From assembly GCA_965214605.1 (NCBI GenBank), contig OZ243961.1, forward strand, positions 640,001 through 704,000: DNA of 64,000 bases. The letters run 5' to 3'. The position numbers were made by a program, and so were the translations under genes. The notes beneath the pieces are model-generated. The model made no database searches. It was not told the DNA's origin and worked only from the letters and a program-made list of their open reading frames with translations. The DNA comes from an uncultured Candidatus Binatia bacterium. GTDB lineage: Bacteria > Desulfobacterota > Binatia > Bin18. Below are positions 1-64,000 of the stretch, piece by piece; position 1 is the first letter of the stretch; every line of letters starts with the position of its first letter.

Positions 1-1
1 G

Positions 2-679
2 CTTGATCCCGGTCACGGCGGCAAAGACCCGGGGGCTCTAGGACGCGGCCACGTCAGAGAAAAAGATGTGGTCCTGTCTCTGAGCAAGCAGCTAGCCCGC
101 AAACTCGAAACCCGTCTGCTGGTTGATGTCCTGTTTACGCGGACGGGCGATACCTTTATTCCTCTGGAAGAACGGACCGCTCGGGCCAATGCGGCCGGTG
201 CAAGCTTATTCGTATCGCTACACGCCAATGCCAGCCATAATCCAAAGACGCAGGGGATTGAGACCTATTATCTTAACAACACAAACGATCGGGCGGCCAG
301 ACGACTCGCCGCATTCGAGAATGGCCTGCTCCATCTAGCCAATCCCGTTCCAGCCAAGACCTACGTCTCGAACCTCGTCAGCGTGCTGCTGCAAAACGGT
401 AAAGAAGATCCTTCGATCGACTTAGCCCGGTATTTACAAACAGCCTTGGTCAACCAGGCAAAAAAGCGTAATCCAGAGGTCCGTAATCTTGGCGTCAAAA
501 AAGGGCCGTTTTACGTCTTGGTTGGCGCTGATATGCCGTGCGTGCTGGTTGAGACCGGGTTTATCACCAACGCAAAAGAACGCCGACTCTTGCTGTCCGC
601 GGCCTATCAGAACGACTTGGCCGAGGGACTGTATCAGGGGATTGCCAAGTTCCTCAGTCAGCCGGACAAAAACTTGTAG
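2..679 (+). CDS. N-acetylmuramoyl-L-alanine amidase (Amidase_3), 5'-truncated by the window edge
   Basis: Frame open from nt 2: LDPGHGGKDPGA...EKD, SLHANA, FYVL...MPCVLVETGFITN Zn-amidase motifs. Confidence 0.93.
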   Translation, partial: LDPGHGGKDPGALGRGHVREKDVVLSLSKQLARKLETRLLVDVLFTRTGDTFIPLEERTARANAAGASLFVSLHANASHNPKTQGIETYYLNNTNDRAARRLAAFENGLLHLANPVPAKTYVSNLVSVLLQNGKEDPSIDLARYLQTALVNQAKKRNPEVRNLGVKKGPFYVLVGADMPCVLVETGFITNAKERRLLLSAAYQNDLAEGLYQGIAKFLSQPDKNL

Positions 680-688
680 ACTGGGCTA

Positions 689-1303
689 CTAATCACGGTT
701 GGTCGGCCGGCCGACCGACCAGAGAAGCAGATAGCTCAGGCCAAAGCTGATGATGAGTACCAGCACAAGCCAAAGTGGCTGAAACGGAATAGACGGCGCG
801 TGGCCCGATCCGGCCAACATCGCAAAGACGAGCGGCAGCGACAGAAAGGTATTAATCCGGGAGACTAGGAGCGCAGTCTCAGCGCTTGGCCCCCCTTCGG
901 GTCCAGAACCACCCTGCCCTGTCCGGCCGATAATGCCTTGGTAGGCAGGCCAGATCACGAACCACGCGTTCACCCACATGATCGTCCCCAAGACCACCCC
1001 AAAGCTGATCCATAGTCCAGCACTCGAGCCGATCAGACCGGCCTCGCCAGTCAGGCCGCTGCCGAGCACAAAATACTTCCACACCAGCAACACGTAACCC
1101 GACAAAAATGTCAGCATCGCCCCCCACCGAAACCACAACAGGGTGGGCGGCATAAGCTGCGGGATGAGTTGATCACGGAGCGCGAGGGTGAGCTGGACGT
1201 GGATAAAAGTCAAGAAATAGAGCAGACCGATCCATGTCACTCCGGCCAGAATATGCAGCCAGCGAAACAGTGCCTGGACAAGGTCATGACCATCAACAGA
1301 CAT
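689..1303 (-). CDS. Membrane protein resembling the N-terminal domain of urate hydroxylase PuuD
   Basis: FRWLHILAGVTWIGLLYF, LLWFRWGAMLTFLSG, GTIMWVNAWFVIWP and SRINTFLSLP motifs; several TM helices; no CxxCH. Confidence 0.72.
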   Translation of the reverse strand: MSVDGHDLVQALFRWLHILAGVTWIGLLYFLTFIHVQLTLALRDQLIPQLMPPTLLWFRWGAMLTFLSGYVLLVWKYFVLGSGLTGEAGLIGSSAGLWISFGVVLGTIMWVNAWFVIWPAYQGIIGRTGQGGSGPEGGPSAETALLVSRINTFLSLPLVFAMLAGSGHAPSIPFQPLWLVLVLIISFGLSYLLLWSVGRPTNRD

Positions 1304-1384
1304 AGGCTTGTTTTGTCACAGCCGGTCGCAGTGTGGCAAGTGTAGGCCTGGGTGTGATTCGTCTGGCAACGGGTTTTGACGGGC

Positions 1385-1413
1385 TTGGCAGACGCGTCCA
1401 GGATGCGTATGGT
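1385..1413 (+). promoter_or_regulatory. Putative sigma70 promoter for the Zn-ribbon/DHH genes
   Basis: TTGGCA-N17-TATGGT. Confidence 0.45.
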
Positions 1414-1447
1414 AGCGGAATCGCATTCGGACATTAGGAGGAACCCC

Positions 1448-1642
1448 ATGGCCGAAAGAGGAAGAAATAGAAAAGACAAAAGCACGCAGAACAAACGCCC
1501 TTGCCCGGTGTGTGGAGACAGCGCTCGGGTCGTTCAGTATGCGGGTTTTGGTCCAAAGAAGGGCTTCTACTGGGCGTGTGAAAAAAAATCGTGCGATCAC
1601 AGGGCTTGCCCCTACCCGCATCGGACTGCCCGGACCCATTGA
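1448..1642 (+). CDS. Small basic Zn-ribbon-like protein (64 aa)
   Basis: AGGAGG RBS before ATG 1448; CPVCG...WACEKKSC Cys pairs; Lys/Arg-rich N-terminus. Confidence 0.65.
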   Translation: MAERGRNRKDKSTQNKRPCPVCGDSARVVQYAGFGPKKGFYWACEKKSCDHRACPYPHRTARTH

Positions 1643-1675
1643 GTCGCGTCCGGCGGACCGTGACCAGTCACCAGT

Positions 1676-2743
1676 GTGACCCAGGTAGCGGCGCCCGATA
1701 CAATACTCCCCATGCCACATACAAACAGATCCGAATCCCGCCTCCCGGTCGTCTATATCGTCAGTCACGGTCCGGGCTGTCTAGATGGCGTGACCGCCGC
1801 CGTTGCAGTTGCTCGCTACCGGGCTGGGGCCAGGCTGATTCCCCGCTTCGCCGCCAATAGCCGCATCGACCAAGTTCTGCGCTCGATTCACCCGGACGAG
1901 GCCCCTCCGGACAGCGAGGTGTGGATCACCGATATTTCGTGGACCGAAGAAGCGACCAACACGCACCTAGAGCAACTCGCGGCCAAGGGTGTCAGATTGT
2001 ATTGGTTCGATCACCACCGAACGGCCATCGCCCGGCATGCCAGCGGGGCAATTCACGCTCCCTTCACCGACTATAGGCTGAGCGAAGCTGTCTCAGGCGC
2101 CCGCCTCGTGTATGAATATTTGGAGCGCCAGCTGGCGGCCAGCGGCCAACACAACGAGGCTTTTCGCGCCTTTGCCCCGGTTGTGGCTCAGGCCGATGAC
2201 AATGATCGGTGGATCCACGCCATCCCTGGTTCGCGTGAATTAGCCTTAACCGTCAGCACCTTGGCCGGCACTGATGACGATAATCTTGACGCCTACCACG
2301 CCCTACTCGATATTGATGCCAATATCACCTACAGCCCGGCAATGCGGGCGGCCTACGAAAAATCAACCCGCGAGATCAAAGACAGTTTTGCCCTTGCCGA
2401 GCGCAGCAAAATTCGGCGGCCAGCACTGGACGGTGCCTATAGCCTGGTCTGCGCGGTGTGTGATGGTTATCCCAGCGAAATCGGGGACAGCTGGGGCAAA
2501 CAGGCGACCAACACCGTCTTTGTGCTCTACGATCGCAAAAATGGAGGCGTCAGTTTACGTCGCTCCCCAGATTGCCAGGTCGACCTGTCCAAGTTGGCCC
2601 AAATGTTCGGTGGAGGTGGTCACCCCGCCGCTTCTGGCTGCCGGCCGCAAGGACTGCCCGAGTTGATCGCCCAAAGCCTGGCCGGGTTGTTCGCCTCGGG
2701 TCTACAGGACTTGCTCAATCCAGACCACCTGGACCCGAGCTAA
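1676..2743 (+). CDS. DHH/DHHA1 phosphoesterase (NrnB-like nanoRNase family); alternative start 1712
   Basis: HGPGCLDG, TDIS, FDHH and C-terminal GGGGHPAASG motifs. Confidence 0.85.
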   Translation: MTQVAAPDTILPMPHTNRSESRLPVVYIVSHGPGCLDGVTAAVAVARYRAGARLIPRFAANSRIDQVLRSIHPDEAPPDSEVWITDISWTEEATNTHLEQLAAKGVRLYWFDHHRTAIARHASGAIHAPFTDYRLSEAVSGARLVYEYLERQLAASGQHNEAFRAFAPVVAQADDNDRWIHAIPGSRELALTVSTLAGTDDDNLDAYHALLDIDANITYSPAMRAAYEKSTREIKDSFALAERSKIRRPALDGAYSLVCAVCDGYPSEIGDSWGKQATNTVFVLYDRKNGGVSLRRSPDCQVDLSKLAQMFGGGGHPAASGCRPQGLPELIAQSLAGLFASGLQDLLNPDHLDPS

Positions 2744-2751
2744 ACAGCTGG

Positions 2752-3546
2752 CTAGTCCTTTTTTCGAGCTTGAGCGAGCTCATACGCATAATCAATAACC
2801 AGCGGCGCATGATCGGAAAAGCGCTGAGCTTTATAAATCCACGTCTGGCGGGCTTTGGCCGCCAGGCCTGGAGTAGCAACCTGGTAGTCCAGCCGCCAGC
2901 CAACGTTTTTAGCCCAGGCCTGGCCCCGGTTTGACCACCAGGTGTATTGCTCGGCGTCTCGATTCAGGCGGCGAAAAACATCGACAAAGCCGATCTCATC
3001 AAAGACGCGTGTCAGCCACTTCCGTTCCTGGGGCAAAAAACCGGAATTTTTTTGATTCGAGCGCCAGTTTTTCAGATCCTTTTGGGTATGGGCAATATTC
3101 CAATCACCGCACACCACCACATGTCTGCGGCTAGCCCGGAGGGCCTGCAGTTCAGGCAGGAGGCGATCCATAAACGCGTACTTGACCGCCTGGCGCTGCT
3201 CTGAACTCGAACCCGACGGCAGATACAGAGAGATAACACTCAACCGGCCAAAATCAGCCTGTAGATACCGCCCCTCAGCATCAATATCGGTATGACCCCA
3301 GCCATACCGCAGCGTGTCTGGAGCGCGCCGGGCATACACCCCAACCCCGGAATAGCCACGCTTTTCGGCTGGATGGAAAAATCCGGTCAGGCCCGTGGGC
3401 TGGCGCAGCGCCGAAGGCAGGTCGCCCTCCTGAGCTTTCAACTCTTGGACACACACCAGATCGGGTCGTTGGTCTGCCACCCAGACAAAAAATCCTTTAC
3501 GGGCGGCCGAGCGGATACCGTTGAGATTGCACGAGATGATACGCAT
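2752..3546 (-). CDS. xth: Exodeoxyribonuclease III / AP endonuclease
   Basis: NLNGIRS, QELK, GYSGV, GDWNIAH, GWRLDY, SDHAP catalytic motifs. Confidence 0.95.
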   Translation of the reverse strand: MRIISCNLNGIRSAARKGFFVWVADQRPDLVCVQELKAQEGDLPSALRQPTGLTGFFHPAEKRGYSGVGVYARRAPDTLRYGWGHTDIDAEGRYLQADFGRLSVISLYLPSGSSSEQRQAVKYAFMDRLLPELQALRASRRHVVVCGDWNIAHTQKDLKNWRSNQKNSGFLPQERKWLTRVFDEIGFVDVFRRLNRDAEQYTWWSNRGQAWAKNVGWRLDYQVATPGLAAKARQTWIYKAQRFSDHAPLVIDYAYELAQARKKD

Positions 3547-3564
3547 GCGTCCTTTTTGAACAGT

Positions 3565-3813
3565 CTATTGGGGGAGGGTGTGACGTGGCCGGGGCACTGG
3601 ATCAAAGCCGCCAGGACAAAAGGGGTGACACCGGCCGAGCCGTTTGAGGATCAAGACTAGGGCTCGAAAAAAAGGGTGGAGTTGAAAACAATCAATGGCG
3701 TACTGGGAACAGCTGGGCGCAAAACGGCAGCCTGCCTGCGGACCGCAAGTAGCGACCAAGAGTGGCGAAACAAGGCGCTGGTAGCCGCGCAGTAGACCGA
3801 TCAAGCTCCGCAT
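3565..3813 (-). CDS. yidD: Membrane protein insertion efficiency factor
   Basis: YQRLVSP...[11 protein letters not shown]...[13 protein letters not shown]. Confidence 0.9.
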
Positions 3814-3938
3814 CCCAGCTGAGCGCAGCCAGACCTGGATTCTGGACGCCGCTGCAGTGCTATACCCCATACGCCCAGACTCTACCCTAACCGCTGAAAA
3901 AAAGACACCGCCGCCCGACCCGCTCCGGACGCCTAATC

Positions 3939-3967
3939 TTGACAGTCTCAGTTACGCTGGATAAGAG
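3939..3967 (+). promoter_or_regulatory. Putative sigma70 promoter of the DyP gene
   Basis: TTGACA-N17-TAAGAG; GGAGGAGG RBS follows. Confidence 0.4.
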
Positions 3968-3999
3968 GAGAGTAGCAAATTCTAGAGGAGGAGGATCAT

Positions 4000-4923
4000 A
4001 TGGCAACACCTCAACCCGCCGTACTGAACAGGGATATGGGCAAGCATCAGTGGTATGTCCATCTAAGCCGTTTGGACGGCGCAGATCTGGGAGTGATCAA
4101 GTCTGCCGTCTCGCAACTGCGCAAAGACTGCGATGCTCAGGGGATCAATCTTACCATCGGCGTTGGTCCCAGCCTATTGCCAGACCTGACCAACGACGTC
4201 CCCAACGATTTTCAGCCCTACGAAACCTTTAGGTCCATTGATGGGAGCGGTAAAGAGGCCAAGGGAACCCAGGAAGAGCTGCTGTTCTGGCTCAATCACG
4301 ACGACAAAGACAAGGTTTGGAAGACACAGTTCGATGCCCGTGAGGCGCTCAAGGGACACATGCGGGTCGCTCGCGAGACCATGACTTTTATCTATGGGAA
4401 CTCCTTTGATATGACAGGTTTCAAGGACGGAACCGGCAACCCTGAGCCTGAGCGCGACGTCGAGGTTGCCATTGTTCCGGACGGAGAGCCCGGAGCTGGG
4501 GGAAGCTTTATCATCGCCCAGCGCTGGATTCATGACCTTGAGGCGTTTAATCTGCTGCCGGTCGATGAACAGGAAAAAGTCTTTGGTCGGACCAAAGGGG
4601 AGGAGTCAGCCAAGCTCTCCCCTCTCCCTCCCACCTCTCATCTGGCTCATCACGAGTTACGTGAGGGCAGAACAGGCGATGAGAGCACGCCTAAACGTGA
4701 CGAAATCTCCCGCCGTTCGACGCCGTATGCCTTCCACGATGGCACCGTGGGGCTCTATTTTATGGCCTTCTGCAAATCGCAAGCCCCGCTGCGCGAGCGC
4801 ATGCGAGCCATGTACGGCATGGACGGTCAGGTGCGTGACCGACTGACGTCGTACAGCAATCCGGCCTCTGGTTCGTTCTATTTTGCCCCATCGGTCGAGA
4901 CGCTTGATCAAGCGCTGTCGTAA
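4000..4923 (+). CDS. Dyp-type heme peroxidase (YfeX-like, cytoplasmic)
   Basis: GFKDG (GxxDG), QRWIHDL, GRTK, SHL (proximal His), RRSTPY, FYFAPS; no Tat signal. Confidence 0.92.
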   Translation: MATPQPAVLNRDMGKHQWYVHLSRLDGADLGVIKSAVSQLRKDCDAQGINLTIGVGPSLLPDLTNDVPNDFQPYETFRSIDGSGKEAKGTQEELLFWLNHDDKDKVWKTQFDAREALKGHMRVARETMTFIYGNSFDMTGFKDGTGNPEPERDVEVAIVPDGEPGAGGSFIIAQRWIHDLEAFNLLPVDEQEKVFGRTKGEESAKLSPLPPTSHLAHHELREGRTGDESTPKRDEISRRSTPYAFHDGTVGLYFMAFCKSQAPLRERMRAMYGMDGQVRDRLTSYSNPASGSFYFAPSVETLDQALS

Positions 4924-4945
4924 CGCGACGGTTCGCCAAGAGTCC

Positions 4946-4982
4946 AAACGGGGCATCTCTCGCCGGATGTCCCGTTTCTTTT
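4946..4982 (+). terminator. Intrinsic terminator after DyP, between convergent genes
   Basis: AAACGGGGCATC-loop-GATGTCCCGTTT followed by CTTTT. Confidence 0.75.
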
Positions 4983-4985
4983 GGC

Positions 4986-5588
4986 TCAGAGTTTTTTCAG
5001 GGTAAACACTGCCGTGGTGGCACGTAAATTTTTATAGCGGAAATTTTTCAAGCGACGGGTATGAGCCAAGTAGCGCTCCTCTGTAATGTGGACTCCCAAC
5101 TGCTGACAAAAGTCGCCAAAATCGGCCACCGTAAAGGCCTGCCAGCGGGGCGCTTCGTACCAGCGTTCGGGCAGGTCAGAGGCCTGCGGGATACGACCGG
5201 TCAACAGCAGCGCAAGTCGACACCGCCAGTAGCCCCAGTTGGGAAAACTGACAATCGCCTGTTTGCCGACCCGCAGCATCTCCTGCACGATCATGGCCGG
5301 ATCGTCGAGAAAGGGCAACGTCTGGCTCAGGATCACGTAGTCAAAGCTGGCCTCAGGATAATCGGCCAGACCCTCTTCGAGGTTGCCCTGGCGCACACTT
5401 AAACCGCGTCGCACACACGTCAGAATCCCGCGCTCACCCAACTCAATGCCGCGTCCAGTTACCAGTTTCTCCCGGACGAGATACTGCAGCAGAGCGCCGT
5501 CTCCACACCCCAGGTCAAGAACACGGACCTGGGAAGGGACCAGATCGGCAATGACGAGGAGATCGGAGCGCAGGCTGATAGAACTCAC
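4986..5588 (-). CDS. metW: Methionine biosynthesis protein MetW
   Basis: RVLDLGCGDG, FDYVILSQTL, IVSFPNWGYWRCR; directly downstream of metX. Confidence 0.92.
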   Translation of the reverse strand: MSSISLRSDLLVIADLVPSQVRVLDLGCGDGALLQYLVREKLVTGRGIELGERGILTCVRRGLSVRQGNLEEGLADYPEASFDYVILSQTLPFLDDPAMIVQEMLRVGKQAIVSFPNWGYWRCRLALLLTGRIPQASDLPERWYEAPRWQAFTVADFGDFCQQLGVHITEERYLAHTRRLKNFRYKNLRATTAVFTLKKL

Positions 5589-5645
5589 AACTTGGCTTGG
5601 AGACAGAGGGTGAGGCGCAGCGGGGTAGAGATTGCCGCTACCCGC

Positions 5646-6854
5646 TCATGCAGCTACCTCGGTCTTGCGCCCCTTTTGATCACGGGGCGGCGATGGGTCG
5701 GGGACAGCAATGGCCTCAGCGTGGACCAAACGGTCAAGAAAACTGCCGAGCAAATTGGTCATAGTCTCGACTTCGAGCAGAAACGCGTCGTGACCCCACG
5801 AGCTCTGGACATCCAGATAGGTGACATCGGCGCCGGCGGCGGTCAGCGCGCTCACCAGCTCTCTGCTGTGATAGCTCGGATACAACCAGTCGCTCGTAAA
5901 ACTGACGACCAGATATTTCAGCGCGGCGGAGTTGGCAAAGGCGGCGGCCAAGGCGCCGGTTGTCGCGCTCAGGTCAAAATAGTCCATCGCCTTGGTGATA
6001 TACAGATAACTGTTGGCGTCAAACCGACGGGTAAAATTGTTCCCTTTATATTTTAAATAGCTCTCGACCTGAAACTCGGTCCGAAATTCATAGCCGTAGC
6101 GGACGCGGTCTTGCAAACGGCGGCCAAACTTCTGCTGCATGGACTCTTCGCTCAAGTAGGTAATGTGACCGACCATCCGGGCAACGGCCAGCCCGGCGTC
6201 AGGCTTGATCTCCGCCCCATAATAGTCGCCATTGTTCCAGGCTGGATCGGCATAAATCGCCTGGCGACCGACCTCGCTCAGAGCGATCAGCATCGGACTG
6301 TGGTGGGCGGTAGTCGCGATCGGTATGGCTGCCCGGACGCGTTGGGGGTAGGTGGCCGCCCACTCCAGGGCCTGCATGCCACCCATTGAGCCACCGGCCA
6401 CACACAGCAGCTTGTCAATCTCTAGGTGATCTAGCAGCCGGACCTGGGCTCGGACCATATCACCTATTGTCACCACTGGGAAATGCATGCCGTACGGCGT
6501 CTGGGTGGCCGGGTCAAGATGAGTTGGACCGGTTGAGCCATAACAGCCGCCTAGGACATTGCTACAAATAACAAAGAACCGATCGGTATCAAAAGCTTTG
6601 CCCGGTCCAATACAATCGTCCCACCAGCCCAGACGTATATCCTCAGGATCATGGTATCCGGCGGCGTGGGCACTTCCGCTCAACGCATGAGTCACCAGAA
6701 TGGCGTTTGAGCGATCCGCATTCAGCCGGCCATAGGTTTCATAGCTAAGGGTTACGGGGCTCAGTGTCGCGCCACTGTCAAGCGGAAACGGGCGCTGCTG
6801 GGCGAAGGTGAGTTCTTGCGGCTGAACAATGCCGACGGAGCCGGGTCTGCTCAT
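5646..6854 (-). CDS. metX: Homoserine O-acyl(acetyl)transferase
   Basis: HALSG, GGSMGGMQ nucleophile, FDANSYL, GHDAFL. Confidence 0.95.
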   Translation of the reverse strand: MSRPGSVGIVQPQELTFAQQRPFPLDSGATLSPVTLSYETYGRLNADRSNAILVTHALSGSAHAAGYHDPEDIRLGWWDDCIGPGKAFDTDRFFVICSNVLGGCYGSTGPTHLDPATQTPYGMHFPVVTIGDMVRAQVRLLDHLEIDKLLCVAGGSMGGMQALEWAATYPQRVRAAIPIATTAHHSPMLIALSEVGRQAIYADPAWNNGDYYGAEIKPDAGLAVARMVGHITYLSEESMQQKFGRRLQDRVRYGYEFRTEFQVESYLKYKGNNFTRRFDANSYLYITKAMDYFDLSATTGALAAAFANSAALKYLVVSFTSDWLYPSYHSRELVSALTAAGADVTYLDVQSSWGHDAFLLEVETMTNLLGSFLDRLVHAEAIAVPDPSPPRDQKGRKTEVAA

Positions 6855-6926
6855 GGGTCGTCTCAGTCAGGGGCACACGGGCCAAAAAAGCGTCAAGAGG
6901 AAGGCAAGCGGGGACCGGGGCTTATT

Positions 6927-8225
6927 CTAGCCAGCGGCTGCCTTGAGTGCCTGATCTAGGTCCCACACAATATCATCAATGTCTTCTAACCCGACACTCA
7001 GTCGGACGAAATCTGGTGACACACCAGCACTCACCAACTCATCTTCGTTGAGCTGACTGTGAGTCGTGCTGGCCGGGTGAATAGCCAGACTCTTGGCATC
7101 TCCGACATTGGCCACATGGCTGTGGAGTTTCAGGCTATTGATGAATTTCTCGCCCGTTTCGCGTCCCCCCTTGATCAGAAAACCCAGGATCGATCCGGGG
7201 CCTTTGGGTAGATATTTTTCGGCTTTGGCATGATCCGGATGCTTGGTCAGGCCGGGAAAGGCGACCGAGTTGACGCCGGGGTGGGCGTCAAGAAACTCGG
7301 CCACCTGTTGGGCATTTTCTACATGGCGCTGCATGCGCAGACTCAGCGTCTCGACCCCCAGCAGGGTGGTAAAGCTATCAAACGGAGCCTGACAGCCGCC
7401 CACATCGCGTAGGATCTGGACCCGAGACTTGAGAATCATGGCCGGGGCGCCCAGGTCGGCGTAGACCAGACCATGATAGGACGGGTCTGGCTCGGTAAAA
7501 TTGGGGAAGCGTCCACTGCGCCAGTCAAAATTGCCGCCGTCAACAATCACCCCGCCAATAGCCGTGCCGTGCCCACTCAGAAACTTGGTTGTGCTGTGAG
7601 TGACAATATGCGCCCCCCACTCAAATGGTCGGCACAGGTAGGGCGTGGCAAAGGTATTATCGATCATGATCGGAATATTATAGGCTCGGGAGACCTCGGA
7701 CACCTCGTCGAACGGAAAGACTGTAATGTCCGGATTGCCCAGAGTTTCACCGTATAAAATCCTGGTGTTGGGCCGCACGGCAGCGGCAAATTCTTCGGAG
7801 TTGGTTGGATCAACAAAGGTCGTCGTAATCCCCAGGCGCGGAAAGGTGTGGGCGAACTGATTATACGTCCCGCCATAGAGGCGACTGCTGCTCACAATAT
7901 GGTCGCCCTGACCACACAGAGCCATAATGGCTATCATCTGGGCCGCGTGGCCACTGCTGGCGACCAAGGCTCCAACCCCACCTTCGAGCGAGGCTAAACG
8001 CTGTTCCAAGACATCGTTGGTCGGATTCATAATACGGGTATAAATATTACCAAGCTCTTTGAGCGCAAACAGGCTGGCCGCGTGTTGGGTGTTTTTGAAC
8101 TGATAGCTGGTCGTGTGATAAATGGGGACCGCCCGACTGCCGGTGGTGGGATCGGGCTCTTGGCCAGCGTGCAGTTGACGAGTGTTAAATCCGTATTGGC
8201 GATCCTGTATTTCATTGGCACTCAT
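6927..8225 (-). CDS. metY: O-acetylhomoserine aminocarboxypropyltransferase (sulfhydrylase)
   Basis: LHAGQ, YTRIMNPT, HSTTKF (PLP Lys), ANVGDAKSLAIHPASTTHSQL. Confidence 0.95.
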   Translation of the reverse strand: MSANEIQDRQYGFNTRQLHAGQEPDPTTGSRAVPIYHTTSYQFKNTQHAASLFALKELGNIYTRIMNPTNDVLEQRLASLEGGVGALVASSGHAAQMIAIMALCGQGDHIVSSSRLYGGTYNQFAHTFPRLGITTTFVDPTNSEEFAAAVRPNTRILYGETLGNPDITVFPFDEVSEVSRAYNIPIMIDNTFATPYLCRPFEWGAHIVTHSTTKFLSGHGTAIGGVIVDGGNFDWRSGRFPNFTEPDPSYHGLVYADLGAPAMILKSRVQILRDVGGCQAPFDSFTTLLGVETLSLRMQRHVENAQQVAEFLDAHPGVNSVAFPGLTKHPDHAKAEKYLPKGPGSILGFLIKGGRETGEKFINSLKLHSHVANVGDAKSLAIHPASTTHSQLNEDELVSAGVSPDFVRLSVGLEDIDDIVWDLDQALKAAAG

Positions 8226-8295
8226 GCACTCTTCTCCCTCTGTGGTGTGCAGTTCGTCTTCGCCTCCCTTGCCAGCGGCGACCAAAAGCTTCCAG

Positions 8296-8325
8296 AGTAT
8301 AGCGGGAGAAGACTGGGAGTAGCAA
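8296..8325 (-). promoter_or_regulatory. Putative sigma70 promoter of metYXW
   Basis: Minus strand TTGCTA-N18-TATACT. Confidence 0.55.
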
Positions 8326-8355
8326 GAGCAAGCCCCAACTCGACCGGGAGACGCG

Positions 8356-8384
8356 TTGCGGGACCTCTCACAGCTGGCTATGAT
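8356..8384 (+). promoter_or_regulatory. Putative sigma70 promoter of the dsrE-like/TusA-MetE operon
   Basis: TTGCGG-N17-TATGAT; back-to-back with the metY promoter. Confidence 0.5.
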
Positions 8385-8434
8385 GTCCTCTATCCGTCAC
8401 TCAGGGCGGGCTGCAGCGTATAAGGAGGATTCCC

Positions 8435-8797
8435 ATGCCAGGCAAATTCTGTGTTTCCCTTACCTCCGCCAAAGACAACCCAGATAAAGCCACCGTCGCC
8501 TTTGTGATTGCCAATGCCTCGGTTGGCTCCGATCAGGACACTCTGGTATTCTTGAGTACCGAAGGGGTTCGTCTGGCGGTCAACGGCTATGCCGATGACA
8601 TCCATGAAGACGGCTTCCTCCCCCTCAAAGAGCTGATGAGCAACTATGCCGAGGCGGGGGGGACGATCTATGTGTGCTCGCCGTGTTTTAAGAGGCGGGG
8701 TCTGGACGAAAACAATCTTGTCCCAGGAGCAACGATCGTCGGGGGGGCTAAGCTGGTCGAGTATCTGGTTGACGGCACGCCGTGTGTGTCGTACTGA
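8435..8797 (+). CDS. DsrE/DsrF-like family protein with CxxC
   Basis: AAGGAGG RBS; VFLSTEGVRL, GGTIYVCSPCFKRRG, GATIVGG, C-terminal Y. Confidence 0.85.
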   Translation: MPGKFCVSLTSAKDNPDKATVAFVIANASVGSDQDTLVFLSTEGVRLAVNGYADDIHEDGFLPLKELMSNYAEAGGTIYVCSPCFKRRGLDENNLVPGATIVGGAKLVEYLVDGTPCVSY

Positions 8798-8875
8798 TCT
8801 CTCAAGACCCAGGATGTTTTCCCACTTATCGCCCCCAGGTCAGAGACAGGAGTGAGGGCGCAGGAGTTGCAGGGG

Positions 8876-10462
8876 ATGGATGAGCAGACACCGCGGCAGC
8901 ATCCGTACCAACCACACGACAGTTTTGACGGCGGTGACCTCGACTGTGGCAACGGCCTGCTGCTGCTGATCCGCAAATATATCGATCCGCTGACCCCCGG
9001 TCAGCTGCTGGAGATTCTGTCAACCGAATCCTCTGTCGTTGAAGACCTGCCGGCCTGGTGTCGGCTGACCAAAAACGAGCTGGTGTCCCATATTCGGCAC
9101 GGCAAGCAGCATAGTTTTCTGGTCTCTAAGGGACCGTATCACAAGCCGGTCGACCAGGCGCCGGCTCCTCCGCACGTTCAGAAGAGTCGGCGCAAAAAAA
9201 CGCGGCTACCTCGCAGAGAGAGGGAACCAGCACCAATAACCCAGCCGATCAAAGAGGTTGTAATTCCCGGCGAGCTACCGGCCCCCCAACCCGCTCCTGC
9301 CGTTCCCCCCCTGTCGGTTATGAACATCGGCAGCTGGCCGCGTCCGCCGTGGTTGCTTCGGGCGCTGAACGACCGTATCGAAGGCCGGATGTCGGACGAA
9401 GAATTTTCTCAGACTGCCGAAGACGCGGTTCGTCTGGCAGTTGCCGCCCAGCAGCGAGCTGGGGTCCAGGTGTTGACCGACGGGGAGCAGCGCCGCGACA
9501 ACTACGCCAGCTTTGTGGGTGGCCTGCTCGACAACTGTCAGCTCATCCCCATCACTGACCTCCTGTCCTATGTTGATGATCCACACGAATTTGAGCGGGA
9601 GTTACGCGCCCTGGATGTCCCAGCCGGCAAAGTTCGCCATCCGGCCGTGTTTGGTCCCTTAGGTCGCAGCCGCCCGCTCACCGTTCACGAGGCCGACTTC
9701 TTGCGAAGCCTAACCCAGGCGCCAATTAAAATTGCCCTCCCTGGCCCATATCTGTTGACCCGGACGATGTGGATGGAGTGCATTTCAGACCGGGCCTACG
9801 ACAACCGCGAAGACCTAGCTACCGACATTGTTCGGGTTCTACGCGAGGAAATACACTCCCTGCTGGCCGCCGGTGTCTCGTTAGTCCAGCTTGATGAGCC
9901 GGTCCTGACCGAGGTCGTCTTCAGCGGCACGATCAACAACCGCACCTTCATGTGTGGCGCTCTAGGAGAGAAACGCGCACCTGATGCTGAACTGGCATTT
10001 GCCGAGTCACTTATTCAACGGGCCATCGCCGGCCTGCCCCAAGAACGCCTGGCCCTCCACATCTGTCGTGGGAATTGGACCCCGGACGAGAGCGTTGCCC
10101 TGGCTGGTGACTATGTCCCCCTCATCCCGCTTTTGCAAAAGTTACGGGTGGGGACGTTTTTCCTTGAAATGTGCACCCCCCGGGCTGGCGATATGGATGT
10201 CCTCAAAGAGGTTCCAGCCGAGGCGCGTCTTGGTATTGGTGTGGTGAATCAGAAGCACCAAGTGACGGAAAGTGTTGAAGAGGTCCTGACCAGGGCCGAG
10301 CGTGCGGTTAAACTGTTTGGGCCGGAACGGGTACTGTTCAACCCGGACTGCGGTTTTGCCACCTTTGCCGATAACCCGATCGTGTCAGCGCAACAGGCCG
10401 AGCAAAAGCTAGCGGTGATGGTCAAAGCCGCGGCCCTGCTGCAGGAGCGTTATCCGCTCTAG
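8876..10462 (+). CDS. Fusion of a TusA/SirA-like sulfur-carrier domain and a cobalamin-independent methionine synthase catalytic (core MetE) domain; alternative start 8852
   Basis: N-terminus FDGGDLDCG...PGQLLEILST...DLPAWCR; Pro/Arg-rich linker; IGSWPRP, TDGEQRR, PGPY, QLDEP; Zn ligands HICRGN, LE, NPDCGF. Confidence 0.88.
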   Translation: MDEQTPRQHPYQPHDSFDGGDLDCGNGLLLLIRKYIDPLTPGQLLEILSTESSVVEDLPAWCRLTKNELVSHIRHGKQHSFLVSKGPYHKPVDQAPAPPHVQKSRRKKTRLPRREREPAPITQPIKEVVIPGELPAPQPAPAVPPLSVMNIGSWPRPPWLLRALNDRIEGRMSDEEFSQTAEDAVRLAVAAQQRAGVQVLTDGEQRRDNYASFVGGLLDNCQLIPITDLLSYVDDPHEFERELRALDVPAGKVRHPAVFGPLGRSRPLTVHEADFLRSLTQAPIKIALPGPYLLTRTMWMECISDRAYDNREDLATDIVRVLREEIHSLLAAGVSLVQLDEPVLTEVVFSGTINNRTFMCGALGEKRAPDAELAFAESLIQRAIAGLPQERLALHICRGNWTPDESVALAGDYVPLIPLLQKLRVGTFFLEMCTPRAGDMDVLKEVPAEARLGIGVVNQKHQVTESVEEVLTRAERAVKLFGPERVLFNPDCGFATFADNPIVSAQQAEQKLAVMVKAAALLQERYPL

Positions 10463-10588
10463 GTCCGTTGGTCGCGGCCGAGCAATCTCGACGGGGGCGG
10501 CCCAGCCTTTCTTGGGGAGCCGCTTCGTGCTATACGCTTCTCAAGAACACCCGACAACAGACGGCTCTGCTCGTCAGGAGGCGAAAAC

Positions 10589-11074
10589 ATGACGCAGCTA
10601 CGCGTAGAGGGCGAGGTCTCCACCCCGCACGATTTTAGCTTTAACGACCTCACTCGGCTGCCCGGCCAAGTCGCCGATGTCGGGCAGTTTGTCCCCGGCC
10701 GGGACGGCAGTGGCGTTCGCCTGCGATCCCTGCTCGATTGGGTTGGCCCCAAAAATAGCGTTCAGTATATTACGCTAGAGTCCAGCGACGGGAAGTTTTC
10801 GGCCAGCCTGCCGGTCACCGCCGTACAAAACGCCATCGTAGCCTATCGGCTAGGCGATGAACCGCTGCCGGCCCAAAAAGGCGGGCCGTTTCGCTTTTTT
10901 ATTCCCCATGCTCAGGAGTGCACGGTTGGCGAGGTTGACGCCTGCGCCAACGTCAAATTTCTTGGTCGTCTCCACCTAAGCCATGAACGCGGTCGAGATG
11001 TCCGTCCAACCAGCCCAGCTTTGCACCAGGCCCACCACGAACGACCGGGGCATGAACATTTGCCCAAAGAATAG
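10589..11074 (+). CDS. Stand-alone small sulfite-oxidase-fold (Oxidored_molyb-like) protein
   Basis: AGGAGG RBS; LRVEGEV, GVRLRSLL, S.DG.F.ASLP, EPLP...GGPFR, CANVKFL; His-rich tail. Confidence 0.75.
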   Translation: MTQLRVEGEVSTPHDFSFNDLTRLPGQVADVGQFVPGRDGSGVRLRSLLDWVGPKNSVQYITLESSDGKFSASLPVTAVQNAIVAYRLGDEPLPAQKGGPFRFFIPHAQECTVGEVDACANVKFLGRLHLSHERGRDVRPTSPALHQAHHERPGHEHLPKE

Positions 11075-11077
11075 TCG

Positions 11078-11527
11078 ATGGATTCGTCTACACCACCATG
11101 TAGGACAAAGGCTGGCGTTGTTGCCGCCCGAACCAGAGCCGATGCTGAGCTTGAGGTGTTGCTGATCACCAGTCGCAAACATCCTCAGTCCTGGATTTTT
11201 CCGGTCGGAACCGTCGAGGCGGGAGAGAGCCTAGAGCAGGCAGCGGCCCGGGAGTGTGCCGAGGAGAGCGGCTATACGGTTGAGGTCGGTCCTCTGTTGG
11301 CCGAACTTGAGTTACCGGATGAGGCTGACAGGACTGTCCGACGGTTTATTTTCTTTGCCGCCAACATCACCGGCGAGTACGCGACGTATGAAATCGACCG
11401 CCAGCGGCGCTGGGTCCCACTCTCCGAGGTGGGAGAGTCTGTGGCTGCGGTATTCCGCCCGGTTGCCCGAGCAGCGACGGAAAACTGGACGCTGGATAGA
11501 CCGCCCACAGCCGTTCAAAAGACGTAG
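11078..11527 (+). CDS. NUDIX hydrolase (Ap6A/DIPP-like subfamily)
   Basis: VLLITSRK, WIFP, Nudix box GTVEAGESLEQAAARECAEESG. Confidence 0.9.
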   Translation: MDSSTPPCRTKAGVVAARTRADAELEVLLITSRKHPQSWIFPVGTVEAGESLEQAAARECAEESGYTVEVGPLLAELELPDEADRTVRRFIFFAANITGEYATYEIDRQRRWVPLSEVGESVAAVFRPVARAATENWTLDRPPTAVQKT

Positions 11528-11560
11528 ACTCAAGTCCGCTTTTGTCCATGTGACGATCGC

Positions 11561-13261
11561 CTACTCCTGTGTCACCCGCAGGACTTCGGCCACCGTTGTC
11601 AAGCCCTGAGCCACCGTTCGCCAGCCATCGTCCCGCAGGACGCGCATATTTTGGGTGGCGATGGCACGATTCTTAATCACGTCAGCCGAGGCGCGTTTGA
11701 GGATCAGCTGGCGTATGTCTTCATCGACCGTCATCAGCTCAAAGATACCCCGGCGACCGCGATAGCCGGTGTTGGCGCATGCTTCACAGCCGACCGCGTC
11801 ATACACCAATGCCGGGACAAGAGAGGTGCCATTGTCAGCACCGTTTACCCTGAGTCTCTGTCCGCCGAGCTCTACTCCGCCGCTTTGATCGGGACGGCGG
11901 CACTGGAGACATAATGAGCGGACTAAGCGCTGGGCCATCACCCCCAGCAACGAGGAGGCCAACAGATAGTCTTCAACTCCCATCTCCAGGAGTCGAGAAA
12001 CTGCACCGGCAGCATCGTTCGTATGGAGGGTCGAGAACACCAAGTGACCAGTCAGTGCGGACTGAATCGCAATCTCGGCGGTCTCATAGTCCCGAATCTC
12101 ACCGACCATAATAACATCCGGGTCTTGACGCACGATCGAACGCAGCCCAGAGGCAAAGCTGAGGCCGATTTGGGGTTTGACGTGGACCTGATTCACACCA
12201 CTTAGCTGATATTCGACCGGATCTTCGATGGTAATAATCTTTTTGTCGGGTGAGTTAATTTTGTCTAGGGCACCATACAGCGTGGTCGTCTTTCCACTCC
12301 CGGTCGGACCTGTCACCAGGATCATGCCGTAGGGCTTGGTAATCATGGTCTCGAACAGCCCCAGGGTATCTTCTGGGAACCCGAGGGATTCGAGGCTCAG
12401 CGTAATACTTGAGCGATCAAGAATACGTAAGACAACACTTTCTCCGTACAGCGTCGGCAGAGTTGAGACCCGCAGGTCCACCTCGCGGCCTAACATACGT
12501 AGCTTGATCCGCCCGTCCTGGGGCAATCGACGTTCGGCAATATTCAGCTTCGCCATCAGCTTGACGCGTGAGATGAGGGCGGCCTGCAACCGGCGCGGAG
12601 GCGCCTCAATATCGTGCAGGATACCGTCGATGCGGTAGCGGATACGGAGTTCCTTCTCAAACGGCTCAATGTGAATATCTGAGGCTCGCTGCTCCATCGC
12701 CCGAGAGATCATGACGTTGACCAAGCGAATGACCGGAGCCTCACTGGCCAGGTCACGCAGATGCTCAACGTCGTCCTGATCCTCTTCGAGATACCCATCC
12801 TCTCCGGCCTCATTCTCCAGACCGTTGGCCCTCTCGTCCCCTTCGGCGTAGTAGGTGGTTAAGGCGTCCAACAGCTCGCGTTCACGCGCCAAACGACGTA
12901 CCACCCGCAAACCGGTTGCCTTCTCCAGGGCTTCGACTGCGTCTACATCCCCAGGATCGGCCATAGCGGCTATGAGCTGGCCATCCTGAACGCTCAGCGG
13001 ACAGATACGCGCCTGACGAAAATACGCGGGATTGATAGAGTTCAGATCGGGAGGAGCTTGCGGAAAATCACCTACCCCGATCAGCGGGGTTTGGTAGTAG
13101 TTGGCCAGGACGGGTAGCAAATCATCCTCAGAGATAAAGCCGAGTTCAAGCAGCAGGCGCTCTAGTGGTTCACCGCGTTCTTGCTGGACCAACTGAACTC
13201 GGCGCAGATCGTCGGTCGACAGCTTGCCGGTCGACAGCAGCATTTTATCAAGCCGACTCAT
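11561..13261 (-). CDS. gspE: Type II secretion / pilus assembly ATPase (GspE/PulE family)
   Basis: T2SSE N-domain, ASDIHIEP, GPTGSGKTTT, EDPVE, RQDPDVIMVGEIRD, CxxC...CxxC. Confidence 0.9.
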   Translation of the reverse strand: MSRLDKMLLSTGKLSTDDLRRVQLVQQERGEPLERLLLELGFISEDDLLPVLANYYQTPLIGVGDFPQAPPDLNSINPAYFRQARICPLSVQDGQLIAAMADPGDVDAVEALEKATGLRVVRRLARERELLDALTTYYAEGDERANGLENEAGEDGYLEEDQDDVEHLRDLASEAPVIRLVNVMISRAMEQRASDIHIEPFEKELRIRYRIDGILHDIEAPPRRLQAALISRVKLMAKLNIAERRLPQDGRIKLRMLGREVDLRVSTLPTLYGESVVLRILDRSSITLSLESLGFPEDTLGLFETMITKPYGMILVTGPTGSGKTTTLYGALDKINSPDKKIITIEDPVEYQLSGVNQVHVKPQIGLSFASGLRSIVRQDPDVIMVGEIRDYETAEIAIQSALTGHLVFSTLHTNDAAGAVSRLLEMGVEDYLLASSLLGVMAQRLVRSLCLQCRRPDQSGGVELGGQRLRVNGADNGTSLVPALVYDAVGCEACANTGYRGRRGIFELMTVDEDIRQLILKRASADVIKNRAIATQNMRVLRDDGWRTVAQGLTTVAEVLRVTQE

Positions 13262-13273
13262 GGGCTCCCTATC

Positions 13274-13984
13274 CTAGTAAATCAGCGACCCGAGGCGCTC
13301 CCAACGCACCCACCGGTCAGCCCCGTCCCATGACCAGTAAATCAGAAAGGCTTTGCCTTTGACATCCCGCGCGTCGACAAAGCCCCAAAACCGGCTGTCA
13401 TGGCTGTGGTCACGGTTATCGCCCATCACAAAGAGCTGGTTGGCCGGGACCCGAATCGGCCCTACATTATCGCGCGGTCCTGGCCGTTCCTGGCCAGCCT
13501 CGGCAAACGTGGCGTAGGGATCGTCGGCTGCCTGACCGTTGATAAAGAGTCTTTTATGACGGATCTCAACCGTATCCCCGCCAATTGCCACCACCCGCTT
13601 AATGAAGTCTTTGCTATTATCCTTGGGATAGACAAAGACAATCACGTCACCGCGCCGGGGTTGACTCCACTGGACGATGGGCAGCTCGATTGGATAGGGG
13701 AGGCGCAGACCGTACTGAAACTTGTTGACTAAGATGTGATCGCCGACCTGGAGGGTCGTCAGCATTGAGCCTGAGGGAATTTTAAAGGCTTGAACAATAA
13801 AGCTACGGATGAACAGGGCTAGCAGCAGGGCGACCAAGAGGGCTTCGGTGTATTCCCGAATAACAGATTTTTGCCTGCGCTTAACCGATCTGGGAGTTGC
13901 CTTGCCTCCGGCAGTCGGGGTGACTGACTCAAGGGCGGCTTGTACGGACAGTTTGTTCTTGGCCATGACCCGTCTACTGTCCAC
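13274..13984 (-). CDS. lepB: Signal peptidase I
   Basis: IPSGSM, IKRV, GDNRDHSHDSRFWG; follows lepA. Confidence 0.95.
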   Translation of the reverse strand: MDSRRVMAKNKLSVQAALESVTPTAGGKATPRSVKRRQKSVIREYTEALLVALLLALFIRSFIVQAFKIPSGSMLTTLQVGDHILVNKFQYGLRLPYPIELPIVQWSQPRRGDVIVFVYPKDNSKDFIKRVVAIGGDTVEIRHKRLFINGQAADDPYATFAEAGQERPGPRDNVGPIRVPANQLFVMGDNRDHSHDSRFWGFVDARDVKGKAFLIYWSWDGADRWVRWERLGSLIY

Positions 13985-14035
13985 GGCGCCGACTGTTCAC
14001 AAGAGGTGGAGGATCTCTTCTTGATGAGGTGGCCA

Positions 14036-15847
14036 TCAGCGTTCACCTTTTTCCCGAACCCGTAGCAGGGCGAGAAAAGCGTCCTGCGGAATCTCAACCC
14101 GTCCAACTTGTTTCATGCGCCGTTTCCCCTCTTTTTGCTTTTCTAGCAGTTTTCGCTTACGCGTCATATCCCCTCCGTAGCACTTGGCGGTGACATTTTT
14201 GCGTAGCGCTTTGACGCTTTCACGGGCAATCACTTTATTGCCAATAGCCGCTTGGACTGCCACCTCGAACATCTGACGCGGGATCAGCTGGCGCATTTTT
14301 TGGACCAGTTCGCGGCCCCGACTATAGGCTTGATCACGGTGGACAATCAACGAGAGGGCATCGACAATGTCGTTGTTGATACGCACGTCAAGCCTGACCA
14401 AATCGGCCGGCCGGAGGTCGAGCAGCTCATAGTCGAACGACGCGTAGCCGCGAGTGATCGACTTGAGGCGATCATGGAAGTCAACCACAACTTCGTTGAG
14501 CGGCAGTTCGTATAACACTATGGCACGCTGGACGCCCGGATATTTCAGCTCGCGCTGGACGCCACGCCGTTCCTGGCAGAGCTGGAGAACGTTGCCGAGA
14601 TACTCGCTCGGGACATGGATGGTGGCCAGAATGAACGGCTCTTCAATCGCCTCAATCTCCTGGACCGGTGGCAGCAGAGCCGGATTATCGACTAGGAGCG
14701 ATTCGCCGGTCGGTTTCCGCACGCGATACTCAACGGTCGGTGTCGTGGTAATGAGATCCAGACCAAACTCTCGCTCTATACGCTCCTGGACAATCTCCAT
14801 GTGCAGCAGGCCTAAAAAGCCGCACCGGAAGCCAAAACCGAGCGCCAAAGAACTCTCTTTTTCATAGCTCAAGGAGGAATCGTTCAGCTGGAGTTTCTCC
14901 ATAGCGTCGCGCAGCGCGTCGTACTGGTGAGATTCGACCGGGTAGAGGCCGCTAAACACCATGGGGTTAACCTCTTTAAAGCCGGGTAATGGCTGCTGCG
15001 TCGGCCGCTCAGCGTCGGTAATCGTATCCCCGACCAGAGCCTCGGTCACTGTCTTAATGTTGGCCATGACAAAGCCGACCTCACCGGGACCAAGCTCAGA
15101 CACGGCTCGTGGCCGAGGGGCAAAAACGCCGACCTGGCCCACTTCGTAGACCTTGCCGGTTGACACAAACTGGATGCGCATCCCCGCGCGCAGCACCCCG
15201 TCAAAGACGCGGACCTGTACAACCGCGCCCTGGTAGGGGTCAAACCAGCTATCAAACAGAAGGGCGCTGAGCGGCAGCTGAACGTCTCCCTGGGGAGCGG
15301 GGACCGTCCGAACAATCCCTTCTAGCACCTCAAGAATCCCGCGTCCGTGTTTGGCACTGGCTAAGACGGCCTCGCTGCCGTCCAAACCGATGACATCCTC
15401 TAATTCGGCCCGCACCCGTTTGGGATCGGCGCCGGGGAGATCTATTTTGTTAATAACTGGCAGAATTTCCAGCGAGTGGTCCAGGGCTAAATAGGTGTTG
15501 GCTAGGGTTTGGGCTTCTACGCCCTGGGCGGCGTCAACAACTAGGATCGCGCCCTCACACGCCGACAAACTACGCGAAACTTCGTAGGAAAAGTCGACAT
15601 GGCCGGGAGTATCAATTAAATTCAAACAGTAGGTCTTACCGTCCTGGGCCTGGTAGCGGAGGCGCACCGTCCGAGCCTTAATCGTAATCCCCCGCTCTTG
15701 CTCCAGATCCATAGTATCCAGAAACTGGGTCGCCTCTTCACGTTCGCTGAGCGATCCCGAATACGACAGCAGCTTGTCGGCCAGCGTCGATTTGCCATGA
15801 TCGATATGGGCAACGATGCTAAAGTTGCGAATCAGGCTGCTATCCAT
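14036..15847 (-). CDS. lepA: Elongation factor 4
   Basis: [44 protein letters not shown]. Confidence 0.98.
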
Positions 15848-15856
15848 GGAGTAATG

Positions 15857-16783
15857 CTATCCATCCCGTCGGTCTCGAAAGAAGGCCACCGTCTGTGCCA
15901 ATCCGTCGGCGATCGCCACCCGTGGGCGCCAGCCCAATATCTGCTCGGCTCGGTCCCCGGCCAAGACACTCCGGCGCTGCTCGCCAGCTTGGACTGGCCC
16001 GTGTTGTTCAGCGACGTCTGCTCTGGTCAGGTGGCACAGCCGCTGAAACAGCGCGTTCACGGTAGTCTCTCGTCCGCTACCAATATTCAGCACCCCCGTA
16101 TAGTCCGTCCACAGAGCTGCCACATTCGCCCGCGCCACGTCGTGGACAAACACATAGTCGCGCGTCTGCTCGCCGTCGCCATGAATCACCGGCTGTTTTC
16201 CAGCCAACATGCGCTGGCTGAAAATCGCCACTACCCCGGCTTCGCCATACGGGTCTTGACGCGGACCGTAGATATTGGCGTAGCGTAACGCCATATACGG
16301 AAGCCCGTACTCGGTATGATAGAAGGACAAATAGTGCTCTCCGCTCAGCTTGCTCACGCCATATGGACTAATCGGCCGGGTGGGATGAGTCTCATCGGCC
16401 GGAAAAATCTGCTGCTCACCATAGACCGTCCCGCCTGAGGAGGCAAAGATGATCTTACCCGCTCCGGCTTGGCGGGCTCCTTCGAGGACGTTCAGAAGTC
16501 CGCAGATATTCACCCGCGCATCAAACAGTGGATCGGCCACCGAACGGCGGACATCAATCTGTGCGGCATGGTGGTTTACGACCTCGATTTTCTCTTCAAC
16601 AATCAGCCGCCTCACGTCCGGATCTTGAATTGCGGCCCGGACAAAACGCGCTTGCGTGTGCAGATTCTCACGCTTGCCGGTCGATAAGTCATCGACCACA
16701 ATAACCTCATGACCGGCTGCAATATAGGCGTCCACAACATGGGAACCGATAAATCCCGCTCCCCCGGTGACCAACACTCGCAT
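15857..16783 (-). CDS. NAD-dependent epimerase (UDP-glucose 4-epimerase-like)
   Basis: TGGAGFIGSH, SSGG, YGVSK, NIYGPRQ. Confidence 0.9.
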   Translation of the reverse strand: MRVLVTGGAGFIGSHVVDAYIAAGHEVIVVDDLSTGKRENLHTQARFVRAAIQDPDVRRLIVEEKIEVVNHHAAQIDVRRSVADPLFDARVNICGLLNVLEGARQAGAGKIIFASSGGTVYGEQQIFPADETHPTRPISPYGVSKLSGEHYLSFYHTEYGLPYMALRYANIYGPRQDPYGEAGVVAIFSQRMLAGKQPVIHGDGEQTRDYVFVHDVARANVAALWTDYTGVLNIGSGRETTVNALFQRLCHLTRADVAEQHGPVQAGEQRRSVLAGDRAEQILGWRPRVAIADGLAQTVAFFRDRRDG

Positions 16784-16807
16784 ACCTGATTCTCCTATCG
16801 GACCCGT

Positions 16808-17749
16808 CTATTCGTATTCGAGCTTGTCCCGAAAATAGGCAATGGTTTGGCTGAGTCCTTCTTGGAGGGATACCTGCGGCTCCCACCTCAGCACCCGCTG
16901 TGCCAGGCTAATATCCGGCTGGCGGACCTGAGGATCATCAACCGGCAGCGGCTGAAAGGTGATCTGACTCCGGCTGCCGGTCAGGTCGATAACCAACTTG
17001 GCAAAGTCTAGCACGGACATCTCTTGAGGATTCCCGAGATTGACCGGGTCAGTATAATCAGAATGCAGCAGCCGACAGATCCCCTCGACCAGATCGGTCA
17101 CAAAGCAAAAGCTGCGGGTTTGGCTGCCATCGCCATACACGGTCAGGTCCTCATCGCACAGAGCTTGGCAGATGAAATTAGGCACCACTCGGCCGTCTCC
17201 GAACCGCATCCGCGGTCCATAGGTATTAAAGATGCGCCCAATCCGCGTCTCAAGGCCGTGGCTGCGATGGTAGGCCATCACTAGTGCTTCAGCAAAGCGT
17301 TTGGCCTCATCATACACCCCACGCGGACCGATGGGATTGACGTTGCCCCAGTAGACCTCTTTTTGCGGATGGACGAGCGGGTCGCCGTAGACCTCTGAGG
17401 TTGAGGCCAGGAGGAGGCGGGCACCTTTTTCTTTCGCCAGACCTAGCGCCTTATGGGTACCGAGCGAGCCGACTTTGAGGGTTTGAATTGGCAGCTCAAG
17501 GTAATCAATCGGACTCGCCGGGGAGGCAAAGTGGAGAATCGAGTCCAGCCGGCCCTTGACATACATATACGTCGTAACATCCTGGGGAATGAAGGAAAAG
17601 CGCGCGTCTGAAAAGAGATGGCTAATATTCTCGGCGCTGCCGGTCAGCAGATTATCGACACAGACAACCTCGTGCCCCTCGGCCAGGAAGCGCTCGCACA
17701 AGTGCGACCCGATAAAGCCCCCCCCCCCCGTTACTAAGATACGTGCCAT
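16808..17749 (-). CDS. uxs: UDP-glucuronate decarboxylase (UDP-xylose synthase)
   Basis: [53 protein letters not shown]. Confidence 0.92.
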
Positions 17750-17756
17750 TCCTGCC

Positions 17757-19097
17757 TCAGGCCGCAGACGCCGTGTCTGGAGAGATGTGGCCAACGGCCC
17801 GGCGTCCGACCGAATAGTAGCGAAAGCCCTCTTGGTCCATTATCCTCGGCTCATACAGGTTGCGACCGTCAAAAATGATTGGCGTCTTCATCACCGAACG
17901 CATACGAGCAAAGTCGGGCCGCCGAAACTCGTTCCACTCGGTCACGATCAGCAGGGCATCCGCCCCCTCCAGAGCCTCGTAATTGCCCCAGTGGTAGGAC
18001 ACGCGTGAGCCAAACAGCTGACGGGCCTGGTCAAGCGCTTCCGGGTCGTGCACCGCAAGGCTGGCTCCAGAGGCCAGCAGGGCCTCAATAATCACCACCG
18101 ATGGGGCTTCACGCATATCATCGGTACGCGGCTTAAAGGCCAAGCCCCAGATGGTCAGTTTTCGCCCGCTGAGATCGGCCCCAAAGGTCTGCTGAACCTT
18201 CTCAATTAAGAGCCGCTTCTGCCGGGCGTTGACCGCCTCGACGGCTCTTAACAACGAGAAGTCCACATCATGGCTCTCGGCCGTCCGGATGACCGCCCGG
18301 ACATCCTTGGGAAAGCACGAGCCGCCGTAGCCAACGCCGGGAAACAGGAAGGCGTGACCAATCCGCCGATCAGTCCCAATACCGTGCCGCACGTCGGCTA
18401 CATCGGCTCCGACTTTTTCACACAGTTGGGCAATTTCGTTGATAAACGAAATACGGGTGGCCAGAAACGCGTTGGCCGCATACTTGGTCATTTCTGCGCT
18501 GCGGTTATCCATCACCAGAATTGGATTGTCCGTGCGGACAAACGGCGTGTACAGCTCCTGTAAGATGGAGAGGGCGCGCTCGTTAGTACCGCCCAGGACA
18601 ACACGGTCGGGTTTCATGAAGTCTTCCACAGCCGCCCCTTCTTTGAGAAACTCGGGATTCGAGATAATGTCAAACGGATGCTCGGTGACCGCCGCCATCA
18701 TGTGGCGGACTTCGTGGGCTGTCCCGACCGGTACCGTACTCTTGAGGACCACAATCCGGTAGCCCGGCATGACGCTAGCAATGCCCCGCGCGGCCTCGAT
18801 CACCATCTGCACATCGGCTGAGCCGTCGCTGTCAGGCGGCGTACCAACGGCGATAAAACACACCAAACTGTCCTTAACCGCCCCCTCTAGATCGCTTGAG
18901 AACCGCAGTCGTCCATTCGCCGTGTTACGCTGCATCAGTTCCGCCAAGCCGGGTTCGTAGATCGGCACTCGGCCAGCGTTTAGTTCGGCGATCTTATGCC
19001 GGTCGATGTCGACACACACCACCTCATTTCCGCTCTCGGCAAAACAAATTCCCGCCACCAATCCGACATACCCTGTTCCAATAACGCACAGCCTCAT
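17757..19097 (-). CDS. ugd: UDP-glucose 6-dehydrogenase
   Basis: [39 protein letters not shown]. Confidence 0.95.
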
Positions 19098-19129
19098 AGC
19101 CTCTCCTGAACACGGAGCCTTTGGCTCTC

Positions 19130-20137
19130 TTATTCCAATATGTCTTTAATCCAATAGATAGGTTTCTCTTGGCTCTCGTGGTAGGTGCGGACCAGCATCT
19201 CACCAATCAGGCCGAGAGTCAAAAATTGGACGCCTGTCACAATCAGCAACAGACCAAGCTGCAGCAACGGACGGTTGGACAGTTGGACGGCGAAGAACAG
19301 GCGCTGCCCTCCCAGGACGGCCGTAATGAGCCCCCCGATCAGGAGCGAGAAGAAACCTAGCAGGCCGAATAAATGGCTCGGGCGGGTGGCATAGCTCGAC
19401 AAAAATTTGACCGTTAACAGGTCGAGAATCACCCAGAAGGTCCGCGTTAGGCCATATTTGGAAGTCCCACGGGTGCGCGGATGATGGGTGACTGGTATCT
19501 CGGTAATCGTCGCCCCTAGATCACGGGCTAAGGCTGGGATGAAACGGTGCATCTCACCGTACAGCTTCATATCTTTAGCAATGTGGCGGCGCAAAGCTTT
19601 GAGGGTACAGCCGTAGTCGTGCAACTTGACACGGGTCAATAGCGAGATTATGCGGTTGGCAATATAAGAAGGTAGGCGACGCTGCCAAAACGGATCTTGC
19701 CGATTCATCCGCCAGCCGTTGACCAGATCATAGCCCTCGTTGAGCTTGGCTACCAGTCTGGGGATATCAGCCGGATCATTTTGCAGATCGCCGTCTAGCG
19801 ATACAATCACCTCGCCCTGGGCATAGGCAAATGCGGCCGCGAGCGCGGCGGTTTGACCAAAATTGCGTCGGAAGCGCACGACTTTCAGCCAGCTATAGGT
19901 CCGATGCAGCTCGACCAAGATATCGGCGCTCCCATCGGTGCTGCCGTCATCAACTATGATTACCTCGTAGCTCCAACCAGTTGCGGACAACACCTCAGAG
20001 AGGGTCTGACACAGCGGATATAGATTCTCGATCTCGTTATAGATCGGTACGACCACCGACAGATACGGCTCTTGGCCGCGGTCCAAGCTGGGGGAGACCG
20101 GATCTGCGAGCTGGGGTGTCATCCTGTCATTCGTCAT
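19130..20137 (-). CDS. GT2 polyprenyl-phosphate glycosyltransferase (DPM1/ArnC-like)
   Basis: VVVPIYNE, DDGSTD, RNFGQTAA, DGDLQNDP, two C-terminal TM helices. Confidence 0.9.
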   Translation of the reverse strand: MTNDRMTPQLADPVSPSLDRGQEPYLSVVVPIYNEIENLYPLCQTLSEVLSATGWSYEVIIVDDGSTDGSADILVELHRTYSWLKVVRFRRNFGQTAALAAAFAYAQGEVIVSLDGDLQNDPADIPRLVAKLNEGYDLVNGWRMNRQDPFWQRRLPSYIANRIISLLTRVKLHDYGCTLKALRRHIAKDMKLYGEMHRFIPALARDLGATITEIPVTHHPRTRGTSKYGLTRTFWVILDLLTVKFLSSYATRPSHLFGLLGFFSLLIGGLITAVLGGQRLFFAVQLSNRPLLQLGLLLIVTGVQFLTLGLIGEMLVRTYHESQEKPIYWIKDILE

Positions 20138-20148
20138 GGCCGCGCTGC

Positions 20149-21009
20149 TTAGGGGGTGAGATACTTGCCGATCAGGATATCGAGTTCGTGCCTGATCTCT
20201 GCCGGAATCAGGCTACGATCTGTGATAATCGCGTCCTTGAGAGCCTGGGAGCAGGGACAGGTGCGACGATCCGACAGCTGGGTAGCGGCCGTACGGATAA
20301 TGTTCTGAGCGGTTTCGACATTGGTCCTGAGAATCGTCAACACCTCCTCAATCACCACGTCGCCCGCCTCGGTGTTCCAACAGTCGTAGTCGGTGGCCAG
20401 CGCCAGATTGGCAAAACACAGCTCAGCCTCGCGTGCCAGCTTGGCCTCTTGGAGACTGGTCATACCAATCACATCGGCCCCCCAACTGCGGTACAGAAAA
20501 GACTCGGCTCGGGTCGAAAACTGGGGACCCTCCATACACACATAGGTCCCGCCGCCATGGACCGTGGCCCCGAGTCCGCGGCCGACTTCGACCAACAGGT
20601 GCGACAAGGAGACGCACACCGGATCGGCAAAAGACACATGGACAACAAGGCCGCGACCAAAAAAAGTCCCGATCCGACTGCGGGTCCGATCGATGAACTG
20701 ATCGGGAATGACCAGATGGCCCGGCGCAATAGCTTGCCTGAGACTACCGACGGCACCCACCCCAATCAGGTATTCCACGCCGAGCTTCTTCATCCCGTAG
20801 ATATTGGCTCGGAAATTCAGCTCCGAGGGTAAGAGACGATGGCCTCGGCCGTGACGGGGGAGAAAGACTAGCCGTACCTCTCCAAGCTCGCCCACAAAGT
20901 AGTCGTCCGAGGGCGCGCCAAAAGGAGTCTCAACTGACACCCATTGGCCGTTTGTGATTCCCGTCATCTGATATAGCCCACTGCCGCCAATTACGCCGAG
21001 TGTTGTCAT
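20149..21009 (-). CDS. mtnP: S-methyl-5'-thioadenosine phosphorylase
   Basis: GVIGGSG, RHGRGH, EGPQFSTRAES, ATDYDCW. Confidence 0.93.
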   Translation of the reverse strand: MTTLGVIGGSGLYQMTGITNGQWVSVETPFGAPSDDYFVGELGEVRLVFLPRHGRGHRLLPSELNFRANIYGMKKLGVEYLIGVGAVGSLRQAIAPGHLVIPDQFIDRTRSRIGTFFGRGLVVHVSFADPVCVSLSHLLVEVGRGLGATVHGGGTYVCMEGPQFSTRAESFLYRSWGADVIGMTSLQEAKLAREAELCFANLALATDYDCWNTEAGDVVIEEVLTILRTNVETAQNIIRTAATQLSDRRTCPCSQALKDAIITDRSLIPAEIRHELDILIGKYLTP

Positions 21010-21087
21010 GTCTGTGTCCTTAGTACAGATGATGATATCTTCTCATCAATCGCTCATCTTTGTCCATTTTGTTCTCCGAGAGAGGCT

Positions 21088-22113
21088 TTAGCCGCCGGGT
21101 GCCAGCTGTCCGCACGCGGCCAGAACATCCTGGCCGCGGCTTTCGCGTATTGTTGCCAGCACCCCTTTATCCAATAGGATCTGACGGAACCGATCGATGT
21201 GCGGCCGTGGGCTCGCCTCAAAACCCGAGTGAGGAAAGACGTTAAAGGGAATAAGGTTGACCTTGGCACGTATGCCGTGCAGCAGTTTTGTCAGCCGTCT
21301 GGCATCTGCGGGACTATCATTAACCCCGGCCAGCATCGTGTAGGCAAAGGTTAAACGACGCCGAGAGCGGACGGGCAGGCTGCGGCAGGCGTTGAGCAGC
21401 TGTTCGAGTGGATAGCGGCTGTTGATCGGCATCAGCCGAGTACGTAGTTCATCGGTTGTCGCGCTCAGCGAGACGGTCAAGTTGATCGGGGTCTCGTGCA
21501 GCAGGCGGTGCATCTGCGGTACCAGCCCGACCGTGGACACCGTTACCCGGCGGGGAGAAAAATTGAAGCCCCACTTAGCGGTCAGCACCTCGATGGCCTT
21601 CACGACCTGTTCATAGTTGGCCAGCGGTTCTCCCATACCCATGAACACCACATTAGTCAGTTTTTTATCGGAGGACAGGGCGCGCTGGATCTCCCACACC
21701 TGACTGATAATCTCTCCGGCGGTCAGATTCCGAACCGACCGCAGGCGGGCAGTGGCACAGAACTGACACCCCATTGCACATCCGCTTTGGGACGAGACGC
21801 ACAGAGTTTGGCGACCCGGGCCAGGAATCCGCACACTCTCAATCCGTCGCCCATCAGCCAAGGCAAATACATATTTGCAGGTCCCGTCCGCGGCCGCAGA
21901 CGTCCGCACCCAGGTCAGATGATCAATCGAAAAGACTGCTGCCAGCCGCTCACGCAGAGCGGCCGACACATCGCTCATATCGGCAAAGGTATCGCTCCCG
22001 CGCTGATAGATCCATCTGAGGATTTGCCGGGACCGAAAGGCTTTGAGGTCGTTGTCAAGACACCACTGCTCAAGCTCGATCCGGCTGAATTCTTTAATGT
22101 CATGTGACATCAA
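21088..22113 (-). CDS. rlmN: 23S rRNA m2A2503 / tRNA radical SAM methyltransferase
   Basis: CAMGCQFC, MGMGEP, NLIPFN, AACGQL. Confidence 0.96.
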   Translation of the reverse strand: MMSHDIKEFSRIELEQWCLDNDLKAFRSRQILRWIYQRGSDTFADMSDVSAALRERLAAVFSIDHLTWVRTSAAADGTCKYVFALADGRRIESVRIPGPGRQTLCVSSQSGCAMGCQFCATARLRSVRNLTAGEIISQVWEIQRALSSDKKLTNVVFMGMGEPLANYEQVVKAIEVLTAKWGFNFSPRRVTVSTVGLVPQMHRLLHETPINLTVSLSATTDELRTRLMPINSRYPLEQLLNACRSLPVRSRRRLTFAYTMLAGVNDSPADARRLTKLLHGIRAKVNLIPFNVFPHSGFEASPRPHIDRFRQILLDKGVLATIRESRGQDVLAACGQLAPGG

Positions 22114-22536
22114 TTAAGCTGCGTGCAGCTCCATCTCGCCAAAGAAGTAGGCAATTTCCTGACGGGCGGTATCTGGCCCATCAGAGCCGTGGACCGCATT
22201 CTTCTCGATGTCTGTTGCAAAGTCTTTGCGAATCGTGCCCGGATCGGCCTCGACGGGATTGGTTGCGCCCATCAGCCGCCGGTTAGTCTGGATGGCGTCT
22301 TGGCCTTCGAGCACCGATACCAGAATGGGCCCGGACGACATAAACGTCGTCAGACTATCAAAAAAAGGGCGTTCCTTATGGACGACGTAAAATCCCTGGG
22401 CTTCGGCCTTGCTCAGATGTATCATTTTGGCTGCAACGATCTTGAGTCCAGCGCGCTCAAACCGACCCAGAATCTCGCCAAGGACATTTTTTTGGACGGC
22501 GTCCGGCTTAATAATCGAGAGGGTATGTTCTGTCAT
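22114..22536 (-). CDS. ndk: Nucleoside diphosphate kinase
   Basis: [22 protein letters not shown]. Confidence 0.98.
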
Positions 22537-22562
22537 GCTGGTCCTTTCTTCACCATCGGGTC

Positions 22563-22591
22563 AGCATAGCGGGAGGGCAAAAGAGGGTCAA
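22563..22591 (-). promoter_or_regulatory. Putative sigma70 promoter of ndk-rlmN
   Basis: Minus strand TTGACC-N17-TATGCT. Confidence 0.6.
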
Positions 22592-22644
22592 CGCGCTGTT
22601 CGACTCCGAGTCCGGCCATCCGGGCTGTCTCGTTCAAGACGGAT

Positions 22645-23733
22645 TCAAGGTAGGTTCAGCGGTGGGGGCGGCGGGGTGAAGTGCAGCCCGCACTGATGGT
22701 GGACTTTTTTGACCGCAGACCAGTCGGGCGTGTCATCGAGTAACGCTAGACCGGTCCGAGCGTGGCACGCCTCAGCGTGATAGCCGAGGTATTCGGCCCT
22801 TTCCAGACAGCGCCGAAAGGTGTTATGAGCGGTTTGAGGACTACCCCGCAGCAGTGCCAACTCGCCCGTCCCTAGCCGGCAGTAGATGCTGCCGCGGGAA
22901 TCCCGAGTTTCACGGAACAGAACCTGCGCCCGGGCAAAGGTCTCGGCGCTACAGGGGTAATCGCCGCGCATTTTGTGGACAGTCGCCATCGCCCACACAG
23001 TATAGGCAAAGCTGGCGGTGTCGCCAATCCGAGCGTAGACCTTTTCGGCGGTGGCAAACAGTTTCATCGCCGCCGCATAGTCGCCGCGCATGCGCGCAGC
23101 GTTGCCCAATCCACAGTAAGAATAGGCGCGGCCATAGATATCTTTTTCCGCCTCGAATAGAGTGTTTGCCCGCTGATAATAGTCCTGACTATCGGCAAAG
23201 CGGCCCATCAAGCGCGAGGCTCCTCCCAAACCGCACAAGGCATAGCCAGTGCCAGGCCTATCTTCCTGCTGCTGTGCAAGGGTCAACGCTTTTTTGAAAT
23301 GGCCAACCGCTTTGCGTAAGTCGCCACAAAACCGATAGGTGCTGCCAAGCGCCCACAAAACAAATCCCTCACCCTCGACAGCCTCGGCTTGGCGGTACAG
23401 CCGACGGGCGTGCTCAAGGTAGGGCAACGCCCGTTCAGGATTGCCCTGGGCGCGTAGGCTGAGACCGAAACCGGCCTGGCTCTCGGCCAAGCCTTCAGGG
23501 TCGTGCAGCGCCTCGGACAGGCTGACCGCCCTGGCATAGGCCCGTTTGGCCGGAGCGAACTGCCCCAGCATACGCAGACAGTCACCGATACCGATGAACG
23601 CGTCGCGCTCTCCGTCGGAATCTCCCTCATCAGCATAGACGGCCTGAGCCTGGCGATAGAGGTCGAGGGCGGCGGAAAAATGGCTGGTGTGGCGAGCGCG
23701 TTCGGCGCGCTCAAACAGGCGGTCGGGATTCAC
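22645..23733 (-). CDS. All-TPR-like repeat protein (~40-aa period)
   Basis: Recurrent A.C/L.GLG...R..G....A...Y..A units; GTGA overlap with the sucD stop. Confidence 0.85.
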
Positions 23734-24611
23734 GAAAGCGATATTCCCATTGCTCTGGCCATGGTCACGCCCATTTCGGCTGGGCTTGGAATCGTGTGTA
23801 CGCCCGCCTTCTCAAAGGCCCGGATCTTTTCCGCGGCCGTACCCGAGCCGCCGGCAATAATTGCCCCGGCGTGGCCCATGCGTTTACCCTTGGGTGCGGT
23901 CTGACCGGCAATGAAGGCAGCCACCGGTTTCGTCATCTCGGCTTTGATAAACGCGGCCGCCTCTTCTTCGGCGCTGCCGCCGATCTCCCCGATCAACACC
24001 ACCCCTGCGGTCTGGGAATCGTCCTGGAACAGACGCAACACATCAACAAATCCAGTCCCATTCACCGGGTCACCACCGATGCCGACGCAGCTTGACTGAC
24101 CAATGCCGAGCTGGGTCAGCTGATGGACCGCCTCATAGGTTAGCGTGCCGCTTCGCGATACCACACCGATGTTGCCCGCCTTGTGAATATAACCCGGCAT
24201 AATCCCGATCTTGCACTCACCCGGAGTGATAACGCCGGGACAGTTCGGCCCGATCAAACGGGAGGCTTTGCCCACCATGTAGTGCTTGACCCGGAGCATG
24301 TCCAAAATAGGGATACCTTCGGTGATACAGATCACCAGCGGGAGCTGAGCCTCAACCGCCTCTAGAATCGCGTCGGCGGCAAAGGGCGGAGGAACATAGA
24401 TCACCGAGGCGTTGGCACCGGTTGTAGCGACCGATTCAGCGACGGTATTAAAGACGGGGATGCCCTCAAAATCGGTCCCGCCACGACCAGGGGTTACCCC
24501 GGCCACCATCTGGGTTCCGTATTCTTTGCAGGCCCGGGTGTGGAGTTGGCCGGTTGCGCCGGTAATGCCCTGGGTGACAACTCTAGTGTCTTTATTAACA
24601 AGAATACTCAC
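23730..24611 (-). CDS. sucD: Succinyl-CoA synthetase alpha subunit
   Basis: [28 protein letters not shown]. Confidence 0.98.
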
Positions 24612-24643
24612 GCGACTTTCTCCGCTCGTCTATGGTGGGCCAC

Positions 24644-25813
24644 TCAACCCATCGCCCTGACCGCTTCGACCGCCTTCTTGGCCCCATCGGCCAGGTCACT
24701 GGCCGGAATAATATTGAGTCCCGACCGGGCCAAAATCTGTTTGCCCTGTTCGACGTTTGTGCCCTCAAGGCGGACCACTAAGGGCACGGACAGGTTGACC
24801 TCTTTGGCCGCTTCGACCACCCCGTTGGCCACCACATCGCAGCGCATGATGCCGCCAAAGATGTTGACTAAGACGCCCTTGACGTTCTGGTCGGACAGAA
24901 TGATTTTAAACGCCTCGGTCACTTTCTCGGTTGTGGCTCCGCCTCCGACATCAAGAAAATTGGCCGGCTCAGCGCCGTAATGCTTGATAATATCCATCGT
25001 GGCCATGGCCAGACCAGCCCCGTTGACCATACAGCCGATATTCCCGTCCAGTGCGATATAGCTGAGGTCAAACTTGGCGGCCGCAATTTCTTTTTCGTTC
25101 TCTTCCGACTCATCCCGCAGCTCGCGAACCTCGGGCCGACGGTACAGTGCGTTGTCGTCAAACCCCATCTTAGCATCCAACGCGACCAGATCGTCATCCT
25201 GGGTCAACACCAAAGGATTGATCTCAACCAGCGAGGCGTCAGTTTCGATAAAGGCCTGATACAGACCTTTGACAAAAGCCACCGCTTTGTTAATCGCCTC
25301 CTTGGGGAGACCGAGACCATAGGCGATTTTCCGGCCCTGAAAGTCGCCTACGCCGAGCGCCGGGTCTATCGCTTCACGCAAAATTTTCTCGGGCGAGCGC
25401 GCGGCAACCTCTTCAATCTCAACTCCTCCCTCAGAGCTGGCCATAATGGTGACGCGCGACGTGGCCCGGTCGAGGACCATGCCCAGATAAAACTCTTTGG
25501 CAATAGCACAGCCCTGCTCAACAAAGACCTTCTGGACCTCTTTGCCTTCAGGACCGGTCTGGTGGGTAACCAGCTTGTTGCCTAGCAGGCTGGCCGCAAT
25601 ATCACGCGCTTCTTGAGGAGTCTTCGCCAACTTTACACCGCCCGCTTTGCCCCGCCCGCCGGCGTGGATCTGGGCTTTGACCACACACAGCTCTCCGCCT
25701 AGTTCCTCAGCAGCGGCCTGTGCCGCCTCGGGCGTGGTCGCCATTTTGCCGTTTAGGACAGCAACACCGTATTTCCGCAACAAGTCTTTTGCCTGATATT
25801 CATGAATATTCAT
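24644..25813 (-). CDS. sucC: Succinyl-CoA synthetase beta subunit
   Basis: [37 protein letters not shown]. Confidence 0.98.
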
Positions 25814-25887
25814 GGGTCCTCGCTATTACGGTCAAAACGCTGGCAAAATGCCAAAATTCGGCCGACCTGTCTAGAGCTGCAACTCAA

Positions 25888-26604
25888 TCAACCCAGGCCG
25901 GACGGGCGGCGTTTACGGGCCCCCCGCCGCTTCCGCTCAGCCTCCGATAGGCGTACATAGCGCGGCACCAGTTTGCCCACATCGTCCGACTCGCCCGCTT
26001 CCAGCCTCGGCAGAGCTAAACGGGCAACTGCTATCCCACTGGGATGACAGCGAGCCCACGACAAGGACTGGGCCGCGTCGCCGTAGCGGTCTTGAATCAG
26101 TCCGCGATACGCTTCAGCTCCATCGCCGAGAAACAGACAGGGGGGAGAAATATGCGCCCCCAGTTCGTTCGGCGCCAGAACCATATCGGGAGTCAGCCGC
26201 CGCAACCGACGGTGCTGATCGCGGACAAACACAGCCGCGTATACTTCTTTTCTGCGCGCGTCGAGCAGGACACACATTCGGCCCTGCCAGTCATACACAG
26301 TCGCGGCCAATGCCTCGAGCGTAGAAACCCCAACTAGGGCCAGCCCCAACGCGTAACACAGGCCCTTGGCTGTATTCAGACCGACCCGCAGGCCGGAGAA
26401 AGAGCCGGGGCCGATCGACACACCAATGCCATCCAGTTCGGTCAAGCCGATGCCTGACCGAGACACAAGCCGGCGGACGAGCGGCAACAGGACATCCGCA
26501 TGCCCAGTCTGGACGCGGCGTGATTCCTCGGCCAAGATGCCTCCGTCACGCACCAAGCCGACGCTGGTAAACCAGGTCGCCGTATCCAGGCCGAGGACGA
26601 GCAC
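25888..26604 (-). CDS. tsaB: tRNA t6A biosynthesis protein TsaB
   Basis: LGLDTAT, GPGSFSGLRVG, DARRKEVY, P.YVR.SEAE. Confidence 0.95.
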   Translation of the reverse strand: MLVLGLDTATWFTSVGLVRDGGILAEESRRVQTGHADVLLPLVRRLVSRSGIGLTELDGIGVSIGPGSFSGLRVGLNTAKGLCYALGLALVGVSTLEALAATVYDWQGRMCVLLDARRKEVYAAVFVRDQHRRLRRLTPDMVLAPNELGAHISPPCLFLGDGAEAYRGLIQDRYGDAAQSLSWARCHPSGIAVARLALPRLEAGESDDVGKLVPRYVRLSEAERKRRGARKRRPSGLG

Positions 26605-26659
26605 GCTCGCTTCTTCCCTTCTTCAGCAGCGCTGTGATCCGTCTTGGGCTACACCAGAG

Positions 26660-27736
26660 CTATCTCACCAGACGCGCGATGTCGTTATAAAAGACCAGTA
26701 CGACCAGCGAGATGATGACCAGAAAGCCGACCCGAAAGGCGACTTCGCGTGAGCGCACGCTGGGAGGACGGCCGAGTAGCAACTCAATGAACAGAAACAG
26801 CAGATGGCCGCCGTCCAGAATCGGAATCGGCAGGAGATTAAAGATGGCGAGGTTTACATTGATGAGCGCGGTGAAATGCATTAAATAGCTCAGTCCGCGC
26901 TGGGCTTGCTGGCCGGCCACCTGGGCAATGAGGATCGGCCCGCCCAGTTCCTTGGTTGAGACATCGCCTTGGATGAGGTTACCCACGGTCTGCACGATCA
27001 AAACGCTCAAGGCCCAGGTTTGCTCAGCCCCAAGGACTACGGCTCGGCTGGCCGATACCTGTTCTAAACGCGAATCCGGCATAATGCCAATCGCGTACCT
27101 CCCCCCTCCCTCTTGGTCCATTCCCTGGCGAAATTCCGGGCTGACGGTCAACTCAAACGGCTGTAGGCGACCCGCTCGTTTGACCCGCAGGATGAGCTCT
27201 TCGCCCTGACTGCTTCGGATGTGCTCGGCCATTTCCTCCCAGGTCTGCACCCGGCTGCCCGAGATACTCATAATCTCGTCCCCGGCTTGCAGTCCAACCC
27301 GCTGAGCTGGAGAGTCGGGAACGACCGCACCGACCCTGGCCTCCTCAACCGCGACCGGGATACCGAAGCTCACAAAGACTAAGCTAAACAAGACAAATGC
27401 GGTCACAAAATTCGCGCCCGGCCCGGCGGCCACGATCAGAAACCGACTCAGCAGCGATTGATGGGGGAATGACCGCGGAATATCTTCTGCCGCAACCTCC
27501 TCACCCGTTTCTTCCCCGATCATCTTGACATAGCCGCCTAATGGGACGGCACTAATCAAGTATTCTGTCTCCCCAACCGTACGTCCGACGAGCTTCGGCC
27601 CAAAGCCAAGCGAAAACCGCTCAACGCCAACCCCAACCAGCTTGGCTACGCTAAAATGTCCGAGTTCATGAACAAACACGATCAGGCCGAAGACCACGAC
27701 TACTTTCCAAATCACATCAAGGGTTGCCAGATCCAT
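26660..27736 (-). CDS. rseP: RIP metalloprotease RseP
   Basis: HELGH, GGYVKM, PDZ domain, NLLPIPILDGGH. Confidence 0.96.
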   Translation of the reverse strand: MDLATLDVIWKVVVVFGLIVFVHELGHFSVAKLVGVGVERFSLGFGPKLVGRTVGETEYLISAVPLGGYVKMIGEETGEEVAAEDIPRSFPHQSLLSRFLIVAAGPGANFVTAFVLFSLVFVSFGIPVAVEEARVGAVVPDSPAQRVGLQAGDEIMSISGSRVQTWEEMAEHIRSSQGEELILRVKRAGRLQPFELTVSPEFRQGMDQEGGGRYAIGIMPDSRLEQVSASRAVVLGAEQTWALSVLIVQTVGNLIQGDVSTKELGGPILIAQVAGQQAQRGLSYLMHFTALINVNLAIFNLLPIPILDGGHLLFLFIELLLGRPPSVRSREVAFRVGFLVIISLVVLVFYNDIARLVR

Positions 27737-27762
27737 AACAGCTCCTCATCGCTGGACAATCG

Positions 27763-28554
27763 CTAGGTCCACAGGACACCATAGTAATAAATAAAAGCAG
27801 TCGGGAAAAGTAAACTATCCGCCCGATCGAGCAGACCGCCGTGGCCAGGAAAAAGACGGCCCGAATCCTTAGTTCCACACGCCCGCTTGACCGCCGATTC
27901 ACATAAGTCTCCAATTTGGGCCAAGATCCCGAGGACCACCGCCAGCACACCCAGTTCAATCCAACTCCGCTGCGGCAGCAGCCAAGCCCAGCCAATCCAC
28001 GCTCCTCCCACACTGCCGAGGAGTGCCCCTCCGCTGCCTTCAAGGGTTTTGCCCGGACTGATGTGCGGGATGAGCTTGTGGGTGCCCCAGATTCGCCCAA
28101 CGGCGTAACCACCGGTATCGCCCAGCATAGCAACCAGCAAGAGGAAGAAAACCCAGCCAACGCCGTCCTGCAGCTGTCGAACCCAGACGAGATGGGGCAG
28201 GAGAAAAGCGACGTACACAACCCCAAACAAGGTCAGACTGACTCCGGCCAGCCCCCTGTCGGGCTGAGGCGTGCGTAGGCCGCACGCAAACGTGACAAAA
28301 AACCCGGCGATCAGCACTGCCCCCACAAACGCTCCGGGCCCGATACACATAGTCGCCGCTAGACTGCCGCCCCAGCCGAGCCCCAGGCCAAACGGAAGCG
28401 GATTGTGGCTCCGACTCAGCGAAAAGAATTCGTACAGTCCAAGACAAGTCAGCAGAAAAACGACCGCGGAAAAAACCCAAACCGGGGCACAGCAGATACA
28501 GATAATGAGGAGCGGCAGCGCAAACGCTGTGGTTAGAAGGCGGTCGCGGAGCAC
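27763..28554 (-). CDS. cdsA: Phosphatidate cytidylyltransferase
   Basis: ISPGKTLEG, GDLCESAVKR..GTKDSG..FPGHGGLLDR.DS. Confidence 0.95.
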   Translation of the reverse strand: MLRDRLLTTAFALPLLIICICCAPVWVFSAVVFLLTCLGLYEFFSLSRSHNPLPFGLGLGWGGSLAATMCIGPGAFVGAVLIAGFFVTFACGLRTPQPDRGLAGVSLTLFGVVYVAFLLPHLVWVRQLQDGVGWVFFLLLVAMLGDTGGYAVGRIWGTHKLIPHISPGKTLEGSGGALLGSVGGAWIGWAWLLPQRSWIELGVLAVVLGILAQIGDLCESAVKRACGTKDSGRLFPGHGGLLDRADSLLFPTAFIYYYGVLWT

Positions 28555-28562
28555 ACCTGAGC

Positions 28563-29444
<882 letters not shown>

Positions 29445-29484
29445 GCACTGAGAGTCGCTCAGGACAGCGCCCTTACGGCTTTAT

Positions 29485-30042
29485 TTACACCGACAGCAAA
29501 TCCTCCTCTTTAACCCGAAGGATCTGCTCAATCTTACCGATCGACTCGTTGGTCATTTTCTGGATCCGCTCTTGCGTCGCCCGCGCCTCATCTTCGGACA
29601 TTTCTTTGCTCTTTTGCATTTTTTTGACGCGGTCGTTGATGCTGCGCCGGTGGTTGCGCATCGAAACCCGATAGTCTTCGGCTACTTTCCGAATATGCCG
29701 CACCAGCTCTTTGCGGCGTTCCTCGGTCAGTTCGGGCAGGGGCAGCCGGACGACCTTACCGTCGTTGACCGGGGTCAGCCCGAGGTCTGCCTTATAGATC
29801 GCTTTCTCAATATCGCCGATGATATTCTGATCATAGGGCTGGGCCACCAACAAACGGGGCTCAGGAGCCGAGAGGGCAGCCACCTGATTCAGAGGCGTCG
29901 GAGCCCCGTAGCAGTCAACCAGCACCCCCTCGATAAGATCCACCGAGGCTCGCCCGGCGCGGACCTTGCGAAATTCTTTGTTGAGAGAATCAATGGTATG
30001 GGCGGCTTCTTTTTTCAATTCGTCCAGCAGTTGCTCATTCAT
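29485..30042 (-). CDS. frr: Ribosome recycling factor
   Basis: [24 protein letters not shown]; ATGA overlap with pyrH. Confidence 0.96.
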
Positions 30043-30803
30043 GCTGCCCCTCCATGCACCAGGGTTCCGACCTGCTCTCCCAGCACGGCTCGTTTGATAT
30101 TGCCCGTCTCCAACATGCTGAACACCAAAATCGGCAGGGCGTTGTCCATACACAGAGAAATCGCGGTCGAATCCATGACTTTGAGGTTTTTTTGTAAGAC
30201 CTCAAGGTAGCTAACCTCTTGATAGCGCTTGGCATCAGCGACGTGGACCGGATCCGCATCGTAAATGCCATCGACCTTGGTTGCCTTAAAAATGACCTGC
30301 GCCCCAATTTCCATGGCCCGTAAACTGGCCGCCGTATCCGTGGAGAAATACGGATTGCCCGTCCCCGCCGCAAAAATAACAACCCGCCCCTTTTCCAGAT
30401 GACGGGTCGCCCGGCGTCGAATATACGGCTCCGCCACCTGCGACACGCTCAGGGCCGACATCACCCGAGTCTGGACCTTGATCGTTTCCAGGGCCTCCTG
30501 CATGGCTAAGCTATTCATCAGGGTGGCCAACATCCCCATGTAATCGGCCGTGGCCCGGGCCATGCCGCGGGCGCTGGCGGCCAAGCCGCGAAAGATATTC
30601 CCACCGCCGACGACCAGCGCGATTTCACAGCCAATGTCACGGACCTCTCTGACCTCGTCAGCCATCCGGGACAAGACCACCTCGTCAATCCCATAACCGC
30701 TGTCTCCAGCCAGCGCTTCGCCGCCGATTTTCAACAGCACGCGTTTATAGGGGAGCGTACAAGAATCAGCAGCCATCATTCCCGCTGAGCGTGAATCGCC
30801 CAC
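30039..30803 (-). CDS. pyrH: UMP kinase (possible start 30779)
   Basis: [30 protein letters not shown]. Confidence 0.97.
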
Positions 30804-30809
30804 CCTCGC

Positions 30810-31430
30810 CTACTCGGCAGCTTCCCTAGTCTCGCCAATCTGGAAGCGAGAAAAGCGACGGACGACAATATTTTCTCCAGTTCGGGCCACCATCTCTTTG
30901 ACTAGCTGTTCAACCGTCTTTGCCGTATCGCGGATAAAGCTCTGTTCAAGCAGACAGTTCTCACCGTAGTACTTCTCCAGACGCCCATCAACGATCCGGG
31001 CGATAATCTTCTCAGGTTTGCCTTCGGCCAGCGTCTGGGTGCGGTAGATCGCCCGCTCTTTTTCGACTTCCTCGGCTGGGACATCATCGCGTTGCACATA
31101 GCGCGGCTGAGAGGCCGCAATCTGCATGCCGAGATCTTTGACCAACTGCTGGAACTCCTCGGTACGCGCCACAAAATCGGTCTCGCAATTGACCTCAACC
31201 AGCACCCCAATCTTGCCACCGGCATGAATATACGAGCCAACCACACCCTGAGCAGCCGCCCGTCCGGCTCGTTTGGCGGCTGCGGCAAGACCTTTTTCAC
31301 GCAGAGACGTGATCGCCTTGTCAATGTCGCCGCCGCTCTCGTTCAAGGCTTTTTTACAATCAACAACTCCGGCTCCGGTCCGCTCGCGGAGCTCCTTGAG
31401 TTGGGCCATAGTGGTGCTCTGAGCACTCAC
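30810..31430 (-). CDS. tsf: Elongation factor Ts (short form)
   Basis: [24 protein letters not shown]. Confidence 0.97.
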
Positions 31431-32317
31431 GCGTCACCTCCGTCTTTACCTGCATCAGCGGCCTGCTCGGCTAAGGGGGTCGGAGCCACCTCCACCGCCT
31501 GGGAAGCGGTGTCGGTCGGCGGCATGTCCGCTTCTTTAACGGCCACACCTTCCCCCTCGACAGCGGTCGGACTGAGATCGGTCGTGGCGGCCTCAGCCGC
31601 GTCTTTTACCTCAGCCTGCTGGCGCTCCTCAAGCCGTGCCCGACCCTCAAGAGCAGCTTCCGCCACCGCGTTGGTGAACAGCCGGATCGCCCGAATAGCG
31701 TCATCGTTGCCCGGTACTTTGTGGGTAATCGTATCGGGATCACAGTTGCTATCAACCGCAGCCACGACCGGGATCCCAAGCTTATTCGCCTCACGGACCG
31801 AAATTTCTTCTTTTTTGGTATCAACGACAAACATGGCATCCGGCAGTTTACGCATGTTCTTGATGCCACCTAGGGTAATCATCAACTTGTCGCGTTCACG
31901 GCTAATACCCAACAGTTCTTTTTTGGTCAGGGCCTCATTGATTGAAGGGGTGTCGAGCATTTCATCGAGCTTTTTCAGCCGTTCAATGGACTTCTTGATC
32001 GTCTGAAAATTGGTCAACATCCCACCCGGCCAGCGGTTGTTGACATAGTACATGCCACACCGCTCGGCCTCTTCCTGCACGACGTCTTGGGCCTGCTTTT
32101 TCGTGCCAACAAACAGAATATAGCCGCCGTCGGCGACTAACTCTGAGATAAAACTCGTTACCTCCCGCAGCATGCCGACGGTCTGTTGTAAATCGATGAT
32201 GTGAATCCCATTGCGAGCACCAAAAATATAGGGCTTCATCTTTGGATTCCAGCGGCTGGTCTGATGGCCAAAGTGGACCCCAGCCTCAAGCAGTTGCTTG
32301 ATTGTGATATCGATCAT
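31427..32317 (-). CDS. rpsB: 30S ribosomal protein S2
   Basis: [30 protein letters not shown]. Confidence 0.98.
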
Positions 32318-32470
32318 AAATCTTACCTTTCTCTACTGGTAGCGACCTACTCTCGTGCTCTGCGGTGCGAGAGTTGTAGCAAATGGGGGGGGGATTTGCA
32401 ACGCGTTTGGTGAGCCTGTGAGGGCGGAAAATCGCTCGCTAGACAGGCCCCCTTAACACCGCGCGCAGGG

Positions 32471-33799
32471 CTACTGGTTCATCGATTCCAAGAATTCAAC
32501 GTTATCCTTCGTGCCCTCCATCTTATCCATCAGAAATTCCATGGCCTCGACAGTATTGAGCTGAGAGAGCAGCTTGCGCAGAATCCAAATCCGGTTCAAC
32601 ACCTCTTTGCTCAGCAGCAGTTCCTCTTTGCGGGTACCAGACCGATTGATATCGACCGCGGGAAAAATTCGCTTATCCATCAGGCGTCGGTCTAGGTGGA
32701 TTTCCATATTCCCCGTGCCCTTAAATTCTTCAAAGATGACCTCATCCATACGGCTGCCGGTATCAATAAGAGCAGTGCCCAGAATGGTGAGGCTGCCGCC
32801 GTCTTCGATGTTCCGAGCCGCGCCGAAAAATTTCTTGGGACCGCGCAGGGCGTTGGCATCCACTCCACCCGACAGCAGCTTGCCGCTCGGCGGAACGACT
32901 GAGTTATATGCCCGGGCTAAACGGGTGATGCTATCTAGCAGGATCACAACGTCTTTGCCGTGCTCAACCAGACGCTTGGCCTTCTCAATCACCATCTCAG
33001 CGACCTGGACGTGGCGGGTGGCCGGCTCATCAAACGTAGAGCTGACGACCTCAGCGTGGACAGAGCGCTGCATATCGGTTACCTCTTCTGGCCGTTCATC
33101 GATCAACAGTACGATGAGGATGACTTCTTTTTGATTGTTGACAATGCCCTGGGCGATATTCTGCAGCATCATCGTCTTCCCGGTGCGCGGGGCGGCAACG
33201 ATTAAACCGCGTTGCCCTTTGCCAATCGGTGTCAGCAGATCAATAATCCGTCCGGTATAGGCTTCTGGGTCGTATTCGAGCCGCAGTGGCTCTTCGGGGT
33301 AGAGCGGCGTCAAATTATCAAACAGGATTTTTTCACGCGCCCGTTCCGGCTCCTCATAATTGATCACCTCAACCTTGAGCAGGGCAAAGTAGCGCTCACC
33401 CTCTTTGGGCGGACGAATCTGTCCGGAGACAACATCCCCGGTGCGCAAATTAAAACGCCGAATCTGACTCGGAGAGACATAGATATCATCAGGTCCGGGC
33501 AGATAGTTGTAATCCGGTGAACGCAAGAAGCCAAATCCGTCAGACAGAATTTCAAGTACTCCCTCACCGTAGATATAACCGCTCTGCTCAGCCTGAGCCT
33601 GCAGAATGGAGAAGATGAGGTCTTGCTTGCGTAAGCCCGACGTCCCGTCGACGTTGAACCCACGCGCAATTCTGGCGAGCTCGCTGATCTTCTTTTCCTT
33701 GAGCGTCTTCAGATTCAGCCCGCCATCCTCATCACCAACCTCGATGCGGAGATCACGGGGCTCTTCCACTTCTTGCTGCCGAGCGGCCGACCGAGCCAT
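32471..33799 (-). CDS. rho: Transcription termination factor Rho
   Basis: [36 protein letters not shown]; GGAGG RBS before ATG 33799. Confidence 0.98.
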
Positions 33800-34007
33800 G
33801 AAATCCTCCCTTACTATGTACAGTTTACGACGTGTGAATTGTGTCAATCTGGGAAACTACCCTCCCCCTTAGCGGGCCGTGAGAGATCCGCCGGGCGGAC
33901 AGGAGCTGTGTGTGACATGCGGAAAAATTCTCAACCGGGTGGGATGAGGGAATCGGTGGGCAGAGTTTTTCTGCCTTGTGTATCTGGAATGTATAAGAGT
34001 AGCCTCT

Positions 34008-34036
34008 ACCCTAGTTGATTTTCAGCGCTGTGTCAA
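34008..34036 (-). promoter_or_regulatory. Putative sigma70 promoter of rho
   Basis: Minus strand TTGACA-N17-TAGGGT. Confidence 0.55.
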
Positions 34037-35046
34037 TTCAAACTGGCCTTGCGGGCGTGGGTGTCTGACACGCCTATCGCATGCAGCAAGGCCCGCATAT
34101 CCGGCGGATAGGGGGCGTGGATCGTCATCGTCCTGTCCCGCACTGGATGGTAAAATCGAATCGCTTCGGCGTGCAAAGCTTGGCGCGGAAAGGTCTGCGC
34201 AATCGCCGGCACTCCGCGGAGTCTGGAGTGAGCCGGACCATACACCTGGTCGCCGATGAGCGGATGACCAAGAGCCGCCATATGCACCCGCAGCTGGTGG
34301 GTTCGACCCGTTTCGGGAAACAAGTGGACAAAGGACAGCCCCTCTGCCTCGACCACGACCTGATAGTGGCTCAGCGCGGATCGGCTGTGGCGGGCGTGTA
34401 TAGACATCCTCTTCCGGTCGGTTGGATGGCGCCCAATCGGCAGCTCAACCCGCCCAGTTGGCGCCCGAAAATGTCCGACTGCAACGGCTCCGTAGGTTTT
34501 GTGGATTTGACGCGTCTGGAACTGCCAAGCGAGTCGCTTGGCACTGATTTCGTCCTTGGCCACCAACAAGACCCCCGAGGTGTCTTTGTCCAAACGATGG
34601 AGAATACCCGGACGGAGCGAAGAGCCAGAATCGGTCCAGCCCCAGCGGAACAACAGGGCGTTGACGACCGTTCCATGCCACTGTCCGGGCGCGGGGTGTA
34701 CGACCATAGCCGGAGGTTTGTTGATGGCCAGGATGACCTCATCCTCGTACAAGACGTCCAGATGAATAGCCTGTGGGGTCGCCTTGGTTGGCGCTGCGGG
34801 CAAGGGAGCAACACGTAGGCTGTCGTCCACCCGGACGCAATAGCCGGCCTTTTTTACCTCGCCGTTGACCACTACACGGGCCTGGTCAATCAACACCTTG
34901 GCCTGCGAACGGCTGGCATTGAGGACGCTGGCGACGACCCGGTCTAGACGCTGGCCGCCGTGCTCTGCCGAAACGACAAACCGGCGAGTTGACTCGGCGG
35001 TGCTGCCCTGTCCTTTGTGTTTTTGCAGTGATTCTTGTTCAGCCAT
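34033..35046 (-). CDS. rluD: RluA-family 23S rRNA pseudouridine synthase with S4 domain (RluD-like)
   Basis: RLDR S4 domain, NKP..MVVHP, HRLDKDTSG, TGRTHQLRVH. Confidence 0.9.
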   Translation of the reverse strand: MAEQESLQKHKGQGSTAESTRRFVVSAEHGGQRLDRVVASVLNASRSQAKVLIDQARVVVNGEVKKAGYCVRVDDSLRVAPLPAAPTKATPQAIHLDVLYEDEVILAINKPPAMVVHPAPGQWHGTVVNALLFRWGWTDSGSSLRPGILHRLDKDTSGVLLVAKDEISAKRLAWQFQTRQIHKTYGAVAVGHFRAPTGRVELPIGRHPTDRKRMSIHARHSRSALSHYQVVVEAEGLSFVHLFPETGRTHQLRVHMAALGHPLIGDQVYGPAHSRLRGVPAIAQTFPRQALHAEAIRFYHPVRDRTMTIHAPYPPDMRALLHAIGVSDTHARKASLN

Positions 35047-35064
35047 GCGCCCGCCGACAACTCC

Positions 35065-35988
35065 TCACTGGCTTAAGAGGGCACGCGCACGCTCGACATC
35101 CTCTTGAATTTGGTCGACCAGGTTTTGCACGGAGGGAAACTTTCGTTCTCCCCGCAGCCTGGCAACAAACCCGACTCGCAGCCGTTGGCCGTAGATATCC
35201 GCCGAAAAATCGAAAATATGGGCTTCAATCGTCCGTTTATTTTGGCCAAAAGTGGGATTGATCCCGACATTGGCCACACCAGCCAGTTGGGTCTGCCGTC
35301 CGAGATCAACCCGCACGGCATAGACGCCGTTGGGCAGCAGCATATCAGTCTGGGGCCGCAGATTTGCGGTCGGAAAACCAATCGTGCGCCCGCGCTGAAA
35401 GCCCTTTTGGACGCGGCCGCTGACGGTGTAAAGTCGATTCAAGAGTATAGTGGCCCTCTCCAGGTCTCCTCCACTTAGGAGCGACCGAATAGCAGAACTG
35501 CTCACCTCTCTATCCAGCATCCAGACTGGTCCGACAACCTCAACCTCAAAGCCGTAGCGCTGGCCCAACTGCTCAAGCGCCTCAGCGCTGCCAGTGCGCT
35601 CCCGACCAAAGCTAAAGTTATGGCCGATGATGATTTTTTCTGCGCCTATAGCCTGGACCAGATATTGGTGAACAAACTCCTCTGGACTGAGACGAGAAAA
35701 GGCGTGCGAAAAACGCTGTAGCACCACCCGGTGCACTCCCTGCTGGGCCAGGTGGTCTACTTTCTCCCGCAGACTCAGAATCAGCGATAGTGGTCTGTCA
35801 GGCTGTAGGACCAAAAGTGGGTGAGGATGAAAAGTGACGACAAGCGCCGTTCCCTGACGCCGTTCAGCCTCCTGGACAAGGCGCCGCAAAATCGTTTGGT
35901 GGCCAAGATGGACCCCGTCAAAGTTGCCTAAGCTGACGACCGGGTGGGACAGACGGGGATAATTCAGGATATGCCGGATGATCTCCAT
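35065..35988 (-). CDS. ribF: Riboflavin kinase / FAD synthetase
   Basis: GNFDGVHLGH, SSSAIR, GFPTAN, EAHIFDF. Confidence 0.97.
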   Translation of the reverse strand: MEIIRHILNYPRLSHPVVSLGNFDGVHLGHQTILRRLVQEAERRQGTALVVTFHPHPLLVLQPDRPLSLILSLREKVDHLAQQGVHRVVLQRFSHAFSRLSPEEFVHQYLVQAIGAEKIIIGHNFSFGRERTGSAEALEQLGQRYGFEVEVVGPVWMLDREVSSSAIRSLLSGGDLERATILLNRLYTVSGRVQKGFQRGRTIGFPTANLRPQTDMLLPNGVYAVRVDLGRQTQLAGVANVGINPTFGQNKRTIEAHIFDFSADIYGQRLRVGFVARLRGERKFPSVQNLVDQIQEDVERARALLSQ

Positions 35989-36022
35989 AGATGCTCGGTC
36001 AGACGGTTGCGAGAAGACGACC

Positions 36023-36799
36023 TTAGGGTTCCAGGAACTGGAGGAGAGACTCCGCTTTAGGGATGACCGCAGAGCCGGGATAGTCGTCTATCACCTTGCG
36101 CAGAATCAGGCGGGTAGACCGACGATCTCCAATTTCAAGGAAGGCTTCGGCTTGGCGAACAAACGCATCCGGCCGCCTATCGCCCTTCCCGTACTGTAAA
36201 ATAACGTCGTTCAGAGCCAGAATCGCTCGACTATAATCTTGTTGAATAAAATAAATCTCGCCAATCCAGTACAGGGCATCGTCGGCCATTTCCGAGGCGG
36301 GATAGGTGCGTTGAAAAGTTCGGAATTGCTGGAGCGCCCGCTCATAGTCTTCGTCCCGCAGCAGCTTAAGGGCCAGGGCGTACTCCTGCTGTTCACGGAG
36401 CATCTGGGGCGACGGTTCAACCTTATGGGCCGGAACGGGTTGAGTGAGGGGGTCAGACGGAAATTCCTGGTCAGATACTGGCGGGAGAGGATCGGCGGAC
36501 GCCTTATCCTGGCGAAGCGGCGGAGCGGGGCGCTGCTCCAATTTGGCAATACGCGCCTCTAAGTCCTGGACCTCCGGCACCGTACGCTCGCGGGCGACGC
36601 GCTCAAGACGGTGCCGGACTGTTTCGACTTCCCCCCTCAGCTCGGCCATCTCACGGCGTACATCGGCAAGCGAGGCTTCCACATTGGCAATGTCGGTCCG
36701 CAGAGCTTGGGTGCCCTGTTGAGTACGCTGCACCTCATGCTGTGTTGCGCAAGCGCCCAATAACGACAACAGCACGGCAGAAAATCTGAGCACGTTCAC
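36023..36799 (-). CDS. cpoB: Tol-Pal system protein CpoB/YbgF
   Basis: Lipobox LGAC, coiled coil, C-terminal TPR (ALYWIGE); follows pal. Confidence 0.88.
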   Translation of the reverse strand: MNVLRFSAVLLSLLGACATQHEVQRTQQGTQALRTDIANVEASLADVRREMAELRGEVETVRHRLERVARERTVPEVQDLEARIAKLEQRPAPPLRQDKASADPLPPVSDQEFPSDPLTQPVPAHKVEPSPQMLREQQEYALALKLLRDEDYERALQQFRTFQRTYPASEMADDALYWIGEIYFIQQDYSRAILALNDVILQYGKGDRRPDAFVRQAEAFLEIGDRRSTRLILRKVIDDYPGSAVIPKAESLLQFLEP

Positions 36800-36802
36800 A
36801 AG

Positions 36803-37372
36803 TCACCGGCTAAGAATGAGAAGGTGAGCCCGACGGTTTTGCTGCCAGCACCCCTCTGAGTCCTCAGGGCACAAGGGAAATTCCTCCCCATAGCTAATGG
36901 TCGATAGCCGCTCCGAGGCAATCCCTAGAGAGACAAGATAATCAGAGACGGACCGAGCCCGCTCCGCCCCAAGGGCAAGGTTGTATTCCACGGTGCCCCG
37001 ATTGTCACAGTGACCCTCAATTTCAACCTTTGCGGCGGGGTTGTTGAGGAGCCAGTCAGCATTCGCCTGCAGGATTGCTCGGGCGGCCGGTGAGAGGTCA
37101 AAAGCATCATAGCCAAAGGGAATGTCCTGCAAATCGCCACCGGTCTGGGAGCCTTCCAGAATAAGCTTTTCTGTCCGCACGCCGGGATCGGTCAGTGTGT
37201 CATCCTGGGATGCGCTTCCCCGGTCAAATCCAGGCGGCTGAGGGAAAGGCTCGGGGATATCCGGGGGGGGGGTGGGCAGTCGAGGGGACGGTTGGAGTGG
37301 ACAAGCGCTAAGAAACACCGAAACAAGCATGCTACAACCTACCCACCCACACCACCGAAAGAGGCTCTGCAT
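36803..37372 (-). CDS. pal: Peptidoglycan-associated lipoprotein
   Basis: LSAC lipobox; IEGHCDNRGT.EYNLALG.ERA, SYGEE, NRR. Confidence 0.95.
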   Translation of the reverse strand: MQSLFRWCGWVGCSMLVSVFLSACPLQPSPRLPTPPPDIPEPFPQPPGFDRGSASQDDTLTDPGVRTEKLILEGSQTGGDLQDIPFGYDAFDLSPAARAILQANADWLLNNPAAKVEIEGHCDNRGTVEYNLALGAERARSVSDYLVSLGIASERLSTISYGEEFPLCPEDSEGCWQQNRRAHLLILSR

Positions 37373-37424
37373 CGTTTTGCTCAGTCCTTATCATTTATCG
37401 CCCAATGGCATTGATCTGGTCCAC

Positions 37425-38753
37425 TCATTGTAGACGGGCTGACCACGTTGGACTACTATCATCTCCCCCTCCCCTCGTCAATTGTTTGACGCTACGGCCA
37501 TCCTGGCTGGCCACCCACAGACGGCCCTCTGAACTAAACACCAAATAGCGCCCATCCGGTGACCAGGAGGGGTCCTCCCCGGCCACAACAGTCCTTGTTT
37601 GGCCAGAGTCGATATCAACGATTTTAATATCTACTTCGCGCGATTGGCTCGTATAGGCAATCCGTCCACCTTTGGGTGACCAGGTCGGCGAGGTATTGTA
37701 CGTGCCTGAAAAAGTCACCCGTTGGATCTCTCCCGAGGCGAGATCCAGGACATAAATTTGCGGCCCACCGCTCCGATTTGAACAAAAGGCTAGCCGACGC
37801 CCGTCCGGTGACCAGGCGGGCGAGACATCAATACCAGCATTGGTCGTCAGGCGACGGAGCAAACGTCCCTGGGGGGAGAGCAGGAAAAGATCAATATTAC
37901 CGCCCGTCTCTCCACTCACCGCAATCATCTGGCCGTCAGGCGACCACTGTCCGCTGTAGCCAACGGTTTTCGACAGCTGCCATTCCCTGCCGCTCTGCAG
38001 TTCAAACCGGAACGGATAGGGGCCGCCCCTCTTATAGGAAATATAAAACAGCTCGGTTGCTCCGGGACTCCAGTTCGGCCCTAGGATGAGAGTTTTTGCA
38101 TGGGTCGCCTGCTCGACCTTGCCGCCGGTTAAATCGGTGACATAGACCTCTTTGGCCCGCCCACCGGTCCGGTTGGAAACAAACGCGATCTTGGAGTTAA
38201 ACGGCCCTTCTTCGCCGGTTAAGAGCAACATCATGTGATCGGCAAAACGATGCGCCATACTGCGCAGATCTTCTCGCCGACCACGGTAGCGTTTGCCTCC
38301 CAGGAAGCGACGCTGGGCAACATCGAACAGGCGCGCTTCAACAGTCAAACGGTCTCCTTCAAGCCGCACTCCGCCCTTCATCAGGACTAGGGCGCCCAGC
38401 ACGGACCAGTGTTCAAAATCAATATCGGCCGCCATCATGCCCTCCGGCCCCTCAATGTATGCCGCGCGGTCAATAACACCGAATAGACCAGACAGGTCGA
38501 GGTCACGGGCGATGATATCGGAGAAGGTCAATCCCAGGCTCTGCTGATCGGAGCCTGGCGACTGATGGGCCAAGGGCGAGAGTGCAATGGGCAGCCCCGC
38601 CCTGCCCGGTTCGGGTACGGTGATTTCGATTTGAGCCCAAATCGGGCGGCACACTCCAAGCACGAGCACCAGGGTCAGGGCCCCGAAGCGACAGGGCCGC
38701 ATCAGCCGGAGTAGCCACGCACGCTGAATATTTCCTCGCCAGTTTCTCATCAC
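37425..38753 (-). CDS. tolB: Tol-Pal beta-propeller protein TolB
   Basis: AHRFAD, repeated P.WSPDG (PD40) units. Confidence 0.93.
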   Translation of the reverse strand: MMRNWRGNIQRAWLLRLMRPCRFGALTLVLVLGVCRPIWAQIEITVPEPGRAGLPIALSPLAHQSPGSDQQSLGLTFSDIIARDLDLSGLFGVIDRAAYIEGPEGMMAADIDFEHWSVLGALVLMKGGVRLEGDRLTVEARLFDVAQRRFLGGKRYRGRREDLRSMAHRFADHMMLLLTGEEGPFNSKIAFVSNRTGGRAKEVYVTDLTGGKVEQATHAKTLILGPNWSPGATELFYISYKRGGPYPFRFELQSGREWQLSKTVGYSGQWSPDGQMIAVSGETGGNIDLFLLSPQGRLLRRLTTNAGIDVSPAWSPDGRRLAFCSNRSGGPQIYVLDLASGEIQRVTFSGTYNTSPTWSPKGGRIAYTSQSREVDIKIVDIDSGQTRTVVAGEDPSWSPDGRYLVFSSEGRLWVASQDGRSVKQLTRGGGDDSSPTWSARLQ

Positions 38754-38807
38754 AGTGCTCAGTTGGCTATCTACGTCTCGGCCTCCTCATGGTTCTTCAG
38801 ACACGAC

Positions 38808-39737
38808 TCATTCGCCAAAAGCGACTTGGACCTTCTGGGAAAGAAATTCGTGCAGATGGTTACGGGGAGGGGGGGGAAGCGGATTGGCATGGTGAACAGC
38901 GCGTAGAGCAGACTGATCAAAAGACGCGTTGCCGGACGAGCGGATCAACTCAATATTTATGATTCCGCCGTCAGGCTTGATGGCGAACTGGACCACAGCG
39001 GTTAAACCGGTCTGTTCATGGGTCACAATCCAACTATCCCTGACTCGTTGCTGAACCTGGGCGGTATACATCATAAAAGCCATCGCCCGGCGGCCATTTC
39101 CACCCCCAGAGCTACCACCAGACCTGTATCCGCCCGCCGGACGAGCGGGTGGTTTGGTCGGTTTCACGTTCTGGCGCACCCGGTCAAGAGCCTTGGCCAG
39201 GTGTCGCTCATTACGACGATCTTGATCAGACGTTGAGAGCTGCGGACGGGTCGTTTTGGCGACCGATTTTTTGGACGTTCGAAGCGGTTTGGCAGGCCGT
39301 TGCCTCGGTGGTTTTTTGGCCGTCTGTTTCGCTTGGCGCGACGTTTTTTTGGGCTTCTTGGTGGTGACTTTTTTCCGGGTCTTTGGTTTTTTGTCGCGCA
39401 GCTTCACCCGCTCTTTTTTGGGGACGGTTGGGGGGGGCTTTTTTGCCGCCGGCTTCGGCTGCTCGGCCGCGGCTTGCGCTTTGGGGAGCTTTTGGTTCTG
39501 GCCAGACGGTGCGGGGGGAGGCGCCGGCCGGCTGCCTCGGGACGGAACAAACGCAGACGGAGCAACCAGGGAAACAATATAGGGAGCAGGCGTCGCGGGC
39601 CGGGCCGGACTATGGACCCCAGCCATAACTAGACCGACAATAGCCCCAGCGTGCAGAGCGACGGACAGAATGAGCATACGACCGAAGCCCATGTTGGCTC
39701 TGTTGAACTGTTTTTTTTGTCGAAGCTGGTAAGCCAT
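38808..39737 (-). CDS. tolA: TolA/TonB-family energy transducer
   Basis: N-terminal TM with S..LH, Lys/Pro-rich linker, SSGN..FD.SALRAV...PLPPPP; tol operon position. Confidence 0.85.
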   Translation of the reverse strand: MAYQLRQKKQFNRANMGFGRMLILSVALHAGAIVGLVMAGVHSPARPATPAPYIVSLVAPSAFVPSRGSRPAPPPAPSGQNQKLPKAQAAAEQPKPAAKKPPPTVPKKERVKLRDKKPKTRKKVTTKKPKKTSRQAKQTAKKPPRQRPAKPLRTSKKSVAKTTRPQLSTSDQDRRNERHLAKALDRVRQNVKPTKPPARPAGGYRSGGSSGGGNGRRAMAFMMYTAQVQQRVRDSWIVTHEQTGLTAVVQFAIKPDGGIINIELIRSSGNASFDQSALRAVHHANPLPPPPRNHLHEFLSQKVQVAFGE

Positions 39738-39772
39738 AGCTAGCTGAGCGTATCGCTAGAGACAGAACGCGC

Positions 39773-40216
39773 TCACTTCCCTTTCGTCTTCCGGGACTGT
39801 TCTGCCCGCGCCGCGACCGGGGGTTCGGTCACCATACCCAACCTGACAACTCCGGCCTTCCGCACCGCGGCCATGATTTCCATAACAGTCCCGTACATAA
39901 CGTTTTTATCGGCGTGCAGATACACAGTCCGATCAGGACGGGTCTGGACGATGCTCGCCAGGGTCGTCTGTAACGCCTCTAACTCGAGCCGGGCCGCATT
40001 CAAATACACTCCTCCTTCGCGGTCGACGGACACCACCAGTTGATCCTCCTGGCTAGCCATCGGGCCAGCTTCCACCTGGGGCAACTCAACGCCGAGACCT
40101 TGCTGAAGTATCGGCGCGGTGACCATAAAGATGACCAGCAACACCAACATCACATCTACCAGAGGAGTCACATTAATCTGCGACAGACTGCTATCGCCTA
40201 GTTCATCAAACGCCAT
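39773..40216 (-). CDS. tolR: TolR
   Basis: INVTPLVDVMLVLLVIFMVTAP. Confidence 0.93.
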   Translation of the reverse strand: MAFDELGDSSLSQINVTPLVDVMLVLLVIFMVTAPILQQGLGVELPQVEAGPMASQEDQLVVSVDREGGVYLNAARLELEALQTTLASIVQTRPDRTVYLHADKNVMYGTVMEIMAAVRKAGVVRLGMVTEPPVAARAEQSRKTKGK

Positions 40217-40261
40217 CGTCCGTCTCCTCGTTCCGCATGCGTAAAATCCAACCCCGCCGGG

Positions 40262-41026
40262 CTACAGAAAATGACGCTCGGCAATATTCAGAAACTCGGC
40301 CAAAAAATTCTCCATCCCCAAAGATGCCAGCCGAACCTGCCGACTCAAGTGATTATACGCCACTACCGACGGAATCGCTGCGGCCAGACCAATGGCCGTG
40401 GCAATCAGAGCCTCGGCAATGCCCGGCGCGACCGCCTGAATCGTTGAGCTGGTTGTCGTGCTCAGCCCTAGGAAGGCGTTCATAATCCCCCACACGGTTC
40501 CAAACAGACCAATGAAAGGGGCAGTGCTGGCGGTGGTAGCCAAAAAGGTCAGGCCACTCTCTAGTCGGGTCAGCTGTTCTCGGGCGGCCCGTCGCATCGC
40601 CCGCTCGACGTTCTCAACACCTCCCTCGTCAATGTCTTCAAATAAATTCGGCTTGTGGGCGGGGTCTTGGGACTGGTTGCGCGTACGGGTAATCCGCATC
40701 AGCTCTTGATAGCCAGCCCGGAAGATCTGGGCGGTCGAGCTGTCTTTCATCTCCAGGCTCGCGGTGTGGATGGAAGACAAATTTTTCGTCTCCCAAAACA
40801 CCACCGTAAACTGCTCAGACTCGCGTCGGGTTCTGCGCAGCTGGCGAAATTTGAAGAAGACAATTGCCCAACTGATAATGGAGAACAGTACCAATAAGTA
40901 TAACACGGACTGGACGACCGGGCCGGAGCCGGTGACCATTTCGAGTATATTTGGTTGAGAAAGTGTCTGCTGGGCGGCTGGACCCAAAAGCGAATCTTCC
41001 ATCCTAATTCCCCACCTCCCCCTCAT
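40262..41026 (-). CDS. tolQ: TolQ (probable start 41002)
   Basis: PFIGLFGTVWGIM, VAPGIAEALIATAIGL. Confidence 0.95.
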   Translation of the reverse strand: MRGRWGIRMEDSLLGPAAQQTLSQPNILEMVTGSGPVVQSVLYLLVLFSIISWAIVFFKFRQLRRTRRESEQFTVVFWETKNLSSIHTASLEMKDSSTAQIFRAGYQELMRITRTRNQSQDPAHKPNLFEDIDEGGVENVERAMRRAAREQLTRLESGLTFLATTASTAPFIGLFGTVWGIMNAFLGLSTTTSSTIQAVAPGIAEALIATAIGLAAAIPSVVAYNHLSRQVRLASLGMENFLAEFLNIAERHFL

Positions 41027-41233
41027 CAGGGAGCTGTCCGGCTCCGCTCCACGGGCGGCTGTGGCTCTGGACGGCTCCTTCCCGCGATGTGTATTCTACC
41101 CCAGACGCCGCCCCCACGCTATTCCCCGCCACTCCCCCAGGGTATCTCCACAGCGCCTTCCCTTGACGGATTTTCCTGCTTAGGGAAAGATGGAGCAAGT
41201 AGGGGGGCAACTTTTTATCAGAGGTGAGAGGAT

Positions 41234-42241
41234 ATGGCTGTACGCATAGGATTAAATGGATTTGGACGGATCGGACGGAACTTATTGCGGGCCAGTCTCA
41301 ACGAGCCCGGGCTCGCATTTGTGGCTATCAACGACATTACTGACGCCGAGACACTGGCCCATTTATTGCGCTACGACTCGGTGCACGGTCGTCTTGACGC
41401 CGATGTTGAGACCGAACAAGACGCCCTGGTTGTCAACGGCAAGCGCATTCAGGTTAGCCAAGAACGTAATCCAGGCAACTTGCCCTGGAAGACGCTCGGG
41501 GTTGATGTGGCGCTTGAATGCACCGGGCTGTTTACCGACCGGGAAAAGGCCGCCCTGCATTTGTCCGCCGGAGCAAAAAAAGTGATTATTTCAGCTCCGG
41601 CCAAAGGGGCGGATTTAACCCTCTGTTACGGGGTCAATCATACCAGCTACGACCCGGCCTCGCACCATATCATTTCTAACGCGTCGTGCACCACGAATTG
41701 CCTCTCTCCGGTCGCTAAGGTTTTACACGAAACGTTTGGTGTCAAACGGGGACTGATGACGACCGTCCACGCTTACACCAACGACCAACGTATTCTTGAT
41801 CTACCCCACTCCGATATTCGGCGCGCGCGTGCGGCCGCCCAATCCATGATCCCAACCTCAACCGGAGCTGCCCGCGCGGTCGGTGAGGTTCTGCCCGAGC
41901 TCAAAGGCAAGCTTGACGGCATGGCCGTTCGGGTCCCAACCGCGAATGTGTCGGTTGTTGATCTCGTCGCTGAACTCGACAAGCCGGCCACTCCCGAAGA
42001 GGTCAATCAGGCCATGCAGAGGGCAGCTGAAGGGCCTCTCAAAGGGATCTTACAATACTGTCAAGAGGAACTGGTTTCGGTCGATTTTAACGGCAATCCA
42101 CACTCGTCGATTTTCGACGCCGCCCTGACCAAAGTGATGGACAACAATTTCGTCAAAATCTTATCCTGGTACGATAACGAGTGGGGCTTCTCTAACCGGA
42201 TGCGGGACGTCTCGCTCTACATTGGCAAAAGCCTGAGTTAA
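41234..42241 (+). CDS. gap: Glyceraldehyde-3-phosphate dehydrogenase, type I
   Basis: NGFGRIGR, SNASCTTNCL, WYDNEWG. Confidence 0.98.
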   Translation: MAVRIGLNGFGRIGRNLLRASLNEPGLAFVAINDITDAETLAHLLRYDSVHGRLDADVETEQDALVVNGKRIQVSQERNPGNLPWKTLGVDVALECTGLFTDREKAALHLSAGAKKVIISAPAKGADLTLCYGVNHTSYDPASHHIISNASCTTNCLSPVAKVLHETFGVKRGLMTTVHAYTNDQRILDLPHSDIRRARAAAQSMIPTSTGAARAVGEVLPELKGKLDGMAVRVPTANVSVVDLVAELDKPATPEEVNQAMQRAAEGPLKGILQYCQEELVSVDFNGNPHSSIFDAALTKVMDNNFVKILSWYDNEWGFSNRMRDVSLYIGKSLS

Positions 42242-42246
42242 CACCT

Positions 42247-43011
42247 ATGGCCAGCCGCCGTCCGCTCCTCGTCGGGAACTGGAAAATGCACGGCACAAGG
42301 GCTGAGACCGAGAGTCTGCTGTCAGCCCTCATCAGCGCGCTGAGCGGCGTTGATCCTGCCGAGCGAGAAATTGTCGTGGCCCCGCCGTTTAGCGTCTTGG
42401 AGACGGCGGCTCGCCTGCTGGCCAACACGTCCATCCGTTTGGCCGCCCAGAATCTCCACTGGGCACAGCACGGAGCGTTCACCGGCGAGGTTTCGGGCCC
42501 CATGCTCAAAGAAGTGGGCTGTTCCTACGTCATTCTTGGACATTCTGAGCGCCGTCAGTATTTCGCCGATACCGACGAGAGCGTGTCCCGCAAGGTTGGA
42601 GCGGCCCAGCGGAACGGGCTGCTGCCGATCGTGTGTGTGGGTGAATCCCTCGAAGAACGTGAGAGCGGAGCAACCCTAGCGGTCATCACCCGCCAAATCC
42701 AAGGCGCCCTCTATAATCAAGATCCGACAGGCCTAGTAGACATCATTATTGCCTACGAACCAATCTGGGCAATCGGGACGGGACGCAGCGCGACACCAGA
42801 CCAGGCCCGGGAAGTCCACGCGTCTATACGCACGACCCTGAGGAATCTAACCAACCCGGCCACGGCCGACGCGATCCGCCTACTGTACGGCGGCAGTGTC
42901 AAACCGGACAACGTCGACGCGCTTATGGCCCAAACAGATATAGACGGGGCCCTAGTCGGCGGGGCCAGCCTACAGGCGGACTCCTTTGCCCGGATCGTCA
43001 AGTTCCGCTAG
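42247..43011 (+). CDS. tpiA: Triosephosphate isomerase
   Basis: GNWKM, GHSERR, AYEPIWAIGTG, YGGSV, LVGGASL. Confidence 0.98.
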   Translation: MASRRPLLVGNWKMHGTRAETESLLSALISALSGVDPAEREIVVAPPFSVLETAARLLANTSIRLAAQNLHWAQHGAFTGEVSGPMLKEVGCSYVILGHSERRQYFADTDESVSRKVGAAQRNGLLPIVCVGESLEERESGATLAVITRQIQGALYNQDPTGLVDIIIAYEPIWAIGTGRSATPDQAREVHASIRTTLRNLTNPATADAIRLLYGGSVKPDNVDALMAQTDIDGALVGGASLQADSFARIVKFR

Positions 43012-43021
43012 AATCTACGCT

Positions 43022-43486
43022 ATGTCTTTCACGTTGGTGAGTATTGTTCATATTCTAGCCTGCTTTTTCTTGGTCCTAGTCGTCCTGCTCCAGACTGGTA
43101 AGGGATCAGACGTTGGGGCTGTCTTCGGCGGATCCAGCCAAACCATCTTTGGCAGCTCAGGTGCCGGCAATTTGCTGACCAAAACCACCACCGGTATTGC
43201 TATTCTGTTCATGCTCACCTCCCTCTTCCTGTCCTACGGAGCGACCCGTCGGACAACCGACAGTCTGTTTGATGCGATTTCGACTGAGAGTTCGACCCTC
43301 CAGGAAGAGCTGCCAGCAGACACCCCAGGTGCAGGAGCCGAGTCAACTCCCAGTGCTCAAAGCCCGATGGATCAGTCTGAAACAGCCGCGGCCGATACAG
43401 ACCCGAGCATGACAGATGCAAGCGACGCTGCCCTGCCCTCAGCCTCTTCAGAGGTGGCAGCCGACACACCGCCGGCCACACGCTAG
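43022..43486 (+). CDS. secG: Preprotein translocase subunit SecG with acidic low-complexity tail
   Basis: LVVLLQTGKG...FGG.SQTIFGSSGAGNLLTK.T; follows tpiA. Confidence 0.93.
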   Translation: MSFTLVSIVHILACFFLVLVVLLQTGKGSDVGAVFGGSSQTIFGSSGAGNLLTKTTTGIAILFMLTSLFLSYGATRRTTDSLFDAISTESSTLQEELPADTPGAGAESTPSAQSPMDQSETAAADTDPSMTDASDAALPSASSEVAADTPPATR

Positions 43487-43611
43487 CACAACGGGGCCTT
43501 ATCCGGATGTCGACGCGGGAGAGAAGACCCTCTAGACCCGCCCTTTTTGTCCAGCTAAGATTTGTGCTCATCAGCGGATGCGGCCCGCATCCGTGTTTTT
43601 ATATCGCTCTT

Positions 43612-43695
<84 letters not shown>

Positions 43696-43779
43696 CTCTT
43701 ATCCGACTCCGGCATCTTTTTCTTCTGCCCGTCTTGGTCTTGATTGACTCCTTTCCGAGCTTGTGAGACACAGGACCCT

Positions 43780-46380
43780 ATGGCACACGATCCGACTACA
43801 GCTCCTTCCCCGTCCGACTTCGCTGACCGCCGCTCCCTGTTTCGCCTCGATAACGGCCTGCGGGTCGTCATTCATGAAGATCACTTTGCGCCGGTAGTGG
43901 CAATTCAAGTCTGGGTCAAGGCCGGGAGCGCAGACGAGACACCCGACGTTGCCGGGGCGGCCCATGTGCATGAACACATGATCTTTAAAGGCACCGAGCG
44001 GCGGCCGGTTGGCGCGATTGCGGCCGAGGTCGAATCGTCCGGCGGCATTATCAACGCTTTTACCTCTGCCGACTATACCGTCTATCATCTCGTCTTAGCC
44101 TCGCGCCACTGTCGCACCGGCCTCGATATCCTAGCCGACGCTATGCACAGCTCGAGCTTTGACCCCCATGAGCTAGAAAAAGAGCTCCAGGTGGTGATGG
44201 AAGAGTGGAAACGCAGCGAAGATTCCCCAACCTCACGTGCAACAACAGAGCTGTTTCGCCTAGCCTATACCTGCCATCCCTATGGCCGCCCGGTGATCGG
44301 CTTTCGAGAAACCGTTGAGTCCCTCAACCACGAACGCGTCGTCAACTTCTATCTCCGCTGGTATCACCCCAATAATATGACCCTCGTCGTTGTTGGAGAC
44401 GTTGACCGTCGAGTGGTTGAACGTGAGGTACATGAGCTGTTTGCCCATCACCCGCGCACCCCCCTTCCGGCACGGCCCCGTGTGGCCGAACCACCCCAGC
44501 GCGAGATTCGCCTGTCTGGCCTCGCCATGAACGTTGAGGAATCCTACTTATATCTGGGTTTCCCCATTCCTGAGGCTGTCCACACCGATATTTTTGCTCT
44601 AGACCTCTTGGGCTTTATTCTGGGCGGTGGCGAGAGTTCACGTCTGGTACAAACCGTTCAGGTCGAAAAAGAACTGGTCAATTGGATCTCGGCCAGCGCC
44701 TATAGCCCGGCCGATCCAGGTCTGTTTATTATCGCCGCTGCCCTAGAGCAGGACAAAGTTCGGTCCGCGCTGCAAGACATGCTGAGGGCGATTGCCGACT
44801 GTCAAGATCGGCTAGTCTCCACCCATGAACTCGCCCGGGCCCGAACAAATTTGGCGAGCGACTTTACCTATCGGCGTGAAACCGTCCAGGGCCAGGCTCG
44901 CCAGCTGGGCTACTTTCTGAGTGTATTCGATGATCCAGACTACGAAGACCGCTATCTAGCAGGGCTAGCCGCAGTCACCCGGCAAGATATTCTGCGCGTG
45001 GCTCAGCGCTATCTCACTACTGAGAGCCTGTCTCTCGTGTTGCTTGGAGCGGAAGCCCAGTCGAGCTTACCAACAGCAGCTGACATTCGCGCCTGGAGAG
45101 AAACAGGACGGCCGACATCAGCCCAAGCCCCAACGGTTTTAGCCGCCAAGAACGGCCAGGTCTCGTATACCGAGCTGGACAACGGCATTCGCCTGCTGGT
45201 TAAAGAACATCACAACGTCCCCGTCGTGTCGCTCCAGGCATGCATGCTGGGCGGGGTGCTGTTTGAAAATGACCGCAACGCCGGGGTGAATACCCTCATC
45301 GCCGGACTGCTGACCCGTGGCAGCGAACACTTCTCACGTCTTGAGCTGACGGAAGCTGTCGAATCGCTGGCCGGTAGTCTCAACGGGTTTTCGGGCCGCA
45401 ACAGTCTCGGCCTGAGTGGCTCGTTTCTGTCGAGCCAGGCGACGGCAGGGTTGGAACTTTTTCTCGACGCCTTACTCCACCCGATTTTCCCGGCCAACGA
45501 GGTCGGAAAGCGACGGCGCGAAATCCTGCTGGCTCTCAAGAACCGCGAAGACGAGTTGGCGCAGATCGCCCTTGACCTGTTCTACGCAACTATCTTTACC
45601 GCCCACCCGTACCGCTTGCTACCGCTGGGCCGGGTCGAGAGCGTGCAATCTCTGCAACAAGAGCAGCTGGCCAGCTATTACCACACCATACTCAATCCCC
45701 GCAATCTCGTGGTTAGCGCTGTCGGCGATGTTGATACCGACGAGTTGATCGCCTTCCTGCGGTCCAGCCTTGAAGCCGTGCCAGCCGTTTCAAGCAAGCT
45801 GTCCCTGCCCCCCCTTGAGCCGCGCCCAACAAGTCCGCGTCGCCAGACAAAGGCGGTCGATAAGCAACAGGCACATATCGTCTTTGGCTATCAGGGCGTG
45901 TCTCTGGACAACACAGATCGCTATGTCTTCAAAATCATCGACGCGCTACTCTCCAGACAGGGCGGCCGCCTGTTTTACGAGCTGCGTGAAAAACTTGCCC
46001 TGGCCTATTCCGTTACCGCGTTCAGCGTCGAGGGCCTGGCCCCAGGCGCGTTTGGTATCTATATCGGCACCGATCCCAATAAGGTCGACGAAGCCGTCGA
46101 GGCAGCGCGATACGAACTGCGGCGGCTGTGCCAGCAACCGGTCAACGCCGACGAACTCGAACAGGCCAAGAAGTACCTGACCGGCAGTTATGAAATTTCC
46201 CTGCAGTCCAACGGTTCTCAAGCTGAAGAGATGGCGTTTAATGAGCTCTACGGATTGGGCTATAACAACGGACGGCGCTATCTCGCGGCGCTAGACGCTG
46301 TGACTGAGGAAGACGTACAGCGGGTGGCCCAAACCTATTTTGACGAGTACACAGAGACCTTGGTCGTGGTGGGTAAATAG
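43780..46380 (+). CDS. M16 (pitrilysin/PqqL-like) zinc protease, two-half single chain
   Basis: LDNGL, HVHEHMIFKG (HxxEH), NAFTS, HPY; second half lacks HxxEH. Confidence 0.93.
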   Translation: MAHDPTTAPSPSDFADRRSLFRLDNGLRVVIHEDHFAPVVAIQVWVKAGSADETPDVAGAAHVHEHMIFKGTERRPVGAIAAEVESSGGIINAFTSADYTVYHLVLASRHCRTGLDILADAMHSSSFDPHELEKELQVVMEEWKRSEDSPTSRATTELFRLAYTCHPYGRPVIGFRETVESLNHERVVNFYLRWYHPNNMTLVVVGDVDRRVVEREVHELFAHHPRTPLPARPRVAEPPQREIRLSGLAMNVEESYLYLGFPIPEAVHTDIFALDLLGFILGGGESSRLVQTVQVEKELVNWISASAYSPADPGLFIIAAALEQDKVRSALQDMLRAIADCQDRLVSTHELARARTNLASDFTYRRETVQGQARQLGYFLSVFDDPDYEDRYLAGLAAVTRQDILRVAQRYLTTESLSLVLLGAEAQSSLPTAADIRAWRETGRPTSAQAPTVLAAKNGQVSYTELDNGIRLLVKEHHNVPVVSLQACMLGGVLFENDRNAGVNTLIAGLLTRGSEHFSRLELTEAVESLAGSLNGFSGRNSLGLSGSFLSSQATAGLELFLDALLHPIFPANEVGKRRREILLALKNREDELAQIALDLFYATIFTAHPYRLLPLGRVESVQSLQQEQLASYYHTILNPRNLVVSAVGDVDTDELIAFLRSSLEAVPAVSSKLSLPPLEPRPTSPRRQTKAVDKQQAHIVFGYQGVSLDNTDRYVFKIIDALLSRQGGRLFYELREKLALAYSVTAFSVEGLAPGAFGIYIGTDPNKVDEAVEAARYELRRLCQQPVNADELEQAKKYLTGSYEISLQSNGSQAEEMAFNELYGLGYNNGRRYLAALDAVTEEDVQRVAQTYFDEYTETLVVVGK

Positions 46381-46410
46381 GACCGAGGAAGTCCAGACTG
46401 GAGAGGTGGC

Positions 46411-47307
46411 GTGGAGCGTTGGCTATGCCTGTCTGTCACGGTTCCGCACGAGGCGGTCGAGGCGGTGTCAAATTTTCTGCTCGAACAAGGATCACTAGGT
46501 ATTATCGAGGACGAGCGTGATCCGGCCGCCCCTGAGGCTCCGACAACGACTGTCCAAGCGTTCTTTACAGCTGACAGCCCAGGCCCCGCCCTCTGCTCGG
46601 TGCTGAGCCGCTATTTGAATCAGCTCTCGGAACTCTTCCTCCAACTTGACCTCTCCCATCGGGTGCGGCTCAGCGAGGTCAGCAGTCAGGCCTGGCAAAA
46701 CCGGTGGCGTGAACACTTTCGGCCGCTTGAGGTTGGCTCGCGCTTTCTGGTTATGCCGCCCTGGGAGCCGGCTCCAGTTCAAACCCAGCGCTCCTGTCTT
46801 GTCATCAATCCGGGCATGGCTTTCGGCACTGGCCACCACGCCACGACTCGGAGCTGTTTGGCAGCGATTGAAGCGCTGTGTCTAGCCCACGGCACACCAA
46901 GCCGGGCACTAGATGTCGGAACCGGCTCGGGGATTCTTAGCATTGCGTTGGCCCGACTCGACTGCCGTGAGATATGGGCCATAGATACCGACCCGGTTGC
47001 CCTGACCGAGGCGCGCAAAAATCTCGCCGCCAACCGTGTCAGCGCGGCTGTTCGGCTGAGCGGACAGACGCTTGAGTCGCTGCCAGTACCGTTTCCGCTC
47101 ATCGTTGCCAATCTGTTTGCCCATACCCTTATTGAGCTGGCCGCTTCACTGACTCAGGCCACAACGCAGAGTGGCCACCTCATTCTGTCGGGCATCGAGT
47201 CTGAGCAAGCCGCCGATGTGGAGGCGGCATTTTCGGCTCCGATGTGGCGTGGGCAGGCCCGTGTCGTGGATGACGAATGGGTTACCTTGGTCCGCCAACG
47301 ACTGTAA
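46411..47307 (+). CDS. prmA: Ribosomal protein L11 methyltransferase
   Basis: INPGMAFGTGHHATT, LDVGTGSGILS, LILSGI. Confidence 0.95.
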   Translation: MERWLCLSVTVPHEAVEAVSNFLLEQGSLGIIEDERDPAAPEAPTTTVQAFFTADSPGPALCSVLSRYLNQLSELFLQLDLSHRVRLSEVSSQAWQNRWREHFRPLEVGSRFLVMPPWEPAPVQTQRSCLVINPGMAFGTGHHATTRSCLAAIEALCLAHGTPSRALDVGTGSGILSIALARLDCREIWAIDTDPVALTEARKNLAANRVSAAVRLSGQTLESLPVPFPLIVANLFAHTLIELAASLTQATTQSGHLILSGIESEQAADVEAAFSAPMWRGQARVVDDEWVTLVRQRL

Positions 47308-47320
47308 CAGCCTTCGGACG

Positions 47321-48046
47321 ATGAGACGGTTTTTCATTCGCTCCTCTGCAATACACGCCTCCCGGGCTGTTCTGAGCGGACCGGAATACCATCACCTCCG
47401 CCATGTTCTTCGCCTCCAGATCGGCGACCAGCTCGCCCTACGTGATGAACGAGCCACCGAATATCGGGGAATAATCAGCCACTTCTCTTCTCAGAAAGCC
47501 ACTATTACCATCCAGTCTGTGGTTGGTACGTCGCCCTCCTCTTTCACCCTCACCCTGGCGTTGGGATTGCTCAAGAGCCCCAAGATGGACCTGGTGATTG
47601 AGAAAGTCACCGAACTCGGCGTGCAGACCATCATGCCCTTCTTTTCCACCAATACAGTCGTCAACTTGCCCCAAGAGCGCCTGGCCCAGCGCCTGGCCCG
47701 TTGGCATCGTGTTGCCCAAAGCGCGGCCAAGCAGTCCGGTATCCGCCTGCCTCATATCACGGCACCCTACTCTTTCGCCCAGCTCCTCGCCACGGTTCCC
47801 GCCCCAGAGCCCACGCTCCTGTTCTATGAACACGAGCAAGTCCTCAGCCTCAGAGCATTTGCCGCTACGCACCGAGTGCTGTCCAGCCTGTGTATTGTGA
47901 TCGGGTCTGAGGGCGGTTTCACCCCTCAGGAGGTCAGCCAGGCCCAAGCCGCCGGCTTCACGGTCGCCAGCCTTGGTCCGTCGATCCTCCGCGCCGAAAC
48001 GGCTGGCATTGCGGCCGTCAGCCTGTGTCAGTATCTGTGGCGGTAA
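47321..48046 (+). CDS. rsmE: 16S rRNA m3U1498 methyltransferase
   Basis: HHLRHVLRL, EK.TELGV, IGSEGGF, LG.SILRAETA. Confidence 0.95.
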   Translation: MRRFFIRSSAIHASRAVLSGPEYHHLRHVLRLQIGDQLALRDERATEYRGIISHFSSQKATITIQSVVGTSPSSFTLTLALGLLKSPKMDLVIEKVTELGVQTIMPFFSTNTVVNLPQERLAQRLARWHRVAQSAAKQSGIRLPHITAPYSFAQLLATVPAPEPTLLFYEHEQVLSLRAFAATHRVLSSLCIVIGSEGGFTPQEVSQAQAAGFTVASLGPSILRAETAGIAAVSLCQYLWR

Positions 48047-48141
48047 GTCGCCCGACTCGGTAAGCGGAGCCCTCTTGCCTTTCCTGGGCCGAATGCCTAG
48101 CATGCCGCTTCCAGCGTATAACAGCATGGGAGCACTGCTCT

Positions 48142-49110
48142 ATGGAACGCCTGCGTTTTGCCTTCGTTATGGACCCCATCCAAGACGTTCTGATCGACAA
48201 AGACACGACCTTTGTCTTTATGCTCGAAGCCCAGAAGCGAGGTTACGAGCTTGCTTATATCGAAATGGACGATCTTTTCATTGAGCGGACCACACCAATG
48301 GCCCGCACCCGGCGGATCGAACTGCGGCGTGAACAGGGGAACCACTTTACCTTTCTTGGCCAGGCAGTCGAACCGCTGGGGGGGTTTGACGCGATTTTTA
48401 TGCGTAAAGACCCACCGTTTGATATTGCCTATCTTCACGCCACTCAGCTGCTCGATCTGGCCCAAGCTGCCGGCGCCGTGGTACTCAACAATCCAAGCGG
48501 TTTGCGCGCTGCCAACGAAAAACTCTTTGCTCTCAACTTCTCCTCCGTCATTCCCGCAACGCTAGTGTCTCAGGACGCCGAGCGTCTCAAAGCCTTTCTC
48601 AAAGAACTCGGTGGAGAGATGATTATTAAGCCCGTTGACGGACACGGTGGCGCGGGCGTTTTCTACGTGCAGCAGGAGGACCGGAACCTAAACTCCATCC
48701 TGGAAACAGCGACCAACGAGGGGCGTGCACCGATTATCGCCCAGCAGTATCTTCCAGCCGTACGGCAGGGCGATAAACGTCTCATTGTGCTCAACGGTGA
48801 GCCGTTGGGCTGCACTCTACGGGTTCCACGCGCCGACGAACACCGGGGCAACATACATGTGGGCGGTACCTGCATCAAAGCGAACATCACACCGCGCGAT
48901 CGAGATATTTGCGCCCTCGTCGGGCCGCGCTTATGTCGGGAAGGGCTCTATTTTGTCGGCCTTGACATCATTGGCGAGTATCTGACCGAGGTCAATGTGA
49001 CGAGTCCGACCGGTGTGCAAGAGATCGACCGGCTTGATCGGGTCTGTCTCGAAGCCAAGGTCATTGACTTTGCCGAACAGAAGGTTGCAGAGCGTCAACA
49101 GCGGACCTAA
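48142..49110 (+). CDS. gshB: Glutathione synthetase
   Basis: VMDPI, KDTT, MRKDPPFD, ANEKL, GDKR, EVNVTSPTG. Confidence 0.95.
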   Translation: MERLRFAFVMDPIQDVLIDKDTTFVFMLEAQKRGYELAYIEMDDLFIERTTPMARTRRIELRREQGNHFTFLGQAVEPLGGFDAIFMRKDPPFDIAYLHATQLLDLAQAAGAVVLNNPSGLRAANEKLFALNFSSVIPATLVSQDAERLKAFLKELGGEMIIKPVDGHGGAGVFYVQQEDRNLNSILETATNEGRAPIIAQQYLPAVRQGDKRLIVLNGEPLGCTLRVPRADEHRGNIHVGGTCIKANITPRDRDICALVGPRLCREGLYFVGLDIIGEYLTEVNVTSPTGVQEIDRLDRVCLEAKVIDFAEQKVAERQQRT

Positions 49111-49117
49111 GGCACCC

Positions 49118-49146
49118 TTGACTCGGTCGGTCGCATTCAGTACAAA
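49118..49146 (+). promoter_or_regulatory. Putative sigma70 promoter of tRNA-Phe
   Basis: TTGACT-N17-TACAAA. Confidence 0.5.
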
Positions 49147-49202
49147 ACGCGAGGTGCGTGTAAGACAGGTTTCGCCTAGTGCGCTCCAGTGACCCTGAAC
49201 AT

Positions 49203-49275
<73 letters not shown>

Positions 49276-49292
49276 CACCCCTCCCCCGATCC

Positions 49293-50429
49293 TCAAGGCA
49301 GGCGATAGAGCTGCCCCACTGTCCCGCCCAACACAAGGTGCTGTTCTTGTAGCGAAAGGGATGCAATCGCCTCTCTCGTCTCGGTCAGGGCCTCAAGACT
49401 GCCGTCCCAGTGGGGGAAATCCGAGGCCCACATGAACTTCTCCGCCCCATGCTTCTGCACGATATAGGGGATTGTGCTCTCGTCCGGGTCAAACGAGATC
49501 CAGCACTGCCGGGCGAAATATTCGCTGGGCAGCTGTTTGAGGTCGGTCTTGTAGCCGATCTTTTTGAATTTTGAGTCCCAGCGGTCGAGGGCGTGCGGCA
49601 GCCAACCAGCCCCGCATTCCAGCAGATTGACCCTGAGCTGCGGAAAGCGGTCGAAGACCGCGCCCTGAAACAGGGCAGCAAAGGCTGCCTGCACATCGGC
49701 GACCAAGGGCACGCACTGATAGTACAGAAAGGACTCGTCCATAAAGTCTGTATTTTGGGCCGGGATCCATTGGTGACCGAGAAAGTCTTTATGGACGGCG
49801 ACATGGAACCCGATCGGCAGATCATGGTCCTGCAGAGCTGCCCAAAATGGGTCATAGGCCCGATTCCAGAAGGCCAGCTTATTGGCCGGGGCGGCGCACA
49901 CAAACACCCCTTTAGCCCCCAGGCTAGCCACCCGCTTGACCTCTTTGACCGCTTCGGCGATGTCCAGCAGGACAATATGAGCGATTGGGATCAGGCGCTT
50001 CGGGTCGGCTGAGCAAAAGTCGAGAATCCAGTTGTTGTAGGTCCGGCAGTAGGCCGCAGCCAACCTGGCGTCTTTGACCCCAGGCTCCCATATCAGACCC
50101 AGCGTTGGAAACAGCACCGACACATCAATGCCTTCGTCGTCCATCACGCGCAGCCGAGCCCCGGCTTCATACGCCCCTCGGGGGCCGTCTAGATAGCCAA
50201 ACTGCCCCGGGACAAAAATATCCTCAAAGGACCGGCCTATTCCCGCAGCAGTTGGGCCAATACCGCGGGTGATAAACAGCGGCTTGTCCTCAACTACGAG
50301 GAACTCCACCCCAGCCTCGTCTTTTTCCATGCGGATGGCCTGGCTTTTATACTTGGCTTCCAGATGATTCTGCCACAGGTCGGGTGGCTCAAGAATGTGT
50401 CCGTCGGCATCAATCACTCTCGCCTGCAT
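49293..50429 (-). CDS. Amidohydrolase family 2 protein
   Basis: IDADGHILEP, MDDEGID..VLFPT, FH, LECGAGW, WASDFPHWD; AAGGAGG RBS. Confidence 0.92.
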   Translation of the reverse strand: MQARVIDADGHILEPPDLWQNHLEAKYKSQAIRMEKDEAGVEFLVVEDKPLFITRGIGPTAAGIGRSFEDIFVPGQFGYLDGPRGAYEAGARLRVMDDEGIDVSVLFPTLGLIWEPGVKDARLAAAYCRTYNNWILDFCSADPKRLIPIAHIVLLDIAEAVKEVKRVASLGAKGVFVCAAPANKLAFWNRAYDPFWAALQDHDLPIGFHVAVHKDFLGHQWIPAQNTDFMDESFLYYQCVPLVADVQAAFAALFQGAVFDRFPQLRVNLLECGAGWLPHALDRWDSKFKKIGYKTDLKQLPSEYFARQCWISFDPDESTIPYIVQKHGAEKFMWASDFPHWDGSLEALTETREAIASLSLQEQHLVLGGTVGQLYRLP

Positions 50430-50610
50430 CGTATTCCTCCTTAACTCTCCCTATCTTTTTCGGGACGAACGGCGCTGCACCACGGCCACCGCAGCTGTAT
50501 AAACAGGGTCCACCATAGGAAGAACCTTCCTCAGCGTCAAATAGAGCAGGCGTTTCGCAGTTGCTTGACCTAGTCTAATGTGCATGCCGGGCGTGCCCAC
50601 TCTCGTCACA

Positions 50611-50883
50611 TCAAACAGCTCGACAGGGACGGTGTGGGACTAAGGGGCTGGCTTCTCCCGGACTCTTGTGAGATCGGGACGAGCACCACCACCCTATAGG
50701 GCCTGTTGTGATCTCGTCTGGGTAGCCAAGAAAAACCTGACAGTAGAAAAACTTGGTCTGCTCATCTATGGCACCCACCCAACCAACCGCGAGCTCCCCC
50801 TCCACATCCCGGATGATCCGGCACAATACTGGTCTTGTGCGTCCAGAAGCATAGTTACTTGCCGAAGAGCTAGACGTCTCCAT
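50611..50883 (-). CDS. Hypothetical small protein (90 aa)
   Basis: AGGGA RBS-like sequence before ATG 50883; no recognisable motif. Confidence 0.3.
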   Translation of the reverse strand: METSSSSASNYASGRTRPVLCRIIRDVEGELAVGWVGAIDEQTKFFYCQVFLGYPDEITTGPIGWWCSSRSHKSPGEASPLVPHRPCRAV

Positions 50884-51654
50884 ATGTGTTTCCCTACGCG
50901 CCAAGAAATGCGCCCCGCGAAGGCCAGCAGCCGCTCGTCGAGGGCGAAGTATCCCCCTCCCCTTTGTGCTTATCCCTGGCCGATCTCAAACCGCTGCCCT
51001 CAACGACTTTGCAAGCTGTTTTCAAATGCGGCGGCAACAACTGGGCTCCTGTTTGCCCCAACAGTCGGGAGGTGCGCTCTAGAAACGAGGAGCTGTCAGT
51101 TGTAGCGAGTTGACTGGAGTTCGCCTGTGTGACACTGCAAAAGACCACACTGAAATCAAGCGCGGTCTACACTATCCACTTCCGGCGAAGACGAGCCGCT
51201 CGGCAAAGCCGCCCCCTTCTCCCAGGGACGGCCCATCGACAAAGCCGTGCAGAAAGATAGACTCATTGACTGCCAGATGAATGGCCAAGATCTGCCAATC
51301 CGCAACGACTCTCCCGTTCGTCCCCTTAATAGGTCAGGATGGATCAAGTCGGATTGGTAGTTGCTCTCAGAAATGACTCAGCCAGATTTGGTGGGGCCGC
51401 AAGACCGTGCATGACTCCCGCATATGGGCGGCTACTCCGAGCGCATTCCGGCTTACCTAACTGCAGAGGTTGCGCCTGAGCAGGGGAAGACACCGTCTCG
51501 TTGGCCTTCACTGACAAGAAGCACGCTTGCAGCCACTAGCTTGTGTTCACAGAGACTGTTATGAAATCTGGGCTCGGGCATTTGAGAATAGGGGAAATGC
51601 ACGGCCTTTCGACTAGCTGTGGAATCCCGAGGAAGCCCTAGAGCATGTCATCCA

Positions 51655-52083
51655 TCACCTACCGAATTTAAATTTCAGCCTGACACGGGAGCGGCTCCAG
51701 ACCACGTAGCCCCAGCCGCCCAGTGTTCCACCGAGGGTATCGGCAATCACGTCTCTGATATCAGCCGTGCGCGCGGGCACGTATACCTGGTTCCACTCAT
51801 CGCTTAGTCCACACAGCATGGTAAAGACCATGGCCGATGCAACAACATTCGTCCCGGCCTGCTTTGTGGGCCAGGAATACCACACGGCCCGCACCCACAG
51901 CCAACCCAGACCGCCATACAGGACGCTGTGGACGCCTAGATCTACGGAGGGGACTGTCTGAGGGACGCTAAGTGATTGCCCAGAGAGGAAAAAAATAAAC
52001 CAGTAATAGCCGAGCACAGCTCCCCAGGGCATCAACCAGTGAGATCTTTTATCTTCTATCCTATTTGCGTTTGATTGGGCCAT
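51655..52083 (-). CDS. VanZ-family membrane protein
   Basis: IFFLS, D..VH..LYG.LG, GLSDEW.Q.YVP.RTAD..D..ADTLG. Confidence 0.85.
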   Translation of the reverse strand: MAQSNANRIEDKRSHWLMPWGAVLGYYWFIFFLSGQSLSVPQTVPSVDLGVHSVLYGGLGWLWVRAVWYSWPTKQAGTNVVASAMVFTMLCGLSDEWNQVYVPARTADIRDVIADTLGGTLGGWGYVVWSRSRVRLKFKFGR

Positions 52084-52173
52084 CTATCGTCATCATCCCC
52101 TCTGTCGCGCCCGCTCGTCGGCCCTAACCGCGCCCCTAGCCCTAATCAGGGCAATTGGCAACGACCGAGCAGT

Positions 52174-53334
52174 CTAGTCCACCGCCATCACCTTCGTATT
52201 CACAAAATAGGCAAAATCAAACTGGGTGGTCTCCCCGACCCCTTTGCAGGGTATTGGCAGCAGTCGGGCCGAGAGGGGCTTGGCCAGCTTCCAGCCCAGC
52301 GCCGCCACGTCGCTCAGAACGGCGGCGAGCTGAGCGACGCTCACATCTCCGGCCAGTGGGATGGTATCAAGCCCAGTCCCGCACACCGCAGAGTAGCTGA
52401 GCAGGCTTGACAGCCGTAGCAAGCCCTGATTATTGCGCTCGGCCAGTCCAACATCTTCGAGCACCGGCAGCATTAATCCGCTATACCCACAGGTGTGTAA
52501 GCGCGTCTCCTTTAAGGCCGTCGTAATCTGGGCCGCAATCGCTAAGGTTCCGGGCTCACCAAAACGGCCTAAGCCGAGCCGTTCAATCGCATAGGCAATG
52601 CTTGCCTCCGGACTAGGCCCAGGAGCCGGAGACAGGTCAACGCCTCGAAAAATAAACCCCGCCTTTTGATGTTGCTGGGCAATCTGCTGAAGCGGCCAGA
52701 CTTGGCGTTCCAACTCTTGGACTAGGGCGGCTCGAAAATCGTCCAACGCTTGTCCGGGTTGGGCGGTCGCGGCCACGATATCGGCGGCCTCCAAAGCTAG
52801 GCAAAAAGCAGGTCGACCGTGGTGAAAAGCGGCAGGAAAAAAGGGAATATGGGGACCACAGTTGAGCACTGCAGCAAAGCGCAGATTACCAAACCCATCG
52901 GCTGTGGTCCGGGAGATAGTCCGGATCGTTTGACCAATTGTCCGAGCGATTGAGCGTGGTAGGGGATGGTCGGCTTCGGCCAAGACCACGCTGGTAAAAA
53001 CCGTGCTGGTCTCGCCAATCAGCTGTGGCACAAGCCCAAACAACGCCTGCTCCGCGGTTCGTTGAGGATTGACCGGCCCGATCGAGCAATATTCTATGCC
53101 GTTTTCCCAACAACAGACTTCTAAGTCTTTGGCAAATTTCAGGACCTCGGTCTCGGTCCGATCGCCTAGAAAGGTGGGAAACGGAGACGTTGCCAGACGG
53201 ATAGTCTGCACCGCAACGCCGGCTGCCTCGTACTCGGAACGCAGACTTGAGGCAAAACGTCCTGCCGCAGCGATCTGTTGACTCTGGAGCGGCAGCCTAG
53301 GGTCCAGACCGACAGTAATGGAACGCACCTTCAT
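52174..53334 (-). CDS. DUF711 family protein
   Basis: MKVRSIT, PFFPAAFH, GVDLSPAP, GYSGLMLPVLED, SAVCGTGLDTIP. Confidence 0.82.
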   Translation of the reverse strand: MKVRSITVGLDPRLPLQSQQIAAAGRFASSLRSEYEAAGVAVQTIRLATSPFPTFLGDRTETEVLKFAKDLEVCCWENGIEYCSIGPVNPQRTAEQALFGLVPQLIGETSTVFTSVVLAEADHPLPRSIARTIGQTIRTISRTTADGFGNLRFAAVLNCGPHIPFFPAAFHHGRPAFCLALEAADIVAATAQPGQALDDFRAALVQELERQVWPLQQIAQQHQKAGFIFRGVDLSPAPGPSPEASIAYAIERLGLGRFGEPGTLAIAAQITTALKETRLHTCGYSGLMLPVLEDVGLAERNNQGLLRLSSLLSYSAVCGTGLDTIPLAGDVSVAQLAAVLSDVAALGWKLAKPLSARLLPIPCKGVGETTQFDFAYFVNTKVMAVD

Positions 53335-53439
53335 GACAGTTACTTATTAGCATTCTCTGTCTTCAGAGACTACTCCGCACCAGGGATTACAATTGCAAAA
53401 AATGAATATAGTCAATATAATTAGAAAGAAAAATCTCAT

Positions 53440-53988
53440 ATGGCAAAAGACAAAACAATACCACTCCCCCTCTCCTCCTTTCAGACACTACCGGAAGGCA
53501 ACGAAGTCCAAATCAAGCTTACCCGCCGTCCGCCCTGGCAACCCTCGCCCCGCCTGCCCGACTACTTGCTTGAAGATGAGCTCAACAAACTCATGGACCC
53601 GCGTGAGTGGAAGGTCTACCGGGCCTTATGGCGTCATTCGATCGGTTTGCGCCGGACGCCGCTGATTACCGCCGGTTATGCAGAAGTCAGCGAAATGACC
53701 GGCCTCTCAAGGGCTTCTGTCATCCGGTCTCTCAAGGGCCTCATGAAAAAACGCTATGTGGTCCGGATTATTTCCCCACAGTCAGCCGGCGAGAGCCGCC
53801 TTGAGCAGGCTCGGCTGCCGCGCAAACCGCGGGATGGCCACCGCTACTTGGTGTGTACCTATCGTGAGGTGATCGAGGGCCGATTACGGGATGGAACCCC
53901 GCTCAAAGATATTCCCGAAGGGGGACTGTATCCCGAAGAGATTCAGGTCTTTCGCAAGGAGGGGCAGGAATCGTTGTTCTCTGAGTAG
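53440..53988 (+). CDS. Winged-helix protein resembling replication-initiator N-terminal domains
   Basis: EWKVYRALWRHSIG...GYAEVSEMTGLSRASVIRSLKGLMKKRYV. Confidence 0.65.
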   Translation: MAKDKTIPLPLSSFQTLPEGNEVQIKLTRRPPWQPSPRLPDYLLEDELNKLMDPREWKVYRALWRHSIGLRRTPLITAGYAEVSEMTGLSRASVIRSLKGLMKKRYVVRIISPQSAGESRLEQARLPRKPRDGHRYLVCTYREVIEGRLRDGTPLKDIPEGGLYPEEIQVFRKEGQESLFSE

Positions 53989-54194
53989 CCTCTTGCACAT
54001 TACACCTAGATGGGGCATCTTCAGAAGGAAGATGGGCAAAGCCATAATCCGCAAACGTGCGAAAAGATAATTTCATCTTCAGATATAATAATAGAGGAAT
54101 AATCGTCACGATCCATACTTACCTGCCTCTCACCTGCAACACGAATACGGGTGGATAGAGGCGGCAGGTCAAAAACCACACTGAGTGGAGACGA

Positions 54195-54917
54195 ATGTTC
54201 ATACGGCACAGTATTTTTTTCTTTATCGTCCTGAGCTGGTTGTGGCTGGTTCTGCCGTCGCTCGTTCAGGCTCAATTTTTGTCTCAGGGTGAGCGGATTG
54301 GAAGCCAAATGACCGGTGACAGAGCCCGTGACCGGGTCGACCGCAAGAAAAAGGGGGCGAATATCTCCGAGTGGGTGAGGCGGCTAAACAACGACCGGCC
54401 CGATACCCGTCTGGAAGCCGTCAGATCTCTGGGCGATTCCAAAGATCCCCTAGCCATTGAACATTTGGTCAACGCAACCGCAGATATTGATATCCGGGTC
54501 AAAATTAAAGCTATCGAATATCTCGGCAATCTACGGGCCACAGATGCGACTCCGATTCTGGCCCAACAACTCTTTTTACGAGACACCCACCTAGGAGTGA
54601 AAAAGAAGGCCTTGATTGCCCTGGGAAAAATCGGAGATCCGCGCGGGGCAGAGCCCATCATTGAATTCATGCGGCGTGATCTCGACGAAAACACCAAAGG
54701 CGTCGCCATCTATGCTCTCCGCGATGTAGGGAACGAACAAGTCCTGGTCTTTCTTGATAATATGGCCGAAGACGATTCTTCCCAGCCGATTAAGAAATTA
54801 GCTGCACGGGCAGCTACCGATATCCGTAATCGACTGTCGCCTGAATTCGAACCGGTTGTTCCAACCTATATCATGCAGGTCGAGTTACGAAACAAGGCAG
54901 AACAGGGCGAACGATAA
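54195..54917 (+). CDS. Exported HEAT-repeat protein
   Basis: Hydrophobic signal ending VQA; repeats RLEAVRSLG, KIKAIEYLG, KKALIALGKIGD, AIYALRDVG. Confidence 0.8.
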   Translation: MFIRHSIFFFIVLSWLWLVLPSLVQAQFLSQGERIGSQMTGDRARDRVDRKKKGANISEWVRRLNNDRPDTRLEAVRSLGDSKDPLAIEHLVNATADIDIRVKIKAIEYLGNLRATDATPILAQQLFLRDTHLGVKKKALIALGKIGDPRGAEPIIEFMRRDLDENTKGVAIYALRDVGNEQVLVFLDNMAEDDSSQPIKKLAARAATDIRNRLSPEFEPVVPTYIMQVELRNKAEQGER

Positions 54918-54958
54918 GAACGGCGAAAGAGCAACGACGAAAGAGGAATCGGGCAATC

Positions 54959-56389
54959 ATGCGCAACACAATTTTCGCGATCGGTCTGATAGTTTGGATG
55001 CTAGCTTTTGTGGTCCACGCCTCAGACCACGAGCCTAGCTCTGACTCTAATGTTGTGGCGCCAAACCTCTCGACTACCCTTCCCCCGCTGGTTAACACTG
55101 CCAAAAAAGCCAAGCGGTCGGTAGTAAACATCTCTACCACGCAGAAACTCCAGCGCCGGAGCAGCCGACAACGTCGGCCTGGTCCGTTTGGTGGCGAAGA
55201 TCCGTTTGAAGAATTTTTTCGACGTTTTTTTCCAGATCCCTCACCAGATCAACCCCGGAGCCTAGGATCCGGCTTCATCATCAGCGAAGACGGCTACATC
55301 GTAACGAATAATCACGTCATTGGTGAGGCGGACAAGATCACCGTTCGCCTGTCAGACGAAGAGGAATACCAGGCAACAGTCATTGGCTCAGATCAGCGGA
55401 CCGATCTGGCCCTGATTAAGATTGAGCCGAGCAGCAAGCTGACCGCTATCCCCCTGGGCGATTCCGAAGCCCTCCAAGTCGGGGACTGGGTCATGGCCAT
55501 CGGCAACCCGTTCGGTCTTGAGCAGACGGTCACAGTCGGTATCGTTAGTGCCAAAGGTCGGGTGATTGGAGCTGGTCCTTACGACGACTTTATTCAAACC
55601 GACGCCTCAATCAATCCGGGCAACTCTGGCGGTCCGCTCCTCAACCTCCAAGGTGAGGTCGTCGGCATCAACTCGGCAATCTTTAGCCGCGGTGGAGGCA
55701 ATATCGGTATTGGCTTTGCCATCCCCATTGGCCAAGCCAGGTCAATTATTGCTCAACTCAGAGAGAGCGGCAAAGTCACTCGTGGCTGGTTGGGGGTCAT
55801 GATCCAGCCAGTGACCAAAGAGCTGGCCGACTCCTTTGGTTTGGAAGAACCCAAAGGCGCGCTGATCGCCGAGGTCACCGAGGGGAGCCCAGCCCAACGG
55901 TCTGGCTTAGAGCGGGGAGACGTCATTACGGCTTTTAACGGACAGACGATTAACGATTCACGCGACCTGCCGGCTCTGGTTGCCGACGCCCAGGTTGGCT
56001 CCGAGGCAGAGGTCAGGCTGTTACGCGGCGGACAGGAGAAAGACGTGTCAGTCAAACTCGGCGAGCTCCCCGAGCAGCTAGCACGCCGCAGACCGGCACA
56101 GGAGAGCTGGGGCATGACCGTGGCAAATATCACGCCCGATATCGCCCGCCAGTTCCAACTTGATACCGCTCGCAAAGGCGTGATTGTAACCGCGGTCGAG
56201 CCCGGCAGTCCAGCCGCAACAGCCGGGATTCAACCCGGCGACCTGATTGAGGAAGTTAACCGCAAAACGATTACCTCAATCGATGAATTCAGCAGGGCCA
56301 TTGCCGATCTCAAAGATGATGACACCCTACTCATCCTAGCCCGGCGGGGAACGTTCACCTCCTTCTTTGCTCTCAAGAAATCAGGCTGA
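54959..56389 (+). CDS. Do/DegP/DegQ-family serine protease with two PDZ domains
   Basis: SLGSGFII, TNNHV, DLAL, IQTDASINPGNSGGPL. Confidence 0.95.
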   Translation: MRNTIFAIGLIVWMLAFVVHASDHEPSSDSNVVAPNLSTTLPPLVNTAKKAKRSVVNISTTQKLQRRSSRQRRPGPFGGEDPFEEFFRRFFPDPSPDQPRSLGSGFIISEDGYIVTNNHVIGEADKITVRLSDEEEYQATVIGSDQRTDLALIKIEPSSKLTAIPLGDSEALQVGDWVMAIGNPFGLEQTVTVGIVSAKGRVIGAGPYDDFIQTDASINPGNSGGPLLNLQGEVVGINSAIFSRGGGNIGIGFAIPIGQARSIIAQLRESGKVTRGWLGVMIQPVTKELADSFGLEEPKGALIAEVTEGSPAQRSGLERGDVITAFNGQTINDSRDLPALVADAQVGSEAEVRLLRGGQEKDVSVKLGELPEQLARRRPAQESWGMTVANITPDIARQFQLDTARKGVIVTAVEPGSPAATAGIQPGDLIEEVNRKTITSIDEFSRAIADLKDDDTLLILARRGTFTSFFALKKSG

Positions 56390-56846
56390 CTTCGTACCCG
56401 GGGCTGGAAAGGAGAAGGCAGGAGAATCCAAATACCTATTGCTGTCCACTACAGTGTTCAACTTTCAATTCTTCCCCTCTTCATAGGACGTGAGCATTGA
56501 TCGCTACGCACTTGTCATCATGGGCAGCGACACGTATTTTGAGGTGGACAAGACCTCTCCGATCGCCACTATCCCCGGAACGGAACTCAGAAGATGTGAC
56601 GTGGTCCGAGTCAATGACGACAACTGTTCCGGTTTAATCTTGCCCCCTTCCTTCCCCCTCAACAGATCGCGTCCGTACTTCCACTCTGGCCGCAAAACGC
56701 TCCAGCACCGTGCTCCACCGGCACGGCCGAGGCAGGACAACACTGGGTCAGCTCATTTCCACTGGCCAGGGAAGGTTGAAGCCGAAGTAAGGACGAGGTG
56801 TGGTGGGGCCAGCACAGTTCAGGGGCCACGTTTCCCTGCATCCGGA

Positions 56847-59168
56847 CTATATCTCTGAGGGTCGGTTTTTCACCACTGGGGGTGTGAAGACCGTGACAGG
56901 CGGAAGGATACCCTGATATGCCTCGACCTCGACCAAGGCCGTGTGGGCACTCGACCCCTGGGCGAGCTGAGAGGTGCCTTTATCAAGCGTCAGCACGTTG
57001 GGGTTGCCGTTTTTTTCCAGCGTTCCCGGCACCCCGGGCTCCAAGGGATCGTACCAGGCTCCGGTTGCGAGCTGGACGACCGACGGCTGGACCTTTGGCG
57101 TGACCACAGCTCCGGCCAAACACTGGCCGCGGTCGTTGAAAACCCGGACCACCGTACCGCTTCGAATCCCGCGCTTGGCTGCGTCTTGGGGGTGTATCCA
57201 GATTGGCTCACGCCCAGCAACCTTGGCCTCTTGGCTGACAACGCCCTGATCGAGCTGACTGTGCAGGCGGGTGACCGGTTGGTTAGAAATTAGATGAAGG
57301 GGATACTGTTTGGCCCGCTCACTCCCCAACCATTCGACGGGTTCCAGCCAGACTGGGTGGGGCGGACAGTCGTCATACGCATAGGAGGCGATCCGCGCCG
57401 ACCAGATCTCGATTTTTCCCGACGGCGTTGTCAACGGATGCGCCTGGGGGTCCCGACGGAAGGCTGCTAGAAAAAGCTGAGGGTCGTGCGGATCCGGCAA
57501 CTCAAATAAGCCTGTTTGCCAAAACTGGTCAAACTCCGGCATAGCCACTCCCCGCTCAGCCGCGCGGCTCTGTGAGCGGCGGTACAGATGACGGAGCCAA
57601 CCCATCTCGTCTCGGCCTTCGGTAAAACGCTCGGCAAAGCCAAGCCGCCCGGCTAGAGCGGCGAAAATGGCATGGTCGCTGCGTGCCGCACCAATCGGTG
57701 CCACAGCCTGTTTATTGGCCAGCAGAAAGCCATCTCGGGGAGTACTGACCAGATCATTGCGTTCAAGCGGCGTGGTCGCCGGCAGGACAATATCCGCGTG
57801 CCGCGCCATCGGCGTCCACCATGGCTCATGGACGATGACCGTCTCCGGCTTTTGCCAGGCCCGCAGCAATCGGTTCAGATCCTGGTGGTGATGAAATACA
57901 TTGCCGCCAGCCCAGTAAATGAGTCGAATATCGGGGTACAGATAGTGCTCGCCATTGTAGGCAAACAGGCCACCGGGGTTCAGCAACATGTCGGCAATCC
58001 GGGCAACAGGAATAATCTCCTCGACCGGGTTTGTACCCCGATCCAGTACCGCCCAGTTGAGCCGATTGGTGTGTGCCCCTACGGTGGAGACCGAGCCATA
58101 GCCATAGCCGAACCCACCACCCGGCAGACCGATTTGGCCCAGTATGGCTGCCAGGCTGACCAGCATCCAGAACGGCTGTTCCCCGTGATCAGCTCGCTGG
58201 AGTGACCATGAGGCCATGACCAGCGTCCGCTTGGCCGCCATCCGGCGGGCTAACCTACGGATCGTCCGGGCCTCAATCCCGGTAATGGAGGCTGCCCAGT
58301 CGGCGTCTTTGGGCTGGCCGTCGCTGTCTCCCATCACGTATGGCCTAAACTTTTCAAACCCAACACAGCAGCGGGTCAGAAAGACTGCGTCGTGGAGCCC
58401 CTCAGCGATCAGGGTGTGGGTCAGTCCCAACATTAGGGCCACATCCGTATTCGGACGCGGGATGAGCCACTCGGCTCCCAGAAACTCGGCCGCATCGTCT
58501 TTGACCGGCCCGAGATACACAAACTCAACCCCCGCCCGCTGACACGCCCGCAGGCCGTCGTAGGTCCGGTGACGTACGACCCCGCCGTAGCTGATTTGGG
58601 TATTCTTCAGCGGAATCCCGCCAAACATCACAACAAGTTCAGAGTGTGCAGCGATAGTCGGCCATGACGCCTGGTCGACCAAGAAGCGGAAGAAGTTGCC
58701 CGCTACATATGGCATGATGACATCACCCGCCGCTGTACTATAGGTATTCACCGAACGAACAAAGCCACCAAACTGGCCCAGAAAGCGTTGGAGTTGGGCG
58801 GCTGGGAAGTGGAAAGCGCCGGCACTGCCCCAGCCATACGAGCCGCCATAGATGGCACGGTTGCCGTATGCCTGACGTACTCGGGTCAGTTCGGTCGCAA
58901 CCATGCCCAGCGCGCGGTCCCAGTCCAGAGCGATAAACGGCTCAGTGCCCCGCGTTCCATGGCCAGGCCCATGCTCAAGCCAGCCAGCTCGGACCATCGG
59001 GCAGCGGATGCGCAACTTATCGTCTACGCTCGCAACATACGACCGGCCAAGCGGAGAGGGGTTTGGGTCCTGCGGGAGAGGACGCAGGGCGACTAGCCGC
59101 CCGTCCCGAATTTCGGAATCGTAGCCGCCCCAGTGAAGGGCGGTCCGGACGAGGGAGGGAGCAGGCAT
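56847..59168 (-). CDS. Cytoplasmic Mo-bisPGD S/N-oxide reductase (BisC/DorA/TorZ clade)
   Basis: HWG start, PMVR.GWL, YGGSYGW, YSTAA (Ser ligand), QRADHGEQ, RLHSQLD, GAWYDP, GNPNVLTLDKGTS; no Tat signal, no Fe-S motif. Confidence 0.9.
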   Translation of the reverse strand: MPAPSLVRTALHWGGYDSEIRDGRLVALRPLPQDPNPSPLGRSYVASVDDKLRIRCPMVRAGWLEHGPGHGTRGTEPFIALDWDRALGMVATELTRVRQAYGNRAIYGGSYGWGSAGAFHFPAAQLQRFLGQFGGFVRSVNTYSTAAGDVIMPYVAGNFFRFLVDQASWPTIAAHSELVVMFGGIPLKNTQISYGGVVRHRTYDGLRACQRAGVEFVYLGPVKDDAAEFLGAEWLIPRPNTDVALMLGLTHTLIAEGLHDAVFLTRCCVGFEKFRPYVMGDSDGQPKDADWAASITGIEARTIRRLARRMAAKRTLVMASWSLQRADHGEQPFWMLVSLAAILGQIGLPGGGFGYGYGSVSTVGAHTNRLNWAVLDRGTNPVEEIIPVARIADMLLNPGGLFAYNGEHYLYPDIRLIYWAGGNVFHHHQDLNRLLRAWQKPETVIVHEPWWTPMARHADIVLPATTPLERNDLVSTPRDGFLLANKQAVAPIGAARSDHAIFAALAGRLGFAERFTEGRDEMGWLRHLYRRSQSRAAERGVAMPEFDQFWQTGLFELPDPHDPQLFLAAFRRDPQAHPLTTPSGKIEIWSARIASYAYDDCPPHPVWLEPVEWLGSERAKQYPLHLISNQPVTRLHSQLDQGVVSQEAKVAGREPIWIHPQDAAKRGIRSGTVVRVFNDRGQCLAGAVVTPKVQPSVVQLATGAWYDPLEPGVPGTLEKNGNPNVLTLDKGTSQLAQGSSAHTALVEVEAYQGILPPVTVFTPPVVKNRPSEI

Positions 59169-59191
59169 CTTGTCGACTCGGCTTGGGGTGG

Positions 59192-59560
59192 TTAGGGCTC
59201 GGCCCGTTGTTGGGTAATCATCGCCAATACAGGGGTGGCAAAGGGCCTGCCCATCAGCACGTCAAAGGCGGTGATCACTGCCTGTCGATCGACGAGGCGT
59301 AAAAGAAGCTCTCTCTCCCGGACAGGTGTCTCAGCGGCAAAAAACCGCTGCTGACATGCACACTGCCAAGGCCGTGGCGGAAACTCCAGTCTGCCCTGGG
59401 TACTACAGGTCCAAGCGGTATACTCTTTTCCCCAAAAATGTTCTAAACCGCGTAATGCTCTTGCCTTGGACACCGTCAGATCAAGACTGACGGTTGATTC
59501 GTCAACATCCGTCGCAGGTTCACAGCAGTCGAAGTGCCAGGCAATGAGTTGGTCCCCCAT
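59192..59560 (-). CDS. Small Cys-rich hypothetical protein
   Basis: GGAGGAG RBS; fills the gap between co-directional genes; CC, WTC...FPPRPWQCAC. Confidence 0.65.
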   Translation of the reverse strand: MGDQLIAWHFDCCEPATDVDESTVSLDLTVSKARALRGLEHFWGKEYTAWTCSTQGRLEFPPRPWQCACQQRFFAAETPVRERELLLRLVDRQAVITAFDVLMGRPFATPVLAMITQQRAEP

Positions 59561-59574
59561 AGACTCCTCCCATT

Positions 59575-61323
59575 TTAATCTGCCGCGACCGCCGGCTCAA
59601 GACGCGCTTGACGCACGACCCGTGTCTGCTCCCAGTCGATCGTGACAGCTTGGGGATCAATCACCACCCCGTACTGCTCACGTGCGCCGGCAATGGTCAG
59701 CTTCTCGTCTCTCACATCGGCCAGGACCTTCTCGGGTTCGCGCTCAAAGGGATTCCCGTGCCCGCCAGACGCACACACAACGTGGTAAATACTGTCGCCC
59801 GGCCCCACGTCCAGATGCATATGCGCTTTACGCGGAAGTTCTTCATTGGTGTCGCCTGAGCTCAAAATATTGGTAGACAAGGCGCCCGGCTGTCCCCCGG
59901 CCATGCCCTCAGACGCCCGCAACAACCTATTGGTTCGAACCATGGCTTTGCCCGACCTCAGAAAACGCCACTGCTTGTAGATCGATAAGGAGCCCCGATA
60001 CTTACCCGGTCCGGCCGTATCCGGCACATAACCAAAACCGTCAATAACAACCGGATATTCGCGTTCGAGCAATTCGGCCGGAATAGTGCCGTAGGAGCCA
60101 AACGACATGGGAGCAACGCCGTCGATGCCGTCTTTGTTCGGACGTCCTCCCCAACCGCCAAAGAAGATATCCATCATGGCGTACGGCGTACCGTCGGCTT
60201 TCTGCCCGGTCAGATGCAACACATCGCCGCCCTCTCCCGGAATAGGCACTCGCTCGGGCAAAGCCTTAGCCAGGGCCCGGAACAACATGTCAAACACACG
60301 AAAAAACAGCGGGGCCCGCCCGCCTACAGCGGCCGGAAATCGGGGATTGACCAGAGAGCCTGGTTCGGCGATCACTGTGAGGGGTCGAATGAAGCCGACG
60401 TTGGGCAGAACGTCCGGACTGACAATACTCTTCACCGCTCCAAAGACCGTCGCCTTGGTCATACTGAGCGGGAGGTTAATCGCGCCTCTTGCTTGGGGAC
60501 TGGTACCGGTAAAATCCGCAGTCAGCGTATCTCCGGCAATGCGCAAAGCTAGCTTCAGGACCAGGGCCGCACTATCAGTGCCAAAGCCGTCGTCCTCAAA
60601 CACATCTTCGTGTACATATTCTCCGGGCGGAATCTCGCGCAGCGCCGACCGCGTTGCCCGCTCGGCGTAATCAATCAGATAATCACACGAGGATTGATAA
60701 GTTTGTAAACCGTACTTATCGAGCAGGCTACGGATCTCTTGCTCACCCCGCCAGCAGCCGGCAATCTTGGCTTCCACATCGCCCAGCCACTCGTCCGACA
60801 CCCGGACATTGGCCAAAATCGTATCCAGCAGGGCGTCATTACGTTCCCCAGCCTGGTACAGTTTGACAACCGGGAGCCGCAGGCCTTCTTCAAACGTCTC
60901 GGTACACTGGCTACTAAACCCGCCCGGAAAGCGGCCGCCAATATCAGTATGGTGGGAGTAGGCCAGGGTGAAGGCGACTAGCTGATCGTTCCAAAAGGCC
61001 GGGGCAATAATCGCCACGTCCGGCATGTGGGTCACCCCGGCATACGGATCATTGACCACCACTACGTCGCCGGGCTGAAACGTGCCGCCAAACTTTTCCA
61101 GGAGGTAGGGCATCATGGCCATAAAGAACGACAGCTGAAACGGCGCAGCATAGCCCTGGCCCAATAGACGACCCTGGCCGTCGCAGATAGCGGTGGCAAA
61201 GTCACCGGTCTTGACCATTGCCGAGCGGCCGGTTTTCCACACTGCAATCGCCATCTCTTCGGTGATTGAGGCCAGTTCGTTCTTAATCACCTCAACCAGA
61301 ATGGGATCAAAGCTGCGTTCCAT
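59575..61323 (-). CDS. Hydantoinase B / oxoprolinase family protein
   Basis: DPILVEVI, NDPY..VTH.PD, HHTDIGG, EEGLRLP, DFTGTSPQ, GPGKYRG, GGHGNP.ER. Confidence 0.92.
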   Translation of the reverse strand: MERSFDPILVEVIKNELASITEEMAIAVWKTGRSAMVKTGDFATAICDGQGRLLGQGYAAPFQLSFFMAMMPYLLEKFGGTFQPGDVVVVNDPYAGVTHMPDVAIIAPAFWNDQLVAFTLAYSHHTDIGGRFPGGFSSQCTETFEEGLRLPVVKLYQAGERNDALLDTILANVRVSDEWLGDVEAKIAGCWRGEQEIRSLLDKYGLQTYQSSCDYLIDYAERATRSALREIPPGEYVHEDVFEDDGFGTDSAALVLKLALRIAGDTLTADFTGTSPQARGAINLPLSMTKATVFGAVKSIVSPDVLPNVGFIRPLTVIAEPGSLVNPRFPAAVGGRAPLFFRVFDMLFRALAKALPERVPIPGEGGDVLHLTGQKADGTPYAMMDIFFGGWGGRPNKDGIDGVAPMSFGSYGTIPAELLEREYPVVIDGFGYVPDTAGPGKYRGSLSIYKQWRFLRSGKAMVRTNRLLRASEGMAGGQPGALSTNILSSGDTNEELPRKAHMHLDVGPGDSIYHVVCASGGHGNPFEREPEKVLADVRDEKLTIAGAREQYGVVIDPQAVTIDWEQTRVVRQARLEPAVAAD

Positions 61324-61351
61324 GCTGCCCTCCTTATTCGACTTGTGAAAC

Positions 61352-62425
61352 CTAGGGGCGCACCTCGTAGTAGGCGTTAAAAGGATTCTCAAAATCGTGA
61401 CGCTTAAACTGGCCAAAACCGGCCTCGGCCGCCATCTTGCGAGCCACCTGTTCGTTAAAGCCCAGCGTACCCAGGCCGGCACCACCGGGCTCTGACATTG
61501 CCGACGACATACAACCCATCACCGAGAAGGCGTAGAACATGCTGGTCAGCGGATTCTTGAGATTTTCCTCGAATGTCGGGGCGCTATTAATATCGGCAAT
61601 AAACCAGGTACCGTCGGACCTGAGGGCTGAGCGAATGGCGCGAATCATGCCAGTGGGGTCTGTCATGTCGTGGATACAGTCAAACGTAGTGATAAAATCC
61701 AGGCTGCCATCAGCCGGCAGACCGTCAGTCTTGGCGTTGTGGAACATCACGTTGGTGAGACCGGAGGTCCGCTTATTCTCCTCAGCCCTGGCTAAGGCGT
61801 GTTGCGAGATATCATAGCCGTGGAACTCAGAACCCGGATACGCTTTGGCCAGCTCAAGCACGGCCACTCCGGCCCCGCAGCCAACATCCGCCGCCCGACC
61901 GCCAACGCGAAGCTTGTCGGTCACGCCGTCGAGTGCGGGCAACACGGTCGACACAAGGGCGGTCCGAAACCAGGGTCCAAACACCCGCTCAATACCGCGG
62001 GCGCCTTGGGCACCACGGGCGTCGTAAGGCAGGCCCAAGCCGGTCCGGAAGGACTCAGGCAGCCGTTCCAAGAGCATCATCCGTTGCGGCAAATCGCTGA
62101 AAATACCGGCCGCAAACTTGGGACTGTTCTCATCGGCCAGGAGTATGCCCATCTCGGCAGACAGCTCAAAGTGCCCGTTACCGCGATACTCGACTAAACC
62201 GGCGGCGGCCTGGCCGTGGATCCACTCCCGCACCCAGCGTTCATGCAGGCCGGTCTTGTCGGCTAACTGCTGGCTGTTCATCTGTCCGGCGCCCCGGAGT
62301 GCCTGATACAGGCCAAGGGCGTCGCCAAGATGAATCATGGCCGAGATAAGCGCGCCCTTCAAATGTCCAAAAATTTTTTGTCCGGCGTCTTTCAACGCGT
62401 CCGGATCAATAGTGCTATTCGCCAT
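61352..62425 (-). CDS. Class I SAM methyltransferase with N-terminal wHTH (Rv2258c-like)
   Basis: LGLY, LA.KTGLHERWVREW, ADVGCGAG, FDCIHDM, GLGT.G, N.YYEVRP. Confidence 0.88.
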   Translation of the reverse strand: MANSTIDPDALKDAGQKIFGHLKGALISAMIHLGDALGLYQALRGAGQMNSQQLADKTGLHERWVREWIHGQAAAGLVEYRGNGHFELSAEMGILLADENSPKFAAGIFSDLPQRMMLLERLPESFRTGLGLPYDARGAQGARGIERVFGPWFRTALVSTVLPALDGVTDKLRVGGRAADVGCGAGVAVLELAKAYPGSEFHGYDISQHALARAEENKRTSGLTNVMFHNAKTDGLPADGSLDFITTFDCIHDMTDPTGMIRAIRSALRSDGTWFIADINSAPTFEENLKNPLTSMFYAFSVMGCMSSAMSEPGGAGLGTLGFNEQVARKMAAEAGFGQFKRHDFENPFNAYYEVRP

Positions 62426-62445
62426 ACTCAATTCCCTTGTGTAGC

Positions 62446-63525
62446 CTAAGAAAAGTGCGGAATGACCTGCTCTCCCCATAGACGAATCGACTGCATCACT
62501 TTCTCATGCGGGATATTATAATTCTGCATCAGACACAGCAACTGATCGACCCCCATTTCTTGATACTGGTGGACTTTGTCAACACAATGCTGCGGGTCGC
62601 CAACAATGACCATGCTCTGTTTGTCCAAATAATCAAAGGTAAACTTGTCTTTATCCACCTCGCCAAAGCGCTGGTAGTACTCATAGCCCGAGCCCTCTTT
62701 CAGAAATTTTTCCATCGAGGTTCCAAGCATTTCAAACGACTTTTCGTTATACCATACCACCCCCTCCTCAGCTTCTTCGCGGGCGGCCGCATTACTGTTT
62801 GAGCAGTGGACCAACGAGAAGACCGCCGCCTGTTTGTTGACAAAATCGCCGACCGGCGTGGCCTGATCGGCGGCCACCTTATACAGCTTTACCCGACGGC
62901 CAACCTCTTGCAGGTTGAGCGCCAGGGTAAAGGACAGCAACCCTAGCCCCTTTCTGCCCGCTAGCTCATGACTCATTGGGCTAGTGCAGGCCATCCACAG
63001 GGGTGGGTGCGGTTTTTGGACCGGCTTGGGGATCACGTGGCGGGGTGGAATGCTGAAATACTTGCCCTGGTGGGAGAAGAGATCATCCTGCCACATGCGG
63101 GGCAGCATGGACAATGATTCTTCCCACATGCCACGGGTATCTGCCGGGTCAATGCCAAAGCCGCCCATCTCAAGCATGGTCGCCGACCGACCAGTACCGA
63201 ACTCAAGGCGCCCGTTGCACATAATATCAAGCGTGGCACCCATCTCCGCCACGCGGGCGGGATGGTTATACGGTGCCGGCAGCAAGCGGACCCCGTGTCC
63301 AATCCGAATCTTTGAGGTTTTGGCGGCAATATAGCCGTACAGAACTTCCGGTGCCGAGCAGTGAGAGAATTCATCCAGGAAGTGATGTTCAACAGTCCAG
63401 AAGGTGTCAAAGCCGACCTGCTCGGCGAGTTGAACCTGCTCGACAACCTCGTGGAAGATACGCGCCTCGGCTCCGGGTCCCCATTTGCGCGGAACGGTGA
63501 TCTCATAAAAGATGGCAAATTTCAT
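62446..63525 (-). CDS. Luciferase-like (LLM class) flavin-dependent oxidoreductase
   Basis: GFD.FW.VEHHF, HPARVAE..ATLD, GRLEFGTGR, PKPVQKPHPPLW. Confidence 0.93.
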   Translation of the reverse strand: MKFAIFYEITVPRKWGPGAEARIFHEVVEQVQLAEQVGFDTFWTVEHHFLDEFSHCSAPEVLYGYIAAKTSKIRIGHGVRLLPAPYNHPARVAEMGATLDIMCNGRLEFGTGRSATMLEMGGFGIDPADTRGMWEESLSMLPRMWQDDLFSHQGKYFSIPPRHVIPKPVQKPHPPLWMACTSPMSHELAGRKGLGLLSFTLALNLQEVGRRVKLYKVAADQATPVGDFVNKQAAVFSLVHCSNSNAAAREEAEEGVVWYNEKSFEMLGTSMEKFLKEGSGYEYYQRFGEVDKDKFTFDYLDKQSMVIVGDPQHCVDKVHQYQEMGVDQLLCLMQNYNIPHEKVMQSIRLWGEQVIPHFS

Positions 63526-63544
63526 GCTCTCCCCCGACGGCTAT

Positions 63545-63571
63545 AAAAAAGGGCGACGTGAGCGCCGCCCT
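63545..63571 (-). terminator. Intrinsic terminator-like hairpin after the VOC gene
   Basis: Minus strand GGGCGGCG-CTCA-CGTCGCCC followed by T6. Confidence 0.7.
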
Positions 63572-63580
63572 CTCTCATTA

Positions 63581-64000
63581 CTACATACCGCTGATCAGTT
63601 CCAGAATTGTACCGTCCGGGTCTTTGAAGCACACCACTCCGATGGTTGCTCCGCCGGGCCCATCAATTTTCTTGAGCGGCGCCACAAAGTCAACCTGCAT
63701 TTCCTGCAGATCGGCGTACGTCTTGTCGATATCGTCCACCGTGAACGCGATCCGGCAGATCCCAACATTGTTGAGCGTTGGATACGGCGTGCCTTGTGTC
63801 GGCGGATCTATGAACTGTACCAGATCAAGCACCGGCGCGTTCTCATCGTCGCCCAAACGCATGAATACACCGCGTAGCTTCTGAACCTTGAGCCCCAGCG
63901 CATCCCCAACGGTTGGATCGTCCAAGACGAAATCATTGACCTTATTAAAACCCAGCTTTTCATAGAAGCTGATTGAGCGCTCCATATCGGTGACGCACAC
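63581..64000 (-). CDS. VOC/glyoxalase family protein, 5'-truncated by the window edge
   Basis: VTDMERSI.FY..LGF, IAFTVDDID, FKDPDG.ILEL. Confidence 0.9.
   Translation of the reverse strand: MCVTDMERSISFYEKLGFNKVNDFVLDDPTVGDALGLKVQKLRGVFMRLGDDENAPVLDLVQFIDPPTQGTPYPTLNNVGICRIAFTVDDIDKTYADLQEMQVDFVAPLKKIDGPGGATIGVVCFKDPDGTILELISGM

What the first reader, a model, noticed from the sequence alone, without database searches (positions are those of the whole stretch)
8435..11074. Candidate sulfur-relay system: DsrE, a TusA::core-MetE fusion and a stand-alone sulfite-oxidase-fold protein, divergent from metYXW
Seen: a DsrE-like CxxC protein, a TusA-like domain fused to a single-barrel MetE-type Zn enzyme, and a small Oxidored_molyb-like protein. 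The cluster starts 210 bp from the divergent metY-metX-metW operon. Known: TusA and DsrE proteins pass Cys-persulfide sulfur to each other, as in TusA-TusBCD and the TusA/DsrE relays of sulfur oxidisers. Core MetE homologues (MesA-D, epoxyalkane:CoM transferase) use Zn to activate a thiol for alkylation without folate. MetY can use sulfide or methanethiol with O-acetylhomoserine. Inference: protein-bound sulfane sulfur is channelled to a Zn alkyl-transfer site. The result could be a new folate-independent methionine synthase class, or an enzyme that makes or uses methyl-sulfur for MetY. I know of no characterised pathway with this combination.
Basis: partly seen in the sequence, partly recalled or inferred. 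Interest (0 to 1): 0.85.

Follow-up and report, generated by a model that had tools for sequence, protein, structure and literature searches.

The report
Sulfur-carrier-linked MetE-like zinc enzyme operon
A small, very conserved operon joins cysteine-based sulfur-carrier proteins (DsrE, TusA) to a single-barrel relative of methionine synthase; it occurs in hundreds of soil and water bacteria, nobody seems to have described it, and it probably handles the sulfur of homocysteine in an unknown way.

Summary
Only two belong together. The DsrE gene lies beside the TusA::core-MetE fusion in 70 of 80 genome loci from many phyla. A stand-alone TusA is added in 62 of 80. The sulfite-oxidase-like gene is adjacent only in the window's own genus. 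metYXW is adjacent only in its own family.

The catalytic domain is closest to MesD (PDB 3RPD). It keeps the zinc ligands and the homocysteine-binding Ser/Glu/Asp. It has no MesX, no folate barrel and no riboswitch. It sits in genomes that nearly all have MetH.

A sister clade without TusA always travels with an OsmC-like protein and a tandem rhodanese. That is independent support for a link to persulfide carriers.

My best reading (about 0.4) is a sulfide-free route that puts sulfane or thiosulfate sulfur on homocysteine at the zinc site. A fifth folate-independent methionine synthase family is the main rival (0.25). A selenium link was tested and failed its control. I found no paper on this.

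The parts
8356..8384 (+). Promoter-like element of the DsrE-fusion operon: TTGCGG, 17 nt spacer, TATGAT
   Evidence: Read from the sequence. The block GCTATGAT is invariant in the alignment of 7 Binatia intergenic regions. Function as a promoter is inferred.
8435..8797 (+). DsrE-family protein, 120 aa, with invariant C81-S-P-C84; ribosome-binding site AAGGAGG at 8422-8428
   Evidence: PF02635 scores 54.3 bits. It is the only PF02635 gene in the genome. It lies beside the fusion in 70 of 80 loci at 64-87% identity. Cys81 and Cys84 are present in 71 of 71 copies.
8852..10462 (+). TusA::core-MetE fusion (536 aa from GTG 8852; probably 528 aa from ATG 8876). TusA domain about residues 15-97, linker 98-130, catalytic barrel about 131-536
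   Evidence: PF01206 and PF01717 both match. In the 120-sequence alignment these residues are invariant: C32, S161, E212, D348, C310, C368, H403, C405, E439, C500. The best solved relative is MesD 3RPD. The AlphaFold2 model has pLDDT 84.3 and pTM 0.78, with residues 102-116 disordered.
10589..11074 (+). Small stand-alone Oxidored_molyb-like protein, 161 aa; a neighbour, not part of the conserved module
   Evidence: PF00174 scores 59 bits, profile positions 72-162 only. It belongs to a real family of proteins of about 159 aa: 184 hits, the 120 listed mostly 152-188 aa. It is adjacent to the fusion only in the own genus, 3 of 3 genomes there and 3 of 17 in the class.
11078..11527 (+). Nudix hydrolase starting 4 bp after the previous stop; travels with the sulfite-oxidase-like gene in the own genus
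   Evidence: PF00293 scores 63 bits. It is adjacent in L093-L095 only.
4986..8285 (-). metY-metX-metW operon (O-acetylhomoserine sulfhydrylase, homoserine O-acetyltransferase, MetW), divergent neighbour
   Evidence: TIGR01326 scores 654.6 bits, NF001209 526.9 and TIGR02081 217.3, all over their cut-offs. It is adjacent to the module in 6 of 80 loci. It is adjacent in 11 of 14 loci of the own family.

Best explanation
**The unit.** It is a compact operon: DsrE (CxxC) plus a TusA domain fused to a single-barrel, MesD-related MetE-type zinc enzyme. Outside Binatia a second, free TusA precedes it. In some Burkholderiales and a Rokubacterium a PhnCDE-type ABC importer is inserted. The sulfite-oxidase-like gene and metYXW are lineage-specific neighbours.

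**Shown.**
- The catalytic domain keeps the His-x-Cys / Glu / Cys zinc site.
- It keeps the Ser/Glu/Asp triad that holds the amino-acid end of homocysteine or methionine in MetE and MesD.
- The carrier cysteines are invariant.
- The sister clade of the enzyme pairs with a rhodanese and an OsmC-like protein instead.

**Inferred mechanism.**
1. A sulfur species (persulfide or thiosulfonate) sits on Cys32 of the TusA domain, loaded through the free TusA and DsrE.
2. It meets a homocysteine-type ligand at the zinc site.
3. The enzyme makes or releases zinc-bound homocysteine from a carrier-S-S-homocysteine or S-sulfo-homocysteine intermediate.
4. The two-cysteine partner (DsrE CxxC, or OsmC in the sister clade) resolves the remaining disulfide or thiosulfonate.

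The net effect is that sulfane or thiosulfate sulfur enters homocysteine without free sulfide. On this reading it is S-S / C-S chemistry, not methyl transfer.
For: **Module**
- DsrE is adjacent in 70 of 80 loci and a free TusA in 62 of 80.
- Of the 10 loci without DsrE, 6 have under 450 nt of contig upstream of the fusion. In 2 more (L018, L055) the contig begins within the transporter genes. L078 has 5.8 kb upstream without DsrE. L061 lacks it within 1.1 kb.
- Flanks beyond the core are unrelated housekeeping genes.

**Catalytic site**
- In 120 sequences S161, E212, D348, H403, C405, E439 and C500 are invariant.
- They align with the corresponding residues of 3RPD and T. maritima MetE.
- Price et al. 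name these as the homocysteine binders (passages read).
- Fold: 3RPD TM-score 0.82 normalised to the target.

**Independent second case**
- The unfused sister clade is 41-44% identical and shares the clade-specific motifs.
- It has an OsmC-like gene next to it in 73 of 80 metagenome loci, a tandem CRxGxR rhodanese in 64 of 80, and TusA or DsrE in 0 of 80.
- The 7 loci without OsmC all have 259 nt or less downstream.

**No methyl donor and no need for one**
- No corrinoid, MesX, folate or SAM-methyltransferase gene recurs in the operon.
- MetH is present in 34 of 36 carrier genomes.

**Link to homocysteine synthesis**
- The operon is divergent from metYXW in the own family.

**Chemistry known from others**
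- DsrE3A and TusA carry thiosulfonate (abstract of PMC4175335, seen in the listing).
Against: - No experiment exists. The substrate is inferred from three conserved residues.
- Zinc-dependent C-S bond formation with a persulfide at a MetE site has no precedent that I know of.
- The genomes already have MetY. Own genome; other genomes were not surveyed for it.
- The metYXW adjacency comes from one lineage only.
- Both TusA copies lack the CPXP motif that defines characterised TusA. They read CG[NS]G in the fusion and GCG in the free copy.
- The importer found in Burkholderiales is a phosphonate/phosphite-type system by NCBIfam. It is not a known sulfur importer.
- In one Planctomycetota assembly (G030) the fusion is the only methionine-synthase-like gene found. 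That favours the methionine-synthase rival, although the completeness of that assembly is unknown.
Confidence: 0.4

Rival explanations
1. It is a fifth family of folate- and B12-independent methionine synthases. The MesD-like barrel methylates zinc-bound homocysteine. TusA and DsrE (rhodanese and OsmC in the sister clade) replace MesX as the accessory system that makes or delivers an unknown methyl donor.
For: - The closest solved relative is MesD (95 bits; TM-score 0.82 to the target).
- The zinc and homocysteine sites are intact.
- MesD also depends on an unexplained partner and co-occurs with MetH in 75% of cases.
- 27 of 37 carrier genomes have no full-length MetE, so a B12-independent enzyme would be useful.
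- In G030 no MetH, MetE or other Meth_synt_2 gene was found.
Against: - No conceivable methyl donor or methyl carrier is encoded in either operon type.
- Cysteine thioethers and persulfides are not methyl donors (chemistry, my own knowledge).
- No SAM or B12 riboswitch was found in 28 loci or in window 1-20000.
- 10 of 37 genomes have MetH, MetE and the module together.
- The own genome has MetH, MTHFR and four more core-MetE paralogues.
Confidence: 0.25
2. It serves reactive-sulfur homeostasis. The enzyme passes sulfane sulfur between carrier persulfides and homocysteine. It either makes homocysteine persulfide or uses homocysteine to reduce persulfides. This buffers sulfane sulfur or homocysteine under oxidative conditions.
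For: - The partners are persulfide carriers together with peroxiredoxin-like proteins: OsmC in 73 of 80 sister loci, and a 1-Cys peroxiredoxin nearby in 12 of 80.
- A Redoxin gene sits upstream in L064.
- The carrier taxa named in the record titles are mostly aerobic soil and freshwater groups (lifestyle is recalled).
Against: - Persulfide exchange between thiols is spontaneous and would hardly need such a conserved zinc barrel (60-87% identity across phyla).
- No persulfide dioxygenase or SQR gene recurs nearby.
Confidence: 0.15
3. One reading: DsrE, the fusion, the sulfite-oxidase-fold protein and metYXW act as one pathway.
For: The arrangement is conserved in the 3 genomes of the own genus. 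Sulfite would be a by-product of thiosulfonate chemistry (inference).
Against: - The sulfite-oxidase-like gene is in 3 of 80 loci, and in two of these it lies 7 kb away.
- It lacks the first 71 profile positions of PF00174 and has no cysteine in its first 40 residues.
- metYXW adjacency is limited to one family.
Confidence: 0.05
4. It is a selenium-handling module, with TusA and DsrE as selenium carriers and the barrel binding selenohomocysteine.
For: - selD is over its cut-off in 36 of 37 carrier genomes.
- A tRNA-Sec gene lies 2.7 kb downstream in L057.
- There are weak hits of the binding protein to a putative selenate-binding family and of OsmC to an OsmC-related selenoprotein family, both far under their cut-offs.
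Against: - The control fails. selD is in 90 of 121 Binatia genomes and 192 of 251 Burkholderiales genomes whether or not the module is present.
- Of the 7 module carriers in the Burkholderiales sample, 2 (G260, G292) are not among the selD matches.
Confidence: 0.03

Closest known systems
MesD/MesX core methionine synthase (Price et al. 2021, PMC7857596; PDB 3RPD)
   Same: Single MetE-type barrel without a folate domain. Zinc ligands and the Ser/Glu/Asp homocysteine binders are conserved. It is the best sequence hit among solved structures (95 bits) and ranks second by Foldseek E-value with TM-score 0.82 to the target. It is found in bacteria that mostly also have MetH. It depends on a partner of unknown role.
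   Different: - Only 25% identity in the Foldseek alignment.
- No MesX: 0 of 37 genomes, though the control for this search was silent.
- The segment after the His-x-Cys reads CRGNW where 3RPD has CYGYG with its Tyr226.
- Clade-specific insertions carry invariant Cys310 and Cys368.
- The partners are sulfur carriers.
Full-length MetE (cobalamin-independent methionine synthase)
   Same: Same catalytic barrel and zinc site.
   Different: No N-terminal folate-binding barrel: PF08267 scores 18.8 bits against a cut-off of 27, over 42 residues. TIGR01371 scores 79.5 bits against a cut-off of 929.95.
TusA / DsrE sulfur relays (TusA-TusBCD, Rhd-TusA-DsrEFH-DsrC, DsrE3A-TusA thiosulfonate transfer, PMC4175335, PMC11094781)
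   Same: The same two protein families are encoded side by side, with conserved carrier cysteines.
   Different: - The acceptor is a MetE-type enzyme rather than tRNA thiolation, DsrC or sHdr.
- The TusA copies read CG[NS]G or GCG instead of CPXP.
- DsrE is a single gene with a CxxC motif, without DsrF or DsrH.
Epoxyalkane:coenzyme M transferase (MetE-family zinc enzyme; recalled, not tested here)
   Same: It is the precedent for a MetE-type zinc site forming a C-S bond to a carbon other than a methyl group.
   Different: Its thiol is coenzyme M, and no carrier proteins are involved. No sequence comparison was made here.

Membership tests
Meth_synt_2 / core-MetE superfamily | Pfam PF01717 match over the gathering score | tested here: met
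   103.3 bits against a cut-off of 21, residues 158-528.
Meth_synt_2 / core-MetE superfamily | Zinc ligands His-x-Cys, Glu, Cys | tested here: met
   H403, C405, E439 and C500 are invariant in 120 sequences. They align with the matching residues of 3RPD. That these columns are the zinc ligands is recalled from the MetE literature.
Meth_synt_2 / core-MetE superfamily | Ser/Glu/Asp that bind the carboxyl and amino groups of homocysteine | tested here: met
   S161, E212 and D348 are invariant. They align with the GS, GE and DEP motifs of 3RPD and T. maritima MetE. The residues are named in PMC7857596.
Full-length MetE (EC 2.1.1.14) | N-terminal folate-binding barrel and equivalog score | tested here: not met
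   PF08267 is under its cut-off. TIGR01371 scores 79.5 bits against 929.95.
MesD | Adjacent MesX (DUF1852, PF08908) | tested here: not met
   No such gene in the neighbourhoods. Found in 0 of 37 genomes, but the control genomes did not ring either.
MesD | High similarity to ACIAD3523 (at least 390 bits in Price et al.) | tested here: inconclusive
   ACIAD3523 was not at hand. Against MesD 3RPD the score is only 95 bits with 25% identity, far from that level.
MesA / MesB / MesC and other NCBIfam 'methionine synthase' equivalogs | Equivalog score over the cut-off | tested here: not met
   The best is PRK04326 at 171.6 bits against a cut-off of 406. All 9 MetE-type models are under their cut-offs.
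TusA | PF01206 match and a cysteine at the active-site position | tested here: met
   33.4 bits against a cut-off of 28.6. C32 is invariant in 120 sequences. It aligns to solved TusA 3LVJ and 1DCJ at E 3.6e-5.
TusA | CPXP active-site motif (PMC11094781) | tested here: not met
   The fusion reads C-G-N/S-G. The free TusA reads G-C-G.
TusA | Binds sulfane sulfur on that cysteine | not testable with these tools
   Needs mass spectrometry of the protein.
DsrE/DsrF family | PF02635 match | tested here: met
   54.3 bits against a cut-off of 22.7.
DsrEFH / TusBCD complex | DsrF and DsrH (TusC, TusB) partner genes | tested here: not met
   There is one PF02635 gene in the whole genome. No DsrF or DsrH-like partner gene recurs next to the DsrE gene; a second DsrE-like gene appears in about 14 of 80 loci only.
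Sulfite oxidase family (for the 161-aa protein) | Complete molybdopterin domain with the Mo-ligand cysteine, and a dimerisation domain | tested here: not met
   PF00174 covers profile positions 72-162 of 169 only. No other domain is found. There is no cysteine in residues 1-40. The position of the Mo-ligand cysteine in the profile is recalled, not checked.

The most novel reading that the evidence does not exclude
A PLP-independent, sulfide-free homocysteine synthase. A MetE-type zinc site forms or liberates the C-S bond of homocysteine using a protein-bound persulfide or thiosulfonate. The sulfur is delivered by TusA (or by rhodanese in the sister clade). The remaining disulfide is resolved by a two-cysteine partner, DsrE CxxC or OsmC. 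This would be a new entry point of sulfur into amino acids in aerobic bacteria.
Probability: 0.2. Interest if true: 0.9.

Novelty: new variant of a known kind. Interest (0 to 1): 0.72.

Why it matters
How core MetE enzymes of aerobes work is an open question. Even for MesD the co-substrate is unknown (PMC7857596).

Here two sister clades of that enzyme type are each tied to cysteine persulfide carriers:
- one clade in at least 554 species genomes;
- the other in at least 520 metagenome stretches.

If the chemistry at the zinc site is sulfur transfer rather than methyl transfer, hundreds of genes now annotated as '5-methyltetrahydropteroyltriglutamate--homocysteine methyltransferase' (names) carry the wrong name. 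A new route of sulfur into homocysteine would then exist.

If it is a methionine synthase after all, it would be a fifth folate-independent family with a new kind of accessory system.

The operon is present in cultured Duganella and Paraburkholderia strains, so it can be tested directly.

Tried and rejected
- **Selenium link.** It looked strong (selD in 36 of 37 genomes). It was rejected after base-rate controls (90 of 121 and 192 of 251; 5 of 7 carriers in the sample).
- **Riboswitches.** None at Rfam gathering scores in 28 loci. None at E up to 0.1 in window 1-20000.
- **Regulator sites.** Recalled MetR, Pho-box and McbR consensus patterns and shared 10-mers were scanned in 25 Burkholderiales upstream regions. 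Nothing beyond two lone half-sites appeared. This was a crude scan.
- **Complex prediction.** TusA domain against the catalytic domain with Zn gave no verdict (score 0.00). This is not evidence either way.
- **Sequencing runs.** No RNA holder is listed.
- **Longer fused forms of the sister enzyme.** Only 3 hits, with no informative domain. This is weak evidence.
- **ESM Atlas.** It returned only the family's own clusters.
- **First ORF clustering.** The greedy longest-ORF clustering was spoiled by antisense shadow ORFs in high-GC DNA. It was replaced by all-ORF clustering and codon-usage scoring.
- **Literature.** Six searches found no paper on a TusA-MetE fusion or on the OsmC-rhodanese-MetE operon. 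Subscription journals are not covered. Supplementary tables of Price et al. could not be opened and might list this clade.
Full report
**What is in the window.**
- A DsrE-family protein lies at 8435-8797.
- A 536-aa protein at 8852-10462 has a TusA domain (residues 37-93) and a Meth_synt_2 barrel (158-528).
- A 161-aa protein at 10589-11074 matches only the last 90 positions of the Oxidored_molyb profile.
- Divergent from them lie metY, metX and metW, each over its NCBIfam cut-off.
- No NCBIfam equivalog for a methionine synthase is reached by the fusion. The best is 171.6 bits against a cut-off of 406.
- The fusion probably starts at the ATG at 8876, which has an AGGAG before it. That gives the 528 aa of the nearest homologues.
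- A TTGCGG-17-TATGAT element lies 51 nt before the DsrE start. Its -10 block is invariant among seven Binatia intergenic regions.

**Which genes belong together.**
The fusion is a large and very conserved family.
- The best 120 database hits are 498-575 aa and 62-87% identical.
- At least 554 species genomes encode it. They include Binatia (closest, 74-78%), Actinomycetota, Planctomycetota, Burkholderiales, Rokubacteria and Acidobacteriota. They also include cultured Duganella, Paraburkholderia and a Burkholderia.

In the 80 loci fetched, local tblastn gave these counts.

| Neighbour of the fusion | Loci |
|---|---|
| DsrE gene directly upstream | 70 of 80 |
| Stand-alone TusA before DsrE | 62 of 80 |
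| Sulfite-oxidase-like gene | 3 of 80 (adjacent once) |
| metYXW | 6 of 80 (all Binatia) |

- Six of the ten loci without DsrE have under 450 nt of contig upstream of the fusion.
- In two more (L018, L055) the contig begins within the transporter genes.
- L078 has 5.8 kb upstream without DsrE.
- L061 is a real exception within 1.1 kb.
- In 11 loci a PhnD-like binding protein gene sits between DsrE and the fusion or just upstream. In 3 more only the permease or ATPase gene is seen.
- The permease and ATPase pass the PhnE and PhnC equivalog cut-offs. The binding protein passes only the phosphate/phosphite/phosphonate subfamily cut-off.
- Everything else in the flanks differs from locus to locus.

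Within the window's class:
- The full-length fusion is in 17 of 121 genomes sampled, and in 13 of 14 of the own family besides the window's genome.
- DsrE is adjacent in 17 of 17.
- metY is adjacent in 11 of 17, all in the own family.
- The sulfite-oxidase-like and Nudix genes are adjacent only in the three genomes of the own genus.
- In a Burkholderiales sample the fusion is in 7 of 251 genomes.

So the conserved unit is DsrE plus (TusA plus) TusA::core-MetE. The rest is local.

**The small sulfite-oxidase-like protein.**
- It is a real family of proteins of about 159 aa: 184 hits, the 120 listed mostly 152-188 aa. It is not a truncation.
- It lacks the first 71 profile positions and has no cysteine in its first 40 residues.
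- I do not count it as part of the system.

**What the catalytic domain is.**
- Among solved structures the best sequence match is 3RPD (95 bits). Price et al. identify 3RPD as MesD of Shewanella bound to zinc and selenomethionine.
- Next come the C-terminal barrels of full-length MetE.
- Foldseek on an AlphaFold2 model (pLDDT 84.3, pTM 0.78) gives the same answer. 3RPD has TM-score 0.82 normalised to the target at 25% identity.
- The columns aligned with the homocysteine binders of 3RPD and MetE are S161, E212 and D348. Those aligned with His-x-Cys, Glu and Cys are H403, C405, E439 and C500. All are invariant in 120 sequences.
- The clade also has its own long, almost invariant insertions with Cys310 and Cys368 invariant and Cys229 nearly so.
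- It is not MesD. Similarity is low, the segment after His-x-Cys differs, and no MesX is found in the operon or in 37 genomes, although the control for that search was silent.

**The carrier proteins.**
- TusA Cys32 is invariant. The second cysteine, C70, is nearly so.
- Both TusA copies read CG[NS]G or GCG, where characterised TusA has CPXP.
- DsrE has an invariant C-S-P-C motif.
- It is the only DsrE-family gene of the genome, so there is no DsrEFH-type complex.

**An independent second case.**
- Five Binatia genomes have an unfused relative, 41-44% identical over residues 146-534. It has the same clade-specific motifs and the same zinc and homocysteine columns.
- Its neighbours are an OsmC-like protein (5 of 5) and a tandem rhodanese with a CRSGPR active site.
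- A metagenome scan with this clade found at least 520 relatives.
- In the 80 loci kept, the OsmC-like gene follows in 73. The 7 others have 259 nt or less downstream.
- The rhodanese is adjacent in 64. TusA or DsrE is adjacent in none.
- Two sister clades thus each carry a one-cysteine persulfide carrier (TusA or rhodanese) and a small cysteine protein (DsrE CxxC or OsmC).
- This is the strongest evidence that sulfur transfer, not a passive fusion, is part of the enzyme's work.

**Is it a methionine synthase?**

*For:*
- The site looks able to bind homocysteine.
- MesD is the nearest relative.
- 27 of 37 carrier genomes have no full-length MetE.
- In one Planctomycetota assembly no other candidate was found. 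Its completeness is unknown.

*Against:*
- MetH is in 34 of 36 carriers and in the own genome.
- One of the two genomes without MetH shows a MetH fragment at a contig end.
- 10 of 37 genomes have MetE as well.
- The own genome also has MTHFR and four further Meth_synt_2 paralogues.
- No riboswitch precedes the operon in 28 loci or in the window.
- Neither operon type encodes anything that could hold or make a methyl group.

**Mechanism proposed.**
- *Shown:* the anatomy above.
- *Inferred:* a persulfide or thiosulfonate on Cys32, loaded through free TusA and DsrE, reacts at the zinc site with a homocysteine-type ligand.
- The simplest schemes that use every conserved part are two.
  - (a) A carrier persulfide attacks an activated homoserine. 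This gives carrier-S-S-homocysteine.
  - (b) S-sulfohomocysteine, made from thiosulfate and O-acetylhomoserine, is de-sulfonated by the carrier cysteine.
- In both, zinc holds the homocysteine thiolate that is released. The two-cysteine partner then clears the carrier.
- DsrE3A and TusA are known thiosulfonate carriers (abstract of PMC4175335, listing).
- A MetE-family enzyme that alkylates a thiol with a non-methyl carbon is known (epoxyalkane:CoM transferase, recalled).
- I give this umbrella reading 0.4, the methionine-synthase reading 0.25, and a role in persulfide homeostasis 0.15.

**A lead that failed.**
- selD was over its cut-off in 36 of 37 carrier genomes.
- But selD is in 90 of 121 Binatia and 192 of 251 Burkholderiales genomes sampled.
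- Two of the 7 carriers in the latter sample lack it.
- So there is no specific link to selenium.

**Limits.**
- Genomes of one lineage are not independent.
- Many carriers are metagenome-assembled genomes of unknown completeness.
- Locus L059 and genome G031, and genome G179, are unpublished records. Each is one item in the larger counts (G031/L059 in the 80-locus and 36- or 37-genome counts, G179 in the 251-genome count), and no claim depends on them.
- The literature library lacks most subscription journals. Supplements were closed.

Noticed in passing
L124-L203 (metagenome loci); L115-L119: A conserved three-gene operon of an unfused core-MetE-like enzyme, an OsmC-like protein and a tandem rhodanese. 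OsmC is present in 73 of 80 loci and rhodanese in 64 of 80. I found no paper on it. It deserves a report of its own.
   Followed up: partly
G000:C1 about 241.9-245.0 kb (L121:5888-8968), outside the window: MTHFR, a bicupin protein and a 341-aa Meth_synt_2 paralogue lie head to tail. A single-barrel MetE next to the enzyme that makes methyl-folate is odd for a supposedly folate-independent type.
   Followed up: no
L008, L009, L012, L013, within about 0.1-6 kb downstream of the fusion: In several Binatia loci a FUR-family regulator, a ZnuA-type binding protein and a CobW/COG0523 GTPase lie near the fusion, which is a zinc enzyme. This may be a Zur-controlled zinc cluster. It may also be coincidence.
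   Followed up: no
G000:C1:1899798-1900724, outside the window: The selD gene of this genome has one in-frame TGA, as do many Binatia selD genes. This is presumably a selenocysteine-containing SelD.
   Followed up: no
L050:4353-4736 and L050:9415-9861: In Duganella alba the operon is flanked by a 127-aa cysteine-rich ORF with no family and by a second, divergent DsrE-like gene. The PhnD-like binding protein there has a twin-arginine-type signal peptide.
   Followed up: no
window 11078-11527: A Nudix hydrolase gene starts 4 bp after the stop of the sulfite-oxidase-like gene. It is kept with that gene in all three genomes of the genus, so they are probably one transcript.
   Followed up: partly
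L057:4819-4908: A tRNA-Sec gene lies 2.7 kb downstream of the fusion in one locus. It was seen once only.
   Followed up: partly

Follow-up and report, generated by a model that had tools for sequence, protein, structure and literature searches.

The window (the whole 64,000-nucleotide stretch of DNA analysed here) contains, on the + strand, a gene for a fusion protein at 8876..10462 (528 aa plus stop), which runs from a TusA-like domain through a linker into a core MetE-type barrel. The open frame containing it spans 8852-10462 in the ORF list, and translation probably begins with the ATG at 8876. The coordinates 8876-10462 given by an earlier sequence-only reading of this DNA are right, because an AGGAG lies 8 nt 5′ of this ATG and homologues start at the same position. 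Pfam detected TusA (33.4 bits, cut-off 28.6) and Meth_synt_2 (103.3 bits, cut-off 21) in the protein; together with the recurrence of the fusion in hundreds of genomes, these matches bore out the proposal of a TusA-like domain fused to a MetE without folate domain. Motif and residue positions were verified codon by codon on the DNA. The translation contained every motif listed in that reading, namely DLDCGNG in place of CPxP (C24, 8945-8947), PGxxLEI (here PGQLLEI), DLPAWCR (C62, 9059-9061), WMECIS (C302, 9779-9781) and RTFMCGAL (C360, 9953-9955), all on the + strand.

A DsrE-like protein of 120 aa is encoded 78 bp 5′ of the fusion gene (8435..8797, + strand), with a strong ribosome-binding site and a Pfam DsrE match of 54.3 bits. 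Its best PDB match was 3mc3, and the first Cys of its CSPC motif (8675-8686, + strand) aligned with the 'yvC' Cys of that structure. The cassette in the window consists of these two genes; the genome encodes a paralogous TusA-like protein outside the window.

The N-terminal domain of the fusion covers residues ~14-86 (8915..9133, + strand), with a β-α-β-α-β-β order and with C24 in CGNG and C62 in PAWC. The sequence-only reading had allowed that this domain might not adopt a TusA fold and that its Cys might not be conserved, and both doubts were answered. Sequence alignment with the PDB TusA entries 1dcj and 3lvj gave an E value of 3.5e-5. The AlphaFold2 model of the domain (pLDDT 80.7) had E. 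coli TusA (3lvj_C) as its best Foldseek match, with an E value of 2.8e-6, a TM score of 0.87 on the target and an rmsd of 1.5 Å. C24 was invariant, being Cys in 197/197 sequences that have a residue there, while C62 was Cys in 196 of 199 such sequences; equivalents of both were found in all 28 fused and stand-alone TusA-like sequences compared (28/28). The CPxP motif is missing from the domain, the 23 aligned fused proteins all reading D-C-G-(N/S/G)-G and the stand-alone TusA-like paralogues G-C-G-(E/D/I)-L at the active-Cys motif. The Pfam TusA match of the fusion begins at profile position 14, past the Cys motif. By alignment and predicted structure, the N-domain is a TusA fold that departs from standard TusA.

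A Pro/Lys/Arg-rich linker follows at residues ~87-119 (9134..9232, + strand). Its length and sequence vary among homologues, and it falls in gap-rich, unconserved alignment columns. Disorder in the AlphaFold2 model (pLDDT <50) was limited to residues 101-117 within this region. The stretch at ~9140-9310 had been read as linker throughout; its Pro/Lys/Arg-rich disordered portion was confirmed, but it is only partly linker, because residues 120-147, with their conserved APITQP...LPxPxPAP motif, are ordered (pLDDT 85-98).

This ordered N-extension and the (βα)8 MetE-type barrel that gives the Meth_synt_2 match occupy 9233..10459 (+ strand). The AlphaFold2 model of the barrel matched MetE C-barrels (Foldseek E ~1e-22) and MesD 3rpd (TM 0.80 on the target). 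Alignment to 3rpd, with codon check, placed the zinc ligands at H395 (10058-10060), C397 (10064-10066), E431 (10166-10168) and C492 (10349-10351), and predicted S153 (9332-9334), E204 (9485-9487) and D340 (9893-9895) as homocysteine binders, all on the + strand. The latter three match Ser22, Glu73 and Asp188 of 3rpd, which are given as methionine binders in the MesD paper (PMC7857596). All seven residues were kept in 200-201 of 203 sequences, the remainder being gaps; the single barrel with H-x-C, E and C zinc ligands proposed from the sequence was thus upheld.

Compared with MesD (3rpd) and T. maritima MetE, the barrel carries two insertions, YVDDPHEFERELRALD and a stretch of ~19 residues with FMCGAL. 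The first is the insertion that had been noted before, and its absence from both reference proteins was confirmed by alignment. Both insertions were also present in stand-alone barrel relatives, so neither is exclusive to the fusion. C360 lies within the insertion directly after the DEP strand, and C302 lies three residues past W299 (9770-9772, + strand), which aligned with the Trp of the T. maritima MetE motif SWSY, a residue that we take to stack on the pterin. Among the sequences having a residue at these positions, C302 and C360 were each Cys in 201/201. In the relatives, the C360 position was Cys in 63/64 stand-alone and 11/11 split barrels, and the C302 position in 0/66 and 0/11, respectively. 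The pterin-stacking-type Trp was kept in 64/66 stand-alone and 11/11 split barrels. The FMC cysteine is therefore a marker of the entire clade in its fused, split and stand-alone forms.

The genes around the family were compared among loci. In 74 of 81 loci (73 by ORF clustering and 1 by tblastn), the DsrE-like gene preceded the fusion gene on its strand, and 4 of the 7 loci without it have no more than 406 bp of upstream sequence. Its product had a median identity of ~70% across loci with a conserved VCSPCFKKR motif, and was 70-78% identical across phyla, versus 46-65% for the barrel. Its nearest Atlas clusters were auto-named 'predicted peroxiredoxins'. A small TusA-like paralogue was present in 40/81 loci. 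In a split form, observed in 12 of 80 metagenome loci, a TusA-OsmC protein was encoded together with a separate barrel, and the DsrE-like and TusA-like genes of the fused form recurred in these loci, the DsrE-like one with up to 78% identity. In the stand-alone sister clade, an OsmC-like gene was next downstream in 48/66 loci and a rhodanese was encoded in 20/66. OsmC and C302 are complementary, in that C302 occurs only where OsmC is missing, while barrels lacking C302 are accompanied by an OsmC-like one-Cys protein or lie near one. In 17/81 loci the DsrE-like gene and the fusion were separated by a PhnC/PhnE-type ABC importer, which is absent from the window; its binding protein scored 284.6 bits against the hypophosphite-binding protein HtxB (PDB 5me4), and a homologue of this binding protein (PF12974) adjoined 8 distant stand-alone barrels. 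Pfam searches on 73 flanking genes from 26 loci gave no further conserved partner. The molybdopterin-domain and NUDIX genes downstream were dropped as parts of the system, being common only to the closest relative. The cassette is placed in unrelated genomic contexts. The pairing of the family with small cysteine-carrier proteins points to a pathway of methionine or homocysteine metabolism.

The 120 best relatives in the database covered 93-100% of the fusion protein at 62-87% identity, and 557 of 571 candidate stretches of species genomes encoded a relative of the fusion. The fusion thus occurs in at least 557 species genomes of many phyla, with 58-78% identity, and these two sets rule out chance or the assembly artefact that the sequence-only reading had considered. 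A 620-aa protein (P0160) resembling a TusA-OsmC-barrel triple fusion was left out of the counts because it contains stretches that look frame-shifted. Literature searches on the fusion or its partners returned nothing relevant; they covered few subscription journals, so that the family, apparently undescribed, may have been treated in work outside their reach, such as reviews of TusA diversity.

The protein was next placed against known families. Full-length MetE (TIGR01371) scored 79.6 bits against a cut-off of 929.95 and matched model positions 423-606 only, and the folate-binding barrel Meth_synt_1 gave 18.8 bits, under its cut-off of 27. PRK09121 (113 bits, threshold 392), PRK04326 (171.7, threshold 406) and PRK00957 (84.1, threshold 258) were all below threshold. 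MesD 3rpd was the best solved relative by sequence with 95.6 bits, whereas a MesD-like paralogue in the same genome scored 343.6 bits. The MesD cut-off in PMC7857596 is worded as 'BLASTp hits of 390 hits or higher' to ACIAD3523, here read as bits; the score of 95.6 was obtained with 3rpd as a stand-in for ACIAD3523. In a quick IQ-TREE tree, our sole phylogenetic result, the fusion formed a clade separate from MesD. These scores and the separate clade rule out MesD membership. Of the wider phylogeny that had been suggested for this protein, the separation from MesD was obtained by tree, while MesA, MesB and MesC were compared by profile scores and descriptions only. PF08908 (DUF1852/MesX) had no match in the genome itself (99.99% complete), nor in any of 14 control genomes (0/14).

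MesA, MesB and MesC are single-domain proteins of at most 386 aa tied to corrinoid proteins (MtrA, CoFeSP) in anaerobes. The fusion has 528 aa with an extra domain, falls under the PRK04326 and PRK00957 thresholds, and had no corrinoid-protein gene among its conserved neighbours at the cassette loci. The protein is, on sequence grounds, distinct from MetE, MesA-D and standard TusA, and belongs to a large clade of predicted core MetE-type zinc enzymes without folate domain, characterised by two insertions and the invariant FMC Cys. In databases these proteins go under '5-methyltetrahydropteroyltriglutamate--homocysteine methyltransferase' and 'sulfurtransferase TusA family protein', names that are likely to be incorrect or incomplete.

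With MetE (EC 2.1.1.14) the fusion shares the catalytic barrel fold, the H-x-C/E/C zinc site, the GSWP, DGE and DEP homocysteine-binding motifs and a Trp in the loop past the LPGP strand; it differs in lacking the N-terminal folate-binding barrel and in having invariant Cys in the loops that flank the donor site. MesD/MesX (Price et al., 2021, PMC7857596) is a core methionine synthase that aerobic bacteria use and that depends on oxygen. MesD likewise is a single MetE-type barrel without folate domain that keeps the zinc ligands and the Ser, Glu and Asp binders, requires a dedicated partner protein, mostly co-occurs with MetH or MetE, and has an open methyl source, as the fusion does. However, the partner of MesD is DUF1852 (MesX), whereas the partners here are TusA, DsrE or OsmC, and the fusion has 528 aa with a TusA domain, two insertions and extra Cys. 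The Phaeocystis 'MetE-fusion', proposed in PMC10861871 as a B12-independent methionine synthase with an open donor, also combines a core MetE barrel with a carrier-type 'swinging arm' and a redox domain, but these are PP-binding (ACP) and CzcO/Pyr_redox_2 domains with no TusA, in a eukaryotic, marine protein from a separate fusion event.

Like the TusA to DsrE/TusBCD to DsrC/TusE relays and YeeE-YeeD (TsuAB), the cassette has a TusA fold in which helix 1 bears the Cys at its N-terminal end, a DsrE-fold partner whose Cys occupies the canonical position, and carrier genes arranged in an operon. It differs from them in the TusA motif (CG(N/E/S)G or CGEL versus CPxP), the second invariant Cys (PAWC), the CxxC of the DsrE-like protein and the relay end-point, a MetE-type zinc barrel; literature searches gave no report of a sulfur relay ending in such a barrel.

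metX and metY lie divergently upstream of the cassette, here and in 7-8 related Binatia loci. Full-length MetE was missing from 20 of 30 host genomes and present in the other 10, while MetH was found in 30/30 and 46/50 host genomes and in this genome (77/81 overall). Three fusion-bearing MAGs showed neither MetH nor MetE. The link to methionine is supported by the absence of MetE from 20/30 hosts, the adjacency of metX/metY and these three MAGs. However, the fusion was never clearly the sole methionine synthase, because MetH is present in 77/81 genomes and the three exceptions are MAGs that may be incomplete, and a third synthase would be redundant in the 10/30 hosts that also have MetE. No riboswitch, including SAM or cobalamin types, was detected at the Rfam gathering threshold in the window and 10 related loci, which counts against a methionine synthase. 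Named host genera were Duganella, Massilia, Paraburkholderia and Xanthobacter, which we take to be soil and water aerobes.

The reading we prefer, put forward tentatively and a little short of an even bet, is an alkylation of homocysteine to methionine on the core MetE barrel that depends on carrier proteins and needs neither folate nor B12. As in MetE and MesD, the barrel would bind L-homocysteine with its sulfur on zinc. Through C24, and perhaps C62, the tethered TusA domain would ferry a group, or else reducing equivalents, between this barrel and the DsrE-like protein, and C360 and C302, in loops that match the two methyl-donor-binding loops of MetE, would pass the group to the zinc-bound thiolate. 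The product would be methionine and the enzyme, as a guess, a fifth folate- and B12-independent, carrier-protein-dependent type of methionine synthase, serving as back-up to the MetH of nearly all hosts. The conserved DsrE-like and TusA-like neighbours and the split form support the tethered-TusA relay of the sequence-only reading, and the conservation of C360 across all three forms is consistent with a role as relay Cys. The methylthio cargo suggested there fits poorly with the homocysteine pocket: in the MetE family the transferred group is attached to the sulfur of homocysteine itself, which leaves ready-made CH3-S- without an obvious acceptor. Methyl delivery itself is counted against by the nature of the TusA, DsrE and rhodanese families, which are carriers of sulfane sulfur, not of methyl groups, and methyl transfer from a protein thiol to a thiolate is not known. 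That a MetE-type zinc site is fed through protein-cysteine carriers (TusA, DsrE, OsmC or rhodanese) and not by folate or cobalamin, as either a methionine synthase whose methyl group arises on cysteines or is brought by them, or a persulfide-fed homocysteine synthase, we consider possible though somewhat doubtful.

The same carriers could instead serve a sulfane-sulfur enzyme, a strong rival although we regard it as rather unlikely. Here TusA, DsrE and rhodanese would give persulfide sulfur to the barrel, where it would be added to, or taken off, an amino acid shaped like homocysteine and bound at zinc, and methionine itself would be made by MetH. Homocysteine might be formed from an activated C4 amino acid (e.g., aspartate semialdehyde) and persulfide, with C360 and C302 (or the OsmC Cys) as a dithiol supplying two electrons; or homocysteine persulfide or S-sulfohomocysteine made by MetY might be trimmed. 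The conserved partners are all of sulfur-carrier families (TusA and DsrE, with rhodanese in 20/66 stand-alone loci), and a conserved Cys pair, C360 with C302 or with the one-Cys OsmC-like protein, is predicted at the catalytic face. No methyl donor would be needed, consistent with a self-contained cassette among unrelated neighbours; the MetH co-occurrence (77/81) is what a homocysteine-producing enzyme requires, and metX/metY adjoin in Binatia. Yet the window already encodes the ordinary MetX/MetY route to homocysteine, the Trp kept in 64/66 and 11/11 barrels hints at a retained donor site, and the suggested chemistry is inferred. Characterised MetE-family enzymes transfer alkyl groups to a zinc-bound thiolate, and to our knowledge no member forms S-S or C-S bonds with persulfides.

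It is improbable that the barrel is a core methionine synthase with an ordinary small-molecule methyl donor, whose active-site Cys is protected, reduced or reactivated in aerobes by the TusA, DsrE-like and OsmC-like proteins. The CxxC and the 'predicted peroxiredoxins' neighbours of the DsrE-like protein, the OsmC-like partners and the aerobic host genera are in line with such a role; OsmC is a thiol-peroxidase family, and E. coli MetE is inactivated through oxidation of a Cys near its active site. However, a pure guard is unlikely to be fused, invariant and better conserved than the enzyme (70-78% for the DsrE-like protein versus 46-65% for the barrel), and the rhodanese and the TusA Cys at the canonical persulfide position would be left unexplained. 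More doubtful still is an enzyme outside methionine synthesis proper, which would use an imported P, S or Se oxyanion and alkylate or transfer to a thiol other than homocysteine: the importer with its HtxB-like binding protein and the PF12974 homologues beside stand-alone barrels would suit it, but the importer is limited to 17/81 loci and missing from the window, and the Ser, Glu and Asp for homocysteine binding are kept throughout.

The DsrE-like CSPC partner, the TusA-like paralogue, the split form, the OsmC and rhodanese neighbours, the FMC clade marker and the restriction of C302 to OsmC-free forms are new here. The family bears on how aerobes make methionine without a folate-bound methyl group or B12. 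Beside MesD/MesX it is another, widespread example of a core MetE barrel with dedicated partners, which are recognisable cysteine carriers in fused, split and swapped forms. Four invariant cysteines (C62 in 196/199), a cassette of two to three genes and hosts in culture provide experimental handles. Should the carriers deliver sulfur, this would be the first sulfur relay to end in a MetE-type enzyme; should they bring or produce methyl groups, it would be a new C1 route.

The fusion was called as an ORF at 8852-10462 (+). Its likely start is the ATG at 8876, which has AGGAG 8 nt upstream and agrees with the starts of aligned homologues, giving a protein of 528 aa (P0001). Every motif quoted in the sequence-only reading was present in P0001, and the codons were verified. 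Pfam searches detected TusA (33.4 bits, cut-off 28.6) and Meth_synt_2, the MetE catalytic barrel (103.3 bits). In the full-length AlphaFold2 model (44-row alignment, pLDDT 88.6), the predicted N-domain (residues 15-84) has the order beta-alpha-beta-alpha-beta-beta, residues 101-117 are disordered, and residues 120-147 form an ordered, conserved extension preceding the barrel. Foldseek comparison showed that the barrel model resembles MetE C-terminal barrels and the MesD methionine synthase structure 3rpd (E about 1e-22; TM 0.80 on 3rpd). The N-domain modelled alone resembled E. coli TusA (3lvj_C; TM 0.87 on the target, rmsd 1.5 Å) and also YeeD, in agreement with the TusA-like fold proposed earlier. 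However, the fused domain carries C-G-(N/S/G)-G at the site of the CPxP of TusA.

The fusion is a family and not an accident, since it recurs in at least 557 species genomes, confirmed from 571 candidate stretches when each species was represented by a single genome. The top 120 relatives in the database were 498-575 aa long, with 62-87% identity and 93-100% coverage. Candidatus Binatia hosts showed 74-78% identity and the gene order of the window, pointing to a Binatia bacterium as its most likely source. Other hosts belong to Actinomycetota, Planctomycetota, Acidobacteriota, Myxococcota and Xanthobacter, and Burkholderiales account for many (Duganella, Massilia, Paraburkholderia, a Burkholderia multivorans strain and Bordetella genomosp. 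12). The observation of a TusA-MetE-barrel fusion is thus real and robust.

Residue conservation was tallied over 203 sequences (121 database proteins and 82 locus ORFs, duplicates kept, three from genomes flagged unpublished), counting the sequences with a residue at the given column. The TusA-domain cysteine C24 was conserved (197/197), and C62 was Cys in 196/199. The Zn ligands recognized from sequence (H395, C397, E431 and C492) were retained in 201/201, as were the extra barrel cysteines C302 (WMECIS) and C360 (FMCGAL). S153, E204 and D340, kept in 200-201 sequences, align with Ser22, Glu73 and Asp188, the methionine-binding residues of MesD 3rpd, so the pocket still resembles one for homocysteine or methionine. 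In one fused paralogue, P0129 (503 aa), the TusA Cys motifs remain, whereas the Zn ligands (HxC and final Cys both missing) and the two extra cysteines have been lost. This protein may be a pseudoenzyme, and P0204 is a stand-alone, similarly Zn-less form.

P0001 scored below every NCBIfam cut-off, the best being PRK04326 (171.7 bits versus 406). In contrast to MetE, the fusion has no folate-binding barrel (TIGR01371 79.6 bits, cut-off 929.95). Its score to 3rpd was only 95.6 bits; a paralogue encoded at another place in this genome (L002 1495-2520, +) reached 343.6 bits and passed PRK09121 (405.9 bits). This MesD-like gene lies directly behind a gentisate 1,2-dioxygenase-like gene, and a second MesD-like paralogue lies at L004 1426-2493 (-). 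The profile of MesX (DUF1852), the MesD partner, matched nothing in this genome and likewise none of 14 control genomes. In a quick IQ-TREE search of 38 barrels, the fused proteins formed a single clade (SH-aLRT 99; 16 rows, including one 383-aa entry starting at the barrel), sister (SH-aLRT 92) to stand-alone barrels having both insertions, and the fused clade lay apart from MesD-like paralogues and MetE C-domains. Price et al. (2021; PMC7857596) define four core families, all of at most 386 aa, in a text without the words TusA, DsrE or "fused". The Phaeocystis "MetE-fusion" (PMC10861871) has PP-binding and CzcO domains where P0001 has a TusA-type domain. A full-text literature search, mostly outside subscription journals and of articles without their supplements, found no paper on the fusion or its cassette. 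The family is a new variant inside the MetE superfamily, and its partner system appears to be unreported.

ORFs of the window and 80 related loci were clustered, revealing only two widely conserved neighbours. The first, a 120-aa DsrE-like protein (8435-8797, +; Pfam DsrE 54.3 bits; motif VCSPCFKKR), has its gene upstream of the fusion, in the same orientation, in 73/81 loci. A search by tblastn added one more, and of the seven loci without a match, four have no more than 406 bp upstream. The second, a small TusA-like protein of about 86 aa (motifs G-C-G-E-L and PAWC), was found in 40/81 loci and is paralogous to the fused TusA domain; both cysteines are kept in 28/28 aligned sequences. The window's own genome encodes it away from the cassette (L010 1036-1701, +), as the C-terminal GCG-type domain of a 221-aa protein. 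The N-terminal extension there is Cys-rich (CxxC...C...CxxC) with no Pfam match, and comparable ones are seen at several related loci, e.g., L054 and L106.

Other neighbours were narrower, and Pfam searches of 73 additional flanking genes gave no further common partner. Genes for homoserine O-acetyltransferase (metX, PRK00175 526.9 bits) and O-acetylhomoserine sulfhydrylase (metY, TIGR01326 654.6 bits), together providing direct sulfhydrylation to homocysteine, lie at 5646-8285 (-), divergent from the DsrE-like/fusion operon across a 149-bp intergenic region; this arrangement was confined to 7-8 Binatia loci. Downstream molybdopterin-domain and NUDIX genes are common to the window and its nearest relative only. 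The 161-aa ORF directly after the fusion (10589-11074, +; Oxidored_molyb 59 bits) matches the profile over its C-terminal part alone (positions 72-162 of 169), has weak similarity to SoxC and SorT, and otherwise occurs only in the nearest Binatia relative. Four Binatia loci encode, about 3 kb past the fusion and in its orientation, a GTPase of the CobW/COG0523 type (L013 10819-11838; cobW 142.3 bits) that may serve as a metal chaperone.

A PhnC/PhnE-type ABC importer separates the DsrE-like gene from the fusion in 17/81 loci, whose labels are all Burkholderiales or other proteobacteria, and is followed by a second DsrE-like gene. Its binding protein (L041 3514-4401 and 16 other loci) gave 284.6 bits to HtxB (5me4), a hypophosphite-binding protein. 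Some loci also have PHO4, PhoD-like and metallophosphoesterase genes close by. The position between the DsrE-like gene and the fusion is taken in Xanthobacter and Bordetella genomosp. 12 by two genes that match neither Pfam nor NCBIfam (L087 3788-4333 and 4347-5939; L062 3884-5978). They encode a membrane protein of 181 aa containing a CIGC motif and a secreted, C-terminally anchored protein of 530 aa.

Stand-alone sister barrels were used as queries against metagenome contigs, yielding 80 loci. In twelve, the small TusA-like gene recurs together with the DsrE-like gene (at most 78% identical to the window's). Next come a gene joining a TusA-like to an OsmC-like domain (about 242 aa; OsmC 57 bits, TusA 31.9 bits) and, where the contig reaches, a separate 381-aa barrel 46% identical to that of the window. 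The remaining loci with a called barrel (66, Chloroflexota where named) had no TusA or DsrE genes. An OsmC-like 1-Cys protein directly follows the barrel in 48/66, and a two-domain rhodanese follows in 20/66, each with the OsmC-like gene. The C360 position was Cys in 63/64 stand-alone and 11/11 split barrels, while the C302 position was Cys in 0/66 and 0/11. Because C302 is always Cys in the fused, OsmC-less family, we infer that it may have replaced the OsmC cysteine in function. HMMER aligned W299 with the Trp of the SWSY motif in T. maritima MetE; C302 lies three residues on, and C360 falls in an insertion directly after the DEP strand bearing D340. The SWSY Trp presumably stacks on the pterin of methyl-tetrahydrofolate, and we take the loops bearing C302 and C360 to line the donor side of the active site, where both cysteines would then lie. 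The working unit would comprise the Zn/homocysteine site, C360, a second cysteine and a sulfur-carrier protein.

The tethered TusA domain had been read as a swinging-arm carrier of sulfur or methylthio groups. A carrier role of this kind is plausible and is strengthened by the gene context. The indirect evidence points two ways; carrier-dependent methylation of homocysteine was ranked first, though tentatively. A methionine-synthase role is indirectly favoured by the modelled fold, the Zn site and putative homocysteine pocket, the metXY neighbourhood in Binatia, and the absence of full-length MetE from 20/30 hosts. Three fusion MAGs of unestablished completeness, with neither MetH nor MetE detected, point the same way, as does the analogy with MesD, which requires MesX, predicted by Price et al. 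(2021; PMC7857596) to supply the methyl group. Against this role, or for sulfur transfer, MetH is present in the window's genome and 76/80 other fusion genomes, 10/30 hosts also carry MetE, no SAM or B12 riboswitch was found in the window or 10 related loci, and all partner families are sulfane-sulfur or thiol-redox proteins. Persulfide chemistry making or trimming homocysteine was accordingly ranked second, as a rather unlikely reading, and the "redox guard" and "imported oxyanion" readings lower still.

In four Binatia genomes (G002, G005, G006 and G007), a MetE-like 345-aa frame has one in-frame TAG inside the match, and several Planctomycetota MAGs have one in-frame TGA inside the MetH match (genomes listed with it: G035, G042, G061 and G073). 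These could reflect match overrun, frameshifts or recoding.

The fusion family and its partner system are directly testable in cultured bacteria.
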